Shown here piece by piece: positions 1 through 32,000 of a DNA stretch of 32,000 bases. The position numbers were made by a program, and so were the translations under genes. The notes beneath the pieces were generated by a model. That model was not told the origin of the DNA, made no database searches, and saw only the letters and a list, made by a program, of their open reading frames with translations. Every line of letters starts with the position of its first letter. Within the stretch, counting starts at the first letter, position 1. This stretch comes from Pseudothioglobus sp. nBUS_23 (GTDB lineage Bacteria; Pseudomonadota; Gammaproteobacteria; PS1; Pseudothioglobaceae), in NCBI RefSeq assembly GCF_051201565.1, contig NZ_CP179200.1, positions 90,001 through 122,000 on the forward strand, in the 5' to 3' direction.

Positions 1-650
1 CAATCCCAATAGTTAAAGATTCAAGAATTGGTTGGATTAAGAATATTCTATTTAGAGATTTAGATAATGATGGGGACATAGATTTATATCTAAACTCCAT
101 GGATCAAAGCACTAATGGTTCAGTTTTTGTAAATAATGGCGACTTTAACTTTTCATTAATAATGCCACCTGAGGCATACAAGTTATATGGGTCGCTAGCG
201 CAAAATGGCATAATTGAGTCTCTCGTAGATAGAGAAGAAAAAGTAAGTCAGCTTGCTGAACTTAAAAAGAAACAAGAAGAGGAAAAAGCTAAAAGGCTTG
301 CCAAGGATAGGGAAAATAAAAAAAATAATTTTAAATATTCGTCACGAAACTTTAAATCTCAGTTAAAACTATTACAGACTCAAGGTAATTTAGCGGTTTG
401 TAAAGCTATTTTAAAAGAGTTCCATGCTGGTGATTACTACAGCCAAACTAATAAAGAAACTTATTTATTTATCTCCATTGATAGTAATGGCTTGGATTGT
501 CATTATGAATGGTCTAGAAATGAAAACAATGCCCTTAGACGATGTAAGCAAAATAATAAAACAGATGGTAAATGCACAATCTATGCCCTAGGTGATAACA
601 TTGTTTGGGGTGATCCTGAGCTTTATAAGGAATTAACTGGAAGAAAATAG
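1..650 (+). CDS. 3' part of a further FG-GAP/VCBS-type member of the array family (5' end lies left of the window)
   Basis: Frame 3 is open from nt 3, upstream of the track Met at 99: IPIVKDSRIGWIKNILFRDLDNDGDIDLYLNS-MDQSTNGSVFVNNGDFNFSLI. This aligns with the C-terminal part of the 10517..12088 product (ILFNDLDSDGDYDLYLAS..GTVFINNGNFDFTMI). A Lys/Glu-rich helix and a Cys-containing tail follow. Confidence 0.75.
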   Translation, partial: IPIVKDSRIGWIKNILFRDLDNDGDIDLYLNSMDQSTNGSVFVNNGDFNFSLIMPPEAYKLYGSLAQNGIIESLVDREEKVSQLAELKKKQEEEKAKRLAKDRENKKNNFKYSSRNFKSQLKLLQTQGNLAVCKAILKEFHAGDYYSQTNKETYLFISIDSNGLDCHYEWSRNENNALRRCKQNNKTDGKCTIYALGDNIVWGDPELYKELTGRK

Positions 651-725
651 GTGCCATCCTTCGCATATATATACTGACTTTGAAGGTACGGGGGAGCCCC
701 TCTTGGCCTTTCGGATATATGTATA

Positions 726-778
726 CACCCTCCCTCACACATCAAACGAAATTTGGAATTCTATTTGAGCTATAATTT
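726..778 (+). repeat. Array intergenic element, copy 1 (variant B: core + TTCTATTTGAGCTATAATT)
   Basis: Reads CACCCTCCCTCACACATCAAACGAAATTTGGAATTCTATTTGAGCTATAATTT. The core ACATCAAACG lies 67 nt upstream of the ATG at 806. Confidence 0.9.
771..776 (+). promoter_or_regulatory. Candidate -10 box (TATAAT) inside variant-B element
   Basis: Perfect TATAAT 30 nt upstream of the ATG at 806. The same box is conserved at 5994..5999 and 7937..7942. No convincing -35 hexamer was found. Confidence 0.35.
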
Positions 779-805
779 AACTTTCTATTTATCTCATTCT
801 GCTTA

Positions 806-2068
806 ATGAAAAAAATATTATTTATATTTGTTTTGTCTTTGTACTCTATTCAAGGATTGGCCTCATCATGTCCTGATGGAAGCGAACCAGTTAAAAGTAT
901 CTCTGATGATGGCACTTATTTTGTTTTCAATTGCCCTGATCAAGTATCTCCTGATACTGATACTAATAAAGGTCTTATTAAATCTAATGACATTAGCTTT
1001 CCAGGTAAATTTTATACAACAGAAATTAGCGCCTGTAATGCCTTAGTCCCCGTATCTTTTAGCTTGAATTCTTCTATTAATCTTGTTAAAGGTTTAGTTG
1101 GCTATGATTGGCATGCTGATTGGGAGGCAAACAGTAATTCCATGAATGTTTATCATCAAAAAATTACAGAACCAATGAATATGCTAATGGCAGCAACGCA
1201 TAACGCATTGGGAAACGATTATCAAGCTAATATTAGCATAGCTAAAAACTTGTTAATAGAACTGGCTAAAACAGATACCTTGTATGACAGTATTGGCTAT
1301 ATTGAAGTCAGAAAGAAACCTGGTTGCTATGCCGGTGGTGATATAAATGCACCCTGCTGGTACCATGAATATCAATTCGCCAGTAACGTATTTTCAAATT
1401 ACATGATTACTGCATTATGGTTGCGAGATGAACTCAACGAGCAGGAGTTTGAGATTGTAGATAAGTACATCAAAAAGATGTACAAAAAGTTTCTACAGCC
1501 AATAGAACTTCAGGAAGAGGAGCAGGGTTTTTATGCCATGGCTAATGGTGGCACATCAATTCTTGCATACGCATCTTGGACAAATGATAAAGAGCTTGCT
1601 GCAGAAGAAATAAATCACAGGTTTAAAGAAATGGATAGGCTATTCTATGATGATGGCTACATAAACAACAATTCATTCAGAGGATATAGAGGTCAATGGT
1701 ACCACTCTTATGGATTAGATATTGCACTTGGTTACGTCTATATTGCGGAATTATGGGGCGCAGAGATTCCAGACAAACTTCAAAACAAATTAGTTAAAGC
1801 ATCAGAAGTTGTAAACCTAGCTATAACTGATTGGGACAAGTTTAAAAGCAGAAAGTATGACGGCAATCAAAGTAATGCTATTAATGACCCAAATAATGCC
1901 ATAAAGCACACTCACCAAGTCGCAATTGCAATAGACACACTAATGAAAATTGTCACTGGTGTAGAACTCGAGTACGACCCTGTGTACCTTCAAAAAAGAA
2001 AGTACCAAATTGGAAAGTCCAACGGAATAGATGAATTGATTGGATTTCCCCCAAATTGTATTAATTAG
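806..2068 (+). CDS. Array family member: signal peptide + CPDGSEP Cys-loop module + all-alpha alginate-lyase-like (PF05426-like) body
   Basis: N-terminus is MKKILFIFVLSLYSIQGLASS-CPDGSEPVKSISDDGTYFVFNC. The body has segments reminiscent of the alginate_lyase fold (ALGNDYQANISIAKNLLIELAK; ALWLRDELNEQEFEIVDKYIKKM; DDGYINNNSFRGYRGQWYHSYGLDIALGYVYIAELWG). The fold assignment is from memory of the family, not a search. Confidence 0.8.
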   Translation: MKKILFIFVLSLYSIQGLASSCPDGSEPVKSISDDGTYFVFNCPDQVSPDTDTNKGLIKSNDISFPGKFYTTEISACNALVPVSFSLNSSINLVKGLVGYDWHADWEANSNSMNVYHQKITEPMNMLMAATHNALGNDYQANISIAKNLLIELAKTDTLYDSIGYIEVRKKPGCYAGGDINAPCWYHEYQFASNVFSNYMITALWLRDELNEQEFEIVDKYIKKMYKKFLQPIELQEEEQGFYAMANGGTSILAYASWTNDKELAAEEINHRFKEMDRLFYDDGYINNNSFRGYRGQWYHSYGLDIALGYVYIAELWGAEIPDKLQNKLVKASEVVNLAITDWDKFKSRKYDGNQSNAINDPNNAIKHTHQVAIAIDTLMKIVTGVELEYDPVYLQKRKYQIGKSNGIDELIGFPPNCIN

Positions 2069-2090
2069 GCATCAGCGTTAGGACACTCTA

Positions 2091-2140
2091 CTTTCCCTTA
2101 CACATCAAACGAAATTTGGACTTTAGTTCAAGTTGACATA
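2091..2140 (+). repeat. Array intergenic element, copy 2 (variant A: core + CTTTAGTTCAA)
   Basis: Reads CTTTCCCTTACACATCAAACGAAATTTGGACTTTAGTTCAAGTTGACATA. It starts 22 nt after the stop at 2068. Confidence 0.9.
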
Positions 2141-2205
2141 TATCTGATTGTTTAAATTTAGCCATGGTATTCTTAATTGAATCCTAGTTAAACCTTAATA
2201 CTTTT

Positions 2206-3870
2206 ATGAAAAAACTATTCCTTCTCTTAATTCTTTCCTTCTTCTCAGTTCAAAGTTTAGCGGGGTCCTGTCCAGATGGAAGTGAGCCAATCAAGAGTAT
2301 TTCAGAGGACGGCACTTATTTTGTTTTCAACTGCGGTGTTAGCAATGAACAATCATCTTCAAATAGCAACGATTCATCTTCCTCTTCCTCAGTAAAAGCT
2401 GTTAAATTTGAATCATTTGTGGATACTGAGACATCATCAAGTTGTAAAGACCTCGATACAAATTTTTATCGTAAGAGCTCCAATAAGTGCTCAATCATTG
2501 CTGTCCTAGATAGAAAGCCTAAATTTCCAGGCGGACATTGGTTCAAGAATGTTTGGCAAACATCAGGATTGCTTATCCATCGAGTTAATAAAAATGGAAA
2601 TCTTGAAATAGTTGGTAAAGCTGAAAACATTCAAGTAGAGACAAATGAGAAAACAGATCGGCCTGGCCAAATGGAGATTGCAACCATTGAAGTTAATACA
2701 GAAGAGCTTGGCTCAAAATCTGTTGAAGTCATTAAAAACCCAATTGTTGAAATACCAGCCTCTACTATTCGAATGGTCTTGACTGATGTTAATCAAGATG
2801 GCTTAACTGAATTAGTCATTGCAGGTATGCTTGAAGATGGTAGGCATCAGGATTCATCATGGAAGGATGTGAATTATATCTATGACTTTGAGACTGAAAG
2901 CTATACAAAGTTTGGCAAACCAATGTATTCACATGACTTCGTAGCTGGAGATTTAGATGATGATGGCTATGATGATTTTATTGATATATCCTGGGGTGGA
3001 GATCATCAGGGATCGGGGATTGGTGTGTGTAATGGAAAAAGCTTGGAGTGCGTTTATCAGAACCATCCTACAAGACTTCAAACATCTAAAACATCACTTT
3101 CTGTCTATCCTAACAAAAAAGGTGGCATCTTATTTCACAACTGCGATAAGGAGTATTTAAGTTGGTGCTGGTCAGAGGTGACTTACAATAATTGGGGTAT
3201 AGAGTTAAAGCCTTTAGACAAGTATATTGCTAGTAAAAAGCCTGATAAGGAGGAGCTATTTAATAACTGGTCAGGATGGGAGCAAAAAAGAAAAGGATGG
3301 GCAGTGCCTGGATATGAAACGAGCGAAAGATTTAAATTAATCAGCGAATCCTATCGTTCTCATCAATTCGACATGGATGGCGATGGTGACTTTGATACTG
3401 CCACCTGGAAAGAAAATCGACTTTGCAAAAAATCAGCTTCAGAAAAAGTATATCAAATTACCTCCGATTGTAAACCTGTAGGAGAGATGTTTTTCTTTAG
3501 AAATGATAATGGCAAGTTTACTGTTTCGGATAGGCATGAGATTGACCCTGGCGCAACAACGCGCTTATACAGCTTCGACATAAATCAAGATGGCCATATG
3601 GATTTTTATGCCTTTAGAGACGAGTGGAATACATTTGAGTGTAATAATCAAATTAATAATATATTCTTTGGTAATGGCGATGGAACTTTTAGGAGGCCGT
3701 CAGTTAAAGAGCAAAGTGAAATCTTTGGGAACTACGGCTGTGAAATACAATCATATTTCTTCGACTTTGAGGGTGACAGCTATAGAACTTTCTTTACTCA
3801 CAAATACTCAAAGAATTTCTCTGGAAGTAGGGCAGTATATGTTGGTGTGGAGAAACTTGCTAATAATTAA
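2206..3870 (+). CDS. Array family member: signal peptide + Cys-loop module + Ser-rich linker + FG-GAP/VCBS repeat body
   Basis: N-terminus is MKKLFLLLILSFFSVQSLAGS-CPDGSEPIKSISEDGTYFVFNC, then SNEQSSSNSNDSSSSSS. DxDxDG-type repeats are present (LTDVNQDGLTELVIAG, VAGDLDDDGYDDFIDIS, FDMDGDGDFD, FDINQDGHMDFYAF). Confidence 0.85.
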   Translation: MKKLFLLLILSFFSVQSLAGSCPDGSEPIKSISEDGTYFVFNCGVSNEQSSSNSNDSSSSSSVKAVKFESFVDTETSSSCKDLDTNFYRKSSNKCSIIAVLDRKPKFPGGHWFKNVWQTSGLLIHRVNKNGNLEIVGKAENIQVETNEKTDRPGQMEIATIEVNTEELGSKSVEVIKNPIVEIPASTIRMVLTDVNQDGLTELVIAGMLEDGRHQDSSWKDVNYIYDFETESYTKFGKPMYSHDFVAGDLDDDGYDDFIDISWGGDHQGSGIGVCNGKSLECVYQNHPTRLQTSKTSLSVYPNKKGGILFHNCDKEYLSWCWSEVTYNNWGIELKPLDKYIASKKPDKEELFNNWSGWEQKRKGWAVPGYETSERFKLISESYRSHQFDMDGDGDFDTATWKENRLCKKSASEKVYQITSDCKPVGEMFFFRNDNGKFTVSDRHEIDPGATTRLYSFDINQDGHMDFYAFRDEWNTFECNNQINNIFFGNGDGTFRRPSVKEQSEIFGNYGCEIQSYFFDFEGDSYRTFFTHKYSKNFSGSRAVYVGVEKLANN

Positions 3871-3918
3871 ATTAGATTAAAAAAGTTTAATAATTAATTC
3901 ATTGAGGATTGATACTAG

Positions 3919-3970
3919 CCATTCACTTACACATCAAACGTAATTTGGACTTTAGTTCAAATTGAGTCTA
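3919..3970 (+). repeat. Array intergenic element, copy 3 (variant A)
   Basis: Reads CCATTCACTTACACATCAAACGTAATTTGGACTTTAGTTCAAATTGAGTCTA. The core lies 60 nt upstream of the ATG at 3990. Confidence 0.9.
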
Positions 3971-3977
3971 ATTAAGG

Positions 3978-3983
3978 TATAGT
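3978..3983 (+). promoter_or_regulatory. Candidate -10 box (TATAGT) exactly 6 nt upstream of the start codon; possible leaderless transcript
   Basis: The layout is TTCAAA-N16-TATAGT-N6-ATG(3990). The same TATAGT-N6-ATG geometry recurs at 10505..10510 before the ATG at 10517. Confidence 0.3.
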
Positions 3984-3989
3984 TTATGT

Positions 3990-5939
3990 ATGAAAAAACT
4001 ACTCTTATTTTTAATTTTATTTTTCTTTTCAATACAAAGTTATGCAAACTCCTGCCCTGATGGCAGTGACCCAGTTAGGAGTATTTCTGCTGATGGTACT
4101 TATTTCGTCTTTAACTGCAGTAGTAATAGTGAAAATGCTTCTCAGTCCAATAATTCAGCTTCAACTGAGGAAAAAACTCAAATTGAGTGGGTTGATGGTT
4201 TATATGCAAAATCAATAACAGATGAATTCAATGTCTTAAGCAAAGATTTCAGTAAGTCTGTCGAATCTGGGGGTTCAATGATTACACCCCTTGGTTCGGG
4301 TGATTTTTCAGGAGACGGCATGCCTGAAATTGTTTACGGCATACAATATTGGGATTTAAAAAAAGGCTCTCATATTAAGCCAATATTTTTGACAAAAACT
4401 CCTGGCAAGGGTTTTTCTTTGTTTAGACCAATAATGGATATAGTTCCATATACTTGCAATGCTAGAAGTTCGGTCATTGAGGATTTCAATGGAGATGGGG
4501 TCAACGATATTTTCATTGCTGACACTGGAGTTGACTATGATCCATTTCCTGGCTGCCAAAACTCATTAATCTTGAGCGCTCCTAACGGCAAATTTATAAA
4601 TGCTACTTCAAACTTACCACAAATATTAGACTTTACTCATGGAGTTACCAGTGGAGATGTTGACTCAGATGGGGATATTGATTTGTTTGTTACGCAAGCA
4701 GGCATTGACGTTAATGTACCCCATTATTTCTTAAGAAATAATGGCAAAGGTAGATTTACTAAAATTCCAGATGGGCAACTATTAGATAGGGGTCTTTCTT
4801 ATATATCGTGGAAACCTGGTAATAAAAGAAGAAACATTTTCTATACTCCAGGTTTGGAGTTTGTTGATGATGATGACAAGCTTGATTTAATTCTTTTAAG
4901 TGGCAAGCTTGAAGGTGTTGACAACAACAGAATAATTTTTGGTTCGAATTCTGGATTCAAAAAAAGCGATGCCCTTGAACTTCAACCCGGAAGATTTGGC
5001 AGGAAAAGTGCTGGATACAATTATCTCGTAACAGATATTGATAATGATGGTGATAACGATATATTGATACTTCATGTAACCATAAACCTATTGATAGAGC
5101 GGAGTCATCTCGGCATAGATCTTCAAGTTCTTATCCAAGAAAATAATCGAAAATTCGTCGATAAAAGTAATTTTTATTTTCCAGGAATTACCTTTGATTA
5201 TGGAACGTGGAACAAATCGCTTAATTTGATAGATATAAATAATGACGATAAAAATGATATTGTATTGGTTTCTGGTAACGGAATTGACGACCCATCCAAA
5301 CAGCAAATAGGAAGTCAAATTAAAACAAGCCCGCCTAAGGTGTTGATTAGACAAGAGGATGGCTCATTTAGACCTCTAAATAATGATTTACTTACTGGGG
5401 GAGAAAAAAACACTCTTGCAGGTATTCGCCCAATCGATATAGATAATGACGGAGATATAGAATTTGTTGTCCATAAAGGCTCAGAAAAAGGGTTTACTCT
5501 TCAAGTACTCGAGTTAACAACTAATAAAGATGAATCCACGTTGGAGTCCTTTAGACCCACCCATAGCAATCGCTCGTCAGATACAGTTCTAAGTAGCCCG
5601 TTATTTGATGGACGCTATTCTTTTACTATATCACGCTTCAATGAAAATGATGGAAGTCAGCGCCTAGGAAATGGTTATATTGAAATCAACAATGGAATCA
5701 TGACTGTGGCAAAAGAGGGTCGCACTCTAGATAAAAGAATTGGTTCAATAGACTTGTATGATTCATTTAAAGGTCAAATTGATAAGGAAGGCAATATTAT
5801 CAGTTCGCTTAAAATAAATGTCTTGACTGGAAAGACCCATTTATTTTTAGTAGATTTAAATGGGAGTATCGATAGCCCATTACAAGGTGAGTGGGACCAT
5901 TATTTTGACGTGATTTTGAAGTTGGATAAAAAAGAGTAA
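3990..5939 (+). CDS. Array family member: signal peptide + Cys-loop module + FG-GAP/VCBS body + C-terminal FDGRYSF module
   Basis: N-terminus is MKKLLLFLILFFFSIQSYANS-CPDGSDPVRSISADGTYFVFNC, then a Ser/Asn linker. Repeats include FSGDGMPEIVYG, EDFNGDGVNDIFIAD, TSGDVDSDGDIDLFVT, VTDIDNDGDNDILIL, LIDINNDDKNDIVLV and IDIDNDGDIEFVV. The last ~113 aa are homologous to the C-terminus of the 7972..10113 product. Confidence 0.85.
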   Translation: MKKLLLFLILFFFSIQSYANSCPDGSDPVRSISADGTYFVFNCSSNSENASQSNNSASTEEKTQIEWVDGLYAKSITDEFNVLSKDFSKSVESGGSMITPLGSGDFSGDGMPEIVYGIQYWDLKKGSHIKPIFLTKTPGKGFSLFRPIMDIVPYTCNARSSVIEDFNGDGVNDIFIADTGVDYDPFPGCQNSLILSAPNGKFINATSNLPQILDFTHGVTSGDVDSDGDIDLFVTQAGIDVNVPHYFLRNNGKGRFTKIPDGQLLDRGLSYISWKPGNKRRNIFYTPGLEFVDDDDKLDLILLSGKLEGVDNNRIIFGSNSGFKKSDALELQPGRFGRKSAGYNYLVTDIDNDGDNDILILHVTINLLIERSHLGIDLQVLIQENNRKFVDKSNFYFPGITFDYGTWNKSLNLIDINNDDKNDIVLVSGNGIDDPSKQQIGSQIKTSPPKVLIRQEDGSFRPLNNDLLTGGEKNTLAGIRPIDIDNDGDIEFVVHKGSEKGFTLQVLELTTNKDESTLESFRPTHSNRSSDTVLSSPLFDGRYSFTISRFNENDGSQRLGNGYIEINNGIMTVAKEGRTLDKRIGSIDLYDSFKGQIDKEGNIISSLKINVLTGKTHLFLVDLNGSIDSPLQGEWDHYFDVILKLDKKE

Positions 5940-5948
5940 GTCAAAAAC

Positions 5949-6000
5949 CACCCTCCCTCACACATCAAACGAAATTTGGATTTCTATTTGAGCTATAATT
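5949..6000 (+). repeat. Array intergenic element, copy 4 (variant B)
   Basis: Reads CACCCTCCCTCACACATCAAACGAAATTTGGATTTCTATTTGAGCTATAATT. It starts 9 nt after the stop at 5939. TATAAT lies at 5994..5999. Confidence 0.9.
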
Positions 6001-6033
6001 AAATTTTTATCTACAAATCCTCCTTTCTATCTT

Positions 6034-7857
6034 ATGAAAAAAATATTATTTATTTTTGTGCTGTCTTTGTATTCAATTCAAGGATTTGCTTCATCATGCC
6101 CTGATGGCAGTGAGCCAGTAAGGAGTATTTCTGCTGATGGAACTTATTATGTTTTTAGCTGCGAGGGTGGAAACAAAAAAGCATCTTCATCTAATACGAA
6201 TATAAATGTAGGGCCAGTAAGCATTAATATCCACGATGAGTACCATTATAATAATTTTCCTGGACTTGTCAGTTTAGACTTTGCCTTTGCGATTAGAACA
6301 GCCTTTTATGGATATGTCCAAATACCCTTGATTGATGTCAATGATGATGGACACAAAGATTTGATATTTAATTCAGACCCACCTTACGCTGGACCTAATG
6401 TTGAAGTTACACAAAACACTGCGAATTTAGTGGTATCTCCTTGGCTTGAGGAGTGGAAAGAATACGATATGATTGATACACTCGAATCACCAAATACCAC
6501 ATTTGGAAGAGGTGATAACATTCGAGTCGCTGACTTCAATGGTGACGGCAGAATGGATATGGTAATCGCGTCAAGTAGTCTGGGACAAATTGACGGTCGG
6601 TTTGATTATGGAGGCGTAATAGTACTTACAAATACAGGTAAAGGTATATTTACTCCCAAGTATATTGGCAAAAAACAATTCACTCACGCACACGGTGTTG
6701 GCGATGTAGATAGTGACGGTGATATTGATATTATCTATCATCAATTAAATGATAAAAATATTTTGTGTGCTTACAACGACGGCAAAGCAAATTTCACAGT
6801 CAAACCGTGTCTGCGAACACCAATAGATACAATACGAGGATTCATTCAAAATGTTTGGGGTTTTCGTATTGCCGACTATGATAACGACGGATTTAATGAT
6901 GTTCTTGTTTTAGCACACCACGGCCCTAAAAAAACAACCTTCTTTCAACATCAATATCGTAACAACCAACTAAAGAACCCAGGAATATTTTGGGGCAATG
7001 GAAGTGGCCAGTTCTCTTGGAATGATATGACATTTATCGACTTATCTGAATGGAATGATAAACCATTTGACCAAGGTGAAGTTTACTTTGATGGTTCAGG
7101 AGCAAGTCAAACCACAGTAGATATTGGTAATGATGGTGATGTTGATATTGCTATCAATATATTATCCAAGTGGACTGTAGGTAGTGCGGTTGTGTTAGTT
7201 GAAAATTTAGGTAATCGAGAGTTTACGACTAAAGAGATTACTCGTTCAAAGTACCTAAAAGAAGACCCCAAACGTTTTCGCACAATTCAGGACAAACATA
7301 CACAAGCCAGTACTCCTGTTAATTTGCACGAAGGTATCGTTTGGAACCAGGCTTGTATGCCAAAGTTTATTGATTTAAATAGCGACAACATAGATGACAT
7401 GATTTGTGAAGGTATCTCTTATGTTGTTACTAATGAAATTGCAAAAAGTGATTGGGAGAATCATTCACCCGAGCATCAACGAATTACTCCTTTTGCAAAT
7501 ACGAGTGACTGGACTTGGGATTGGAGTATGGGCCAAACTTATTACATCTTAGACGAAGAAAGCAATGTGCTTGATGAAGGTCATATCTTTAACAAGACTA
7601 GAAGTGACTTTTCTAATGAATTCAAACGTGGTGGTTACAAAATCAAAACAGTTGGGTATAGATTTCAGAATGACTCTACTAGTCAAGCACAAATAGCAAC
7701 AGAGATTGCTGCTCAAGAGTTAATGGATGAAATATTAGAGGAAGTTGACGACAAAGTTTCTTTACCTGTTATTAAAGAAAAAACATCAGCAGAGATAGCT
7801 GCTCAAGAGTTAATGGATGAAATATTAGAAGAATTAGAAGCAGAATCTAGTCAGTAA
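6034..7857 (+). CDS. Array family member: signal peptide + Cys-loop module + FG-GAP/VCBS body + acidic helical tail with internal duplication
   Basis: N-terminus is MKKILFIFVLSLYSIQGFASS-CPDGSEPVRSISADGTYYVFSC. Repeats include VADFNGDGRMDMVIAS, GVGDVDSDGDIDIIYH, IADYDNDGFNDVLVLA and VDIGNDGDVDIAINI. The tail carries EIAAQELMDEILEE twice. Confidence 0.85.
   Translation: MKKILFIFVLSLYSIQGFASSCPDGSEPVRSISADGTYYVFSCEGGNKKASSSNTNINVGPVSINIHDEYHYNNFPGLVSLDFAFAIRTAFYGYVQIPLIDVNDDGHKDLIFNSDPPYAGPNVEVTQNTANLVVSPWLEEWKEYDMIDTLESPNTTFGRGDNIRVADFNGDGRMDMVIASSSLGQIDGRFDYGGVIVLTNTGKGIFTPKYIGKKQFTHAHGVGDVDSDGDIDIIYHQLNDKNILCAYNDGKANFTVKPCLRTPIDTIRGFIQNVWGFRIADYDNDGFNDVLVLAHHGPKKTTFFQHQYRNNQLKNPGIFWGNGSGQFSWNDMTFIDLSEWNDKPFDQGEVYFDGSGASQTTVDIGNDGDVDIAINILSKWTVGSAVVLVENLGNREFTTKEITRSKYLKEDPKRFRTIQDKHTQASTPVNLHEGIVWNQACMPKFIDLNSDNIDDMICEGISYVVTNEIAKSDWENHSPEHQRITPFANTSDWTWDWSMGQTYYILDEESNVLDEGHIFNKTRSDFSNEFKRGGYKIKTVGYRFQNDSTSQAQIATEIAAQELMDEILEEVDDKVSLPVIKEKTSAEIAAQELMDEILEELEAESSQ
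7701..7834 (+). repeat. In-frame direct repeat (two ~44-nt copies, period 90 nt) within the acidic tail of the 6034..7857 CDS
   Basis: 7701..7744 (agagattgctgctcaagagttaatggatgaaatattagaggaag) and 7791..7834 (agagatagctgctcaagagttaatggatgaaatattagaagaat) differ at 2 positions in the first 42 by hand alignment. Confidence 0.85.
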
Positions 7858-7892
7858 ATAAAGCCCCTCTCGACCTCGTAGATAGATATATA

Positions 7893-7943
7893 CTTCCTCA
7901 CTTACACATCAAACGAAATTTGAATTCCTTTTGAACTATAATT
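7893..7943 (+). repeat. Array intergenic element, copy 5 (variant B)
   Basis: Reads CTTCCTCACTTACACATCAAACGAAATTTGAATTCCTTTTGAACTATAATTT. TATAAT at 7937..7942 lies 30 nt before the ATG at 7972. The sequence just upstream (7861..7892) is also homologous to 695..725. Confidence 0.9.
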
Positions 7944-7971
7944 TAACTTTCTATTTATCTCATCCTACTTA

Positions 7972-10113
7972 ATGAAAAAAATATTATTTATTTTTGTGCT
8001 GTCTTTGTATTCAATTCAAGGATTTGCCTCATCATGCCCTGATGGCAGTGAGCCAGTAAGGAGTATTTCCGATGATGGTACTTATTATGTATTTAACTGC
8101 TCAGAGCCAGTTTCAACTTCTGAAGATTCAAGCCCTCGCTCTAGCAAACTACTTCCAGACAAGCTTAAAGAAATCAAAGTGGTAAAGGATTGGGAGCCCA
8201 TTGCTGATTGGGAGTCTGTAAAAGAATATGCTAAGCTGGTTCCAATTCCCAGATGGAAAAATGAAAGTATTTATGATCAATATGTTGACAGAAATTGTAG
8301 TGAGAGATTTACGAGCGTAAACCCTTATCCAGGTGATAATCCTTCAGCAAGAATTTTTGCGCATTGTCAATCATACCTTCATGCAGCGTCTTCAAATAAC
8401 CCACAAATACTAGGTGACATTTTACTGTCCTGGGCCTCAGCTTCAAAAGATCCAATGTTTGTTGTGCCTTATGAGGTTGAAACCCATGAAATCAAACATT
8501 CTGTTGCAGGCTACAATATCCCATCAGCCATTGGCACATTTGCCCAGTCTTATGCATTCTGGTATGACGAAATAGCATACACGCCAGAGGAGCGTCAACG
8601 GGTAGATGATTACATGACTAAGAAACTAATGGAGCAAAAATTTCTCCCGATAAGTCGTGACTACAATGGACCGCGCATTAAATGTGATATTAATGATCTT
8701 AGTAGCGTTTACAGTGAACGAACCGGCACAAATAACTGTGGCAATGTGCGAATGAAAGTAGCAGTGGGTGAAATTATGCTTGGTTTTAGATTAGAAAACC
8801 AAACTTTGTTAGATAAAGGGCATGATGATATGTATGTCGTGCATGCCTTTATTAATGAAGACGGTATTAATATCAATCATGCTTCAAGGGGCGGTAATAC
8901 AGTGAACTACTCTTGGGAATACACATACTACTCAAGTCTATTAGCAGAGATATATGATTCAGTTGGTTATGACTATTTTGAGCATACGCTTCCTCGCGGG
9001 GCAAAAGTTCATGAGTATTTAAGCTTTAATTACAGGCTATTAAAAGATTTTAAGCTGACTGCCCAATGGGCAAAATATAATATTGGGTCATTGTGGCTGC
9101 CCTATGATCAGATCAAGAATTTATCACAACAATTATATGAAAAAACTACTAATGGGGGATGGGCTTATAGCTGGGAGGATGGTGATAAAGAGTTTGTAAA
9201 AGCACACACTAAATTTGTGAAGCGTTATATGCCAGAGCTTTACAATTTTGATGTAAAAAATTACATGGGTTCAAATTTTAATGATTCACCTAATTTTGGT
9301 GTTCATCCCTACATGCTCCATATAGGTAATAACGTATTAGAAGAAAATTCTAATACTTCAAAGATTGAACTTTTACGTCAAGCTAAGTTACAAGAAGAAA
9401 TTGATCAATGTGCTAAAGCAACTTCTGATAGTGGGTTTAATGGCGAATATGAGGCCAAATGGTTTCGAGATCATTGGAATGGCAATGGTGAGTGGGAGTT
9501 TGTAGGCTCAGAGCCTCTCATTCTAGATCAATGCGAAGGTGAATTTGAAGGCTTAAAACAATTTGATCCTCGCCCTACACCAGCAGTTAGAAAAAAGCTA
9601 ATTGTCAAGTATCAATCAAATGGTGACATTTCAATTAAGGGTGATTTGAATTTATATACTATTGATGACCTTAGATATACCGAACTTTATGGAAATATTA
9701 ATGATGGTGAAATTTCAGGAGTTTGGGGCTTTGGTAATCGCCTAAAGATAGAGTTTTCCAAGAAACCAAAGCCAACAGAACTCTTTGATGGTCGCTATAG
9801 TTTTGAATTGTTTCGTTATGCAGAGGATGAAGCTGACGATATAGGCAATGGCATCATTAACATATCTAATGGTCAAATAACTATTGATGAGAGTAATCGA
9901 AATTTGCAAACAGGAGATTCAGATTTGTATGATACTTTTAGTGGTCAAGTTGATAAAAATGGAGACGTATCTGGCTCTGTTAAACTCGATATTTATAGTT
10001 CGGGACAAAAATCAGAAGAATTTTTCTTTGAAGGCCTGATAGATGAAGAAATATGGGGAGAATCTCCTATAGAAGACTTTTTCAAAGTTTATATGAAACT
10101 AAAAAAGCAATAG
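7972..10113 (+). CDS. Array family member: signal peptide + Cys-loop module + alginate-lyase-like all-alpha body + C-terminal FDGRYSF module
   Basis: N-terminus is MKKILFIFVLSLYSIQGFASS-CPDGSEPVRSISDDGTYYVFNC. The body resembles the 806..2068 body (ERQRVDDYMTKKLMEQKFLPI versus FEIVDKYIKKMYKKFLQPI; NEDGININHASRGGNTVNYSWEYTYYSSLLAEIYDSVGYDYF). The C-terminal 111 aa are homologous to the tail of the 3990..5939 product. Confidence 0.85.
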   Translation: MKKILFIFVLSLYSIQGFASSCPDGSEPVRSISDDGTYYVFNCSEPVSTSEDSSPRSSKLLPDKLKEIKVVKDWEPIADWESVKEYAKLVPIPRWKNESIYDQYVDRNCSERFTSVNPYPGDNPSARIFAHCQSYLHAASSNNPQILGDILLSWASASKDPMFVVPYEVETHEIKHSVAGYNIPSAIGTFAQSYAFWYDEIAYTPEERQRVDDYMTKKLMEQKFLPISRDYNGPRIKCDINDLSSVYSERTGTNNCGNVRMKVAVGEIMLGFRLENQTLLDKGHDDMYVVHAFINEDGININHASRGGNTVNYSWEYTYYSSLLAEIYDSVGYDYFEHTLPRGAKVHEYLSFNYRLLKDFKLTAQWAKYNIGSLWLPYDQIKNLSQQLYEKTTNGGWAYSWEDGDKEFVKAHTKFVKRYMPELYNFDVKNYMGSNFNDSPNFGVHPYMLHIGNNVLEENSNTSKIELLRQAKLQEEIDQCAKATSDSGFNGEYEAKWFRDHWNGNGEWEFVGSEPLILDQCEGEFEGLKQFDPRPTPAVRKKLIVKYQSNGDISIKGDLNLYTIDDLRYTELYGNINDGEISGVWGFGNRLKIEFSKKPKPTELFDGRYSFELFRYAEDEADDIGNGIINISNGQITIDESNRNLQTGDSDLYDTFSGQVDKNGDVSGSVKLDIYSSGQKSEEFFFEGLIDEEIWGESPIEDFFKVYMKLKKQ

Positions 10114-10115
10114 AA

Positions 10116-10170
10116 ACTCCCTCCCTCACACATCAAACGAGATTTGGACTTTAGTTCTAATTGACATATA
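10116..10170 (+). repeat. Array intergenic element, copy 6 (variant A)
   Basis: Reads ACTCCCTCCCTCACACATCAAACGAGATTTGGACTTTAGTTCTAATTGACATATA. It starts 2 nt after the stop at 10113. The core lies 68 nt upstream of the ATG at 10198. Confidence 0.9.
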
Positions 10171-10197
10171 ATCCTATTTTTTTTAGGAGAGACTTAG

Positions 10198-10431
10198 ATG
10201 ATGCGATTTGCTAAATACGAACAACACTTAAAGTGGTTCGCACTATTCCTTGGTATCCTAAGCACAATTGCCATTATCAATGACTTGTATCCTTATACAA
10301 TGTTTATTGGACTTCCTTTTTGCTTAATCTGGGTTTACTGTGCTTGGCTTCATACTGAAAAACAATTGAAATGGATTAATATAATCTTTACTGGGTTATA
10401 TACATATGGAATAGTGAATTACTATATTTAG
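10198..10431 (+). CDS. Small (77 aa) predicted 3-TM membrane protein, bracketed by two copies of the array element
   Basis: There are three hydrophobic stretches (WFALFLGILSTIAIINDLY, MFIGLPFCLIWVYCAWL, WINIIFTGLYTYGIVNYYI). A strong SD (AGGAGA) lies 6-7 nt upstream. No array-family N-terminal module is present. Confidence 0.65.
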   Translation: MMRFAKYEQHLKWFALFLGILSTIAIINDLYPYTMFIGLPFCLIWVYCAWLHTEKQLKWINIIFTGLYTYGIVNYYI

Positions 10432-10442
10432 CATTAATTAAT

Positions 10443-10493
10443 ACCCCTCCCTCACACATCAAACGGAATTTGGACTTTAGTTCAAATTGAGTC
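10443..10493 (+). repeat. Array intergenic element, copy 7 (variant A)
   Basis: Reads ACCCCTCCCTCACACATCAAACGGAATTTGGACTTTAGTTCAAATTGAGTC. The core lies 61 nt upstream of the ATG at 10517. Confidence 0.9.
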
Positions 10494-10504
10494 CTATTAA
10501 GAGG

Positions 10505-10510
10505 TATAGT
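10505..10510 (+). promoter_or_regulatory. Candidate -10 box (TATAGT) 6 nt upstream of the start codon; possible leaderless transcript
   Basis: The layout is TTCAAA-N18-TATAGT-N6-ATG(10517), the same geometry as at 3978..3983. Confidence 0.3.
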
Positions 10511-10516
10511 TAGATT

Positions 10517-12088
10517 ATGAAAAAACTATTCCCTCTCTTAATTCTGTCCTTCTTATCAGTCCAAAGTCTTGCGGGTTCATGCCCTGATGGCAGTGAGCCA
10601 ATTAAGAGTATTTCAGAGGACGGCACTTACTTTGTATTCAACTGTGGTGGTGGCAATAAACAATCATCTTCATCTACTGCTAATTCATCAAATGTCAATT
10701 CAAAAACAAAAGCATTAGCTGGTATTTATATTGAGAATGATCCCAATATTAATTTCTTTGCTCCGCCATCACATCCTCCACCAACAAGAGTGCTATACCC
10801 TGGAACAGGTGGATATTTTAAGGCTGATTTTAATAATGATGGTCTAACTGATCTTATCTATGCTGGTGGAATGCATGCAGAAAACTATGGCTGTTCTTAT
10901 CAAGATAGATGTACTCTCCAACAGCAGGATGATGGTATTAAACCACAACCTGCACTTTATATGGGCGGCGCTGATGGTAAGTTTAACTACTCGCCTGAGC
11001 TGTTGATTGATAATCGTGACAATAAAGGCATGTCAGTTGGAAGGCAGTTACTAATCGCAGACTATAATAATGATAAAGTGTTAGATATTTATATTGCAGA
11101 CCACGGACAGACGCATCAAAACCAAGGTTATCGTGATAGTTATTATCTAAGTCAGCCAAATGGAACGTGGCTCGAGTCAAGTAACACCCATCTTAGTGAT
11201 AATAACTTCATAGCGTATGCACACGGCGCGGCTACCGGCGATATTGATAATGATGGCGATATGGATGTTGTGCTAACTGACTGGAGAACGTTTTGGTGTT
11301 TAATGAATGATGGTAGTGGGTTTTTAGCAAAACGTCAATGTGGCGGCAGTAATGCATTTGGTCTGGAGCTAGCTGATATGGACAATGATGGCAACTTAGA
11401 TGCTATATTTGGCGGTAATGAATATGGGGGCAATGGTTTCCCAACTGGAATTTACTGGAATGATGGTCAAGGAAATTTTATACCCTATACCATAACCCGA
11501 CTTAAGCAACACAAAGTATGGGGGGGAATATCTGAAGTATCGGCCTGGGATTTAGACAATGACGGTGATATGGACATAGTTTATGGTAGGAATAAAAAAT
11601 CAATTAAAGGAGCTGCGATACAAATTATAGAAAACTTAGGTAACAAGAAGTTTAAGGACCATGGAATCTTTCCAGTAGATAGTAACTTTAGTGTTTTTAT
11701 CATGTCTATTCTATTCAATGATTTAGATTCTGATGGTGATTATGATTTGTATCTTGCTTCAAAATCTCATTTGACTGATGGAACAGTTTTTATAAACAAC
11801 GGTAATTTTGATTTTACAATGATTAAGCCAGATGATAGACCGTCACCTAAATCATTAGGACTTTATGAAATGTTAGATGATAGCAGTGTAGTAATACCTA
11901 AAAAAGTATTAGAAGAACTTGCCGCAGAAGAAGAAGCTAAAGCTAAAAGTTATAGAGAAGCCTTAGCAGCTAATCTCAAACGTATCGCTGAAAAAGCTGA
12001 TAAGGCAACAGAAAATGAAACTGAGCAATCGATTGAAGATGAAATCGCAGCGTTTGAAGCTGAACTAGAAGCAGAACTTGGTCAGTAA
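10517..12088 (+). CDS. Array family member: signal peptide + Cys-loop module + FG-GAP/VCBS body + acidic coiled-coil-like tail
   Basis: N-terminus is MKKLFPLLILSFLSVQSLAGS-CPDGSEPIKSISEDGTYFVFNC, then a GGGNKQSSSSTANSSNVNS linker. Repeats include KADFNNDGLTDLIYAG, IADYNNDKVLDIYIAD, ATGDIDNDGDMDVVLTD, LADMDNDGNLDAIFGG, AWDLDNDGDMDIVYG and FNDLDSDGDYDLYLAS. The tail reads EELAAEEEAKAKSYREALAANLKR..IEDEIAAFEAELEAELGQ. Confidence 0.85.
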   Translation: MKKLFPLLILSFLSVQSLAGSCPDGSEPIKSISEDGTYFVFNCGGGNKQSSSSTANSSNVNSKTKALAGIYIENDPNINFFAPPSHPPPTRVLYPGTGGYFKADFNNDGLTDLIYAGGMHAENYGCSYQDRCTLQQQDDGIKPQPALYMGGADGKFNYSPELLIDNRDNKGMSVGRQLLIADYNNDKVLDIYIADHGQTHQNQGYRDSYYLSQPNGTWLESSNTHLSDNNFIAYAHGAATGDIDNDGDMDVVLTDWRTFWCLMNDGSGFLAKRQCGGSNAFGLELADMDNDGNLDAIFGGNEYGGNGFPTGIYWNDGQGNFIPYTITRLKQHKVWGGISEVSAWDLDNDGDMDIVYGRNKKSIKGAAIQIIENLGNKKFKDHGIFPVDSNFSVFIMSILFNDLDSDGDYDLYLASKSHLTDGTVFINNGNFDFTMIKPDDRPSPKSLGLYEMLDDSSVVIPKKVLEELAAEEEAKAKSYREALAANLKRIAEKADKATENETEQSIEDEIAAFEAELEAELGQ

Positions 12089-12090
12089 TT

Positions 12091-12130
12091 AACCTCCCTC
12101 ACACATCAAACGAAATTTGGACTTTAGTTA
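12091..12130 (+). repeat. Array intergenic element, copy 8 (terminal copy, truncated after CTTTAGTTA; no downstream + strand gene)
   Basis: Reads AACCTCCCTCACACATCAAACGAAATTTGGACTTTAGTTA and starts 2 nt after the stop at 12088. Confidence 0.9.
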
Positions 12131-12142
12131 TGTACCTGATAA

Positions 12143-12496
12143 TTATTGGCGTAGAATTTTTTCCATCACTTTTCCACTGGCAAGCTCGTCAATCATCTTA
12201 TCTAAGTATCGGATTTCTTGCATAGTAGACTCTTTGATGTCCTCTACTCTAACCCCACATACAACACCCTGAATTAGAGTGCGACAAGGATTTAATTGGG
12301 GCGCTTCTTTAATAAAGGTTTCAAAATCAACCTCTTGTTTTAATTGTTCTCCAAGTTCTTTTTCGTTGTAGCCTGTTAGCCATTGGATAATCTGATTCAC
12401 TTCAGTCTTTAGGCGTCCTTTTCTCTCTGCTTTTTGAATGTACAGTGGGTAAATACTTGCAAAGCTCATTTTATAAATGTGGTGTGCTTGGGACAT
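12143..12496 (-). CDS. DUF2200 family protein
   Basis: The N-terminal [34 protein letters not shown] matches the conserved DUF2200 signature as I recall it (MSFASVYP.YVQKAEKKGRTK.EVD.VI.WLTGY). Confidence 0.75.
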
Positions 12497-12499
12497 ATT

Positions 12500-12552
12500 A
12501 TCAAACGAAGTTGGACTGTCTTAGGGTATCAAACTAAATTTGGACTTTAACT
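12500..12552 (+). repeat. Two degenerate half copies of the array element lacking the C-rich 5' part
   Basis: 12500..12524 reads ATCAAACGAAGTTGGACTGTCTTAG and 12528..12552 reads ATCAAACTAAATTTGGACTTTAACT. Both are in the same orientation as copies 1-8, between two minus-strand genes. Confidence 0.7.
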
Positions 12553-13225
12553 ACAGTTTATTTTCCCAGATTGCTTCCTTGATAGCCGGAATAAGCATTG
12601 ATGAAGTAGGCCAATCTTCGCAATGCTGATAGCGGTGAGCAAGCTGAATTATCCCTTTTTGATCAACGACAAATTCTCCTGGCAACTGCCATGGGCTATC
12701 TACCAGGCCACCATCTGTGCCGTGACGAGACTTCTGCAATTCTGCACCAGTCTCATAATCGATATTAAGGTACTCATCAGGCGCGTCATAGACAATTTGT
12801 GAAGGCTTGCCTTCCAACAAGTCATAGGCTTCATAGACACTAAATGTTGGGTCACATAAGACAGGGCAGGGTATGCCGTTTCTTTGACTGTATTCTTTTG
12901 AACGCTCAGGCTCGCCTTGACCAATCACGACGACAGAGGCGCCCAGCTTAATGTAATCCGCGTATTCATTTTTTAGACTATTGGCACGGTCAACCCCGCA
13001 ACTACAACCATAATGCCTCCAGAACATGATTAATGCTGGACCATTACTCCAAAAATCTTGCAAATGAACTAATTTCCCCGATGTATCTTGCAATTCAAAA
13101 TCAGGAGCCAAGTCCCCAACTTGGAGCGGCACTTTATCCCACCGAAGACGCGTTGGTCCTTTTTTCCAAAGATCTAACCACTCTTTTTCAGCAGCTTCGA
13201 TTTGGTTATCTACTATTGATTTCAT
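12551..13225 (-). CDS. AhpC/TSA (peroxiredoxin-like) thioredoxin-fold protein
   Basis: APDFELQDTSGKLVHLQDFWSNGPALIMFWRHYGCSCG is a typical redoxin N-terminal pattern with Cys near the start of helix 1. An SD-like AAGGGG lies upstream. Confidence 0.75.
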   Translation of the reverse strand: MKSIVDNQIEAAEKEWLDLWKKGPTRLRWDKVPLQVGDLAPDFELQDTSGKLVHLQDFWSNGPALIMFWRHYGCSCGVDRANSLKNEYADYIKLGASVVVIGQGEPERSKEYSQRNGIPCPVLCDPTFSVYEAYDLLEGKPSQIVYDAPDEYLNIDYETGAELQKSRHGTDGGLVDSPWQLPGEFVVDQKGIIQLAHRYQHCEDWPTSSMLIPAIKEAIWENKL

Positions 13226-13404
13226 ATTTACCCCTTTTTAACTAGTTATGACACTTGTATTATAGCTCAAAAAAATTCATCTCAGGTTTCGTAAAACGAA
13301 AATAGGATTCTTTATCTAAACTATATCTAATCTTCATCTAACTTTATTTCTGCCAAATTAAAATTTGATTTTTTTTAAAATGATTAACCAATAAAAAACG
13401 ATTT

Positions 13405-13506
13405 ATGGAAACTAAATTAGTCCTCTGGATAACTGCATGTATGGCATTTATGCTCAGTTTTATGTACGTGATGGTTAGCTTTATTGCTAGGTTTGTACAA
13501 TATTAA
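13405..13506 (+). CDS. Possible 33-aa hydrophobic peptide (below ORF-track cutoff)
   Basis: Translates as METKLVLWITACMAFMLSFMYVMVSFIARFVQY*, a single TM-like segment. No SD is present, so this is speculative. Confidence 0.2.
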   Translation: METKLVLWITACMAFMLSFMYVMVSFIARFVQY

Positions 13507-13523
13507 ATTTAAGGATTTAAATA

Positions 13524-13712
13524 ATGACACTTGCAAAATATAACACAAAAAATGGCTCTCCAAACCATAGGCGAAAGTCTAAAAGAGCATTAGAAACAGA
13601 ATTTAAAGAGCTTAGAAAAATGGAGTCAATGATGGACAACCATCTTAAAGACGCTTACCTTGATAACCTTTCCTTTCTAAAAGATGGGCTGAGAGGAAAT
13701 GAGATTATTTAA
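13524..13712 (+). CDS. Hypothetical 62-aa basic/helical protein
   Basis: ORF with an AAGGA SD 8 nt upstream. I recognise no family. Confidence 0.45.
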   Translation: MTLAKYNTKNGSPNHRRKSKRALETEFKELRKMESMMDNHLKDAYLDNLSFLKDGLRGNEII

Positions 13713-13768
13713 AAACTTGTTGACGGTTGTAGGCTATTTGTTCTTGACAGTTTTTATGTATGTCGCTG

Positions 13769-14296
13769 TCACAAATATCTAACTCGATTTTTTTTCATTA
13801 AAAATGATCTTATCGCAACGATTATTCCAATGATGACTAGCACATAGGTTAGGCTCGACATAATCCATTTGAAGGAGTTTATCCCCGAGCCAAGGGAAAC
13901 TAATGATTGGGTTATTGAGCCAGAAGTCACATAGCTTTGAATCATCAAAATTTCAGAAAAGTTCTCGGACCAATCTGCAATCATTCCAAGTATTGGAATC
14001 ACTAAATAAATTTTCTTATTAAGCAGATACAAAATCCAAGAGCCATACATTAACGTATAAATCATAGCAAAAATGATATCCCAGACTTTGAGAAACTGGC
14101 TGTAGCAATGTAGCTGCTCCTGATTTCTAGCAGCAAAGAAATCTTGAACCATTGTCAAGGTGTAAGAAAAAGATAGGCCTAGGGAATTTGAGCCACTTTC
14201 AAGCCTAAAGCACCCAGATGCCGGATTTAACACCAGAGATATATAGAGGATAAAAGCTGTAGTAAAAATTATAGCAATATAAAGTTTTTTATTCAA
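13769..14296 (-). CDS. Hypothetical multi-pass membrane protein
   Basis: The 175-aa product has 4-5 hydrophobic segments. I recognise no family. Confidence 0.6.
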   Translation of the reverse strand: MNKKLYIAIIFTTAFILYISLVLNPASGCFRLESGSNSLGLSFSYTLTMVQDFFAARNQEQLHCYSQFLKVWDIIFAMIYTLMYGSWILYLLNKKIYLVIPILGMIADWSENFSEILMIQSYVTSGSITQSLVSLGSGINSFKWIMSSLTYVLVIIGIIVAIRSFLMKKNRVRYL

Positions 14297-14428
14297 ATTT
14301 AAGTGAGTTATGTTGTCAAATTTTTAAATAGCTAGGAATTATTTACTCCACTCTATTTCTTTATAAGAATGGAATATACACTATCTCTGGTATATTTTTA
14401 ATCTATAGTAAAGTCACAATATATTTCC

Positions 14429-15532
14429 ATGTGTCTTATTTTAAATTTTTTATACTTTATGAAAATAAGTTATTTTTTCAAAGCAAGTTTTTTAAAGTTT
14501 ATTAGTCGAAAAAAGTCGAGATCAATAAACCTAGATAAATCACAAAAAATCTTAATTTTGATGAATCAAAAAATTGGAGATATGGTGGTTTGCAGCCCCA
14601 TAATACGTGAAATTAGAAAATCATACCCCAAATCAAAAATACACGTATTGGCTAGCGAGGTTAATAAAGAAATTGCAATCTGTAACCCTTATATTGATGA
14701 AGTTCATATATATAAAAATCAATGGCAAAAATTAATGCCACTTTTGCTTCAACTCCGCAAAATAAATTTTGATCTTGCAATAGAGCTAGAATATCAAGTA
14801 GTGTCAAAGATTATTATTTTGCTAAAAATTGTTAAACCAAACTGCATTATTGCAGTTAGTAAATGTGTCGGAAGATATGGTATGGGTCCTCAAGATATTG
14901 AGCCATATGATCACTATACCAACTCAAAACTTACTCATCAGCGTGATACATGTTTAGACGTACTAAGATTGATGAATATTAAAGCTACAGACAAATCTTA
15001 TGATGTCTTCTACCCAGAAATTAACAAATCTGAGGCATTATCATTTCTTTCGTCGTTTGATAGAGAAAATTTTTTTATTGGTTTTAATATTGAGGGTTCC
15101 AGTGCTGAAAAAAGAATCACCGATGAAGATGTAAAAAGTATTATTATGAATCTTCACTCAAGATTCAATAATTTGATAATTATCTTAATTCATAAGCCAG
15201 ATGAGCTAGACTCAATTAAAAAGTTAATACCCAAAGAAAGTTCTTCAAACACATTTCCAAGCTATCCCACTAAGTCTATTCATGACCTAGCGGCAATTAT
15301 TGATAGTCTTGATCTGATTATTTCTCCTGACACATCTGTTGTTCACATAGCTTGTGCTTTCAATAAGCCTCTTGTATCAATTTATAGAAATAATATGCCA
15401 CTTTTTAATATTTGGCATCCAATTTCAGAATGCAATAAGGTAGTTTTTTCTAAGTATCCAGATAGTCTCAAAGGAATTGATATTCAGATTATTGGTAATT
15501 ATGCTTCAGAATTAATTAAAGATTCTGCATAA
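14429..15532 (+). CDS. Glycosyltransferase family 9 (heptosyltransferase-like)
   Basis: KILILMNQKIGDMVVCSPIIREIRKSYPKSKIHVLAS matches the GT9 N-terminal IGD..L..P pattern. DTSVVHIACAFNKPLVSIY matches the C-terminal D(S/T)GP.H.A.A...P pattern. The true start may be the ATG at 14459. Confidence 0.75.
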   Translation: MCLILNFLYFMKISYFFKASFLKFISRKKSRSINLDKSQKILILMNQKIGDMVVCSPIIREIRKSYPKSKIHVLASEVNKEIAICNPYIDEVHIYKNQWQKLMPLLLQLRKINFDLAIELEYQVVSKIIILLKIVKPNCIIAVSKCVGRYGMGPQDIEPYDHYTNSKLTHQRDTCLDVLRLMNIKATDKSYDVFYPEINKSEALSFLSSFDRENFFIGFNIEGSSAEKRITDEDVKSIIMNLHSRFNNLIIILIHKPDELDSIKKLIPKESSSNTFPSYPTKSIHDLAAIIDSLDLIISPDTSVVHIACAFNKPLVSIYRNNMPLFNIWHPISECNKVVFSKYPDSLKGIDIQIIGNYASELIKDSA

Positions 15533-15636
15533 CCTTCTTTAGAGATATGTTGCTATATCTTTGAAAGTTTTTACTCTTTATCTAAAAAACTCCATTTCTT
15601 CACTAGCTTTCTTGTGCAATCTTTTAGAATTGACTT

Positions 15637-15951
15637 ATGAAAATTAAATATTTATTAGTATTTATTAGTTGTCTTTTTGGTGTTTCATTAGCAAACAATC
15701 TTGATGATTGGTCTAATGAGGACCTCTGCAGGTGGGTTGAGGCTGTCTCAGTGCCAGACCCAATTTTATTTGAGATAGAGGTCAGAGAGCTAGCATGTTT
15801 TTCAAATCTTGATGTAAGCGATAACTCTATTCAAGAACCCTATGCCGCAGAACATGGAACAGTATTTCCTTCACCTTCATCTAATAATGGCTCCAACAAA
15901 AATTCAGAGAGCGGCATAAGGTTCATTTTCAATTACAGGGTTAAATTATAA
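15637..15951 (+). CDS. Small secreted Cys-pair protein, paralog 1 (DDWSNxDLCxW family)
   Basis: The signal peptide MKIKYLLVFISCLFGVSLA is followed by NNLDDWSNEDLCRWVEAVSVPDPILFEIEVRELAC...GTVFPSPS. It is paralogous to 18483..18779 and, more distantly, to 20542..20892. Confidence 0.7.
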   Translation: MKIKYLLVFISCLFGVSLANNLDDWSNEDLCRWVEAVSVPDPILFEIEVRELACFSNLDVSDNSIQEPYAAEHGTVFPSPSSNNGSNKNSESGIRFIFNYRVKL

Positions 15952-15960
15952 AAAATAGCG

Positions 15961-16170
15961 ATGAGTGGACAAAGAAGATTCTTAAGGGTTTGGGCTAGAA
16001 CAGTTGGGATGCCAATCGGTCTTAATGATGAAGATAAGCCCGAGTTTTTACCTATTGCCCAAACAGATGTGAAGAAAGCTCTCCTCTTTAGAACGTTTTG
16101 GATTGTTCTTCATGTGGTTACATGTGTTCTTATTATTGCTGGAAATGGTAGAGTGCTTTCCTGGTGGTAA
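15961..16170 (+). CDS. Hypothetical 69-aa protein with one C-terminal TM segment
   Basis: The ORF ends 4 nt before the likely CIA30 start at 16175. The hydrophobic segment is FWIVLHVVTCVLIIAG. No family is recognised. Confidence 0.35.
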   Translation: MSGQRRFLRVWARTVGMPIGLNDEDKPEFLPIAQTDVKKALLFRTFWIVLHVVTCVLIIAGNGRVLSWW

Positions 16171-16174
16171 AAGA

Positions 16175-16756
16175 ATGAAAGCAATACTGTTAGTTTTGTT
16201 AGTTCTTACTCAATCAGTTACTTATGCCCAAGACATTCTTGAATTTCCTATTGAGCCAAAGATGGCAAAAGAATGGAAATATCAGAGTGATCAAGTGATG
16301 GGGGGTGTATCTAAAGGGAGTACTTCATTAATGCAAGATGGAGATATGTTTTATTTAAGACTTACTGGTGATGTAAGCACAAAGAATAATGGAGGATTTG
16401 TTCAATTTAGATCAAAAGTATCATTATTCAATAAACCGGAGATGTTCCAATTAATCCATAAAGCTAATAAAGAGGGCAAAGGCCTTGAAGGGGTTAGGCT
16501 TAATGTTAGGGGGAATGGCGAGACTTATCATGTCATGATTAGAACTTATTTAACCTGGTCTCCGAGCGACTATTATTATCACACATTTGAAACAAGTCCT
16601 AATTGGCAGCAAGTGGATTTACCTTTTAACAAATTTAAAAGCTCAAAATACAGACAGAGAGGTCTAGAAGTTAATCAGATAAGAGATTTCTCTGTTGTTG
16701 CCTATGGTCGCGATTTCAGGTCCGATGTATCAGTCTCTGAAATTAGTTTTTATTAA
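16175..16756 (+). CDS. CIA30 (complex I intermediate-associated protein 30-like) domain protein with signal peptide
   Basis: DQVMGGVSKGSTSL...GDVSTKNNGGFVQFRS is the CIA30 hallmark. The start was moved to the internal Met (MKAILLVLLVLTQSVTYAQD), which gives a clean signal peptide. The track ORF begins at 16103. Confidence 0.75.
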   Translation: MKAILLVLLVLTQSVTYAQDILEFPIEPKMAKEWKYQSDQVMGGVSKGSTSLMQDGDMFYLRLTGDVSTKNNGGFVQFRSKVSLFNKPEMFQLIHKANKEGKGLEGVRLNVRGNGETYHVMIRTYLTWSPSDYYYHTFETSPNWQQVDLPFNKFKSSKYRQRGLEVNQIRDFSVVAYGRDFRSDVSVSEISFY

Positions 16757-16786
16757 CAATTAGTTGGGCAAAATCACTCAACTAGC

Positions 16787-16987
16787 TTAAAGGAAATTGT
16801 TAGATTTCTTCTTCTTTTCTTTGATCCAGCGAACCCTTTTTCGCCAAAGCTTATAAGAATTAGGCCTAAGATTTGCCTGCATAATACGTTTAACTTCTGG
16901 CTCTTTGATTCCAATCTCTTTTTCAATATCTGAGAAAGTGACATCATCGCTCCAAGCCATCTCAATAACCTCATTGATATTAATCAT
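16787..16987 (-). CDS. DUF2805 / TIGR03643-family small protein
   Basis: AWSDDVTFSDIEKEIGIKEPEVKRIMQANLRPNSYKLWRKRV matches the conserved AW.D..PF..I...FG..E.EV...MR..L.P.SF.LWRKRV pattern as I recall it. Confidence 0.75.
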   Translation of the reverse strand: MININEVIEMAWSDDVTFSDIEKEIGIKEPEVKRIMQANLRPNSYKLWRKRVRWIKEKKKKSNNFL

Positions 16988-17157
16988 ATGGCATTATCTA
17001 CGTTCATTAGTATTGGCCTTCCATCAGGCGTATTGAGGGGAATAATTTTTCCATTGTATTTGGCGCAAAGAGTCGGACTGTTTTGTTTGTTATCTCCAAG
17101 ATTGACCTCGAGATCTACCAATACTAACGCTGCATCTAATAAATCAAGTATTTTCAT
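16984..17157 (-). CDS. Unannotated 57-aa ORF translationally coupled on both sides (ATGA overlaps)
   Basis: Translates as MKILDLLDAALVLVDLEVNLGDNKQNSPTLCAKYNGKIIPLNTPDGRPILMNVDNAI*. Its ATG overlaps the TGA of the 402-aa ORF (caATGa at 17154..17157). Its TGA overlaps the ATG of the DUF2805 gene (ATGA at 16984..16987). The SD AAGGAGAA lies upstream. It falls below the size cutoff of the supplied track. Confidence 0.6.
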   Translation of the reverse strand: MKILDLLDAALVLVDLEVNLGDNKQNSPTLCAKYNGKIIPLNTPDGRPILMNVDNAI

Positions 17158-18362
17158 TGCTTCTCCTTATATGTTTTGTTTTCTATTGCTTTGTCTGGTT
17201 CAACATTAATCAGTGCAGAGTCTATTAAATCGCACTCCTGAAGAAAAATCTTATCATCATTTGTATGACTCAAAACATCAGGTGATGTTAGTATTGCTTG
17301 ATCCTTTAGAGGGTAAGCTGACCCATAGTGAATGTATTTTTTAATATCTTCAAAGGGGCTAGTTGTTTGAATTAGATTTCTGTTAACAAGCTCTGAAGTC
17401 AGATAATTGAGTGAGGCCCAGGACATACCATCTGCCAACTCCCAGTTGTAATCAAATGTGCCTTTGATGTAACCAGTCTCTAATAAAGAGCTGAAAAGTT
17501 TAAAGGCAAACCCCTCTCCAAATGGACTATCTGCACTGTTTCTAATTTTTGGCACCCTATCCTCTAAATAGTGATTTTTATATGCCCATTCATTAAACTT
17601 TATTGATGAGAGCCTATCACTAAAATCTGACGGTTGACCTCTTGTGGCTAATCTTTCAATGAGGACATATTCCTCTTTTTGTTTCAAATACCATTCCAAG
17701 TGCCCATAGCCATCATTGGAATATAAGTTGCTGTTGACTAGCAGTTTGTTTCCTTGGTAGTCTTGATACTCGACACTGTCAGTCTCAAACAGCCTTTCAC
17801 TGAGACTGAAGTTTTCAAAGCCTGTTGTGCCTTGAACCGATGGACTCAACCCAAGAAGCACAAAGAGTGCCTCTTCTATTCTTGTGGCTTGTGTTTGAGA
17901 AACTCTCCTCATATCAAAGCGCTCTTTCTCTAATTTGTTGAGCCTAAATTCCCATTTTTGATAGTATTTATTCCAGACCTTAAAAAATGTTGAATAAGAC
18001 TTGTCAAGTTCATAGGATGTCCAGGTGCCGCTTTGCTCATTATCACTGTTACCTTCTACTGACGGATGGGCTGTAATAGTCTCATTTTCAATTGAGATGC
18101 TTTTAGGATTATAAAAGCAATGATAATCTGAGATCTCAATCCACCCATGTTGTGAATATATTTCTCTCCACTTTTCAAAAGAAATATTTTCATTTTTAAT
18201 TTTTCCAAAGGCTCTTTTATCTGATTTTTCTTTCCAGTAATCAACAATATTTTTAACAAGTCCTAGCTCATGCCTTAGCTCTTTTATTGTCTCTTGAGTG
18301 GGTGCACGAGTAACAGTTAGCTTCATTTCACCATCAAATTTTTTACGTGATAATTCAATCAT
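17154..18362 (-). CDS. Hypothetical 402-aa soluble protein, Trp/Tyr-rich, no family recognised
   Basis: Long uninterrupted ORF with no TM segment or signal peptide. It is the first gene of an ATGA-coupled three-gene unit. Confidence 0.7.
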   Translation of the reverse strand: MIELSRKKFDGEMKLTVTRAPTQETIKELRHELGLVKNIVDYWKEKSDKRAFGKIKNENISFEKWREIYSQHGWIEISDYHCFYNPKSISIENETITAHPSVEGNSDNEQSGTWTSYELDKSYSTFFKVWNKYYQKWEFRLNKLEKERFDMRRVSQTQATRIEEALFVLLGLSPSVQGTTGFENFSLSERLFETDSVEYQDYQGNKLLVNSNLYSNDGYGHLEWYLKQKEEYVLIERLATRGQPSDFSDRLSSIKFNEWAYKNHYLEDRVPKIRNSADSPFGEGFAFKLFSSLLETGYIKGTFDYNWELADGMSWASLNYLTSELVNRNLIQTTSPFEDIKKYIHYGSAYPLKDQAILTSPDVLSHTNDDKIFLQECDLIDSALINVEPDKAIENKTYKEKQ

Positions 18363-18482
18363 TAGCTTTGCTGAAAAAAGTTACACTTGAAATAAGATTT
18401 TCATTTAGAAAACACATAATTTACATTTAAAAAAAAATAAATTAGCATATATTTGATGTTTTTTTAATAAAAACCCATTTTG

Positions 18483-18779
18483 ATGAAAAAAATATTAGTA
18501 ACTTTCCTGGCTGTAGGTTTCACTAGCAAAATTTATGCGGCATATCTTGATGACTGGTCTAATGATGATCTGTGTGGATGGATGGACTCTGCTAGCACGC
18601 CTGAATATATTCAAAAAGAAGTGGAGAAAAGAGAAATACTCTGTTATGGCAGCGTTGAAGTTGCCTCTTTGCCTACTGAAGTAAATCTTTCATTAGAGAG
18701 TGGAACAGTTTTCCCTTCACCTGATCCAGATCTAATTAAAGAAGTCAGCCCTGACAAAGATAAGTCTTATTCCTATTAA
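18483..18779 (+). CDS. Small secreted Cys-pair protein, paralog 2 (DDWSNxDLCxW family)
   Basis: Reads MKKILVTFLAVGFTSKIYA-AYLDDWSNDDLCGWMDSASTPEYIQKEVEKREILC...GTVFPSPDP. The start was placed at the ATG at 18483; the track begins at the TTG at 18480. Confidence 0.7.
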   Translation: MKKILVTFLAVGFTSKIYAAYLDDWSNDDLCGWMDSASTPEYIQKEVEKREILCYGSVEVASLPTEVNLSLESGTVFPSPDPDLIKEVSPDKDKSYSY

Positions 18780-18816
18780 TTTATTTCTAGCATAGCATTG
18801 TATTTTAATATTTAGA

Positions 18817-19389
18817 TTAATCACTCAAACGAAATGGCGGATACTCGTCTGTTGTTAATAGAAGAGCAAATGCACTCACTCTCAGTGTCCATCTTAAAAA
18901 ACCCTCAACAAAGTTAAAGATGCTTTTAGGATATTTTCCTGTAAATAAAATGGCTATTAATGCAAAAATTGTAGAGAGTACAACTCCGATAAAGAGGAAG
19001 ATAAGAATAATGATGTGAGGGATAACCAGTATCCATTTAACAAGTGGCATCCATCTCTTTAAATCATTTTTAACGTCAGGGTAAGGAACGTCAATCTGAA
19101 CTGATTGATCGTGATCTGTTGACGGGTACTCATCCCTCATGAGAAAAACATATGCAGCGATTCTGTAGGTAAATTTAGTGATACCAATATGCCATTCAAA
19201 CCACCATTTGGGATACTTTTCTTTAAAGAGTATCATCATTGCAATAGCTAATGACAGAGCTTCAGCATAGGTTGAAATTAGTGCAAGAATGATGACAATG
19301 GGGATGACAAGAATTAGTCTAAAGATTGCCGTTAGGCGATTAGAGGATTCTGAGTAGTCAATATTCAGCTTTACTGGGTATTCTTTCAT
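18817..19389 (-). CDS. DUF4389 family membrane protein (two tandem halves)
   Basis: NRLTAIFRLILVIPIVIILALIS plus a repeated half (RWMPLVKWILVIPHIIILIFL). Each half ends in a DEYP motif (RDEYPSTD, TDEYPPFRL), which is typical of DUF4389. Confidence 0.7.
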   Translation of the reverse strand: MKEYPVKLNIDYSESSNRLTAIFRLILVIPIVIILALISTYAEALSLAIAMMILFKEKYPKWWFEWHIGITKFTYRIAAYVFLMRDEYPSTDHDQSVQIDVPYPDVKNDLKRWMPLVKWILVIPHIIILIFLFIGVVLSTIFALIAILFTGKYPKSIFNFVEGFLRWTLRVSAFALLLTTDEYPPFRLSD

Positions 19390-19401
19390 ATTTATGCCTG
19401 A

Positions 19402-19557
19402 TTATTTAATAAATTCTAAATAGATAATATAGCCTAATATTGTTAACCATATTAGACCTACTTGATCACTATTTCTATTAGAGTTTCGTTCAAGTTTTTC
19501 TAAATTATCATCAATACTATTTATTTGTTGTATGAGATGATTTTCATCATTTATCAT
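19402..19557 (-). CDS. Unannotated 51-aa ORF with C-terminal TM segment
   Basis: Translates as MINDENHLIQQINSIDDNLEKLERNSNRNSDQVGLIWLTILGYIIYLEFIK*. The SD AAGAGGAA lies 5 nt upstream. It overlaps the end of the 63-aa ORF by 11 nt and ends 12 nt before the DUF4389 start. Confidence 0.45.
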   Translation of the reverse strand: MINDENHLIQQINSIDDNLEKLERNSNRNSDQVGLIWLTILGYIIYLEFIK

Positions 19558-19738
19558 TTTGATTCCTCTTAAATGTTTCGTTAAATATTGCGTCTACCCT
19601 TCTATTAAATTCATCTTGAGTATAGAGATCAATAAATAAACCCTGCACATATTCTTTAAATTTTCGAGTTTTTTCTTGATGCCTTATGAGCTCCTCTTGA
19701 GTGCCTTTTATATTTGGATCTAGCTCTGATATTTCCAT
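19547..19738 (-). CDS. Hypothetical 63-aa helical protein
   Basis: A strong SD (AGGAGG) lies 5 nt upstream, between the HTH gene and the 51-aa ORF. Confidence 0.6.
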   Translation of the reverse strand: MEISELDPNIKGTQEELIRHQEKTRKFKEYVQGLFIDLYTQDEFNRRVDAIFNETFKRNQNDK

Positions 19739-19757
19739 TACTTCCTCCTGATAAAAA

Positions 19758-19976
19758 TTACTGGTTTATAAAAAAAACTTCTTGTATCTCCCTATCAAAA
19801 GCTAGCGCAATCTTAAACGCTAGATCTAATGATGGGGTGTATTTGTATTTTTCAATGGCGACGATAGTCTGTCGTGACACACCAACTTCTTCTGCTAGCT
19901 GCTGTTGAGTCATCTCATCGTTATTAAATCTGAGCTTTCTCACTGCATTTTTAATTTGAATTTTTTTCTTAAACAT
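19758..19976 (-). CDS. XRE/Cro-type helix-turn-helix transcriptional regulator (YozG-like short form)
   Basis: MTQQQLAEEVGVSRQTIVAIEKYKYTPSLDLAFKIALAF is a canonical HTH_3 pattern. Confidence 0.85.
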   Translation of the reverse strand: MFKKKIQIKNAVRKLRFNNDEMTQQQLAEEVGVSRQTIVAIEKYKYTPSLDLAFKIALAFDREIQEVFFINQ

Positions 19977-19978
19977 CT

Positions 19979-20443
19979 CTACCTGTAGAGGTAAATCTTT
20001 AATAGTAGACTCAAAATACTTGCTATAAATCCTGAAAAAGTGATAGCAATAAGGCCTGAAATGATTGTAAGATTAAACCATCCCAATAAGACAAGAGTAG
20101 CTACAATTGATATTCCAAAAATTGCACTACTCACTTGAAGTGCATAGAGTTCAAAAATTTTATCTCTTTCATCATCAATATCTTCTTCGTATTGTCCTGT
20201 GATAATTGAAGACAGTATATTGAAGATGATATGAAGAGCAATAATTAGAATAATACTGCCTCCAATTCCCTGGGCTAGAACTTTAGAAACAGCTTGAATA
20301 GTCATTAATGAGGCCTCTGTTAGGTTAAGCCACATCCAAATCATCGCAAGTGATGCTCCAGTTATTTCAGCTAAAGTATTTCTAATTTTTATGTTCATTA
20401 GTTTTTGTAAATTGTTCTTAAAAATGTAAAGTATACCATACAT
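19979..20443 (-). CDS. Four-TM membrane protein immediately upstream of the XRE regulator (DUF2178-like context)
   Basis: The 154-aa product has four hydrophobic segments, and its stop is 2 nt from the HTH start. The pairing of a small membrane protein with a YozG-type HTH is a common conserved pair. The family assignment is inferred from context only. Confidence 0.6.
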   Translation of the reverse strand: MYGILYIFKNNLQKLMNIKIRNTLAEITGASLAMIWMWLNLTEASLMTIQAVSKVLAQGIGGSIILIIALHIIFNILSSIITGQYEEDIDDERDKIFELYALQVSSAIFGISIVATLVLLGWFNLTIISGLIAITFSGFIASILSLLLKIYLYR

Positions 20444-20541
20444 AATGTTATAAATATTTTACTTAATGTAAAAAAAAACATACACTATATTTTTTTAAAA
20501 AAATTAAGATATAGTTCCTAGTGACTTATAATTATTTAATA

Positions 20542-20892
20542 ATGAAAGCAGCCCTATTTATTTCTCTCACTTTAACTTTAAAAATTGCATATGCTGCTCT
20601 CGAGGTCAGTGGTTTTAGTGATAATCAGCTTTGTATGTTTGCTAAAGACCCTCCAATCTCTGAAGAGGTGTTATCTCAAATAAATGAAAGAGCAATTATC
20701 TGCGAAGATGGTATTGCAATTGATGAATCAGAAATTTTGATCAATAAAGCATCTGCTAGAGCTATTAAACTTCAAAAGTGGAATAGGATGCTAAGAGGAA
20801 AGGGGCCAGTCTATTCAACGCGCTCAGGTACAAATTTTAAGATTGATACTCTTGGTGAAGAAAAATCAATAACAATCGATAGGACATTCTAA
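20542..20892 (+). CDS. Small secreted Cys-pair protein, distant paralog 3
   Basis: Reads MKAALFISLTLTLKIAYA-ALEVSGFSDNQLCMFAKDPPISEEVLSQINERAIIC. It has the same [WF]S(D/N)xxLCx[WF]..P..I..E...R...C spacing as 15637 and 18483. The start was placed at the ATG at 20542; the track starts at the GTG at 20521. Confidence 0.6.
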   Translation: MKAALFISLTLTLKIAYAALEVSGFSDNQLCMFAKDPPISEEVLSQINERAIICEDGIAIDESEILINKASARAIKLQKWNRMLRGKGPVYSTRSGTNFKIDTLGEEKSITIDRTF

Positions 20893-20949
20893 AGATTTCT
20901 TTTTTATTGATTAGACTTACCAAATAAATCTCATTACACTAATGCTATT

Positions 20950-21141
20950 ATGGCAAGAGGTCAAAAATCATTTCAGCATTTAAATAAATCACCTGTTAAT
21001 GATGATGAAATCTATATGATGGTGATGCTTTACACCTATCAACATAAAAGCTTAGAGTATTTGGCGCGTAAATTTAATATAAGCTCCTCTGTGGCAAAGG
21101 AAATTATTATTCGGAGTCGTTTTGGAGGCACCTGTGGTTAG
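20950..21141 (+). CDS. Hypothetical 63-aa protein, possible small HTH
   Basis: SLEYLARKFNISSSVAKEIIIRS looks like a helix-turn-helix. No family is recognised. Confidence 0.4.
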   Translation: MARGQKSFQHLNKSPVNDDEIYMMVMLYTYQHKSLEYLARKFNISSSVAKEIIIRSRFGGTCG

Positions 21142-21152
21142 AGCCTCCTTTG
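21125..21152 (+). terminator. Possible weak intrinsic terminator
   Basis: GGAGGC (21125..21130) and GCCTCC (21143..21148) form a 6-bp GC-rich stem with a 12-nt loop, followed by TTTG. It overlaps the end of the 20950..21141 ORF. Confidence 0.3.
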
Positions 21153-21221
21153 AAATAAAATTCTTTATCTAAAGAACTCATAATCTACATGTAATCTTCA
21201 TTTCACATCTCTAGAATGTGA

Positions 21222-21653
21222 ATGATGAAAAAATTAGTATTGGTTATTTTAACAATTCTTTCTCTTGGGGTTCATGCTGACTTGAAGAGAGCTATTGCAT
21301 TCGATCAAGCTGGTGAGTACGAAAAAGCTGCCAAAGAGCTTTTCAAAATAAGCCAACTAGCAACTAGAGGCCATCCTAGAGCGATGTATGAATTTGGTAC
21401 GATGTACATGAAAGAGGGAATGTGGGTAGTTCAGAGCGATGAAGCTGGCTTTGATTGGTGGATGAAATCGGCAAATCTTGGTTATGCTCCTGCACAGTTT
21501 TCGATTGGCGCTTCTTACATCGGTGGTATTGGTGTAAATAGGGATCTTATTGAGGCAAAAAAATGGCTTGAAAAAGCTATTAATAGCACCTATGAAAAAT
21601 ATAGCAAGGTTGCTAAAGAGCTTTACACCTTGAATGAATTAGACAAAATTTAA
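21222..21653 (+). CDS. Sel1-like (TPR-family) repeat protein with signal peptide
   Basis: GHPRAMYEFGTMYMKEG...GFDWWMKSANLGYAPAQFSIGASYIGGIGVNRDLIEAKKWLEKAI shows Sel1 repeat consensus features (A...lG.my..G.gv..d...A..W..kAA). The N-terminus MMKKLVLVILTILSLGVHA is a signal peptide. Confidence 0.8.
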   Translation: MMKKLVLVILTILSLGVHADLKRAIAFDQAGEYEKAAKELFKISQLATRGHPRAMYEFGTMYMKEGMWVVQSDEAGFDWWMKSANLGYAPAQFSIGASYIGGIGVNRDLIEAKKWLEKAINSTYEKYSKVAKELYTLNELDKI

Positions 21654-22013
21654 ATACTCTAATAAGCCAAAGTGAGATTGGTATGAAAGACCCGCAGCAA
21701 GAATTCTCACATCAAAGCTATTAAGACGCGTCGGCTTTGAAAGTCTTGCTGTATTCTCTCTAGCTAGTTACTAACTCTGATTGAATCTTTAACATTGAGT
21801 TAAATGGCAGGGATTTATTTCCACAAAAAAAGAAGAGCATTTAATAATCGCTTTAGGAGAAAGTAATTTTTAAATTTGTCCCTGCCATTGAAATTAGTAT
21901 ACTAAATTTATAAGCCATAATGAACCTATTTTTTTTAAGTGATGAATTCATTTTTGACTTAGTAGATTTATCTGTGGCATAATAAAATTCCATTCAATAA
22001 TAAGGGGAACACT

Positions 22014-22382
22014 ATGAGTTTATCTTTAGTTTTTAGACTTCAGGCTGCTTTATTTACCTTTTTTGGAGCTATGATGCTGCTTGCACCTGGTGCGTTAATG
22101 GGAAGCTTCAATGTTGAAGCGAGTGCTATTGCAGAGGATATTATGAGAGGCATGTCGTTAATGGCTTTGGGTATGGCCTATATTAGTTGGCAAATGCCTA
22201 GCTGGGCCAGTGAAAATATCAAGTCAGTGGGTATGTTTTTTGCCATTCTGCATGCACTATGGGTGCCCTTAACTTTGTTTCAAATAAGTACGGGCGCATT
22301 TCCAGCTGGTGCGGCCAACATCATTGGCAATATTGCCCCTGATGTCGTTTTAGCAATTTTATTTTATTGGAAATCTAGATAA
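22014..22382 (+). CDS. Hypothetical 4-TM membrane protein
   Basis: The 122-aa product is hydrophobic, has a GGGGAA SD-like sequence upstream, and is followed by a clear terminator. Confidence 0.6.
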   Translation: MSLSLVFRLQAALFTFFGAMMLLAPGALMGSFNVEASAIAEDIMRGMSLMALGMAYISWQMPSWASENIKSVGMFFAILHALWVPLTLFQISTGAFPAGAANIIGNIAPDVVLAILFYWKSR

Positions 22383-22401
22383 AATTTAAAAAAATAAGAT
22401 T

Positions 22402-22429
22402 AAGGCTCTAATACTTAGGGCCTTTTTTC
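22402..22429 (+). terminator. Rho-independent terminator
   Basis: AAGGCTCTA-ATACT-TAGGGCCTT forms a 9-bp stem with one G-U pair, followed by TTTTT. Confidence 0.7.
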
Positions 22430-22450
22430 AGTTGAGAGAGCGAGGTCACA

Positions 22451-22582
22451 CTAAGGCTTGTTTCTTCTGCATCTCTCACTGCAATATAGAACATGCTCCC
22501 AATCCTTTCTCCATTTCTTTCTCCAGGCAAAGGGCTTTCCACAAGTTTTACACATTTTTTCAGGTTTCATCTTACATTCCAT
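22451..22582 (-). CDS. DUF2256 zinc-ribbon protein
   Basis: [30 protein letters not shown] is the DUF2256 signature. The start is at MECKMKPEK (22582) or MKPEK (22570). The track ORF extends to 22786, but that extension overlaps the MORN gene and is not credible. Confidence 0.8.
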
Positions 22583-22604
22583 AAGTTTGAAATATAATTC
22601 TACT

Positions 22605-23390
22605 ATGAAAAGAAAATTCATAGTGGCGCTATCCATTATTTTAGTTCCCGGCATATCATGCGCTAGTTTTAATGATGCATATCTTGAAAATATAAATGAC
22701 GTTGTCCTAATGGAGTTTTCTGATGGGAGTCTATACAGAGGACAGGTAGAAGAATGTCTTATTGGCTTTGATGTGGAATCTTGCATGCATGGAAAAGGAA
22801 TTTATGCCTTCAAAGCAGGCTCAAAATATGTTGGTGAATTCGCCAATAACAAGCCAAGTGGCCAAGGATTTTTCAAACATGTCAACGGCCAAAGCTATGA
22901 AGGTGACTTTCACGATGGAATGATTGAAGGCTATGGAGTTATGATTTATCCAAATGGTTTAAGTTATGCAGGCAGCTATCGAAAGAATAAACGTGAAGGC
23001 TTTGGCATTATGACATTCAATGATGCGGGCATTTATCAACAAAATAGTCGCTATGAAGGATCATGGAAAAATGACAGAGCGAACGGGACTGGTTTTTTTA
23101 GTTATGTTGATGGGCAGACCTATACTGGAAACTTTGTAAACGGGATTATGTCTGGGCAAGGAATTATGGTCTATCCTGATGGAAGGAGATATGAAGGCGG
23201 GTTTCTCAATAACCAGCGCAATGGCTATGGAGTTATGATATATCAGGATGGTGCAAAGTATCAGGAAGGCAGTCGTTATGAAGGTGAGTGGCTAAATGAC
23301 ATGCGTCATGGTAAAGGCGAGATGATTTATTTAAATGATGGGCGAAGATTAAGAGGATTATTTAAAGAGAATGCTTTTGTTGGAAGTTAG
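22605..23390 (+). CDS. MORN repeat protein with signal peptide
   Basis: There are about nine consecutive MORN units ([120 protein letters not shown]). The start was moved to [20 protein letters not shown] at 22605. Confidence 0.85.
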
Positions 23391-23416
23391 CTATTAAAAA
23401 AATTTATAAAACACAA

Positions 23417-23448
23417 TAAAAAAGCCCTCAATAATGAGGGCTTTATTT
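23417..23448. terminator. Bidirectional Rho-independent terminator between convergent MORN and proteorhodopsin genes
   Basis: AAAGCCCTCA-ATAA-TGAGGGCTTT forms a perfect 10-bp stem, flanked by an A-run on the left and a T-rich tract on the right. Confidence 0.8.
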
Positions 23449-23469
23449 AGCTTTAAATCAAGAAGAGTT

Positions 23470-24174
23470 TTAGGCTTCTGATTCTTTAACAGCAACATTC
23501 CAAATAATCAAACCAAATAGGATTTTGTTAACAAAATCCGCAAGGTTATATACGATATTCAGAGTGCCGTTATCTACGGAGCCCATCATGTAGCCGAAAA
23601 TGTATCCTAATGGATAAATTGCCCAGCCAACGAGCACGATAAGTCTCAGCGCATTGAAAGCTGCTTTCACACCAGCATTAGCCTCTGCGGCTTTACTTGC
23701 CTCTCCACCAAAGATTTCCCAGATGATAACAGCCCAACCAATCATACCAATAATGAATCCTAGGCTTGCTGACATAACGCCTGCTTCACCAAGGTAACCA
23801 CCAATGAGCATGACCAGGGTACCTATGAGAAGTCTCCAGAACGAGCTAGAGGAAACTGCAGCACCTACGGCCTTAAGAATAATAAAGAATTCAATCATTA
23901 ATAGAGGCACTGTAATTAGCCAATCAATGTATCGGTAGACAATTGGAGACTGAGCCTCACCAGCGATGAGCGAAGCAACCCAGTAGTCTCTCATGTAGAG
24001 ATAATGAACACCTGCAACTAATGTTACTAGTCCAGCAACTGTCATTGAAAGTCTCCACTCCTTTTTTACTGCCATTCCTTCATAAAAAAAGAACACAGTT
24101 GCAGCAACCATAGCTACAGAGACAATCCAGAAAGAAACGCCGACAAAATCGCCGTCTTGTAAAAAATGTTCCAT
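23470..24174 (-). CDS. Proteorhodopsin (light-driven proton pump, green-tuned type)
   Basis: The C-terminus NLADFVNKILFGLIIWNVAVKES is near-identical to classical proteorhodopsin, with the Schiff-base Lys in DFVNK. RYIDWLITVPLLMIEF provides the D/T/E motif (equivalents of D97, T101, E108) and Leu at the position-105 equivalent. VHYLYM retains the His75 equivalent. The SD AAGGAG lies upstream. Confidence 0.95.
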   Translation of the reverse strand: MEHFLQDGDFVGVSFWIVSVAMVAATVFFFYEGMAVKKEWRLSMTVAGLVTLVAGVHYLYMRDYWVASLIAGEAQSPIVYRYIDWLITVPLLMIEFFIILKAVGAAVSSSSFWRLLIGTLVMLIGGYLGEAGVMSASLGFIIGMIGWAVIIWEIFGGEASKAAEANAGVKAAFNALRLIVLVGWAIYPLGYIFGYMMGSVDNGTLNIVYNLADFVNKILFGLIIWNVAVKESEA

Positions 24175-24394
24175 GCAAAACTCCTTAACTTAAAAGATAA
24201 AAAATTAAATGTTACATGTAGCCCCTTTATCTACAATTGCGGATTATACCAACAAAAAACCAATATAAAAATACACACTAAAAGTAAGGTTTTTATTGAT
24301 GTTTATTCAATTCAAAAATATCTATTTTCATGTGTAAAATCGATCTTAATAAGTAATTGATATTATTATAAAATTTCACTTTGGAGTCATAAAA

Positions 24395-25087
24395 ATGCAG
24401 CTAAAACTGATTTATTTTGACATGCCTTTCTGGCGTGCAGAGATTGCAAGACTATGTTTATTTATCTCAGATATTGAGTTCGAAGATTTTAGAATTACCA
24501 GCGAAGACAATAGTTATCTAAAGGAAAATGGCATGCTAAGTGATGGAACCCTCATTCCATTTAGGCAATTACCTGTTCTAGTGATTGAGGGAGAAAGTAT
24601 TGCCCAAACAGGAGCTATTTCTAGGATTTGTGGGAAGATAGCTGGGATGTATCCAACGGATATTATTGAGGCTGGAAAGGTTGACCAAGTGATTGATACG
24701 GTAACTGACATTAATGTACTTATTAATCCTTCTATGCGAGAAAGTGATCCAGAGCTTAAGAAACGAATGCGTGATGATCTGAGCAGTGATGCTTTGCCAA
24801 AATATTTTGGATATCTAGAAAGGATCCTTGAGGAAAATGATTCTGGCTGGTTTGTAGGGGATGAGATGACAGTTGCAGATATCGCAGTTTGGAGTTTGCT
24901 TGGATGGATTGCACAGGGCGTTCTTGATGGGATACCTCATGATCTGTCAAAGCCTTTTGAAAGGCTTACAAGCCTCTACAATGCAATGGGTAGAATGCCA
25001 AAGGTTCAGGAGTGGAAAAGACTAACCTATGCATATGATCAGTCATCAACTGGCGAGTATAACTACCATGTTCCTGATTCAATTTAG
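24395..25087 (+). CDS. Glutathione S-transferase family protein
   Basis: The N-terminal thioredoxin-like part contains FRQLPVLVIEGESIAQTGAISRICG (the GST cis-Pro and Ser/Thr G-site region), followed by a helical C-terminal domain. A GGAG SD is present. Confidence 0.75.
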   Translation: MQLKLIYFDMPFWRAEIARLCLFISDIEFEDFRITSEDNSYLKENGMLSDGTLIPFRQLPVLVIEGESIAQTGAISRICGKIAGMYPTDIIEAGKVDQVIDTVTDINVLINPSMRESDPELKKRMRDDLSSDALPKYFGYLERILEENDSGWFVGDEMTVADIAVWSLLGWIAQGVLDGIPHDLSKPFERLTSLYNAMGRMPKVQEWKRLTYAYDQSSTGEYNYHVPDSI

Positions 25088-25096
25088 CGATTAATT

Positions 25097-25687
25097 TTAT
25101 CTAGTGTGAAGTGAGTATTTTTCGAAGCCTATGTCGCCAGACCATCGCCATGCGGTAAAGACGAATGAGTTAGTGGTTATTGAAGTATGAAGAACGCTAG
25201 AGGGGTGATAAATGTAGGTATTTGGCCCTTGAACTTTTGACTCATTCGATTCAGTTGTCCACGAAGCTTCTCCATTAAAAATGAAAAATGTTTCCTCGGC
25301 TGCATGCTGTCTCGGTCCATAGACAATGTTTTTATTCTGAAGCCACAGACCGACACGAACAGTGTCATTGAAAAAAATACCATCAGGTCCCACTAGTTCA
25401 GCCATCGGCATCTGATTTGCCAAATCATCCGGTATTCTCCCTTCCCTTAAATCAGAACTAGTCCACTTAATATTCGGAGATGCTTTTAAAACCAGACTGT
25501 TTAAAAAGTGACCTTGTATGTTGAGACTAGATTCAACTTCATCTAAAAATGGGTTTGTAAATGTTTTAGGCTCTTTTATTTGATGACTAGCATCAATAAG
25601 TGCATCTGCTGCTTGCTTGCCGCCTTTACGGTCTTCCAAATTAAATATTTCTGATAGAGACAAATATAGCTGCTTTAATGGCTCCAT
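25097..25687 (-). CDS. Cupin-fold protein resembling the DMSP-lyase (DddL/Q/W, PF16867) family, with atypical active-site residues
   Basis: YGPRQHAAEETFFIFNGEASW resembles the family motif YP.H.H.AEE.Y.vl.GeA.W. Here the first His is not conserved and Phe replaces the motif Tyr. A second cupin His lies in YHPSSVLHT. The gene starts 6 nt downstream of the Rieske gene. Confidence 0.5.
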   Translation of the reverse strand: MEPLKQLYLSLSEIFNLEDRKGGKQAADALIDASHQIKEPKTFTNPFLDEVESSLNIQGHFLNSLVLKASPNIKWTSSDLREGRIPDDLANQMPMAELVGPDGIFFNDTVRVGLWLQNKNIVYGPRQHAAEETFFIFNGEASWTTESNESKVQGPNTYIYHPSSVLHTSITTNSFVFTAWRWSGDIGFEKYSLHTR

Positions 25688-25693
25688 TACAAA

Positions 25694-26872
25694 CTAGGCC
25701 GTTATTTTTGAAAGATACTTCGTGAACTGCCACAGATTTTTTTCAATAGGATGGTAAGTCCCTTGAGGCACTCTTACAGATTGACTTCCTTGAAAGAGCC
25801 TTTCAACAAGTACTCTGTCTTCTTCATTTGCTGTATTCATGTAATCTATTTTTTCCTTAACCCATCTCTCATAATCTTCCTCAGCAATATCATTAAGTAT
25901 TTCTTGAGGGACTGCCACCCCCCAGGTTGCCTTAAAGCTACCAACACCATTAGGCATTACTGAGACCCACCAAAGATAATCTGGCATCAGGGTAACGAGA
26001 TGATTTGGAAAGACACAGAAGTCAACCATGGTTCGACGCCACTTACCTTTGAGGTTTGTGTTGAGTGGATGAGCTGCACCTGATCCCTCTTCTAATTCTT
26101 GAGGCGCAAAGTGGTAGCAGTAATGATCACTATCTTCACCGCACTCATAATCTTTGATTTGTTTTTCATGGCCCGCAAAAGTTTTAGGATGGGCAATAGG
26201 AACATGATAACTTTCAGTAAAGTTTTCAACTAGATTTTTCCAGTTTGCATTCCAGCACATGCTCTCCCTAATTACTGTTTTATAGCTAGCCATCTCGTAT
26301 CGACCAACAATATTTTTCTTGAGTGCATCTAGCGACTTGGCTATACCTTTTTTTGGCTTCTTTGACAGAGATACGTAAATAAAACCCTCCCAGATTTCAG
26401 TATGAAGTCTTTCTAAATTATGATCACTCATAATAAAGTTTGATTTCATATCCATGAATGGGGCATGTTTTAATTGACCATCTATTCCATAAGTCCATGC
26501 ATGATTTGGACATGAGAATGCAAACGCGTGACCTGATTTTTCTTTTGACAGACATGTAAACCTATGGGCACAGGCGTTAACAAAACTCATGATTTCACCA
26601 GAATCTTGACGAACAATAAGCACAGGAGTCCCAGCAATCTCATGGGTCAGGAAGTCACCAGTTAATGGAATCTCATCACAACGACCAATGCAAATCCACT
26701 CCTGATTGAAGATTCTATCCTGCTCATGATTATAGAAATGAATCGAGTGATTATTACTAGGAGGGATTGGAGATGATTCTTCAAAAGGTTGAGATGAGCA
26801 TTCTTGAAGGCTACTAAGAGACTCATTAAGAGACTTATTAGTGTAAGTATTTAGAACAGGCTCTATCTTCAT
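25694..26872 (-). CDS. Rieske [2Fe-2S] non-heme iron oxygenase, alpha subunit
   Basis: The Rieske motif is CAHRFTCLSKEKSGHAFAFSCPNHAWTY (C-x-H-x17-C-x2-H). The mononuclear iron motif is NLVENFTESYHVPIAHP. Confidence 0.85.
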   Translation of the reverse strand: MKIEPVLNTYTNKSLNESLSSLQECSSQPFEESSPIPPSNNHSIHFYNHEQDRIFNQEWICIGRCDEIPLTGDFLTHEIAGTPVLIVRQDSGEIMSFVNACAHRFTCLSKEKSGHAFAFSCPNHAWTYGIDGQLKHAPFMDMKSNFIMSDHNLERLHTEIWEGFIYVSLSKKPKKGIAKSLDALKKNIVGRYEMASYKTVIRESMCWNANWKNLVENFTESYHVPIAHPKTFAGHEKQIKDYECGEDSDHYCYHFAPQELEEGSGAAHPLNTNLKGKWRRTMVDFCVFPNHLVTLMPDYLWWVSVMPNGVGSFKATWGVAVPQEILNDIAEEDYERWVKEKIDYMNTANEEDRVLVERLFQGSQSVRVPQGTYHPIEKNLWQFTKYLSKITA

Positions 26873-26939
26873 GAAAAAATTGTATCATGAAAGAAAACTC
26901 TGTCAATAAGACAGAAAATTAGTTTACTTTGATAAAGCT

Positions 26940-27305
26940 TTAGCTATCCCAAACTGCAAATGACTTGCCTTGATTATTAAATTCATAACCAATAAATGCT
27001 TCATCACTGATGACTTCTCCATCATGACCCGGTGAAATAGAGTAAACATCACCAGCTTTAATAGTCATTTCTGTTCCATCATCATGAGTCACTCTCATAC
27101 TGCCTTGAACACATGTACCTAAATGACCAGCTTGACAGCTCTCACCACCAACATGTGGTTTGATGCATTCAGACCATGTCCAACCAGGTTGCGCAGTTAC
27201 TTTGACAGCCTTGATCGTTCCAAACTCAAGAATTTCTGCTCGAGTTTTATCCGGCGCAACAAGATCATCAGGCTTGTCGAATGATTTCTTCACTAAGTTT
27301 GCCAT
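26940..27305 (-). CDS. Small cupin domain protein
   Basis: The 121-aa product has a beta-rich pattern (GHLGTCVQGSMRVTHDDGTEMTIKAGDVYSISPGHDGEV) typical of cupin_2. A strong SD (AAGGAGAG) lies upstream. Confidence 0.65.
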   Translation of the reverse strand: MANLVKKSFDKPDDLVAPDKTRAEILEFGTIKAVKVTAQPGWTWSECIKPHVGGESCQAGHLGTCVQGSMRVTHDDGTEMTIKAGDVYSISPGHDGEVISDEAFIGYEFNNQGKSFAVWDS

Positions 27306-27357
27306 TTTCTCTCCTTTATATTATTATGCAAGTTAACTTTAACATATTAGGGACAAA

Positions 27358-27885
27358 ATGAAAAAAATATTAGCATTAATCATTCTTTCTTTTTGTGGAT
27401 TAACTTATGCAGATGGCAACAATGATTGGCAGAATATAGATGAGAATATTATTAAATTAAACTCATTAAACAGTTGCCAGGGGTGTCTTTTAAGAAACAC
27501 AAATTTTATTGGGGCAGATCTAAATAATGCATTTCTTTCAGGTGCCGACTTTATATCGGCAGACCTTTCAAATGCAAATCTCTATAATGCAAATCTAGAG
27601 GGCTCTAGTCTTTTTGGCGCAAAATTAAATGGTTCAAACCTCAAAAATGCAAATCTTTTCGGCTCTAATCTTTTTGCAGTAAACTTAGATGGCGCCAACC
27701 TAGCTGGTGCAAATCTCATTGAGGCAGATTTAAGCCTTTCGAGTTTAAACGGTGTTAATTTTACCCAAGCTAATTTGACTAATGCTAATTTGAGAGGTGC
27801 AGAGTTGAGCGATGCAATTTTAGATGGCGCTTTTCTATGCAACACATTAATGCCTTGGGGTATTGACAATTCATCCTGCCAGTAA
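27358..27885 (+). CDS. Pentapeptide repeat protein with signal peptide
   Basis: About 20 consecutive A(D/N)LxX pentads are present (GADLNNAFLSGADFISADLSNANLYNANLEGSSLFGAKLNGSNLKNANL...). The N-terminus MKKILALIILSFCGLTYA is a signal peptide. Confidence 0.9.
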   Translation: MKKILALIILSFCGLTYADGNNDWQNIDENIIKLNSLNSCQGCLLRNTNFIGADLNNAFLSGADFISADLSNANLYNANLEGSSLFGAKLNGSNLKNANLFGSNLFAVNLDGANLAGANLIEADLSLSSLNGVNFTQANLTNANLRGAELSDAILDGAFLCNTLMPWGIDNSSCQ

Positions 27886-27898
27886 AAGCTAAATTAAC

Positions 27899-28672
27899 TT
27901 ATTGAAGCGATTTTGAGTCGTTTAGGTAAGGAAGCTTTTCTCGTACTAAGTTGATTTGATCAGTATCAATCTTCGCAAAGATTAGTTTTTCGCCGATATT
28001 TGCGTTTGCAATATCTATACCATTGGGGCCAATAATTTTGCTTTCGCCAATAAAGTTGATGCCATTTAATTGTCCAGTTGAGTTGGCATAAGCCACAAAT
28101 ATTCCGTTCTCAAACGCCCTCGTTCTGCAATTATGAAGAGCAGCTGCTGGCCAATGTGACGACTGTCCAGTTGGGGCTATAATTAATTCAACACCCTCAA
28201 GAGCCAAATCTCTAATTAGTTCAGGAAACTCTAGTTCATAACAAATAACGATGGCTGATTTGATTCCCTTTATTGAAAAGATTGAGCTATCTTTACCAGG
28301 AGTAAATATTTTCGACTCATCTGCTGTTAGCGGCAGAAGTTTTTTTCGATGATTGGCTAGCGATAGACCTTCGCTATCAAAAAGCTGAGCAGAGTTATAT
28401 AGTTGATTATTAGATATTTCAGGGTATCCATAGATAATCGCTGTAGAAGATTTCTTGGCAAGAGTGCTTATTTTTTTAGCGTATTTGCCGTCATGATTCT
28501 CACTAAATTTGTTAATATTATCAAGGCTTCCATATCCTGAAATAAAGAGTTCAGGACAGACAACTAGGTCTAATTTATCATTCCTATTTAAATGACTCTC
28601 TAGTCTATTAATTTTTTCGAAGGGATTTTCATCCTGCATTTCATATTGGAAAATACCGATATTAAGTTTCAT
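27899..28672 (-). CDS. Carbon-nitrogen hydrolase (nitrilase superfamily) protein
   Basis: The E-K-C triad contexts are VVCPELFISGY, HRKKLLP and AIVICYELEFPE. The start was moved to MKLNIGIFQYEM at 28672 (AGGAA SD). The track ORF extends to 28780. Confidence 0.85.
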   Translation of the reverse strand: MKLNIGIFQYEMQDENPFEKINRLESHLNRNDKLDLVVCPELFISGYGSLDNINKFSENHDGKYAKKISTLAKKSSTAIIYGYPEISNNQLYNSAQLFDSEGLSLANHRKKLLPLTADESKIFTPGKDSSIFSIKGIKSAIVICYELEFPELIRDLALEGVELIIAPTGQSSHWPAAALHNCRTRAFENGIFVAYANSTGQLNGINFIGESKIIGPNGIDIANANIGEKLIFAKIDTDQINLVREKLPYLNDSKSLQ

Positions 28673-28913
28673 TTTTATTCCTACCACTACGAATTTTTTT
28701 GATCCATTTGTAAGGTCTAAATACAATCCAGTATAACCATACTGGGGCGCCAACAATATAAAAGATATGCCAGTACACATTTAAGAAATCAAACCATCCG
28801 AGGATGATTTGATTGTTGAGCTTTGAATAGGTCGTTGCTATAAAAAATGAAAATAAAAGCCATCCAAAACTCAAATAAAGATTGACTCTTGTTTTTAATG
28901 AGAACTTTAACAT
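28662..28913 (-). CDS. Small 2-TM membrane protein, overlapping the CN-hydrolase start by 11 nt
   Basis: The 83-aa product has two hydrophobic segments and a basic tail (KWIKKIRSGRNKNET). No family is recognised. Confidence 0.5.
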   Translation of the reverse strand: MLKFSLKTRVNLYLSFGWLLFSFFIATTYSKLNNQIILGWFDFLNVYWHIFYIVGAPVWLYWIVFRPYKWIKKIRSGRNKNET

Positions 28914-28982
28914 ATCAAATAAATATACTTTATAAGACTCAACATAACTATAATTTACCTTCTAAATTTATAGGAACTATCG

Positions 28983-29990
28983 ATGGTTAAAACAGTTCAA
29001 ATTTCTGAAAAAGAAGCTTGGGATTTGGCATTTAATGCCCTAGTCAATAATAAGACATCTGAAGATAATGCAAAAGAGGTGGCTGATGCACTTATCAGCG
29101 CTGAGTTTGATGGACAGTCTGGTCATGGCTTATCAAGAATACCCTCTTATGTCGAGCAACTGACATCGGGCAAAGTGAATGGAAATGAAGCGCCTTCAAT
29201 TCTCAGCTCTAATGGAAGTGTAATAAGGATCGATGCTAATAATGGTTTTGCTTACCCTGCGATATCCTTGGCTCTTAAAGAGATTACTTCAACCTGTAAA
29301 AAATTTGGTATTGCAGCGGCAAGTATTTCTCGCTCTCATCATTTTGGCCAAGCAGGAAGACATGTTGAGATCTTAGCTGAGAACGGACTCATTGGCCTAA
29401 TGTTTGGAAATACGCCTAAGGCTATTCCGCCATGGGGCGGGACAAAAGCTTTATTTGGAACTAATCCTATTGCCTTTTCTACGCCACGTGAACATGAGGC
29501 GCCGCTCGTTATTGATATGAGCCTGAGCAAGGTGGCTCGGGGAAAAGTCATGGTTGCAAATCAGCAAAATGAAAAAATTCCTGAGGGCTGGGCGATTGAT
29601 AGTGATGGCAAACCAACGACAGATCCAAAGAAGGCTTTAGCTGGAGCGATGCTCCCAATAGGAGATGCAAAAGGAAGTGCACTAGCTTTAATGGTTGAAA
29701 TATTAGCTGCAGGATTAACTGGATCTAACTTTGGTTTTGAGGCTAGCTCTTTTCTTAACGCCGAAGGTGATTCACCAGGCGTTGGTCAGCTTATTATTGC
29801 AATTGATCCTAGCTTCTTTTCGGGCGAGCGATTCTCAGAAAGAACTGAAACCATTGTTGATTCTATTCTTGAGCAGCCTTCAACTAGGTTGCCTGGCAAT
29901 AAGAGATTAGAAAAAAGAAAACTGCGCGTTAGTTCGCAAAGCATAACCATTTCAAAAGAACTCTTTGAGAAGATAAGTGATTTAACCTAA
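28983..29990 (+). CDS. Ldh_2 family (malate/L-lactate/ureidoglycolate/sulfolactate-type) NAD(P)H-dependent dehydrogenase
   Basis: DGQSGHGLSRIPSYVEQL and GTNPIAFSTP...DMSLSKVARGKV are typical conserved blocks of PF02615. Confidence 0.8.
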   Translation: MVKTVQISEKEAWDLAFNALVNNKTSEDNAKEVADALISAEFDGQSGHGLSRIPSYVEQLTSGKVNGNEAPSILSSNGSVIRIDANNGFAYPAISLALKEITSTCKKFGIAAASISRSHHFGQAGRHVEILAENGLIGLMFGNTPKAIPPWGGTKALFGTNPIAFSTPREHEAPLVIDMSLSKVARGKVMVANQQNEKIPEGWAIDSDGKPTTDPKKALAGAMLPIGDAKGSALALMVEILAAGLTGSNFGFEASSFLNAEGDSPGVGQLIIAIDPSFFSGERFSERTETIVDSILEQPSTRLPGNKRLEKRKLRVSSQSITISKELFEKISDLT

Positions 29991-30049
29991 ATTAGCCTTT
30001 CCTTTGGTTATCACAGACTAGCTAGTTCTTGTCTTTTATGGCGGCTGAG

Positions 30050-30766
30050 TTAGCTTAGGGCTGATCTTCCGCCATCAACCCCAATTATTTGCCCTGTCAC
30101 CCAAGCACTCTCGTCACTCAGAAGAAACTTCGCAAGCGCTGCTGAGTCTTTTCCTTCGCCCAGCCTCTTTAGAGGGTGCGCCTTAGCAAGTGCCTCAGCA
30201 ACCACTTCACTTTTAAGCATTGACTGAGAAATTTTTGAATCAGTCAGACTTGGGGCTATGCAGTTGACGCGAATAGTTGGGGCAAACTCCGCAGCAAGGG
30301 TAACCGTTAAGCCCTCAATAGCAGCTTTTGCTGAAGCAATTATCGTATGATTTGTGAAGCCTTTTTGTGCTGCGACAGAGGAGAATAGTACGATTGATCC
30401 ATGATTATTTTTTAGATTATCTTGAAAGCCTTGAATCGCCTCGATTGCAGAATAAAGATTAAGTTTCATACATTTATTCATATCAGATTCAGTAACTCTT
30501 TTTAATGGTTTAAGGTCAATTGAACCAATACAGTATGCAAGTCCCTTAATAATATTATCAGAGACATCAGATTTAATTTGGTCAATAAAACCATCCTCTA
30601 AAACATCCGCAACAGTGAAGCTAAATCCAAGTTTTTCAGAAAGGGCTTTGAGCTCATCTTCATTTCTAGAAATAAGGTGTGCTTCTTGATTTGAATCTTT
30701 AAGTTGTTGAGCAAGACTAGAGCCTATAGATCCAGTTGCACCAAAAATAAGATATTTATCTGACAT
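30050..30766 (-). CDS. Short-chain dehydrogenase/reductase family protein with atypical active site
   Basis: The Rossmann motif is IFGATGSIGSSLAQQL. SSVAAQKGFTNHTIIASAKAA aligns to the SDR S...YxxxK block, but Ile occupies the Tyr position. IRVNCIAPS is also present. Confidence 0.75.
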   Translation of the reverse strand: MSDKYLIFGATGSIGSSLAQQLKDSNQEAHLISRNEDELKALSEKLGFSFTVADVLEDGFIDQIKSDVSDNIIKGLAYCIGSIDLKPLKRVTESDMNKCMKLNLYSAIEAIQGFQDNLKNNHGSIVLFSSVAAQKGFTNHTIIASAKAAIEGLTVTLAAEFAPTIRVNCIAPSLTDSKISQSMLKSEVVAEALAKAHPLKRLGEGKDSAALAKFLLSDESAWVTGQIIGVDGGRSALS

Positions 30767-30899
30767 ATATACTACTATTTTTAAAAAATAATTTTCATTT
30801 TACTTATGACCTCTTAATGAAGATGTAATTTAGATGTGATTTAAGTGTTTATTTTGTTTATACTTTAACGTTTATTTATTCATACTCCTTCCTAAATCT

Positions 30900-31472
30900 A
30901 TGAAAAAAATAGTCCCTATATTATTGCTTTTAGTTGGATTGGTTTCGCCTATATATGCAGAAAAAGAGGTTGCTGATAGAGCAATTAGATGCTCAGCTCT
31001 TATTTATATTGAGCTCATAAGACCTGAAATGGCAGGCCTAACTGCGGGTGAGGCATTAATGAATAGAGTCTATGCTTATCATATGATTGATGATAATGAG
31101 GATTTGGAAATGACCAATGGTCAAATTACTGAAGCTCAGACAGATGCTATAACAAAGCTCACTCAAGAATACATTCAAGGCGTAAATCTTGCTGAGGAAT
31201 ATAGAGGGTGCATTTACTGGATGACTGATGTCGCAAAATTTATTAATATTAGTGAGTATGTGGCTACTGAGGACAGTACTGAGGAATCTGATGCTGCTGA
31301 GATGGAGTTATTTCTTTCAGCCCCAACTGAAACCACTGTTACTTCATTCAAAAACCCTATCAAAACATGGGGGCAACAGGTTGATTTAGGTTTTGTCGCA
31401 TGGGCATCACAGGAATTAGAGGTGCCTTACAAAGAAGCTATTCTTTTAAAAGTCAGTGAAAAATTTGAGTAG
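30900..31472 (+). CDS. Hypothetical secreted protein
   Basis: The signal peptide is MKKIVPILLLLVGLVSPIYA, and the central region is acidic. No family is recognised. Confidence 0.55.
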   Translation: MKKIVPILLLLVGLVSPIYAEKEVADRAIRCSALIYIELIRPEMAGLTAGEALMNRVYAYHMIDDNEDLEMTNGQITEAQTDAITKLTQEYIQGVNLAEEYRGCIYWMTDVAKFINISEYVATEDSTEESDAAEMELFLSAPTETTVTSFKNPIKTWGQQVDLGFVAWASQELEVPYKEAILLKVSEKFE

Positions 31473-31500
31473 AATTTGATGACTAATACTAAGATTTATA

Positions 31501-32000
31501 ATGGATAAGAAAACAAGAGACAACTCCGCAATGATGAATGGCCTCTATTGGTGGGGCGTTCCTACTTTGTTTCGATGTCCTCATCAGCCTGAGACTGATG
31601 GCTGTGATATTGCACTTGTTGGCGTTCCACATAGCACCGGGAATGGGACAACACAGCGCGATCAGCATTTGGGACCTAGGGCAGTTAGAAATATTTCAGC
31701 TCAGGGCAGAAGAGGACACTTAAAGTTTGGAATCTCTCCCTGGGAGATGTGTGAAATTAGAGATTTTGGTGATGTTCCCCTTCCCGAAGCTAACAATAAT
31801 GAGCAATGTATTGAGCGCATTACTGAGTTTTATGATGTCATTGCAAAGTCGGGTGTTAGGCCTATTTCAATTGGCGGTGACCATTCAATTACTGGAGGAA
31901 TTCTGCAGGCCATTGCAGGCCCCAAGTCCAAACTCACAAATGGTGAAAAAGCAGTACTAGTTCATTTTGATGCTCATACTGATGCATTTCATCAGCTCGA
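31501..32000 (+). CDS. Agmatinase/ureohydrolase (arginase family) protein, 3' end outside window
   Basis: My own translation of frame 1 from the ATG at 31501 reads MDKKTRDNSAMMNGLYWWGVPTLFRCPHQPETDGCDIALVGVPHSTGNGTTQRDQHLGPRAVRNIS...ISIGGDHSITGGIL...VLVHFDAHTDAF. It contains the Mn-binding GGDHS and HFDAHxD motifs and is open to the window end. It is not in the supplied track because no stop falls inside the window. Confidence 0.85.
   Translation, partial: MDKKTRDNSAMMNGLYWWGVPTLFRCPHQPETDGCDIALVGVPHSTGNGTTQRDQHLGPRAVRNISAQGRRGHLKFGISPWEMCEIRDFGDVPLPEANNNEQCIERITEFYDVIAKSGVRPISIGGDHSITGGILQAIAGPKSKLTNGEKAVLVHFDAHTDAFHQL

Follow-up and report, generated by a model that had tools for sequence, protein, structure and literature searches.

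The array and its intergenic repeat

The window, by which is meant the whole 32,000-nucleotide stretch analysed from Pseudothioglobus sp. nBUS_23, is filled from position 1 to 12.1 kb by seven genes, all on the + strand, whose open reading frames lie exactly where the first-pass annotation had placed seven consecutive genes. The region is a flexible-island array of Pseudothioglobus (SUP05/Arctic96BD-19 clade), which encodes Sec-exported proteins with a portable 5' unit. Gene 1 (3..650) is 5'-truncated at the window edge, and what remains is a C-terminal part of the FG-GAP type together with a charged, helical segment and a tail that contains Cys. The six complete genes begin with a signal peptide, a short two-cysteine segment referred to here as the hairpin, and a linker. 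The linker of gene 2 (806..2068; hairpin 869-934) is short and precedes a predicted PL5-like all-alpha lyase-fold body, and that of gene 3 (2206..3870; hairpin 2269-2334) is Ser-rich and leads to an FG-GAP body. Gene 4 (3990..5939; hairpin 4053-4118) carries an FG-GAP propeller and a C-terminal FDGRYSF module (5595-5936), and gene 5 (6034..7857; hairpin 6097-6162) an FG-GAP propeller followed by a duplicated acidic helical tail (7680-7838). Behind the linker of gene 6 (7972..10113; hairpin 8035-8100) come an alpha body of the alginate lyase family at approximately residues 60-484, a beta domain (residues 491-597), and a second FDGRYSF module (9775-10110). A hydrophobic ORF of 77 aa (10198..10431, + strand), which gave no match in a Pfam search, lies between two repeat copies and forms a hairpin-less unit within the array. 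Gene 7 (10517..12088; hairpin 10580-10645) closes the series with a Ser-rich linker, an FG-GAP propeller, and an acidic helical tail.

The genes are separated by a 44-nt intergenic element present in eight copies and one partial copy, where none would be expected by chance. All eight lie on the + strand, at 722..765 (beginning CCCTCCCTCACACATCAAACGAAATTTGGA, with a longer 5' extension at 651-721 common to L008 and L026), 2085..2128, 3914..3957, 5945..5988, 7889..7932, 10113..10156, 10439..10482, and 12086..12129. The third and seventh copies are followed by a -10-like TATAGT, which ends 6 nt before the ATG, in the latter case that of gene 7. The terminal copy has no co-oriented gene after it, and a convergent DUF2200 gene comes next. 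Two incomplete cores of the repeat, ATCAAACGAAGTTGGAC and ATCAAACTAAATTTGGACTTTA, are found at 12498..12558 (+ strand), between two minus-strand genes. In metagenomes, the 20-mer repeat core precedes hairpin genes in 18 of the 134 evaluable copies, and the remainder adjoin secreted genes of other kinds, cytoplasmic genes, or convergent ones. The conserved spacers are real, but do not belong to an export system, as had been proposed: the repeat is a lineage-wide, orientation-locked element which adjoins many unrelated genes.

As far as these spacers are concerned, the closest comparison is with the attC arrays of integrons, which also present short co-oriented repeats, one directly 3' of each successive ORF, in flexible parts of the genome; in addition, a single unit with its two flanking repeat copies was found in a foreign genome. 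Unlike attC sites, the array repeat does not fold (z-scores from -1.3 to +0.75), its conserved core spans only ~35-55 nt with promoter-like hexamers, and no integrase was seen.

Leader, hairpin, and cargo

The first ~45 aa are common to the six complete proteins, as the first-pass annotation had proposed, with 24 of 48 alignment columns invariant and pairwise identities of 59-95%. The order is always a signal peptide, the motif C-PDGSEP-x-K-S-I-S-x-DGTYFVF-x-C, a Ser/Asn-rich linker, and the cargo. At the DNA level, this N-terminus corresponds to a family of 175-nt direct repeats (six copies, 60-93% identity). The proposal of a constant leader with swapped cargo is borne out most directly by genes 2 and 6, whose residues 1-54 show 80% identity, with no significant similarity thereafter. 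Given this, the N-terminal unit can be regarded as a module in its own right, placed on cargo that is not homologous. Neither Pfam, NCBIfam, the PDB, nor the literature searched yielded a match to it, which agrees with the earlier statement that it could not be placed in any named domain family.

The motif is near-invariant across 281 sequences, with the second Cys present in 277 of them, while the invariance of the first is built in, as it was required by the motif search; in 251 sequences out of 285, this first Cys is residue 22. Over the hairpin codons, 109 synonymous differences were counted against 47 non-synonymous ones, with a dN of 0.065, a dS of ~1.5, and a dN/dS of ~0.04 at saturated synonymous sites, and the peptide is under strong, long-term purifying selection. 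In both full-length AlphaFold models (genes 2 and 6), the Cys-bounded segment is predicted to form two strands, at residues 29-32 and 39-42, with moderate confidence (pLDDT ~58-75), and the linker has a pLDDT below 50. The two cysteines are most likely joined by a disulfide in the periplasm. They constitute a pair of their own, given that in orthologues from another lineage (P0339, P0421, P0423, P0424, and P0426) a lipobox (L-[ST]-A-C) supplies a further Cys, and a spacer of approximately 10 residues leads from it to a divergent hairpin in which the two cysteines are both present.

The cargo of the array belongs to two unrelated folds, FG-GAP propellers in five genes and PL5-like alginate-lyase toroids in two, which matches the bodies originally assigned. 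PF13517 lies above the Pfam cut-off in genes 3, 4, 5, and 7; gene 1, at 23 bits, falls under the cut-off of 26.9 and is assigned through its 45% identity (E 2e-14) to the C-terminal part of gene 7. The bodies of genes 2 and 6 are predicted to have a PL5-like alginate-lyase fold. The all-alpha model of gene 2 (pLDDT 84.9), which has a sub-threshold PF05426 match only, resembles the PL5 lyases Smlt1473 and AlgL in Foldseek (E 3e-4), and that of gene 6 resembles alginate lyase A1-III (E 4.5e-6), its homologues carrying PF05426 or being named “alginate lyase family protein”. This likeness to PL5 lyases and FG-GAP/VCBS propellers holds at the level of fold and HMM; the lyase-like cargo is 10-17% identical in sequence to the solved PL5 enzymes, and gene 2 is below the Pfam threshold. 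The C-terminal modules described earlier were also found, namely FDGRYSF in genes 4 and 6 (39% identity, E 6e-17), acidic tails in genes 5 and 7, and the Cys-containing tail in gene 1.

Bodies of the same fold class are paralogues that have diverged, with local stretches at 23-45% identity, and duplication therefore explains part of the array; for the body of gene 3, BLAST gave no match among the other array bodies. The view that the array is more than plain duplication is weakened by this.

Exchange of leaders and processing of the signal peptide

Among 1.84 billion protein clusters, approximately 275 (as representatives) carry the leader and hairpin, which is always N-terminal and on a flexible linker. 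The domains that follow it, now tabulated, belong to at least 18 Pfam families and include PF14099 and other lyases, GH5, GH113, nuclease, protease, Sel1, and FG-GAP; the FDGRYSF module occurs in 25 of the collected hairpin proteins. Arrays of hairpin genes are common, but not obligatory, with a single copy at the majority of genome loci.

Some orthologues of the cargo (P0327, P0346, and P0364, among others) have the same signal peptide and lack both hairpin and linker, others combine a lipoprotein signal with the divergent hairpin, and in others still an alternative Cys-bounded WSD...C mini-module takes its position. As orthologues can keep the signal peptide without hairpin and linker, these comparisons indicate that the hairpin is not needed for Sec export or for the cargo. 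The leader is also exchanged between genes, with signal identity decoupled from body identity: the body of gene 2 shows 90.5% identity to that of its orthologue P0256, yet the two signals agree at just 11 of 21 residues, whereas gene 2 and the unrelated gene 6 share 20 of 21. Given that the type of signal peptide tracks genomic context rather than cargo phylogeny, the 5' ends recombine, and leader stubs, internal scars (as in P0215 and P0235), and pseudogenes are frequent.

This swapping of leader types between orthologues, these remnants, the orthologues that do without a hairpin, and the same repeat and “MKKLL” start found upstream of many non-hairpin genes would all be expected if the repeat, promoter, signal, and hairpin were an expression and export cassette that hitch-hikes by recombination among island genes, the hairpin having a generic role, for instance in signal-peptidase processing efficiency or the protection of the N-terminus, with no specific partner. 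This reading is unlikely, as the low dN/dS at saturated synonymous sites implies long-term selection on the exact peptide, and hitch-hiking on the Pseudothioglobus leader can hardly account for the divergent, yet recognisable, hairpin that the other lineage keeps after a lipoprotein signal of unrelated type.

On the other hand, the leader and hairpin may be the recognition signal of a specific machinery for outer-membrane translocation or surface display, an N-terminal counterpart to the C-terminal sorting tags. The unusual conservation of the signal c-region and the hairpin over unrelated cargo, the purifying selection, the constant N-terminal position on a flexible linker, and a cargo enriched in typical exoenzymes are consistent with this, and yet no candidate machinery for secretion or sorting was recognised beside the array (by Pfam on ten window ORFs and three more, and by eye in the remaining translations), orthologues with an identical type of signal peptide lack the hairpin, a lipoprotein signal of unrelated type can also precede the hairpin, and the spacers are not specific to hairpin genes. 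The dedicated modular export or display system of the first-pass annotation survives as a selected and exchanged module on non-homologous cargo, but as a sorting system with its own machinery it is improbable.

The signal peptide follows a family-specific pattern, with MKK and a hydrophobic core followed by S-x-Q-[SG]-[FYL]-A, and signal peptidase I most likely cuts after the invariant Ala, or two residues on, directly before the Cys. A cut after the Ala fits the -3/-1 rule in 224 of 232 leaders. Alternatively, the first Cys might be the lipidated +1 residue left by signal peptidase II, and the segment to the second Cys with the Ser-rich stretch a usual tether, possibly with a signal for surface exposure. 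The Cys does lie ~21 residues from the start behind small residues, a permissive PROSITE-type lipoprotein pattern fits 166 of the 232 leaders, a Ser-rich tether behind the anchor is typical of lipoproteins, and the relatives in the other lineage are clear lipoproteins. Nevertheless, the strict lipobox fits a single leader of the 232, position -3 relative to the Cys is Ala in 269 of 281 sequences, and the residue directly before it is D, K, or E in eight of the 281. The polar S-x-Q-S c-region lies between the hydrophobic core and the Cys, which follows the last strongly hydrophobic run by 9-15 residues (12 in most leaders), and LPAM_1 aligns with residues 1-10 only, stopping short of the Cys, in contrast with its full-length alignment on the lipobox variant. 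As the lipoprotein relatives also have an extra lipobox Cys and retain both hairpin cysteines, lipidation of the first Cys has a low probability.

Mis-assembly or mis-annotation, which the 175-nt repeats might suggest, is rejected for practical purposes, given that these are too diverged for assembly collapse, that the product of gene 6 matches, at 100% identity, a protein encoded on a 1.79-Mb contig of the nBUS_23 isolate genome, and that independent single-cell genomes, isolate genomes, and metagenomes carry orthologous arrays of the same architecture.

A putative docking tag

The preferred reading is that of an autonomous, selected tag, located outside the cargo fold, to which a probability of roughly 0.45 is given as a whole, averaging its anatomy with its function. 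The anatomy is very probable, with a signal for signal peptidase I, a 22-residue β-hairpin (C-PDGSEP-VKSIS-xDG-TYFVF-x-C) that would be stapled by a disulfide in the periplasm, a flexible linker, disordered and rich in Ser, Asn, and Gly, and the enzyme. The most likely role of the hairpin, though itself of low probability, would be that of a handle for docking or retention, which on its flexible tether would hold enzymes of various kinds, in the envelope or outside the cell, to a single common partner in the cell envelope; no binding partner or envelope machinery was recognised among the other ORFs of the window (13 by Pfam, the remainder by eye). Simple anchoring cannot be its sole role, given that the hairpin is also present on lipoproteins already anchored in the membrane, and its contribution may be subtle, as hairpin-less orthologues are common. 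The array itself would grow through duplication, and recombination between its conserved 5' units, formed by the intergenic repeat and the leader, would reshuffle it.

Several known systems resemble parts of this arrangement. In Bacteroidota lipoproteins, the export signal lies after Cys+1, and the lipoprotein CAZymes of Cellvibrio and Saccharophagus have polyserine linkers. These tethered surface lipoproteins share with the array a short conserved N-terminal element behind the signal peptide, a Ser-rich low-complexity linker, and diverse glycan-degrading cargo, and a lipobox-bearing variant of the hairpin exists. They differ in that the Pseudothioglobus leaders fail the strict lipobox and that the conserved element is a two-cysteine β-hairpin of 22 aa rather than an acidic peptide, and we know of no export machinery for it.

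The dockerin-cohesin pairs of cellulosomes also use a single small, unvarying module, attached by a flexible linker to many unrelated enzymes, an analogy which suggests docking to a common partner. The dockerin, however, is a Ca-binding module of ~70 aa, and the hairpin is N-terminal, has 22 aa, and probably depends on a disulfide; profile searches found no sequence or HMM similarity between them, and no cohesin-like partner was identified. Similarly, the T9SS CTD, GlyGly-CTERM/rhombosortase, and PEP-CTERM/exosortase systems join a lineage-restricted constant tag to heterogeneous secreted cargo, but those tags are C-terminal and their cognate processing enzyme is encoded in the genome, whereas the hairpin tag is N-terminal, matches no NCBIfam model, and has no cognate enzyme to our knowledge.

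The vsp/vsa genes of Mycoplasma and vlp/vsp genes of Borrelia are families of surface lipoproteins with a conserved 5' UTR and signal peptide. They are likewise tandem genes, in which conservation is far higher in the upstream region and the signal peptide than in the mature protein, and recombine at conserved 5' ends, as the Pseudothioglobus array probably does. Unlike in those families, the array genes are all co-oriented and have a start each, their cargo is made up of enzymes and propellers, not of antigenic repeats, and no invertase or expression-site logic was seen in the array. What is found in this marine bacterium of the SUP05 group is a tag in which the same export signal and a tiny two-cysteine hairpin are placed before many unrelated secreted enzymes.

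The array and its cargo

The seven consecutive + strand ORFs reported by the first-pass annotation lie exactly where it had placed them, i.e., at positions 3-650, 806-2068, 2206-3870, 3990-5939, 6034-7857, 7972-10113, and 10517-12088 (genes 1 to 7), with gene 1 running past the 5' edge of the window. The six complete proteins open alike, with MKK, a hydrophobic core, and S-x-Q-[SG]-[FYL]-A-x-[SG], followed by the hairpin, a two-cysteine segment of 22 residues with the consensus C-PDGS[ED]P-[VI]-[KR]-SIS-x-DGTY[FY]VF-x-C, behind which come a Ser/Asn-rich linker and the cargo body. In the alignment of the six N-termini, 24 of the 48 columns are invariant, and the unit is present in the DNA as a 175-nt repeat in six copies. 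Mis-assembly is excluded, given that independent single-cell genomes, isolates, and metagenomes share the hairpin architecture.

The cargo of the window belongs to two fold classes only. The FG-GAP/VCBS β-propeller (PF13517, PF01839) was recognised by an HMM score above the Pfam gathering threshold, and FG-GAP_3 (PF13517) was found in genes 3, 4, 5, and 7 with 43.9-109 bits against a cut-off of 26.9; the truncated gene 1 scored 23 bits, which is under the cut-off, and shares 45% identity with the C-terminal part of gene 7. Where they can be aligned at all, these FG-GAP bodies share 23-45% identity over local stretches. As for the second class, gene 2 scored 19.8 bits against PF05426 (gathering threshold 22.2) and its profile retrieved nothing significant from the PDB sequences, and its AlphaFold model is an all-alpha toroid (pLDDT 84.9) which Foldseek aligned with the PL5 lyases Smlt1473 and AlgL (E ~3e-4, TM by target ~0.6). 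The body of gene 6 has no PF05426 match, several of its homologues do carry this family, and some are annotated by NCBI as "alginate lyase family protein"; its model was aligned with alginate lyase A1-III (E 4.5e-6, TM by target 0.6). Judging from these models, genes 2 and 6 are both predicted to adopt an (α/α) toroid fold that is superposable on solved PL5 enzymes.

Genes 4 and 6 also have in common a C-terminal FDGRYSF module of ~110 aa (5595-5936 and 9775-10110, 39% identity), which is preceded in gene 6 by a β domain (9433-9774); neither this domain nor the module, scanned as isolated segments, matched a Pfam or NCBIfam family. The module, modelled as all-β with low pLDDT, is present, singly or in tandem runs of up to three copies, in 25 of the collected proteins, at times straight after the hairpin and linker (protein P0197, locus L027).

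The presence of several genes per fold class is due to duplication, and the occurrence of one leader on two unrelated folds requires leader transfer. Residues 1-54 of genes 2 and 6, for example, are 80% identical, with no significant similarity beyond them. The core idea of the first-pass annotation, of a constant, address-like N-terminal module joined to swapped cargo, is upheld.

Selection, exchange, and spread of the hairpin

Over the hairpin codons of the six complete genes in the window, dN is 0.065 and dS ~1.5 (saturated in several pairs), and the codon differences number 109 synonymous and 47 non-synonymous; over the signal codons, dN is 0.28 and dS 0.88. As dN is far under dS in the hairpin, the peptide itself has been under long-term purifying selection. 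Recent gene conversion was rejected as the only cause of the leader identity, given the saturation of the synonymous sites in most pairs; the exception is found in genes 5 and 6, whose leaders (dS 0.075) are the sole pair that looks recently homogenised.

The type of signal peptide tracks genomic context and not cargo. The bodies of gene 2 and its orthologue P0256 have 90.5% identity and their signals share 11 of 21 residues, and the signals of unrelated pairs agree at 20 of 21 (gene 2 and gene 6) and 19 of 21 positions (P0256 and P0380). In the metagenomes, stubs of the leader alone, copies with frameshifts, and leader scars inside longer proteins are often seen, all of them debris left where the 5' units frequently recombine or decay. 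A hitch-hiking leader with a generic role only, which has to be weighed between this debris and the selection on the peptide, is an unlikely explanation. The individual remnants (proteins P0001, P0002, P0011, P0215, and P0235; loci L062, L069, L078, L104, L130, L137, and L140) include leader-only ORFs of 48-80 aa, frameshifts, internal partial leaders, and stubs of the repeat plus ATGAAGAAACTACTCC with nothing behind.

When 1.84 billion cluster representatives were searched exhaustively with HMMER, leader and hairpin were found in 275 proteins (E ≤ 1e-10 for 208), and the first cysteine is residue 22 in 251 of 285 sequences. The cargo, counted in 51 full-length representatives, comprises FG-GAP_3 (11), the PF14099 polysaccharide lyase (7), Sel1 (6), alginate lyase (3), SNase (2), and one each of trypsin-like peptidase, GH5, GH113, dienelactone hydrolase, and the β-lactamase fold; its make-up in the genome loci is much the same. 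The genomes in question are SUP05/Arctic96BD-19 single-cell genomes, Pseudothioglobus/Thioglobus genomes, and a closed Njordibacter chromosome with one hairpin copy. Matches labelled Alphaproteobacteria, Flavobacteriaceae, Marinimicrobia, and Woeseiaceae, all on contigs of 1.5-8 kb from binned genomes, were set aside as likely binning errors. A viral origin was also rejected, as IMG/VR contained no relatives of the leader-hairpin profile or of the lipobox variant described below.

Homologues of the bodies of genes 2 and 6 show the hairpin to be an optional insert. In P0327, P0346, P0364, P0366, P0369, P0323, and P0336, the same signal peptide is followed directly by the body; Pelagibacter-like homologues have a plain signal peptide only, and some others carry a different Cys-bounded mini-module, WSDKTVCRL...RGLSC, and then a Ser-rich linker. 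In another lineage (P0339, P0421, P0423, P0424, and P0426), a canonical lipobox, L-[ST]-A-C, is separated by ~10 residues from a hairpin of divergent sequence, C-[PS]-[ND]-G-[DS]-x-P-x-K-x-[VI]-S-x-DGSYYV-x-x-C.

Further modules were observed alongside. A second Cys-bounded N-terminal mini-module of ~30 aa, DDW-S-[ND]-x-x-L-C-x-W ... C, has no Pfam match and is found in small secreted + strand ORFs of the window (15637-15951, 18480-18779, and 20521-20892) and in P0235, P0344, P0398, P0405-P0413, and P0425 outside it; in other lineages it substitutes for the hairpin before the same lyase bodies, and in P0235 it is joined to a Pseudothioglobus-type leader. P0236, a giant metagenomic protein of 1816 aa, repeats at least 13 times the sequence YPDGGRQITMSGDGTVFTFN, which resembles the hairpin without its cysteines, through either homology or convergence on a β-hairpin motif. 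At locus L150 (JGI Ga0400659_000693), the gene at 10001-11449, which encodes an alginate-lyase-like variant with lipobox and hairpin, lies amid many small ORFs, and its neighbours include ThyX, SAM synthetase, a 5'-3' exonuclease, and a trypsin-PDZ protease; the surroundings are either phage-like or the hypervariable part of a streamlined genome.

The intergenic spacer element

The array genes are separated by a 44-nt element, CCCTCCCTCACACATCAAACGAAATTTGGACTTTAGTT, of which eight copies and one partial copy were found, all on the + strand and within 1-12.6 kb (722-765, 2085-2128, 3914-3957, 5945-5988, 7889-7932, 10113-10156, 10439-10482, 12086-12129, and 12498-12558). Outside the window, it occurs at locus L004 (9876-9910 and 11418-11441) and at loci L029-L148. 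The strongly conserved core spans ~35 nt, or ~35-55 nt by a wider estimate. Two of the copies in the array enclose a lone hydrophobic ORF of 77 aa without hairpin (10198-10431, +), which has no family match and has, by eye, a Shine-Dalgarno-like AGGAGA upstream.

Conservation of the element upstream of hairpin genes extends to other genomes, but it is not specific to such genes. A metagenome scan with an exact 20-mer of it retrieved 120 loci with 134 evaluable copies, which stand before hairpin genes (18), other signal-peptide proteins (27), other genes (50), or no ORF within 150 nt (39). The conserved spacers had been taken as one sign of an export system, and with only 18 of the 134 copies preceding hairpin genes they do not serve as such. 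The spacer is tied more closely to the upstream co-oriented 3' end than to the downstream start, with a co-oriented gene end at most 150 nt upstream in 66 of 98 copies (median gap 38 nt) and a start downstream in 46; a convergent gene follows in 18 of the 98.

Some features of the element are promoter-like. Around 40% of the copies run on into TTcAAgTTGATATACAAT-6 nt-ATG, so that many downstream genes start exactly 31 nt past the 20-mer, and many metagenome copies present TATACAAT-6 nt-ATG. Before genes 4 and 7 (3956-3989 and 10481-10516), -10-like TATAGT hexamers end 6 nt ahead of the ATG, an arrangement which suggests leaderless transcripts behind such hexamers in a gammaproteobacterium. A promoter specific to hairpin genes was rejected, since the majority of copies in metagenomes lie beside genes of other kinds and a convergent gene comes next in 18 of 98. 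An intrinsic terminator was likewise rejected, as a scan detected no terminator-like site in the intergenic spacers, and the spacers matched no Rfam family when the window was scanned in full.

The copies resemble integron attC sites in being co-oriented at the 3' ends of successive ORFs, and neighbouring copies were co-oriented in 15 of 15 multi-copy metagenome loci among the matches listed. An attC site consists of imperfect inverted repeats that form a stable single-strand hairpin of 57-141 nt, co-oriented at ORF 3' ends, with intI and attI nearby. This identity was rejected, given that neither strand of the spacer folds better than shuffled sequence (ΔG -1.4 to -5 kcal/mol, z-scores -1.3 to +0.75) and that its core is shorter; no integron integrase was recognised, by Pfam or by eye, among the ORFs of the window, which begins inside the array. 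In Njordibacter (GC 0.44), the one hairpin gene, low in GC, lies between a full and a partial spacer copy, which indicates the transfer of a repeat-bounded unit, and some arrays begin beside tRNA genes. The spacer is a lineage-wide intergenic repeat, and could be either promoter-bearing or a site of recombination.

The possible role of the hairpin

The first-pass annotation could not place the N-terminal module in a named family, and the searches agree: in Pfam and NCBIfam, no family matched this module over threshold, whether whole proteins or the isolated leader and hairpin were scanned. The best match, Stx2B, scored 14-20 bits where the cut-off is 165, and was driven by the signal peptide; the hairpin profile, like that of gene 2, retrieved nothing significant from the PDB sequences, the weak matches being generic turns of β-propeller blades. 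No paper on the motif or family turned up in the literature searches, and the Pseudothioglobus papers that did, PMC12421898 among them, yielded nothing about it.

If the hairpin were a true sorting signal for dedicated machinery, its constancy across the cargo would be explained, which is a doubtful reading. The leader, hairpin, and linker matched none of the sorting and secretion models (PEP-CTERM, GlyGly-CTERM, T9SS CTD, YSIRK, KxYKxGKxW, dockerin, and others), and no secretion-system family was found among the Pfam-scanned ORFs of the window or, by eye, among the remaining ones. The other window genes include those for a proteorhodopsin (23470-24174, -), which fits the Pseudothioglobus lineage, a MORN-repeat protein (22458-23390, +), a secreted pentapeptide-repeat protein (27358-27885, +), and a heptosyltransferase-like family-9 glycosyltransferase (14429-15532, +). 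The dedicated export system proposed for the array does not follow from the evidence.

The leader (MKK, a core of 10-11 residues, and S-x-Q-[SG]-[FYL]-A) was compared by a pattern test with signal peptidase I substrates, which have a basic n-region, a hydrophobic h-region, a polar c-region, and small residues at -3/-1. This rule permits a cut after the invariant alanine in 224 of 232 leaders and directly before the cysteine in 222, and the c-region statistics favour signal peptidase I, the exact cleavage position being a predicted one. A lipoprotein reading of the first cysteine agrees with a permissive PROSITE-like pattern (166 of 232 leaders), and is equally doubtful in that a strict signal peptidase II lipobox, [LVI][ASTVI][GAS]-C abutting the hydrophobic core, is present in one of 232 leaders, D, K, or E stands at -1 in 8 of 281 sequences, and the run of 9-15 residues up to the cysteine (12 in most) spans the polar S-x-Q-[SG].

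The lipoprotein relatives lipidate an extra cysteine and keep both of those in the hairpin, which argues that these two form a pair, probably joined by a disulfide. In both AlphaFold models, strands at 29-32 and 39-42 are predicted with moderate confidence, with a disordered linker behind. The best-supported mechanism would consist of a Sec/signal peptidase I signal, a disulfide-stapled β-hairpin, a flexible Ser/Asn linker, and then the enzyme, in which the hairpin may act as a docking or retention handle common to the enzymes and the 5' units would drive recombination inside flexible islands. Such a tag would group with the N-terminal tags and tethers of secreted enzymes. More speculatively, at a probability of roughly 0.15, the hairpin would serve as address tag in an N-terminal sorting or docking system of SUP05/Arctic96BD-19 that is yet to be discovered, read by a specific envelope protein, e.g., through β-strand augmentation, so that exoenzymes are kept on the cell's own surface, with the tag genes moving as spacer-bounded units by non-integron recombination.

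SUP05/Arctic96BD-19 ranks among the most abundant gammaproteobacterial clades of the ocean. Free-living marine bacteria with small genomes need to keep costly exoenzymes and their products near the cell, by means that are poorly understood, and here a short, strongly selected tag is found on lyases, glycosidases, a nuclease, a protease, and many FG-GAP proteins. The tag offers an experimental handle for partner searches and for comparing retention with release, and could be used to predict the secreted or surface proteome of the clade from sequence. It also marks a fast-recombining island where cargo genes swap signal peptides and mini-modules, and the spacer repeat may explain how such islands get built.

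Follow-up and report, generated by a model that had tools for sequence, protein, structure and literature searches.

A clade-wide, one-directional intergenic repeat at the gene boundaries of a secreted-protein array in Pseudothioglobus

In the 32-kb stretch of Pseudothioglobus DNA analysed here (the window), genes for secreted paralogues stand head to tail, and the same short non-coding element recurs between them. What is this element, and why would each gene need a copy of its own? The genes concerned are:

1-650: seventh paralogue of the array, cut off by the left edge of the window
806-2068, + strand: secreted paralogue
2206-3870, + strand: secreted paralogue
3990-5939, + strand: secreted paralogue
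6034-7857, + strand: secreted paralogue
7972-10113, + strand: secreted paralogue
10517-12088, + strand: secreted paralogue
10198-10431, + strand: gene of a 77-aa membrane protein, with cores on both sides

The paralogues have only their first ~43 codons in common, a signal peptide followed by an SCPDGSEP...C module (63-95% amino-acid identity), and their bodies are unrelated or distantly related. The claim of the preliminary description that the core outlasts the coding bodies it separates is correct for the unrelated bodies, but does not extend to the first ~43 codons, since these are also conserved.

Using ACACATCAAACGNAATTTGRA as search pattern and allowing up to 3 mismatches, 8 copies were found in the window, all on the + strand (at 737, 2100, 3929, 5960, 7904, 10128, 10454, and 12101). 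The chance expectation was 0.03, and 0 of 100 shuffles reached 8. The eight same-strand copies described before were thereby confirmed; they had been placed 9-12 nt lower because the C-rich lead-in was counted in. This lead-in, CCCTCCCTC, was intact in 5 window copies and degraded in 3 (CTTTCCCTT in copy 2100, CATTCACTT in copy 3929, and TCCTCACTT in copy 7904). The copies and their associated modules are:

654-727, + strand: upstream module A (optional), imperfectly palindromic around GGGGGAGCCCC
728-761, + strand: core copy 1 (CCCTCCCTC plus 21-mer), type-A right flank ATTCTATTTGAGC-TATAAT; 42.8 bits
2091-2124, + strand: core copy 2 with a type-B right flank, the degraded C-tract reading CTTTCCCTT; 42.4 bits
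3920-3953, + strand: core copy 3, degraded C-tract; 34.5 bits
5951-5984, + strand: core copy 4, type A; 44.2 bits
7862-7894, + strand: module A, 3' part only (AGCCCCTCTCGACCTCGTAGATAGATATATACT)
7895-7928, + strand: core copy 5, type A, TTTGAA variant; 29.9 bits
10119-10152, + strand: core copy 6, the joint on the left side of the 77-aa gene cassette
10445-10478, + strand: core copy 7, shared joint between the 77-aa cassette on its left and the 523-aa gene on its right
12092-12125, + strand: core copy 8, standing alone as a joint at the edge of the array; 48.9 bits
12500-12524, + strand: degenerate copy ATCAAACGAAG-TTGGACTGTCTTAG with a 1-nt deletion, recognised by eye, below the nhmmer threshold
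12528-12551, + strand: degenerate 3'-half copy ATCAAACTAAATTTGGACTTTAAC; nhmmer 13.6 bits, E = 0.03

The two half copies reported earlier at 12500 and 12528 are real, yet weak. The former is antisense to the genes on both sides, the latter shows 84% identity to a reference copy. The gap that holds core copy 8 is convergent, with the minus-strand DUF2200 gene 21 nt downstream, and the first ~30 nt of module A at 654-727 look like a diverged core. A Logan contig of the same organism has its first base exactly at 728, the start of core copy 1; the contig ends at 2126, beside core copy 2; and Logan contig L115 begins at 12100, within core copy 8. The next ATG follows the end of the core after 48, 85, 40, 53, 47, 49, and 42 nt, and the C-tract lies 3 to 77 nt past the preceding stop codon, in substantial agreement with the distances given previously. 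The near-constant distance to the ATG was, however, not borne out as an independent constraint, because in the window the whole 5' module is of common ancestry.

The invariant core reads CCCTCCCTC-ACACATCAAACGAAATTTGGA-CTT and is ~33 bp long (29-33 nt). Its consensus is identical across 14 genomes, with a per-position identity of 80-100% even when weak copies are included. The C-rich stretch CCCTCCCTCACACATCAAAC, a tract of ~20 nt, consists of ~55% C and contains no G at all, compared to a genome with 35% GC. Support for the suggested anti-Shine-Dalgarno resemblance of its CCTCC was not found. That the element lacks hairpin or inverted-repeat symmetry proved right: the RNAalifold consensus reached only -1.98 kcal/mol with compensatory pairs absent, single-copy folding gave z = +0.56, and the repeat search revealed neither an inverted-repeat partner nor terminal inverted repeats. 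Rfam yielded no match for the element at the gathering threshold or up to E = 1.

A pattern scan combined with an HMM detected the element at >114 loci, nearly all of them from the SUP05 clade. In 750 kb from dozens of SUP05/Arctic96BD-19 genomes (Thioglobus, Pseudothioglobus) ~280 copies were counted (279 nhmmer matches), a density biased upward because the loci were chosen for having the exact core. Acetyltransferase, fumarase, ferredoxin, ammonium transporter, and many other genes are neighbours of these copies. The idea of an array-specific element is thus refuted, as it is a clade-wide dispersed repeat beside unrelated genes. Random scatter over the genome, the contrary outcome named in the preliminary description, was observed with respect to dispersal but not to randomness, the distribution being non-random. 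The element is strictly intergenic (0 of 138 copies inside ORFs), and 68 of the 71 copies in co-directional gaps are sense to the genes, with 3 antisense. Divergent gaps make up about a third of the element-bearing gaps (33), and a quarter to a third of all copies lie in convergent gaps that lack room for a promoter, with the full core retained. Where cores are truncated, the break positions are many and varied. Neither an integrase nor a transposase was found in the 32-kb window, and no record of this element was found in the literature. The window holds a local cluster of a clade-wide, one-directional, dispersed intergenic repeat, best read as a new family of intergenic mosaic repeat.

What happens to the gene order at the element? 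Comparing genomes, largely MAGs, in which repeats may cause mis-joins, the neighbour gene was conserved in 52 of 105 gaps (50%) with the element in neither genome, in 8 of 87 (9%) with the element in both, and in 0 of 109 with the element in one genome only; the contrasts with element-free gaps are significant (Fisher p = 9e-10 and 1e-20). When only single-cell and isolate genomes were used, the values were 10 of 24 (neither), 4 of 27 (both), and 0 of 35 (one), where the contrast of both versus neither reached just p = 0.058. Of 43 inter-core units that recur in other genomes at >=80% nucleotide identity, 37 had neither outer flank conserved, and in pairs homologous on one side only the identity profile switched at -9 and +24. 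The 77-aa unit provides the clearest case. The index of the collection lists the identical protein in 141 blocks, and it was located in at least six contexts (the window, L112, and four among the 10 contigs listed), in each with cores on either side. Window positions 10115-10490 and L112, from another genome and context, are 91% identical, and homology stops within both cores. Gene neighbourhoods thus switch at the core edges, and a single gene recurs in identical form in many contexts; of the suggestions made earlier, the cassette boundary or recombination site is the best supported by the neighbour counts, the flank switches, and the 77-aa contexts.

To the right of the cores the following hexamers are located:

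771-776, + strand: TATAAT -10 box, with 29 nt and no Shine-Dalgarno between it and ATG 806
3978-3983, + strand: TATAGT -10 box in leaderless geometry, ATG 3990 following after exactly 6 nt; TTCAAA 16 nt upstream
5994-5999, + strand: TATAAT -10 box, 34 nt before ATG 6034
7937-7942, + strand: TATAAT -10 box, 29 nt before ATG 7972
10167-10172, + strand: TATAAT -10 box, 17 nt past TTGGAC, then a leader with AGGAGA and ATG 10198
10505-10510, + strand: TATAGT -10 box in leaderless geometry, ATG 10517 following after exactly 6 nt; TTCAAA 18 nt upstream

All gene-preceding window copies except 2100 have such a -10-like hexamer between core and ATG. The canonical arrangement, TTGGAC-17 nt-TAYAAT-6 nt-ATG, has a leaderless layout. 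A spacing of exactly 17 nt from TTGGAC to TATAAT or TACAAT was seen in 31% of copies, and an ATG at +30 was present in 37 of 199. All 18 genes starting within 36 nt of a core carry TAnnnT at -12 to -7 and no Shine-Dalgarno (background 7% of 504). With the -10 motif rather than the core as alignment anchor, TTTGGAC was the best-conserved upstream stretch, and the 77-aa gene keeps its -10-to-ATG distance although type-A and type-B segments are swapped upstream. The 5' regulatory role proposed before gains from these hexamers and the 18 nearby genes as far as a link to the 5' side of genes is concerned. Core and right-hand module resemble a sigma-70-type promoter, and on sequence grounds promoter activity and leaderless starts may be expected. 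The shared spacing is not independent evidence for a promoter, because the copies are related by descent, and a generic sigma-70 scan (53 sites versus 50.6 expected) was uninformative in AT-rich DNA. Canonical -35/-10 spacing (TTGGAC-17-TATAAT) was seen in 1 of the 7 gene-preceding window copies, core copy 6. In type-A copies TATAAT follows merely 11-12 nt past the TTGGAC-equivalent position; therefore, the core is not an obligatory -35, and the difference of 5 nt in core-to-(-10) spacing between subtypes argues against a fixed activator geometry.

We consider it rather probable, at slightly better than even chances, that the element is a promoter-associated, dispersed repeat whose core is the joint between gene-sized units exchanged by recombination. 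The core would mark sites where such units were swapped, copied, or lost between genomes, the sequence to its left being the 3' end of the preceding gene and that to its right belonging to the following gene, with a -10 box and then the start codon 6 nt on or a short leader. From the canonical layout, transcription would start at the A of the start codon and yield a leaderless mRNA; starts are predicted at the A of the start codons at 3990 and 10517, and near 10179, 783, 6006, and 7949. This layout would also explain the need for an own copy per gene. With hundreds of near-identical, co-oriented cores, recombination between copies could delete, duplicate, move, or exchange core-promoter-gene units, producing head-to-tail arrays like that of the window; the scars left by it would be solo cores and short 'MKKLL...stop' stubs. 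Homologous recombination would be the simplest mechanism, because the breakpoints of truncated cores are not fixed. We infer this mechanism, and likewise any reason for the invariance of the whole core; homologous recombination leaves the 80-100% per-position identity of its 29-33 nt unaccounted for.

Retention of the whole 29-33 nt core in all contexts and genomes suggests recognition by a protein, and the core is polar, upstream of genes of which many encode secreted proteins. The element might then be only the promoter or operator of a regulon, read by a clade-specific transcription factor or alternative sigma factor at hundreds of transcription units, its link to rearrangement being incidental to accessory genes that happen to have such a promoter. 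We regard this as unlikely: 37 stubs (ATG plus ~15 nt of signal peptide, then a stop) serve no regulatory purpose, 30 convergent gaps hold full cores with the stop codon of the next gene 4-30 nt off, the spacing to -10 and ATG varies widely (ATG offsets of 25, 30, 35, 40-53, and 85 nt), the downstream genes have no common functional theme, and the consensus sequences of IHF, FNR, sigma-54, sigma-E, and sigma-32 do not fit by eye. Somewhat less likely still is a crossover site of a dedicated site-specific recombinase in a chromosome-wide, integron-like system with cassette-borne promoters. It would explain the otherwise unexplained invariance of the whole core, the arrays of co-oriented, unrelated single-gene units with a repeat at each boundary, cassettes in many contexts, homology that changes over precisely at the borders of the core, and rare palindromic versions (L077, L007). 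Nevertheless, the window lacks an integrase or transposase, the core has neither dyad symmetry nor an attC-like fold, truncated cores end after ACG, GAA, AAAT, AATT, ATTT, or ATTTG with no fixed cleavage point visible, and copies occur genome-wide rather than in one array next to an integrase.

An insulator of transcription units, with the C-rich, G-free 5' half as Rho-loading (rut) site and the 3' half as the next promoter, appears improbable. CCCTCCCTCACACATCAAAC indeed begins 2-13 nt past many stop codons with no intrinsic terminator between, the core is sense to the upstream gene, and the element is frequent in convergent gaps (44%). Rut regions, however, are usually far longer than ~20 nt and not conserved in sequence, 33 divergent element-bearing gaps have nothing upstream to terminate, the L041, L019, and L078 copies directly follow a classic hairpin and T-run terminator, and the half copies are few and show no context bias. 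A selfish, self-transposing MITE- or REP-type repeat without a role for adjacent genes would fit the high copy number, the mosaic composition from modules, the large number of truncated or degenerate copies, and the breaking of assemblies at the element. Given the absence of terminal inverted repeats, target-site duplication, and a REP-like hairpin, the 0 of 109 one-genome-only gaps with a conserved neighbour gene, and a 68:3 orientation bias that such a repeat could hardly account for, we judge it very improbable. A structured cis-regulatory RNA or small RNA is disfavoured and scarcely credible; the sense orientation and a weak hairpin AAUUUGGA/UUCAAAUU, possible by eye in type-B copies, face the consensus fold and z value given above and the missing Rfam match.

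The promoter-associated joint can be compared with several known systems. The neisserial NIME/dRS3 and Correia elements are high-copy, clade-specific, modular intergenic repeats with links to rearrangement of the chromosome and to genes for variable surface or secreted proteins; those of the Correia type are able to supply promoters for adjacent genes. The SUP05 element is likewise high-copy, clade-specific, modular, intergenic, and rearrangement-linked. Terminal inverted repeats define both Correia and dRS3, and a TA duplication and an IHF site are further defining features of Correia, whereas the SUP05 core is asymmetric, strictly one-directional, and without presence/absence polymorphism in conserved gaps. 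As in integron attC arrays (Vibrio chromosomal integron repeats), same-orientation direct repeats separate unrelated single-gene units, the same cassette occurs in different contexts, and the neighbourhood switches at the repeat. Unlike integrons, the element has no attC-type imperfect palindrome, adjacent intI, attI, or Pc, its units apparently each carry their own promoter, and copies are found chromosome-wide, flanking housekeeping-type genes (fumarase, ferredoxin). The BIME/REP and ERIC sequences of E. coli are also intergenic, mosaic or modular, and oriented relative to transcription units, features which the SUP05 element shares; REP and ERIC are hairpin-forming palindromes acting at the RNA level or in protein binding, while the SUP05 element has no hairpin. 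JUMPstart/ops lies upstream of surface-polysaccharide and secretion operons, one per operon leader. It resembles the SUP05 core as a conserved, asymmetric, sense-oriented, non-coding sequence upstream of genes for exported products, but the SUP05 element stands at every gene and the ops motif GGCGGTAG is absent from it. Finally, leaderless promoters with a -10 box adjoining the ORF are described as a general gene-start architecture in Deinococcus-Thermus (PMC12340547) and likewise in Actinobacteria (PMC3898074). The SUP05 layout is similar, its -10 hexamer ending 6 nt before the start with no Shine-Dalgarno, and differs from that of those phyla in sitting on a dispersed gammaproteobacterial repeat, in only about a fifth to a third of the copies.

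The pattern ACACATCAAACGNAATTTGRA matched at 8 positions in the window, all on the + strand, while 0.03 matches were expected by chance, confirming the repeated core between the array genes which the preliminary description had proposed. The copies are flanked by two + strand ORFs, with the exception of the last one (12101), which faces the minus-strand DUF2200 gene. The lead-in CCCTCCCTC was found intact in 5 and degraded in 3 window copies. Two degenerate copies are antisense to the flanking genes. An HMM of the core gave no match in the remaining 19 kb of the window. Translation of the core as a C-terminal extension by read-through was rejected by eye, as the frame is kept past the stop codon at 12088 but lost past the one at 5939.

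Features of the window (coordinates, strand where assigned, description)
737, 2100, 3929, 5960, 7904, 10128, 10454 and 12101 (+), core matches
12500 and 12528, degenerate core copies
654-727, module A upstream of a core; 7862-7894, partial module A
806-934, 2206-2337, 3990-4118, 6034-6162, 7972-8100 and 10517-10648 (+), coding parts of the N-module
10198-10431 (+), 77-aa membrane-protein gene
1-650 (ORF listed as 99-650), C-terminal part of a further family member, running off the left edge
7680-7849, 90-nt tandem duplication
12551-13225 (-), AhpC-like gene; 13259-13271 (-), its upstream TTTGAGCTATAAT box
23470-24174, proteorhodopsin-type gene; 25097-25687, DMSP-lyase-like cupin gene

The genes between the cores code for secreted proteins with FG-GAP/VCBS repeats or bodies of another kind, which have only the first ~43 residues in common (63-95% identity), the remainder being unrelated or at most 33% identical. 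This N-module consists of a signal peptide and a ~25-aa two-cysteine stretch, SCPDGSEPxKSISxDGTYxVFNC (also written SCPDGSEP..SIS.DGTY.VFNC), found at 63-95% identity across all array proteins and covered by no Pfam family. It is fused to FG-GAP_3 repeats, to a weak alginate-lyase-like region or to bodies without Pfam match. The conserved unit of the window is therefore larger than the core, extending across the 5' untranslated region as far as codon ~43. The array would represent a head-to-tail series of units composed of core, promoter, signal peptide/N-module and variable body, with one unrelated 77-aa cassette inserted.

Several side observations concern the surroundings. A C-terminal domain of ~115 aa is common to the proteins encoded from 3990 and 7972. 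The truncated family member at the left edge is open in frame 3 from base 3, carries an FG-GAP DxDxDG repeat and showed a 42% match to residues 394-473 of the 523-aa protein, which in an exact-protein look-up was not on record. The tandem duplication (84% identity) lies at the 3' end of the 607-aa gene and repeats the acidic tail 'AAQELMDEILEE'. Exact matches of the 420-aa and DUF2200 proteins were obtained only in window-identical contigs of one sequencing run (SRR31779810), which thus provided no further contexts for them. In single-cell genome AG-313-C17 (locus L045, 91% nucleotide identity), the closest relative among the genomes compared, synteny begins at the AhpC stop codon (window 12562 onward, L045 3536 onward). 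As the array and the DUF2200 gene are missing there, both belong to a variable region. The proteorhodopsin-type gene (Bac_rhodopsin, E = 2.5e-48) and the DMSP-lyase-like cupin fit the heterotrophic Arctic96BD-19/Pseudothioglobus side of the clade.

Using the 21-mer of the core in a pattern scan with one genome per species, at least 114 loci were found amid miscellaneous genes, so that the element is not specific for the array. About 110 of the loci listed belong to SUP05/Arctic96BD-19 genomes (Ca. Thioglobus, Ca. Pseudothioglobus, 'Piscirickettsiaceae' and 'gamma proteobacterium' single-cell genomes) or to short contigs binned elsewhere with SUP05-type genes; four of those listed are chance matches. 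The core HMM gave 279 matches in 750 kb of fetched loci, with up to 8-9 per 8 kb, a density biased upward by the choice of loci containing a core. Genes for GNAT acetyltransferases, an arginase-family enzyme, fumarase C, ferredoxin, methyltransferases, an ammonium transporter, an ArsR-permease pair, PagL, a DEAD-box helicase and MORN-repeat proteins were found beside the element. A single core consensus is common to all genomes, and CCTCACACATCAAACGAAATTTGGACTTT is conserved at 80-100% per position, weak copies included. Two subfamilies were noticed, each in several genomes: ACAGATGAAACGAAGTTTGGA (L046, L070, L076, L093, L037; L numbers denote core-bearing loci from other genomes) and ACACATCAGAGAGGATTTGGA with GAGAGG in place of AAACGA (L017, L053, L072, L086, L112). 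In the literature searched, the core sequence appeared in no paper, and an intergenic repeat or promoter motif of SUP05 was likewise undescribed.

Element-bearing contigs were also found binned as Rhodospirillales, Alphaproteobacteria, Rhodobacterales, euryarchaeote, Flavobacteriales, Bacteriovoracaceae and PS1 clade (L017, L029, L054, L072, L079, L092, L103, L105, L108, L109, L114). L054 carries a SUP05-type gene and the flank of L017 is a near-duplicate of that of L046. These contigs are probably mis-binned DNA of the SUP05 clade. The chance 21-mer matches from a Treponema MAG (L001, 3715-3777) fall within a contig-terminal tandem repeat of 42 nt. In another deposited MAG contig the core is directly followed by a Nextera adapter (CTGTCTCTTATACACATCTCCGAGCCCACGAGAC...; L009, ~1-60, contig end), which is adapter contamination. 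A phage origin was rejected: the 5 matches in a viral contig collection all lie inside coding sequence, without C-tract or CTTT flank, and are chance matches.

The repeat is a mosaic of an optional module A, the core and a right-hand module. Module A covers ~85 nt upstream of the core and forms an imperfect palindrome around GGGGGAGCCCC; its first 30 nt resemble a diverged core. It was dismissed as terminator or promoter, since its GC hairpin lacks a T-run and no usable hexamer spacing was found. Counted from the 21-mer, the core extends from -9 to +24. The right-hand module most commonly reads CTTTAGTTCAAGTTGAYATAYAATCNTAGT-ATG-AAAAAACT, with variants carrying inserted segments. None of 138 copies lies within an ORF, and in co-directional gaps 68 sense copies were counted versus 3 antisense copies. 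Among gaps of at least 40 nt the element occupies 26% of the co-directional, 35% of the divergent and 44% of the convergent ones, a distribution neither purely promoter-like nor purely terminator-like. Full cores predominate in every gap context; a bipartite core, with the 5' half retained in convergent and the 3' half in divergent gaps, was discarded, as the 13 half copies were patternless.

The absence of a hairpin, noted previously by inspection, was borne out by a consensus fold of -1.98 kcal/mol with zero compensatory pairs (RNAalifold, 24 long copies) and a single-copy fold with z = +0.56. Rfam gave no match at its gathering threshold; with E up to 1, two chance-level matches were obtained, both off the element. 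A structured RNA was rejected on these results. Core and flanks are asymmetric, and no inverted-repeat partner of the core was found in the window. Palindromic head-to-head versions of the core 5' half were seen twice among ~280 copies (L077, ~383-443; L007, 6447-6494), for example CCTCCCTCACACATCAAAC-15 nt-GTTTGATGTGTGAGGGAGG, which would form a 19-bp hairpin.

Gene neighborhoods were found to change at the core. The window unit of core, 77-aa gene and core (10115-10490) is 91% identical to one in another genome (L112), where it lies between different genes, with homology stopping inside both cores. The identical 77-aa protein was found in 141 blocks of a public assembly collection. Among the 10 contigs listed, four contexts beyond these two were observed: after Mem_trans, after PfkB, after MFS_1, and between Flavodoxin_2 and TctA, the latter being the commonest and present in many independent assemblies. 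In each of them one core precedes the gene and another, in some cases truncated, follows 11-16 nt past the stop codon. Overall, 43 inter-core units recurred in another genome at 80% nucleotide identity or more, with neither outer flank conserved in 37, one in 5 and both in 1; units with fumarase C were 97% identical in differing neighborhoods.

For genes with at least 60% amino-acid identity across genomes we asked whether the neighbor over a gap of at least 40 nt was homologous as well. This protein-level test replaced an earlier nucleotide-level flank comparison, in which conserved 5' and 3' ends of paralogues inflated one-sided matches.

Conserved neighbors by presence of the element in the gap (all genomes; single-cell and isolate genomes)
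Element in neither genome: 52/105; 10/24
Element in both genomes: 8/87; 4/27
Element in one genome only: 0/109; 0/35

Clear differences became visible for all genomes (Fisher, p = 9e-10 for both versus neither, 1e-20 for one versus neither) and, in the single-cell and isolate subset, for one versus neither (p = 3e-5; both versus neither p = 0.058). As no neighbor was conserved among the 109 one-genome gaps, the element was never gained or lost by itself, which counts against MITE-like transposition. In pairs sharing only the upstream gene, identity was ~0.6-0.7 up to the core, ~0.95 inside and at background from +24; pairs sharing only the downstream gene gave the mirror image with a switch at about -9. 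The breakpoints thus lie in the core and are not spread over the spacer. Together with the contexts of the 77-aa unit and the neighbor test, this backs the idea of a cassette boundary already raised from inspection. Scars were seen as well: 37 of 72 copies with -10/ATG geometry lead into ORFs below 40 aa, often of the form 'MKKLL...stop', solo cores are situated 4-30 nt from the stop codon of a convergent gene, and truncated cores end at many differing positions. The varied truncation ends, the lack of dyad symmetry and the absence of integrase or transposase domains among the 30 window ORFs scanned favor homology-driven over site-specific recombination.

We were aware of the fact that repeats in MAGs may create chimeric contigs. 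The sequence shared at most joints, ~33 nt, should be shorter than the final k-mers expected of metagenome assemblers. Assemblers break at the core instead of joining across it: of the Logan contigs from the window's organism one spans exactly 728-2126, core to core, and one starts at 12100, and for ~25 of 136 exact copies a contig end is no more than 150 nt away. In addition, the trend is the same within the single-cell and isolate subset as for all genomes, and the contexts of the 77-aa cassette recur in independent samples. These points disfavor chimerism as the main explanation.

A second property concerns transcription. TATAAT or TACAAT was found exactly 17 nt past the core TTGGAC in 31% of copies, with no comparable peak elsewhere, and ATG at +30 in 37 of 199; the copies are related by descent, so that the common spacing is not independent evidence. 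Among genes of at least 100 aa, all 18 starting 36 nt or less from a core have TAnnnT at -12..-7 and no Shine-Dalgarno sequence, compared to TAnnnT in 7% of 504 background genes. They include unrelated cytoplasmic enzymes, with the ATG of the repeat as start codon. When copies were anchored on the -10 motif, TTTGGAC was the best-conserved upstream stretch (~90%). From this geometry we infer a sigma-70 promoter which would start on the A of the ATG and yield a leaderless mRNA. A leaderless gene is not translatable from a read-through transcript; its need for a transcript of its own would explain one element per gene.

In the window, the leaderless geometry applies to genes 3990 and 10517, with the -10 hexamer at -12..-7. 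Canonical -35/-10 spacing was found only at copy 10128; at copies 3929 and 10454 TATAGT precedes the ATG by 6 nt, with another -35 candidate, and copy 2100 fits a promoter poorly. The three copies with the type A right flank (737, 5960, 7904) have TATAAT 11-12 nt past the TTGGAC-equivalent position, hence a -10 box only, and leaders of ~22-28 nt from predicted start to ATG without Shine-Dalgarno sequence. At the 77-aa gene the distance from -10 box to ATG is constant though type A and type B upstream segments swap, indicating that the -10 box travels with the gene and that the core is not an obligatory -35. The AhpC-like gene has a type-A-like TTTGAGCTATAAT box and a leader with AAAGGGG after it; as no core is present, the -10 module also exists without it. 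A generic promoter/terminator scan performed no better than on shuffled sequence in this AT-rich DNA, and a quarter to a third of the copies lie in convergent gaps. Provisional comparison by eye with known consensus sequences gave no fit for IHF (WATCAANNNNTTR), FNR, sigma-54, sigma-E, sigma-32 or the Pho box. A hydrophobic peptide ORF of 20-31 aa with the conserved motif LLTFVFVMV.(I/M)Y.GW.VI starts at the +30 ATG in L088 and L099 (26 aa each) and in L028, while L045 (~3420-3482) carries a version of only 20 aa close to its AhpC gene. Instead of being a stub, this ORF may encode a genuine small membrane protein.

The description which suits the element best is that of a new family of polar, mosaic intergenic repeats in SUP05-clade genomes which, judged from sequence, would carry or adjoin a promoter and act as recombination joint between gene cassettes. 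Of the earlier interpretation, the association with 5' ends of genes and the cassette boundary stood, while array-specific regulation did not. The core is retained whole and asymmetric even in convergent gaps too small for a promoter. Its integrity in all contexts may reflect steady renewal through recombination and exchange inside the clade, recognition by a putative core-binding protein, or a Rho-loading tract combined with a UP/-35 element. We consider it improbable that an undiscovered recombination system recognizes the 33-bp core and uses it for crossover. If this were so, the SUP05 clade would possess a chromosome-wide, integron-like cassette economy, each cassette having its own, often leaderless, promoter and being insertable at hundreds of joints.

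SUP05/Arctic96BD-19 bacteria are among the ocean's most abundant sulfur-cycling and heterotrophic gammaproteobacteria, and some are animal symbionts. If the description as promoter-bearing recombination joint is true, it pins the shuffling of their gene order to a concrete sequence. It would further predict leaderless translation from a portable promoter in a gammaproteobacterial clade, where, to our knowledge, leaderless starts are not expected to be common. It would also account for the assembly and bin fragmentation of these organisms at particular points, as contigs begin or end in the core and element-bearing contigs appear in bins of unrelated taxa, and would provide a 33-bp marker for flexible-genome mapping and for spotting stray SUP05 contigs in metagenomes. 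In symbiotic relatives, genome reshuffling was reported, confirmed by PCR and ascribed to generic mobile elements (PMC4612132).

Compared to known systems, the core differs from integron attC sites, which form an R''/L'' ... L'/R' hairpin, by the absence of conserved pairing (z = +0.56), and no integrase was found in the window in place of the intI/attI/Pc at an array head. Unlike MITE/Correia elements, with terminal inverted repeats and target-site duplication, core and flanks are asymmetric and the alignments contain no duplicated flanks; instead of presence/absence polymorphism in conserved gaps, a conserved neighbor was seen at 0/109 one-genome-only gaps versus 52/105 neither-genome gaps. 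The ~35-bp imperfect palindrome and stem-loop of REP/BIME sequences do not occur in the core. The core tract may be a rut site, a type of site known as an extended, C-rich, G-poor and unstructured RNA stretch past a stop codon: it is C-rich and G-free, but covers only ~20 nt and is present in divergent gaps too. A sigma-70-type promoter, with -35-like and -10-like hexamers 16-18 nt apart, upstream of a gene and in sense orientation, would fit part of the copies: TTGGAC-17-TAYAAT occurs in 31% and at window copy 10128, while type A copies have the -10 box only. Although the element lacks the inverted repeats, attC fold, window integrase and independent insertion polymorphism that define Correia/mosaic elements and integrons, in its working it most resembles neisserial intergenic mosaic/Correia elements and integron cassette boundaries.

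Follow-up and report, generated by a model that had tools for sequence, protein, structure and literature searches.

Interchangeable modules behind a shared gene start in a Pseudothioglobus array of exported-protein genes

Introduction

Six genes lying in tandem in Pseudothioglobus sp. nBUS_23 begin almost alike and continue into bodies that in some cases have no detectable similarity. The locus raises the question of what has been kept or copied together here: one fixed block at the 5' end of each gene, or several pieces that can be joined in different ways. The original prediction held that an intergenic element, the upstream region, the leader, and a Cys-loop co-vary as a single unit, independently of the cargo. 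We analyzed the 32,000-nt stretch of contig NZ_CP179200.1 in which these genes lie (hereafter the window) together with family genes from other genomes and metagenomes. Features are collected in Table 1.

Results and Discussion

A shared start in front of unrelated bodies

About 129 nt, coding for a 21-residue leader and a 22-residue Cys-to-Cys segment, are common to all six genes. After the second Cys codon the likeness drops sharply in 15 of 15 pairs, and identity at nt 130-249 (0.42-0.57) is at the background level of unrelated body segments (0.47 +/- 0.03), as had been predicted. The bodies of genes 2206, 3990, 6034, and 10517 carry FG-GAP_3 (Pfam) and are 23-36% identical to one another. 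Gene 7972 has no Pfam match of its own, and its 60-73% identical homologues carry PF05426 or an alginate lyase family name; the last ~115 aa of gene 3990 are also found in gene 7972. No similarity was detected between lyase-family and FG-GAP bodies. The bodies cut across the two element variants, A and B, as originally described: variant B precedes an FG-GAP body in 6034 and lyase-like bodies in 806 (weakly) and 7972 (through its homologues).

An FG-GAP-type gene crosses the window start, so the array continues upstream. The small hydrophobic ORF between two element copies lies outside the tag family, and its element and ORF start are also present in L046 and L077. The acidic C-terminal tail of gene 10517 forms, with its stop codon and the following core, a block repeated at other loci (repeat family D13); the repeat families found in the region are D1, D2, D3, D6, D7, and D13.

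Table 1. Features of the array, in window coordinates
Feature	Position	Strand	Remarks
FG-GAP-type gene, 3' part	1..650	+	Frame-3 translation has DLDNDGDIDLYL, VFVNNGDFNFSL; cf. gene 10517
Palindromic insert ("long form" left module) beside core copy 1	657..726	+	Hairpin in 651-775 fold; D6
Core copy 1, CCCTCCCTCACACATCAAACGAAATTTGGA, then variant B	727..757	+	D3
TATAAT, -10-like	771..776	+	29 nt before gene 806 ATG
Gene 806, 420 aa, weakly alginate-lyase-like body	806..2068	+	PF05426 E = 6e-4, below cut-off
Gene 806 5' coding unit	806..934	+	21-residue B-type leader, 22-residue Cys-to-Cys tag
Core copy 2, variant A	2090..2120	+	Then 85-nt spacer (type A3)
Gene 2206, 554 aa, FG-GAP body	2206..3870	+	5' unit 2206-2334, A-type leader
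Core copy 3, variant A	3919..3949	+	Type A2
TATAGT, -10-like	3978..3983	+	Ends 6 nt before gene 3990 ATG; leaderless geometry
Gene 3990, 649 aa, FG-GAP body	3990..5939	+	5' unit 3990-4118
Core copy 4, variant B	5950..5980	+	
TATAAT, -10-like	5994..5999	+	34 nt before gene 6034 ATG
Gene 6034, 607 aa, FG-GAP body	6034..7857	+	5' unit 6034-6162, B-type leader
Core copy 5, variant B, degenerate	7894..7924	+	TACACATC...TTTGAA
TATAAT, -10-like	7937..7942	+	29 nt before gene 7972 ATG
Gene 7972, 713 aa, alginate-lyase-family body	7972..10113	+	5' unit 7972-8100
Core copy 6, variant A	10118..10148	+	Upstream of small ORF
TATAAT before small ORF	10167-10172	+	AGGAGA Shine-Dalgarno sequence also there
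Small hydrophobic ORF, ~76 aa	10198..10428	+	Own "cassette" between two core copies
Core copy 7, variant A	10444..10474	+	Type A2
TATAGT, -10-like	10505..10510	+	Ends 6 nt before gene 10517 ATG
Gene 10517, 523 aa, FG-GAP body	10517..12088	+	5' unit 10517-10645
Core copy 8	12091..12121	+	Ends after GGACTTTAGTT; no promoter block behind
DUF2200 gene, convergent	12143-12496		Adjoins core copy 8

A Cys-bracketed tag behind the signal peptide

The leader is a Sec-type signal peptide with an invariant S-x-Q-x-x-A-x-x motif ahead of Cys22. The -3/-1 rule for signal peptidase I is satisfied in 106 of 106 family genes and a strict lipobox occurs in none of the 106; the leader is probably cleaved by signal peptidase I. 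The 22-residue tag that follows, C-PDGSEP-x-K-S-I-S-x-DGTYFVFN-C, matched no Pfam or NCBIfam model. AlphaFold places a helix at residues 4-16 and strands at 29-32 and 39-42 (pLDDT 78-87), with the linker below 50. The tag is thus predicted to fold as a beta-hairpin followed by a disordered Ser/Asn/Gly linker, and Cys22 and Cys43 may form a disulfide. It stands at the N-terminus of 287 clusters (50% identity), and its cargo spans 24 Pfam families, including FG-GAP, two lyase families, Sel1, SNase, trypsin, GH5, and GH113.

Promoter regions, leaders, and tags re-assort

Variant B had been said always to precede one leader subtype, and in the window it does: genes 806, 6034, and 7972 all begin MKKILFIFVLSLYSIQG[LF]ASS. 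Variant A likewise precedes the A subtype in 2206, 3990, and 10517, although the regular expression proposed for that subtype misfits gene 3990 (MKKLLLFLILFFFS). Taken alone, this 3-by-3 association of six genes is weak (Fisher P = 0.10). In a set of 114 family genes drawn from other genomes and metagenomes, 12 of 18 B-type -10 regions and none of 96 others are followed by the B leader (P = 3e-12), and in 6 cases in other genomes a B-type -10 region lies ahead of an A-type leader.

The single block that the original prediction proposed did not hold up. The six genes group in one way by upstream region, in another by leader, and in a third by Cys segment, and linkage between segments is weak (Mantel r = 0.28-0.49; 0.39 for leader against Cys-segment distances). 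The start of gene 7972 is a mosaic that matches 806 upstream and 6034 in leader and Cys segment (informative sites 19:2, then 3:17; P = 0.0002), and gene 10517 combines an upstream region of the 3990 type with a coding start of the 2206 type. Breakpoints near the ATG were found in three triplets (max chi-square P = 0.0002-0.0004), and junctions fall at about -40 to +80 around the ATG and inside the signal-peptide codons, with none after the second Cys. Recombination at the 5' end, as predicted, is therefore seen in mosaics near the ATG and not as tracts that stop at the second Cys. The boundary at that codon is the end of protein-level tag conservation rather than of exchange tracts, and the A/B co-variation in the window is partial linkage of neighboring segments, not a fixed unit.

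Independence of the 5' region from the body, also predicted, was supported by orthologous bodies elsewhere that carry other leaders. We sorted the bodies into 32 clusters, several of which have at least two leader or promoter types. A homologue of the gene 806 body in L160 (same cluster at 45% identity or more) has an A-type leader, as does the orthologous body of gene 6034 in L127, and the gene 2206 orthologue in L023, 85% identical, has a different promoter type and a different Cys-segment allele. Gene 6034 and its counterpart L127_3585 are only 26-70% identical across -40 to +80 and mostly 90-100% identical from ~nt 80, with scattered 30-nt windows at 46-69% downstream. L175_393 and L185_2331 have 100% identical bodies and background-level likeness in the upstream region. 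Apart from one substitution in codon 3, L126 and L127 are identical from the upstream gene across the element to about nt 42 of gene 3, and past this point they carry different cassettes.

Selection on the peptide and possible constraint on the DNA

In the Cys segment, most window pairs have saturated synonymous sites (pS 0.55-0.94) and a low pN (0.04-0.10); family-wide, pairs with unrelated bodies have pN 0.07 and pS 0.50, and 5' divergence does not follow body divergence. Since synonymous sites are saturated and the protein is nearly unchanged, conservation of this segment mainly reflects selection on the peptide. Recent sharing is clear in one window pair: the starts of 6034 and 7972 have a dS of 0.16, the mark of a recent copy, and differ as reported at 6 of 129 nt, first at nt 57. 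The comparison of synonymous divergence that had been proposed as a refuting test thus counted in part against the original prediction, through the saturated Cys segment of most pairs. Recent sharing is also seen, though less strongly, between the Cys segment of 3990 and those of 6034/7972 and between the leaders of 2206 and 10517, two genes whose starts match at 114 of 129 positions (88%), close to the nine in ten first estimated.

Codon choice within the tag is position-specific and runs against genome bias (P23 is CCT in 93% and P28 CCA in 97%; N42 is AAC in 92%, versus 25% in bodies; E27 GAG and K30 AAG are also biased), so plain peptide selection is insufficient. This points to nucleotide-level constraint or ongoing homogenization. 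Same-contig pairs are only marginally more alike than different-contig pairs (P = 0.08-0.10), and within-genome concerted evolution is therefore not strong.

This codon choice could also be explained by nucleotide-level selection alone, acting on a regulatory RNA, a leaderless initiation context, or a protein-binding site, with no exchange between genes. It would agree with a core element conserved at 100% across more than 100 copies, even where no promoter or family gene lies downstream, and with first codons ATGAAAAAACTACTC that are still present in orphan copies. We nonetheless regard it as unlikely, given the saturated synonymous sites of most window pairs and a family-wide mean pS of ~0.5. 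No conserved RNA structure was detected (alifold -1.35 kcal/mol; single-sequence z-scores -1.2 to +0.9), nor were there Rfam matches, and mosaics with significant breakpoints and swapped leaders on orthologous bodies would be left unexplained.

The intergenic core repeat and its promoter-like half

The core, CACACATCAAACGAAATTTGGA, has eight plus-strand copies at up to three mismatches (shuffles expect 0), with matches at 736, 2099, 3928, 5959, 7903, 10127, 10453, and 12100, and a repeat finder recovered it independently as family D3. The six copies originally listed are real; those at 10127, preceding a small unrelated membrane ORF, and 12100, preceding no co-oriented gene, had been missed, and both are variant A (GGACTTTAGTTCAA). 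Variant B reads GGAWTTCTATTTGAGCTATAAT, from which the copy at 7903 differs by a 1-nt deletion and one G>A. The palindromic insert recurs as a partial copy at 7862-7893, and two sequence subtypes of it occur across many Thioglobaceae loci.

The core itself recurs on numerous contigs from Ca. Thioglobus, Pseudothioglobus, and SUP05 genomes and is a Thioglobaceae-wide repeat. Almost no copies fall inside long ORFs (2 of 92). Neighboring genes are oriented (+,+) in 24 cases, (+,-) in 16, (-,+) in 16, and (-,-) in none, that is, the core is never antisense to both. Where the downstream gene is co-oriented, 22 of 40 copies retain a promoter block, versus 3 of the 16 copies that lack such a gene. 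The C-rich, G-free left half, CCCTCCCTCACACATC, accompanies the 3' end of the gene before it, where it may have a role, and the right half (AAACGAAATTTGGAC... to TAnAAT) would serve as promoter for the following gene.

In 65 of 106 non-redundant family genes, a hexamer matching TATAAT at five or more of six positions ends exactly 6 nt before the ATG, and at any other offset such hexamers occur in at most 5 genes. With this spacing in most family genes, the mRNA probably begins at the start codon, which suggests that most family mRNAs are leaderless. For variant B in the window, the hexamer positions would imply a 5' UTR of ~22-27 nt, assuming a start ~7 nt past the -10 hexamer, without a Shine-Dalgarno sequence. 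Canonical Shine-Dalgarno sequences at the usual distance are absent from the family genes; 3990 and 10517 have only an AAGG/GAGG tetramer, 16 nt upstream. A simple sigma-70 scan of this AT-rich region gave no enrichment over shuffles.

Near-identical promoter regions have been described before non-homologous genes, within and between genomes, as reused promoters (PMC3575422). A mobile promoter or MITE-like element of this kind, whose core, promoter, and first codons insert before genes, would make the co-variation a matter of which sub-family landed. The element is dispersed genome-wide and in several genera, truncated ORFs (MKKLLIL-stop or MKKLLN-stop) lie behind orphan copies, and the palindromic insert sits between imperfect 9-nt direct repeats (CCATCCTTC, CCCTCCCTC) beside many cores. 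We regard this account, too, as unlikely. The core-promoter unit lacks terminal inverted repeats and clean target duplications, no transposase was found in the window ORFs scanned, the spacing from core to -10 hexamer varies (13, 18, 30 nt, and more), and exchange of leader and tag codons would go unexplained; the orientation rule and the absence from ORFs fit selection or recombination equally well.

Homologous recombination as the proposed mechanism

The reading that we prefer, and hold to be fairly likely, is a module for expression and export that the genes have in common, with conserved DNA in which homologous recombination finds its crossover sites. Each gene would consist of the intergenic repeat, a Sec-type signal peptide, the 22-residue tag, and a cargo body. 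Because dozens of paralogues resemble one another in DNA sequence at the core, the first codons, and the tag codons, crossovers could fall anywhere within a ~200-nt stretch. Ordinary homologous recombination and gene conversion would in this way re-pair promoters, leaders, tags, and bodies, and exchange whole cassettes.

One highly conserved element between every gene pair of a co-oriented array, and cassette replacement between near-identical contigs, could instead indicate a site-specific system, such as integron-like cassettes or a Vsp/Vpma-like switch, with the core as site and a recombinase encoded elsewhere; in Mycoplasma, the vpma and vsp recombination sites lie in the conserved 5' UTR (PMC2268961). 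This we consider improbable. Pfam found no integrase, recombinase, or transposase domain in the window ORFs scanned, a set that leaves out ORFs 30050-30766 and 30900-31472; the core has no inverted-repeat or attC-like structure and is scattered genome-wide beside unrelated single genes; each gene has its own promoter-like region, all in one direction; and the junctions (signal-peptide codons, near the ATG, -40 to +80) mark no fixed site. Plain whole-gene tandem duplication, with bodies diverging beyond recognition behind a conserved start, would suit the co-oriented array and the resemblance among its four FG-GAP bodies of six, but is very hard to credit given lyase-family and FG-GAP bodies without detectable similarity, a 6034/7972 start at dS 0.16 that gives way to no detectable similarity, 24 Pfam families behind the tag, and orthologues that differ in their starts.

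Comparison with known systems

The closest analogues are Borrelia Erp and Mycoplasma Vsp/Vpma. PMC10016077, citing Marconi 1996 and Akins 1999, describes the Erp genes (OspE/OspF/Elp, "upstream homology box") as conserved promoter/operator DNA, leader, and first mature residues joined to frequently recombining bodies of many independent origins. As in B. burgdorferi Erp, a common start for expression and export here precedes unrelated cargo in recombination mosaics, without sequence homology between the two families. Erp genes, however, occupy one allelic site on cp32 prophage plasmids and their products are host-interacting lipoproteins that carry a lipobox and a 5-residue sorting sequence, whereas the present genes form chromosomal tandem arrays in a free-living marine gammaproteobacterium, their leader suits signal peptidase I, conservation in the mature part takes the form of a predicted 22-residue Cys-bracketed hairpin, and the upstream DNA is a genome-wide repeat. 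The Vsp/Vpma/Vsa systems are clustered families of variable surface lipoproteins with a conserved 5' UTR and signal peptide, no homology past the N-terminus, and recombination in the conserved 5' region (PMC2268961). They share conserved gene starts and 5' recombination with the array, but use a single promoter and inversions by a tyrosine recombinase (Xer1, Mbr, HvsR) at a fixed site, leading to phase variation, whereas here each co-oriented gene has its own promoter-like region, junctions vary, and no recombinase was found nearby among the ORFs scanned.

Other systems resemble single features. Like reused or "mobile" promoters and promoter-bearing small repeats such as Neisseria Correia elements, the intergenic repeat supplies -10-like signals; unlike them, it extends into the first codons, and a conserved half of it is associated with the upstream gene's 3' end. 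Correia-type elements have inverted ends, which this repeat lacks. Integron arrays also hold co-oriented unrelated genes with a recurring element between them and gain or replace cassettes among close relatives, but no intI was found among the ORFs scanned here, the element does not form the imperfect palindrome of an attC site, each cassette brings its own promoter along with a coding start common to all, and exchange appears homology-based, without a fixed crossover point. Short peptides on diverse exported cargo are known from PEP-CTERM, the type IX secretion C-terminal domain, LPXTG, and the Bacteroidetes lipoprotein export signal. Like PEP-CTERM-type tags, the present tag marks hundreds of otherwise unrelated proteins in one lineage; unlike them, it is N-terminal, right behind the signal peptide and between two invariant Cys. 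To our knowledge, no partner machinery has been described for it.

Conclusion

The Pseudothioglobus region is best explained as a set of exported-protein genes arranged in tandem and expressed independently of one another, each assembled from interchangeable modules. The tag that these proteins share most likely directs the sorting or anchoring of many different cargo domains.

A row of genes behind a shared start

The window opens with a row of co-oriented genes on the + strand: the end of one gene, six large genes named here by their start positions (806, 2206, 3990, 6034, 7972 and 10517), and a small ORF between the last two. A −10-like hexamer lies before each array gene and CCCTCCCTCACACATCAAACGAAATTTGGA after each. 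The six large proteins begin with a 21-residue leader followed by C-PDGSEP-x-[KR]-SIS-x-DGTY[FY]VF[NS]-C, a 22-residue Cys segment (the tag, Cys22 to Cys43), and continue into the cargo part, or body. A 22-nt intergenic repeat, the core, occurs in eight copies at up to 3 mismatches, all on the + strand, compared with none in shuffled sequence; a repeat finder independently recovered it as its family D3. Two of these copies were absent from the six of the original prediction, one preceding the small ORF and the other following the last array gene, where it faces a convergent DUF2200 gene.

The bodies of 2206, 3990, 6034 and 10517 match FG-GAP_3 above the Pfam gathering score. That of 806 matches Alginate_lyase at 19.8 bits, below the gathering score of 22.2, and that of 7972 has no Pfam match of its own, so its assignment comes solely from homologues that carry PF05426 or bear the name alginate lyase family. 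A sequence search of solved structures with 806 and 7972 gave nothing useful. Exact-protein look-ups, aimed at DNA upstream of the window, gave only one 1.4-kb contig for 806 and no entry for 7972. C-terminal modules are also shuffled: 3990 and 7972 have a common C-terminal domain of about 115 aa (39% identity) despite differing bodies, 6034 and 10517 end in similar acidic tails, and a block of tail, stop codon and core (GAAGCnGAACTnG..GGTCAGTAATTAACCTCCCTC, repeat family D13) recurs at four other loci (L012, L023, L044 and L108). Gene 6034 contains an internal 90-nt tandem duplication (D8). The small hydrophobic ORF is a cassette of its own between two core copies; it bears no relation to the family and has a poly-T tract and an AGGAGA Shine–Dalgarno sequence, and the matching element plus the start of this ORF are seen at L046 and L077.

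The remaining window holds ordinary chromosomal content, including a proteorhodopsin, a glutathione S-transferase, a Rieske oxygenase and a nitrilase-family hydrolase, and none of those window ORFs that were scanned with Pfam carries a recombinase, transposase or integrase domain. The proteorhodopsin-type gene and a cupin matching the DMSP lyase family, both downstream of the array, fit a heterotrophic surface-ocean Pseudothioglobus. The closest relative found (contig L063, positions 1–3530) is 91% identical across the redoxin gene and further on, and beside this SelL-like redoxin gene it has a Rieske-type oxygenase and small secreted proteins in place of the array, which puts the array in a variable region.

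Features of the window with their positions
Feature	Position	Strand	Remark
Array of co-oriented genes	1–12,140	+
End of first array gene	1–650	+
Palindromic insert	657–726		directly left of a core
Tag codons 22–43, gene 806	869–934	+
Tag codons 22–43, gene 2206	2269–2334	+
Shared C-terminal segments	5467–5939 and 9646–10113
Shared C-terminal segments	7680–7857 and 12040–12088
Palindromic insert	7862–7893		directly left of a core
Region compared with L063	~9000–12500
Core copy	10127	+	before small ORF
Small hydrophobic ORF	10198–10428	+
Core copy	12100	+	after last array gene
Gene with orthologue at L099	12551–13225
Ordinary gene	15637–15951	+	TAGAAT-TGACTT-ATG
Bac_rhodopsin gene	23470–24174	−	proteorhodopsin-type
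Cupin gene	25097–25687	−	DMSP lyase family
Ordinary gene	25694–26872	−	TACAAT-TTTTTC-ATG

Extent and mosaic structure of the conserved start

The original prediction held that element variant, promoter region and leader subtype co-vary as one 5′ unit that is independent of the body and ends right after the second Cys. The observation behind it was confirmed. Elements and leaders both split into types A and B as described; over the 129 nt of leader and tag, 6034 and 7972 differ at 6 positions, the first at nt 57, and 2206 and 10517 match at 114. Identity collapses directly after the second Cys codon in 15 of 15 pairs, falling over nt 130–249 to 0.42–0.57, where random body segments give a baseline of 0.47 ± 0.03. 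For the bodies, BLASTP gave no similarity for 806 versus 7972 or for 6034 versus 7972, and only distant FG-GAP similarity among the remaining ones. The three-by-three co-variation among the six genes is not significant alone (p = 0.10) and is real in the wider family (p = 3 × 10−12).

The interpretation was supported in part: independence from the body and a role for recombination stand, whereas a single co-varying unit ending at the second Cys and maintenance at the nucleotide level do not. Upstream, leader and Cys segments each group the six genes differently, and the region is thus not one block. By identity, the last 60 nt before the ATG place 806 with 7972 (0.89) and 3990 with 10517 (0.82); the leader codons place 6034 with 7972 (0.98), with 806 next (0.89–0.90), and 2206 with 10517 (0.87); the Cys segments place 6034 with 7972 (0.92), 3990 with both of these (0.89), and 2206 with 10517 (0.89). 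The Cys segment of 3990 therefore groups with 6034 and 7972 although its leader is A-type.

An informative-site analysis gave significant single breakpoints near the ATG in three triplets. Gene 7972 is like 806 upstream (19:2) and like 6034 downstream (3:17; p = 0.0002), gene 10517 is like 3990 upstream and like 2206 downstream (p = 0.0002), and for a third triplet p = 0.0004; some of these site counts are inflated by gap columns, and substitution sites alone give the same pattern.

Re-assortment of starts and bodies across genomes

We compared 117 tagged genes with their upstream DNA, drawn from 80 metagenome contigs, genome loci and the window. The upstream regions fall into discrete types, with core-to-ATG distances of 30 nt (A1), 42 nt (A2) and 85 nt (A3), plus a type B that occurs with or without a 5′ UTR, and the leaders are of five types, A, A′, B, C and D. 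B leaders are confined to genes whose B-type −10 region comes with a UTR (9, plus 3 degenerate). Six genes with the B-type −10 region but no UTR have A leaders, and A3 is paired with both A′ and A leaders. The bodies form 32 clusters at 45% identity or more, several of which have two or more start types. The 6034 body carries an A leader at L127, a body of the 806 cluster carries one at L160, and the 10517 cluster includes A, A′ and B leaders together with A1, A2, A3 and B promoters.

Nucleotide profiles of three pairs show where starts and bodies meet. Between gene 6034 and its L127 counterpart (W_6034 and L127_3585), identity is 86–93% in the core, drops to 26–70% from about −40 to +80, and is then mostly 90–100%, with scattered 30-nt windows of 46–69% inside the high-identity part. 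Two other genes (L175_393 and L185_2331) have bodies that are 100% identical and upstream DNA that is completely different. L126 and L127 are identical through the upstream gene, element, promoter and first ~42 nt of the third gene, save one substitution in codon 3, and then hold different cassettes. The junctions are therefore scattered inside the conserved stretch with no fixed site, rather than lying at its 3′ edge, where tracts ending after the second Cys would have placed them.

Selection, codon choice and recent sharing

By the Nei–Gojobori method, the Cys segment has pN of 0.04–0.10 and, in most window pairs, a saturated pS of 0.55–0.94. Since the protein is nearly unchanged while synonymous sites are saturated, conservation of the tag reflects mainly selection on the peptide. 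The comparison of synonymous divergence thus went against the original reading for most pairs and with it for a few: 6034/7972 over the whole 129 nt (pS 0.14, dS 0.16), the Cys segments of 3990 versus 6034 and 7972 (pS 0.29) and, among the leaders, 2206/10517 and 806 versus 6034 and 7972 (pS 0.33–0.43). These exceptions mark more recent sharing between genes with unrelated bodies. Across the family, leader plus tag pS is about 0.4–0.55 and equal for close-orthologue, distant-homologue and unrelated bodies; leader and tag distances correlate weakly (Mantel r = 0.39), and within-contig versus between-contig similarity, examined as a sign of concerted evolution, shows a weak trend only.

Codon choice over the tag (codons 22–43, all family genes) is strongly position-specific, often opposite to the genome's preference and at some sites against its AT bias, while third-position choice at G25, V29, G36 and V40 is free. 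This bias could reflect a function at the nucleotide level, or continual homogenisation that keeps the tag codons usable as a recombination substrate. An RNAalifold analysis of 100 aligned 5′ units found no RNA structure that explains the codon choice.

Codon use in the tag and in the bodies
Residue	Codon	Tag	Bodies
P23	CCT	93%	37%
P28	CCA	97%	45%
S26 / S31	AGT	95%	26%
E27	GAG	86%	32%
K30	AAG	78%	29%
N42	AAC	92%	25%

The tag, the leader and their cargo

A profile of the first 49 residues retrieved hundreds of proteins, nearly all with the module at residues 1–48. In a library clustered at 50% identity, the profile matches 287 clusters at E ≤ 1e-3, and tightening the threshold to E ≤ 1e-10 leaves 213. 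Scanned with Pfam, 54 long representatives showed 24 different families behind the tag, among them FG-GAP, Polysacc_lyase, Alginate_lyase, Sel1, SNase, trypsin-like peptidase, GH5, GH113, dienelactone hydrolase, beta-lactamase and S9 peptidase; the tag itself has no model in Pfam or NCBIfam.

Substrates of signal peptidase I have a positive n-region, a hydrophobic h-region and small residues at −3 and −1, and lipoproteins cleaved by signal peptidase II carry a lipobox, [LVI][ASTVI][GAS]C, whose Cys is at +1. Conservation in the family extends to the eight residues that precede the first Cys (S at −8, Q at −6, [FLY] at −4, A at −3, [GAS] at −2, [SG] at −1). All 106 of 106 leaders have A, T, S or G at −3 (A in 99) and S, G or A at −1; further Sec features are an MKK start and a helix at residues 4–16 in an AlphaFold model. 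The leader is thus predicted, from sequence and model, to be a Sec signal peptide of the signal peptidase I type. The strict lipobox was rejected, as it matches 0 of 106; with the Cys at +1 invariant and a permissive PROSITE-like pattern matched in 88 of 106, lipidation may still occur. AlphaFold, run on a 75-sequence alignment, places after the leader helix a beta-hairpin between the two Cys (strands 29–32 and 39–42, pLDDT ~78–87) and then a disordered linker. We infer a mature N-terminus at Cys22 and a Cys22–Cys43 disulfide that closes the hairpin.

A further reading, which we consider rather doubtful, is that the Thioglobaceae possess dedicated machinery for the N-terminal module (S-x-Q-x-x-A-x-x-C-PDGSEP...DGTYFVFN-C), which would be a sorting or surface-anchoring signal not described before. 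On this reading its unusually uniform codons and the core would jointly serve as portable homology arms for cargo swapping, and ordinary homologous recombination could let populations bring cargo genes into ready-made slots for expression and export and remove them again.

The module also occurs in unusual forms. Many ORFs of 48–86 aa, on contigs of up to 74 kb, consist of leader, tag and linker alone; the short or orphan tagged proteins include P0001, P0002, P0007 and P0017, and some are frameshifted full genes (P0002 like 7972, and P0017 like 6034 with an A-type leader). The tag with the end of the leader also lies inside two proteins, P0198 and P0237 (in the latter as ...AQGLAGSCPDGSEPVKSV... 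at residue 298), and these internal tags look like fusion scars. P0181, of 1,816 aa, has 13 repeats of YPDGGRQITMSGDGTVFTFN that resemble the tag, which hints at a relation between the hairpin and YD/RHS-type repeats.

Promoter geometry

In 65 of 106 non-redundant family genes, a hexamer that agrees with TATAAT at five or more of six positions ends exactly 6 nt before the ATG; other offsets occur at most 5 times. This distance is kept in three spacer types (A1, A2 and B without a UTR) and in the window by 3990 and 10517, while the three B-type window genes have their hexamer 29–34 nt upstream of the ATG. Canonical Shine–Dalgarno sequences at normal spacing are absent from the family genes; the small ORF has its AGGAGA. 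In leaderless sigma-70-type transcription, the −10 hexamer lies about 6–7 nt before the start codon and the transcript begins with the A of the ATG. Given that the spacing equals the usual distance from −10 hexamer to start site, we infer that these genes, 3990 and 10517 in the window, would produce leaderless mRNAs starting at the A of the ATG. A simple promoter scan was not enriched over shuffles in the AT-rich window DNA, and the leaderless reading therefore builds on positional regularity rather than on consensus scores. Two ordinary genes of the window also have a −10-like hexamer 6 nt before the ATG (see the table of features), and many window genes have no Shine–Dalgarno sequence; leaderless or Shine–Dalgarno-independent initiation may be common in Pseudothioglobus sp. 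nBUS_23.

The intergenic repeat

An exact scan for the core, with one genome per species, found it in many contigs of Ca. Thioglobus, Ca. Pseudothioglobus, SUP05 and related single-cell genomes, over a background of chance matches in other taxa. The element consensus is an optional palindromic insert followed by CCTCCCTC ACACATCAAACGAAATTTG GACTTTAGTTCAAGTTGAtATAcAATCaTAGT ATG AAr AAA CTa CTC. In the Thioglobaceae, only 2 of 92 copies fall inside a long ORF. Neighbouring genes are oriented (+,+) in 24 cases, (+,−) in 16, (−,+) in 16 and (−,−) in 0, so that in every case the upstream gene reads into the element or the downstream gene reads out of it. Where the downstream gene is co-oriented, 22 of 40 copies have retained the promoter block, versus 3 of 16 where there is no such gene, and some copies (L115, L123 and L160) keep AAACGAAATTTGGAC and the promoter block only. 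Orientation, promoter-block retention and partial copies together suggest two halves: one C-rich, G-free and tied to the upstream gene's 3′ end, the other a promoter half.

One idea for the C-rich half is Rho-dependent termination. A positioned promoter element (an UP element or activator site) is disfavoured, as the core lies at varying distances from the −10 hexamer (13, 18, 30 and 29–39 nt) and intact cores occur with no promoter block or co-oriented gene downstream. A DNA uptake sequence or strand-orienting motif fits poorly with the near-absence from ORFs and the clustering, with eight copies in 12 kb and none in the next 20 kb. An RNA element was rejected: Rfam gave no match in the window at gathering score and only chance-level matches at E ≤ 5, none on the elements, core plus flanks fold no better than shuffles (z −1.2 to +0.9), and RNAalifold returned no structure. 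A hairpin terminator was ruled out by the fold analysis and by a terminator scan, no intrinsic terminator being present in any intergenic spacer of the array.

A palindromic insert of ~45–85 nt sits directly left of many cores, twice in the window and also at L015, L024, L038, L062 and L114. It has two sequence subtypes, GGGGAGGCTCATTGCTCTCGGCTATGTATTAATATAA and GGGAGCCCCTCTCGACCTCGTAGATAGATATATACA, imperfect 9-nt direct repeats at its flanks (CCATCCTTC and CCCTCCCTC), and a G-rich start able to base-pair with the core's CCTCCC. It resembles a small insertion of the REP or MITE kind targeting the element; the core-promoter unit itself shows no terminal inverted repeats or target-site duplications. 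Complete core-promoter units also precede ORFs of 5–8 codons, MKKLLIL* or MKKLLN*, as orphan starts (L014 at 5355, L023 at 4989, L033, L100 and L109). On the reverse strand at L099 (~7567), a core is followed by its own reverse complement (AAACCTCCCTCACACATCAAAC ... GTTTGATGTGTGAGGGAGGTTT), a perfect 22-bp hairpin with a T-rich run, adjoining an orthologue of a window gene just downstream of the array.

Comparison with known systems

The arrangement is of a known kind in a very different setting and with a much larger cargo range. In Borrelia Erp, with its upstream homology box, recombining bodies with many independent origins carry conserved promoter/operator DNA, leader and first mature residues (PMC10016077). 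By analogy, the array has in common with Erp a shared promoter, leader and set of first mature residues, independently derived bodies, and recombination, whereas the cp32 prophage location and lipoprotein nature belong to Erp and do not apply here. Mycoplasma Vsp/Vpma genes have conserved 5′ UTR and signal-peptide regions on unrelated bodies (PMC2268961), as the array does, but they use a single promoter, a site-specific recombinase and inversions between opposed genes; in the array all genes lie on the + strand, each has its own −10-like hexamer, and the scanned window ORFs include no recombinase. The idea of reused promoters (PMC3575422) is also common to this array. The array is set apart from all of these by having no sequence homology to them, no strict lipobox and no prophage plasmid; a single movable promoter and a fixed crossover site are likewise absent, as is a recombinase from the scanned window ORFs.

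An integron cassette array has an intI integrase with attI beside it, and its attC sites are imperfect inverted repeats that fold as hairpins. This reading was rejected: the scanned window ORFs include no intI (the upstream end of the array lies beyond the window), and the elements have no attC-like inverted repeats and fold like shuffles.

New here are the setting (a marine gammaproteobacterial family of free-living bacteria with small genomes), an N-terminal Cys-bracketed tag on hundreds of cargo clusters, and a family-wide bipartite repeat with probable leaderless promoters. The Thioglobaceae (SUP05, Arctic96BD-19) are abundant ocean bacteria with small genomes, and the region shows how such a genome can maintain a large and quickly changing repertoire of exported enzymes and binding proteins, among them lyases for alginate and other polysaccharides, glycoside hydrolases, peptidases, nucleases and FG-GAP proteins. 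All of this cargo stands behind one standard start, made of a compact and probably leaderless promoter, a signal peptide and the shared tag. Should that tag be a true sorting signal, it would define a new route of export or anchoring and make the secretome of the clade predictable by a simple rule. The conserved start is also a natural example of cassette exchange by homology alone, which bears on gene-content variation between co-existing strains; if the portable homology-arm reading is true, the job of an integron would be done here without a recombinase.

Follow-up and report, generated by a model that had tools for sequence, protein, structure and literature searches.

Short, conserved and lineage-restricted tags that a genome carries several times, on numerous unrelated exported proteins, are known from the PEP-CTERM/exosortase, GlyGly-CTERM/rhombosortase and LPXTG/sortase systems and from the T9SS C-terminal domain. 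The element described here, a Cys-bounded 22-residue motif with a predicted hairpin fold, shares all of these properties, but it is N-terminal, presumably disulfide-stapled and devoid of a transmembrane helix, and no cognate processing enzyme, as in the C-terminal sorting tags, was found for it. Another system that comes close is the lipoprotein signal (Lgt, LspA, Lnt), which likewise combines a signal peptide, a Cys close to it and a Ser-rich disordered stretch before the body of the protein. The hairpin tag differs from it in that it has no Leu at -3, admits residues beyond G, A and S at -1 and appears to hold its Cys in a self-contained pair.

Secreted CAZymes, whether built on dockerin-cohesin pairs or on carbohydrate-binding modules (CBMs) with polyserine linkers, also join a small terminal module and a Ser-rich linker to diverse catalytic bodies. 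The hairpin, however, measures only 22 residues with one putative disulfide, matches no CBM or dockerin model and has no known cohesin-like partner. A type I dockerin consists of a tandem pair of EF-hand-like, Ca-binding segments, each about 22 residues long, and has a cognate cohesin, whereas the tag is a single 22-residue unit without a duplicated Ca-binding segment, without a Pfam dockerin match and without a recurrent partner gene at 38 loci.

The strand-turn-strand pattern SIS-x-DGT-x-Y-V is shared with PQQ-like propeller blades (PDB 3hxj; the designed Scone and Cake), but the likeness spans only 12 residues and the blades lack the CPDGSEP flank and the closing Cys. There is no propeller here: only one hairpin is present, the per-stretch PDB scores reach at most 5.7 bits, which is non-significant, and no Pfam PQQ model matches. 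The likeness supports the hairpin prediction and not homology. The precursor of the Stx2 B subunit has an MKK..A.A signal peptide, a Cys two residues on and a beta1-beta2 hairpin, and it is the best NCBIfam match of the tag (19.9 bits, cut-off 165); the toxin Cys, in contrast, pairs with a distant Cys of the OB fold, and kinship was rejected in favour of a chance resemblance, the match being driven by the signal peptide.

Six tagged genes and their bodies

The window, which is the whole analysed stretch of 32,000 nucleotides from Pseudothioglobus sp. nBUS_23, contains six plus-strand ORFs of 420-713 aa whose translations open with a signal peptide followed by the motif (Table 1). The first-pass annotation had placed the module at these six intervals, and it is indeed present in all six translations, each time where a long ORF begins; the contexts that it gave for the first Cys are likewise correct, namely LASSC (806), LAGSC (2206, 10517), YANSC (3990) and FASSC (6034, 7972). 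The product of the exemplar gene matches hypothetical protein ACMAZA_00480 (Pseudothioglobus sp. nBUS_23) at 100% identity. Its body begins KLLPDKLKEIKVVKDWEP, which is the point where SAR11-type orthologues start right after their signal peptide. Rfam and tRNA scans of the window returned no matches.

Table 1. Coordinates of the tagged genes, the parts of the exemplar and the upstream box within the window
Feature	Position	Strand	Gene or evidence
Exemplar gene	7972..10113	+	alginate-lyase family body
Exemplar signal peptide MKKILFIFVLSLYSIQGFASS	7972..8034	+	n-region KK, hydrophobic core, [SG]-[FYL]-A upstream of Cys1
Exemplar Cys-bounded 22-residue hairpin (predicted) CPDGSEPVRSISDDGTYYVFNC	8035..8100	+	conserved core, AF2 model, Cys parity, pN/pS 0.18
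Exemplar low-complexity spacer SEPVSTSEDSSPRSS	8101..8145	+	pLDDT <50; Ser/Asn composition
Signal peptide and hairpin, 420-aa alginate-lyase-like protein	806..934	+	ORF 806..2068
Signal peptide and hairpin, 554-aa FG-GAP protein	2206..2334	+	ORF 2206..3870
Signal peptide and hairpin, 649-aa FG-GAP protein, YANSC copy	3990..4118	+	ORF 3990..5939
Signal peptide and hairpin, 607-aa FG-GAP protein	6034..6162	+	ORF 6034..7857
Signal peptide and hairpin, 523-aa FG-GAP protein	10517..10645	+	ORF 10517..12088
Promoter-like box upstream of exemplar ACACATCAAACGNAATTTG	7904..7922	+	conserved
Further box copies	737, 2100, 3929, 5960, 10128, 10454, 12101

Among the bodies of 53 full-length carriers, Pfam recognises 25 families, including FG-GAP, Polysacc_lyase, Alginate_lyase, Sel1, SNase, GH5 and GH113 as well as trypsin, PAE, DLH, beta-lactamase and S9 domains. 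The earlier view that the bodies are unrelated is borne out by BLASTP, in which the proteins at 806 and 7972 share their first 54 aa only. The same body also occurs behind a plain signal peptide (the SAR11 type; P0018), behind another Cys-bounded module or behind a lipobox and the hairpin; judged from these sequences, the module is separable from the body. Clustering of the neighbourhoods of 38 loci revealed no recurrent accessory or partner gene; the synteny is that of subfamilies only, with an ORF pair that adjoins the short (~245-aa) hairpin subfamily.

Conservation and phyletic range

The consensus of the six copies is C-PDGS[ED]P-x-[KR]-SIS-x-DGTY[FY]VF-[NS]-C. The number of near-invariant positions had been put at 20 of 22, which is too high: 16 of the 22 are strictly invariant among the six copies, and the changes at the variable positions (6, 8, 9, 13, 18 and 21) are mostly conservative. 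In the wider family, represented by 168 N-termini, the motif is always 22 residues long, and 11 positions (C1, P2, D3, G4, S5, P7, S12, D14, G15, Y17 and C22) are at least 97% invariant. An exhaustive profile search of 1.84 billion proteins yielded 281 clusters at E <= 1e-3, the best with E = 6.5e-29, and the recurrence of the motif is far beyond chance. Nearly all of the clusters belong to SUP05/Thioglobus/Pseudothioglobus, and the 38 genomic loci with the motif lie nearly all in Thioglobaceae SAGs, MAGs or genomes. The motif occupies residues ~22-43, directly behind the signal peptide, in every non-chimeric member. The chimeric ORFs P0113 and P0135 hold internal partial copies, which include the signal-peptide tail.

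Pfam and NCBIfam scans of the six whole proteins found no model that covers the N-terminus, and the isolated module, searched at E <= 10, matched only LPAM_1 (11.4 bits, cut-off 20) and the Stx2B model; the Stx2B and BamI matches were discarded as driven by the signal peptide and far under the cut-off. A sequence-profile search of the PDB returned only local likeness to propeller-blade hairpins, the best E-value in a Foldseek comparison of the AF2 model with the PDB was 1.5, a value without meaning for a hairpin, and literature searches on the motif strings and on Thioglobus secretion found nothing relevant. The tag looks like a handle without an earlier description.

Comparison of 820 pairs of DNA copies gave, for the motif, a pS of 0.60, a pN of 0.106 and a pN/pS of 0.18, and the Ser10 codons are drawn from both AGT and TCN. 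Since synonymous sites are near saturation while pN is low, the peptide itself is under selection. The first-pass annotation had argued from conservation for an independent function of the motif, a claim that is supported by this purifying selection and by the persistence of the hairpin behind another type of export signal.

Signal peptide and predicted cleavage

The signal peptide of the family is composed of MKK, a hydrophobic core of 10-12 residues and the sequence S-x-Q-[SG]-[FYL]-A, and it has the charged n-region, the h-region and the small residues at the cleavage site that are typical of signal peptidase I (SPase I) substrates. Positions -5 to -3 from Cys1 read [AGS]-x-A in 159 of the 168 N-termini, which fits SPase I. 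The cut in the exemplar is predicted after Ala19 (nt 8028|8029); alternatively, it may fall directly before Cys22 of the precursor, and a cleavage site A-x-[SG] abutting Cys1 also fits most members.

Two readings had been proposed for this region, the first with SPase I cleavage after the Ala and a Cys-Cys loop, the second with lipidation of the first Cys. The former is favoured by the [SG]-[FYL]-A signature (159/168), by the even Cys parity and by the AF2 hairpin, both described below, and the latter is not supported. The strict lipobox [LVI][ASTVI][GAS]C is found in one of the 168 N-termini and fails in all six window copies, which read AS-S-C, AG-S-C or AN-S-C up to the first Cys. Position -3 from Cys1 is Ala in 161 of the 168, position -1 is D, E, K, Y, I or T in nine, and genuine lipoproteins of the same lineage have L[SI]GC. 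Relatives of the tagged proteins also include orthologues on phage-like contigs, in which a canonical lipobox Cys is followed downstream by an intact two-Cys hairpin, so that the lipobox Cys is a third, separate Cys that lies 7-12 residues upstream of the hairpin. For one protein with lipobox plus hairpin, P0218, no relative was found in a phage GenBank collection or in an IMG/VR scan.

Probable cysteine pairing and predicted structure

Of 58 full-length carriers, 55 have an even number of Cys residues downstream of the motif (p = 2e-13), and all six window proteins do too. The alginate-lyase body without the hairpin has four Cys in 61 of 61 SAR11-type orthologues; with the hairpin, the count is 4 + 2, and with a true lipobox ahead of the hairpin it is 1 + 2 + 4. 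By these counts the Cys pair of the motif is self-contained, whereas the thiol of a lipoprotein +1 Cys is taken by the lipid and not by a disulfide; they thus speak indirectly against a lipidated Cys1. A disulfide between the two motif cysteines probably forms.

The AF2 model places strands at residues 10-13 and 19-22 of the mature N-terminus, VRSI and YYVF in the exemplar, which together form a beta-hairpin. Block-mean pLDDT is 69-83 over the first 20 residues and then 47-49 in the linker; the overall mean of 62 is moderate, and the input alignment was shallow and of low diversity. The modelled architecture is one of a hairpin and then a disordered, Ser/Asn-rich linker, whose first 20 aa past the motif contain 22% Ser and 14% Asn (7% each in the bodies) and whose length has a median of ~17 aa and ranges from almost none to ~90.

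Upstream box and probable gene conversion

The promoter-like box is present in eight copies in the window, against 0.08 expected, and it co-occurs with the signal peptide and the motif in two linked subtypes. Motif-less genes also have the box ahead of them, and in one case no gene follows it. A role of this intergenic box like that of an integron attC site was rejected, as paired core sites are absent and the geometry is that of a promoter, and a sigma-54 promoter was rejected for want of a conserved GC at -12. A generic scan for sigma-70 promoters plus terminators gave 48 sites against 44 expected. The copies at 6034 and 7972 differ little at synonymous sites, with a pS of 0.07 for the signal peptide and of 0.22 for the motif, a pattern that looks like recent gene conversion. 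Because the signal peptide and the box are conserved alongside the motif, part of the similarity is due to co-inheritance or gene conversion, and the likeness within the window comes partly from a co-inherited 5' cassette of promoter box, signal peptide and motif.

Proposed role of the tag

The explanation put forward here, to which an even chance is given, is that the tag is an autonomous, disulfide-closed N-terminal handle that, together with its spacer, docks many exoenzymes to one envelope partner. The anatomy of the tag is well supported. Each carrier would be exported by Sec via an ordinary type I signal peptide and be cleaved most likely behind the conserved Ala, two residues ahead of the first Cys. 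The two cysteines of the motif would pair once in the oxidising periplasm and thereby staple a beta-hairpin at the mature N-terminus, with strands of about [VI]-[KR]-S-[IV] and Y-[FY]-V-[FY] and an x-D-G turn between them, and a disordered Ser/Asn/Gly-rich spacer would link this hairpin to the varied enzymatic or repeat-containing bodies. With these parts combined, the hairpin would thus be an autonomous, lineage-specific handle and not a lipobox. Its Ser- and aromatic-rich face may dock to one shared partner in the envelope, a protein or a surface glycan, which would hold the exoenzymes at the cell, while the spacer supplies reach.

A more speculative and rather doubtful extension is that the tag serves as the recognition element of an N-terminal display system in the globally abundant gammaproteobacteria SUP05 / Arctic96BD-19, with one envelope receptor or export gate. 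If this were true, the receptor or gate would read the stapled tag and in this way position all exoenzymes of the cell or release them, and phages would have borrowed the tag and joined it to a lipid anchor.

SUP05/Thioglobus/Pseudothioglobus rank with the most abundant gammaproteobacteria of the sea, and the use of extracellular enzymes by such streamlined cells is poorly understood; Pseudothioglobus strains are culturable. The presence of the tag on at least 281 protein clusters allows a sequence-based listing of the exoproteome of the lineage, whose carriers include polysaccharide lyases, glycosidases, proteases, nucleases and FG-GAP proteins. Docking to a single partner, if it takes place, would place the tag, N-terminal and dependent on a disulfide, beside the C-terminal sorting tags of other bacteria as their counterpart.

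Alternative explanations

The hairpin could instead be a sorting or secretion signal for a dedicated outer-membrane export route that takes the exoenzymes, or lipoproteins where a lipobox is present, to the surface or the medium, with no static tether. This is unlikely, although the fixed site directly behind the signal peptide in every non-chimeric member, the extreme conservation over many client proteins and the nature of the carriers, which are polymer-degrading enzymes expected to work outside the cell, all agree with it. Lipobox and hairpin together would also suit a surface-exposure signal for lipoproteins, to which the lipoprotein export signal of Bacteroidota is analogous. However, no export machinery is tied to the motif at the 38 loci, a long disordered spacer is more usual in tethers, and a periplasmic site is just as conceivable for the Sel1/TPR, beta-lactamase-fold and DLH bodies.

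Less likely again is a partnerless hairpin, at most a protease-resistant cap, that rides among paralogues on a mobile 5' expression-and-export cassette, which would consist of the promoter box, the signal peptide and the first 24 mature residues and be spread by recombination. Mobility of this kind would fit the two linked subtypes, the orthologous bodies that bear either signal subtype, the near identity of the 6034 and 7972 copies at synonymous sites, the internal copies in P0113 and P0135, and the boxes that stand ahead of motif-less genes or of no gene. It does not fit the overall near-saturation of pS at a pN of 0.11, the 11 positions that are essentially invariant between genera, or the hairpin with both Cys that is kept when a lipoprotein signal and another spacer replace the signal peptide.

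Quite improbable is a minimal carbohydrate-binding module, which would aim the enzymes at polysaccharides or particles and not at the producing cell. The tag is also borne by proteases, nucleases, Sel1/TPR and esterase-type bodies, shows no likeness to Pfam CBM families and, with 22 residues, is smaller than known CBMs; in its favour are the invariant Tyr, Phe/Tyr and Ser in a small hairpin, the CAZyme-like architecture of module, Ser-rich linker and catalytic domain, and the many bodies that are polysaccharide lyases or glycoside hydrolases.

An atypical lipobox with Cys1 at +1, which would make the carriers lipoproteins tethered by hairpin and linker, is very improbable indeed, for even though a relaxed PROSITE-like pattern fits 113 of the 168 N-termini, the Ser-rich disordered stretch behind the Cys region recalls lipoprotein tethers and LPAM_1 matches weakly below its threshold, the strict pattern and the residues at -3 and -1 speak against it, Cys22 would stay unpaired by Cys parity, lipoproteins of the lineage use L[SI]GC, and homologues with a canonical lipobox carry its Cys in addition to a complete hairpin.

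About two thirds of the N-termini conform to relaxed lipobox patterns, and such patterns could mislabel carriers of the tag as lipoproteins. A separate observation concerns the proteins in which lipobox and hairpin coexist: the two would be partly redundant if the hairpin only tethered, which speaks against a pure tether.

The gene array and its shared N-terminus

The Cys-bounded segment that the first-pass annotation had placed at six intervals is present in all six, and each interval forms the 5' start of a long plus-strand ORF. In translation, all six follow one order, with M-K-K, a hydrophobic core, S-x-Q-[SG]-[FLY]-A-x-S and then the 22-residue motif C-PDGS[ED]P-[VI]-[KR]-SIS-x-DGTY[FY]VF-[NS]-C. 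The near-invariance of 20 of 22 positions claimed for it is too high, as 16 of 22 are strictly invariant among the six copies, although the differences are conservative. That the motif precedes unrelated bodies is borne out by BLASTP of the 806 against the 7972 protein (named by ORF start), in which similarity is confined to the first 54 residues; common to the 3990 and 7972 proteins are the N-terminal module and a C-terminal domain, and not their bodies. The 7972 protein is 100% identical to the hypothetical protein ACMAZA_00480 of Pseudothioglobus sp. nBUS_23, which is encoded on a contig of 1.79 Mb.

Since the partial gene at the left edge is the 3' end of a further FG-GAP paralogue, the tandem array comprises at least seven genes. 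The encoded sequence (..RDLDNDGDIDLYLNS..GSVFVNNGDFNFSLI..) is similar to the C-terminal region of the 10517 protein. The array also holds a small hydrophobic ORF lacking the hairpin, with its own promoter-box copy and a Shine-Dalgarno-like AGGAG.

Features of the array and its surroundings (window coordinates)
Feature	Position	Strand	Remarks
Seventh FG-GAP paralogue, 3' end	3-650	+	gene start left of window; ORF entry 99..650
Motif ORF 806	806..2068	+	alginate-lyase-like
Motif ORF 2206	2206..3870	+	FG-GAP
Motif ORF 3990	3990..5939	+	FG-GAP
Motif ORF 6034	6034..7857	+	FG-GAP
Motif ORF 7972	7972..10113	+	alginate-lyase-like
Motif ORF 10517	10517..12088	+	FG-GAP
Hydrophobic ORF	10198-10431	+	77 aa; membrane protein by eye
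Common C-terminal domain (~115 aa)	5595-5933 (3990 protein); 9775-10110 (7972 protein)	+	39% identity, E = 1e-17
Acidic helical tail, 6034 protein	~7669-7854	+	EIAAQELMDEILEELEAE
Acidic helical tail, 10517 protein	~11891-12085	+	EDEIAAFEAELEAELGQ
Non-coding box ACACATCAAACGNAATTTG within CCCTCCCTCACACATCAAACGAAATTTGGAC	737-755, 2100-2118, 3929-3947, 5960-5978, 7904-7922, 10128-10146, 10454-10472, 12101-12119	+	
Proteorhodopsin-type gene, downstream of array	23470-24174	-	Bac_rhodopsin, E = 2.5e-48
DMSP-lyase-family gene, downstream of array	25097-25687	-	

Processing of the N-terminus

Two readings had been proposed for the first Cys, namely signal peptidase I (SPase I) cleavage followed by a disulfide loop, or lipidation. 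Comparison of 168 N-termini (those of the six window proteins and 162 from the database) argues for the former. A strict lipobox, [LVI][ASTVI][GAS]C, occurs in 1 of 168; relative to the first Cys, 161 have Ala at position -3, and nine have D, E, K, Y, I or T at position -1. Three lipoproteins without the motif, encoded at loci of the same lineage, have a canonical LSGC or LIGC. Two residues further upstream, 159 of the 168 carry an [AGS]-x-A triplet with a bulky F, Y or L in the middle, which reads as the classic (-3,-1) pattern of SPase I; A-x-[SG] immediately before the Cys is a possible, less conserved alternative site. Behind the motif, 55 of 58 full-length carriers have an even number of Cys residues, as do all six window proteins (4, 10, 2, 4, 6 and 4; binomial p = 2e-13), and therefore the two Cys of the motif probably pair with each other; lipidation of Cys1 would leave Cys22 without a partner.

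Different N-termini on orthologous bodies

Orthologues of the 7972 body carry four kinds of N-terminus. The first is the Thioglobaceae form, with signal peptide and hairpin as in the window. In the second, found in about 60 proteins of 407-415 aa, one of them named Ca. Pelagibacter, a plain signal peptide sits directly on KEKLLPN, and the body has four Cys in 61/61 proteins of 405-416 aa. The third, of Oceanospirillaceae type, has a different Cys-bounded module, WSDKTVCRLAKATPDN.EYQ.EL..RGLSC, which takes the place of the hairpin and leads into a Ser-rich linker; the short forms have 2 + 4 Cys. This module, carried by the database proteins P0190, P0197-P0200, P0203-P0205 and P0217 and by the N-terminus of P0135, has no match in Pfam; an enzyme joined by a Ser linker to a Cys-bounded handle may be a general design among marine Gammaproteobacteria.

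In the fourth kind, 9-12 spacer residues separate a canonical lipobox (LTAC, LSAC or MAAC) from a hairpin that has diverged but is still complete, C[SP][ND]G[DS].P[TA]K[STA][VI]S[AP]DGSYY[VI][WY].C, giving 1 + 2 + 4 Cys. This layout recurs in an FG-GAP orthologue encoded on an IMG/VR contig, LMLGC-SGVTKAGG-CLDGSKPVKSISADGTYFVYNC. Lipidation, in the variants that use it, has a Cys of its own and the hairpin retains its two, which tells further against a lipidated Cys1. Such variants occur at locus L039, 10001-11449 (P0218), and on the viral contig L042, 525-2093, with a G+C of about 36%, near that of the host lineage. On one contig with a gene of the fourth kind, the neighbours are phage-like (among them genes for a PHROG virion structural protein and an exonuclease, ThyX and QueE-like genes), and these variants may be host exoenzyme genes acquired by phage, with the export signal swapped.

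In another database protein, P0018, hairpin and linker are precisely missing, and the signal peptide (..QGFAS) sits directly on NTYDSFPVHEFAKSPLRDLKV; the same body has the hairpin in front, with or without a long linker, in P0048, P0012 and P0041. Altogether, 25 Pfam families occur among 53 full-length carriers, including FG-GAP, Polysacc_lyase, Alginate_lyase, Sel1, SNase, GH5, GH113, trypsin, PAE, DLH, beta-lactamase and S9.

Selection and copying of the 5' cassette

The window and related loci together supplied 41 distinct DNA copies, in which pairwise identity of the motif is 0.91, 0.875 and 0.59 at codon positions 1, 2 and 3. The Nei-Gojobori proportions pS and pN over 820 pairs are 0.60 and 0.106 for the motif and 0.63 and 0.25 for the signal peptide, and Ser10 is encoded by both AGT and TCN; the motif peptide is therefore under strong purifying selection.

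The invariant ACACATCAAACGNAATTTG box occurs eight times in the window (0.08 expected), in every intergenic gap of the array and 50-105 nt upstream of 6/6 motif-gene starts, and 16 of the 38 related loci have it too. Box, signal peptide and motif form two linked subtypes, either signal subtype occurs on orthologous bodies, and the 6034/7972 pair is almost identical at synonymous sites (pS 0.07 and 0.22). Recombination of the 5' cassette therefore inflates similarity within the window; it does not account for the family-wide conservation. The geometry TTGGAC-17 nt-TATAAT in the 10128 copy and many loci suggests that the box is a strong conserved promoter, and with ATG only ~6-7 nt past the -10 hexamer in many loci, the mRNAs are possibly leaderless. 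The box is also found upstream of genes without the motif, among them a canonical lipoprotein in locus L013, and the 12101 copy has no gene downstream.

Distribution of the family

When a profile built from 17 N-termini was run exhaustively over 1.84 billion representative proteins, 281 clusters matched at E <= 1e-3, 210 of them at E <= 1e-10. Of the 150 matches listed, nearly all begin within the first 30 residues. Two are internal, in P0113 (residues 239-252) and P0135 (residues 298-330), where a partial or complete module brings the signal-peptide tail too (FAGSC.., GLAGSC..); these look like fusions of genes that recombined at the conserved 5' cassette, or like chimeras that arose where the metagenome assembly met this repeated sequence. 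A genomic scan of one genome per species yields 38 loci, almost all in SUP05, Ca. Thioglobus or Ca. Pseudothioglobus SAGs, MAGs and genomes, the exceptions being a single genome of Ca. Njordibacter and a few short contigs from other bins. Neither Pfam nor NCBIfam has a model for the motif, and a text search with motif strings found no relevant paper among those searched; the hairpin is a real and undescribed feature. The G+C of the window (31-40%) is consistent with this low-GC marine lineage, and its proteorhodopsin and DMSP-lyase genes fit a heterotrophic surface-ocean Pseudothioglobus.

Structure and possible function

From a 22-sequence alignment, AF2 models the mature N-terminus as a beta-hairpin whose strands span residues 10-13 and 19-22 of the mature protein. 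The first 20 residues have block-mean pLDDT values of 69 and 83, which drop to 47-49 past residue 30, in the linker. Foldseek returns no significant match for the hairpin model. The sole sequence resemblance of the motif in the PDB is to blade hairpins of PQQ-like propellers (AISEDGTIYV), a likeness that fits the tight x-D-G turn and does not point to homology. Ser accounts for 22%, Asn for 14% and Gly for 9% of the 20 residues past the second Cys, whereas each makes up about 7% of the bodies, and the linker has an estimated median length of 17 residues (range 0-93).

Sec export with SPase I-type processing, a self-contained Cys1-Cys22 pair closing the hairpin at the mature N-terminus, and a disordered spacer are well supported, as is a lineage-restricted tag on many unrelated exported proteins. 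The module would be read by one common partner, because strong constraint across clients, terminal position, exposed Tyr, Phe and Ser on the hairpin and a flexible spacer together lead one to expect it; no recurrent partner gene adjoining the motif loci was found. We favour non-covalent docking of the hairpin to an envelope component, a function that we infer. The hairpin may instead be a signal for sorting or outer-membrane export, bind glycans as a minimal module, or be a passively co-inherited cap. We rate it as belonging with the conserved terminal tags or handles of exported modular proteins.

Other recurrent modules

The C-terminal domain common to the 3990 and 7972 proteins (LFDGRYSF..GNG.I.I.NG..T......DLYD.F.GQ.DK.G) has no family match and is a second shuffled module. 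It comes almost directly behind the hairpin in P0099, P0074 and P0091. The tail motif ELAEFEAELEAEL is another recurrent short module, seen also in P0032, where it comes directly behind the hairpin, in the L042 protein and, as repeats, in P0163.
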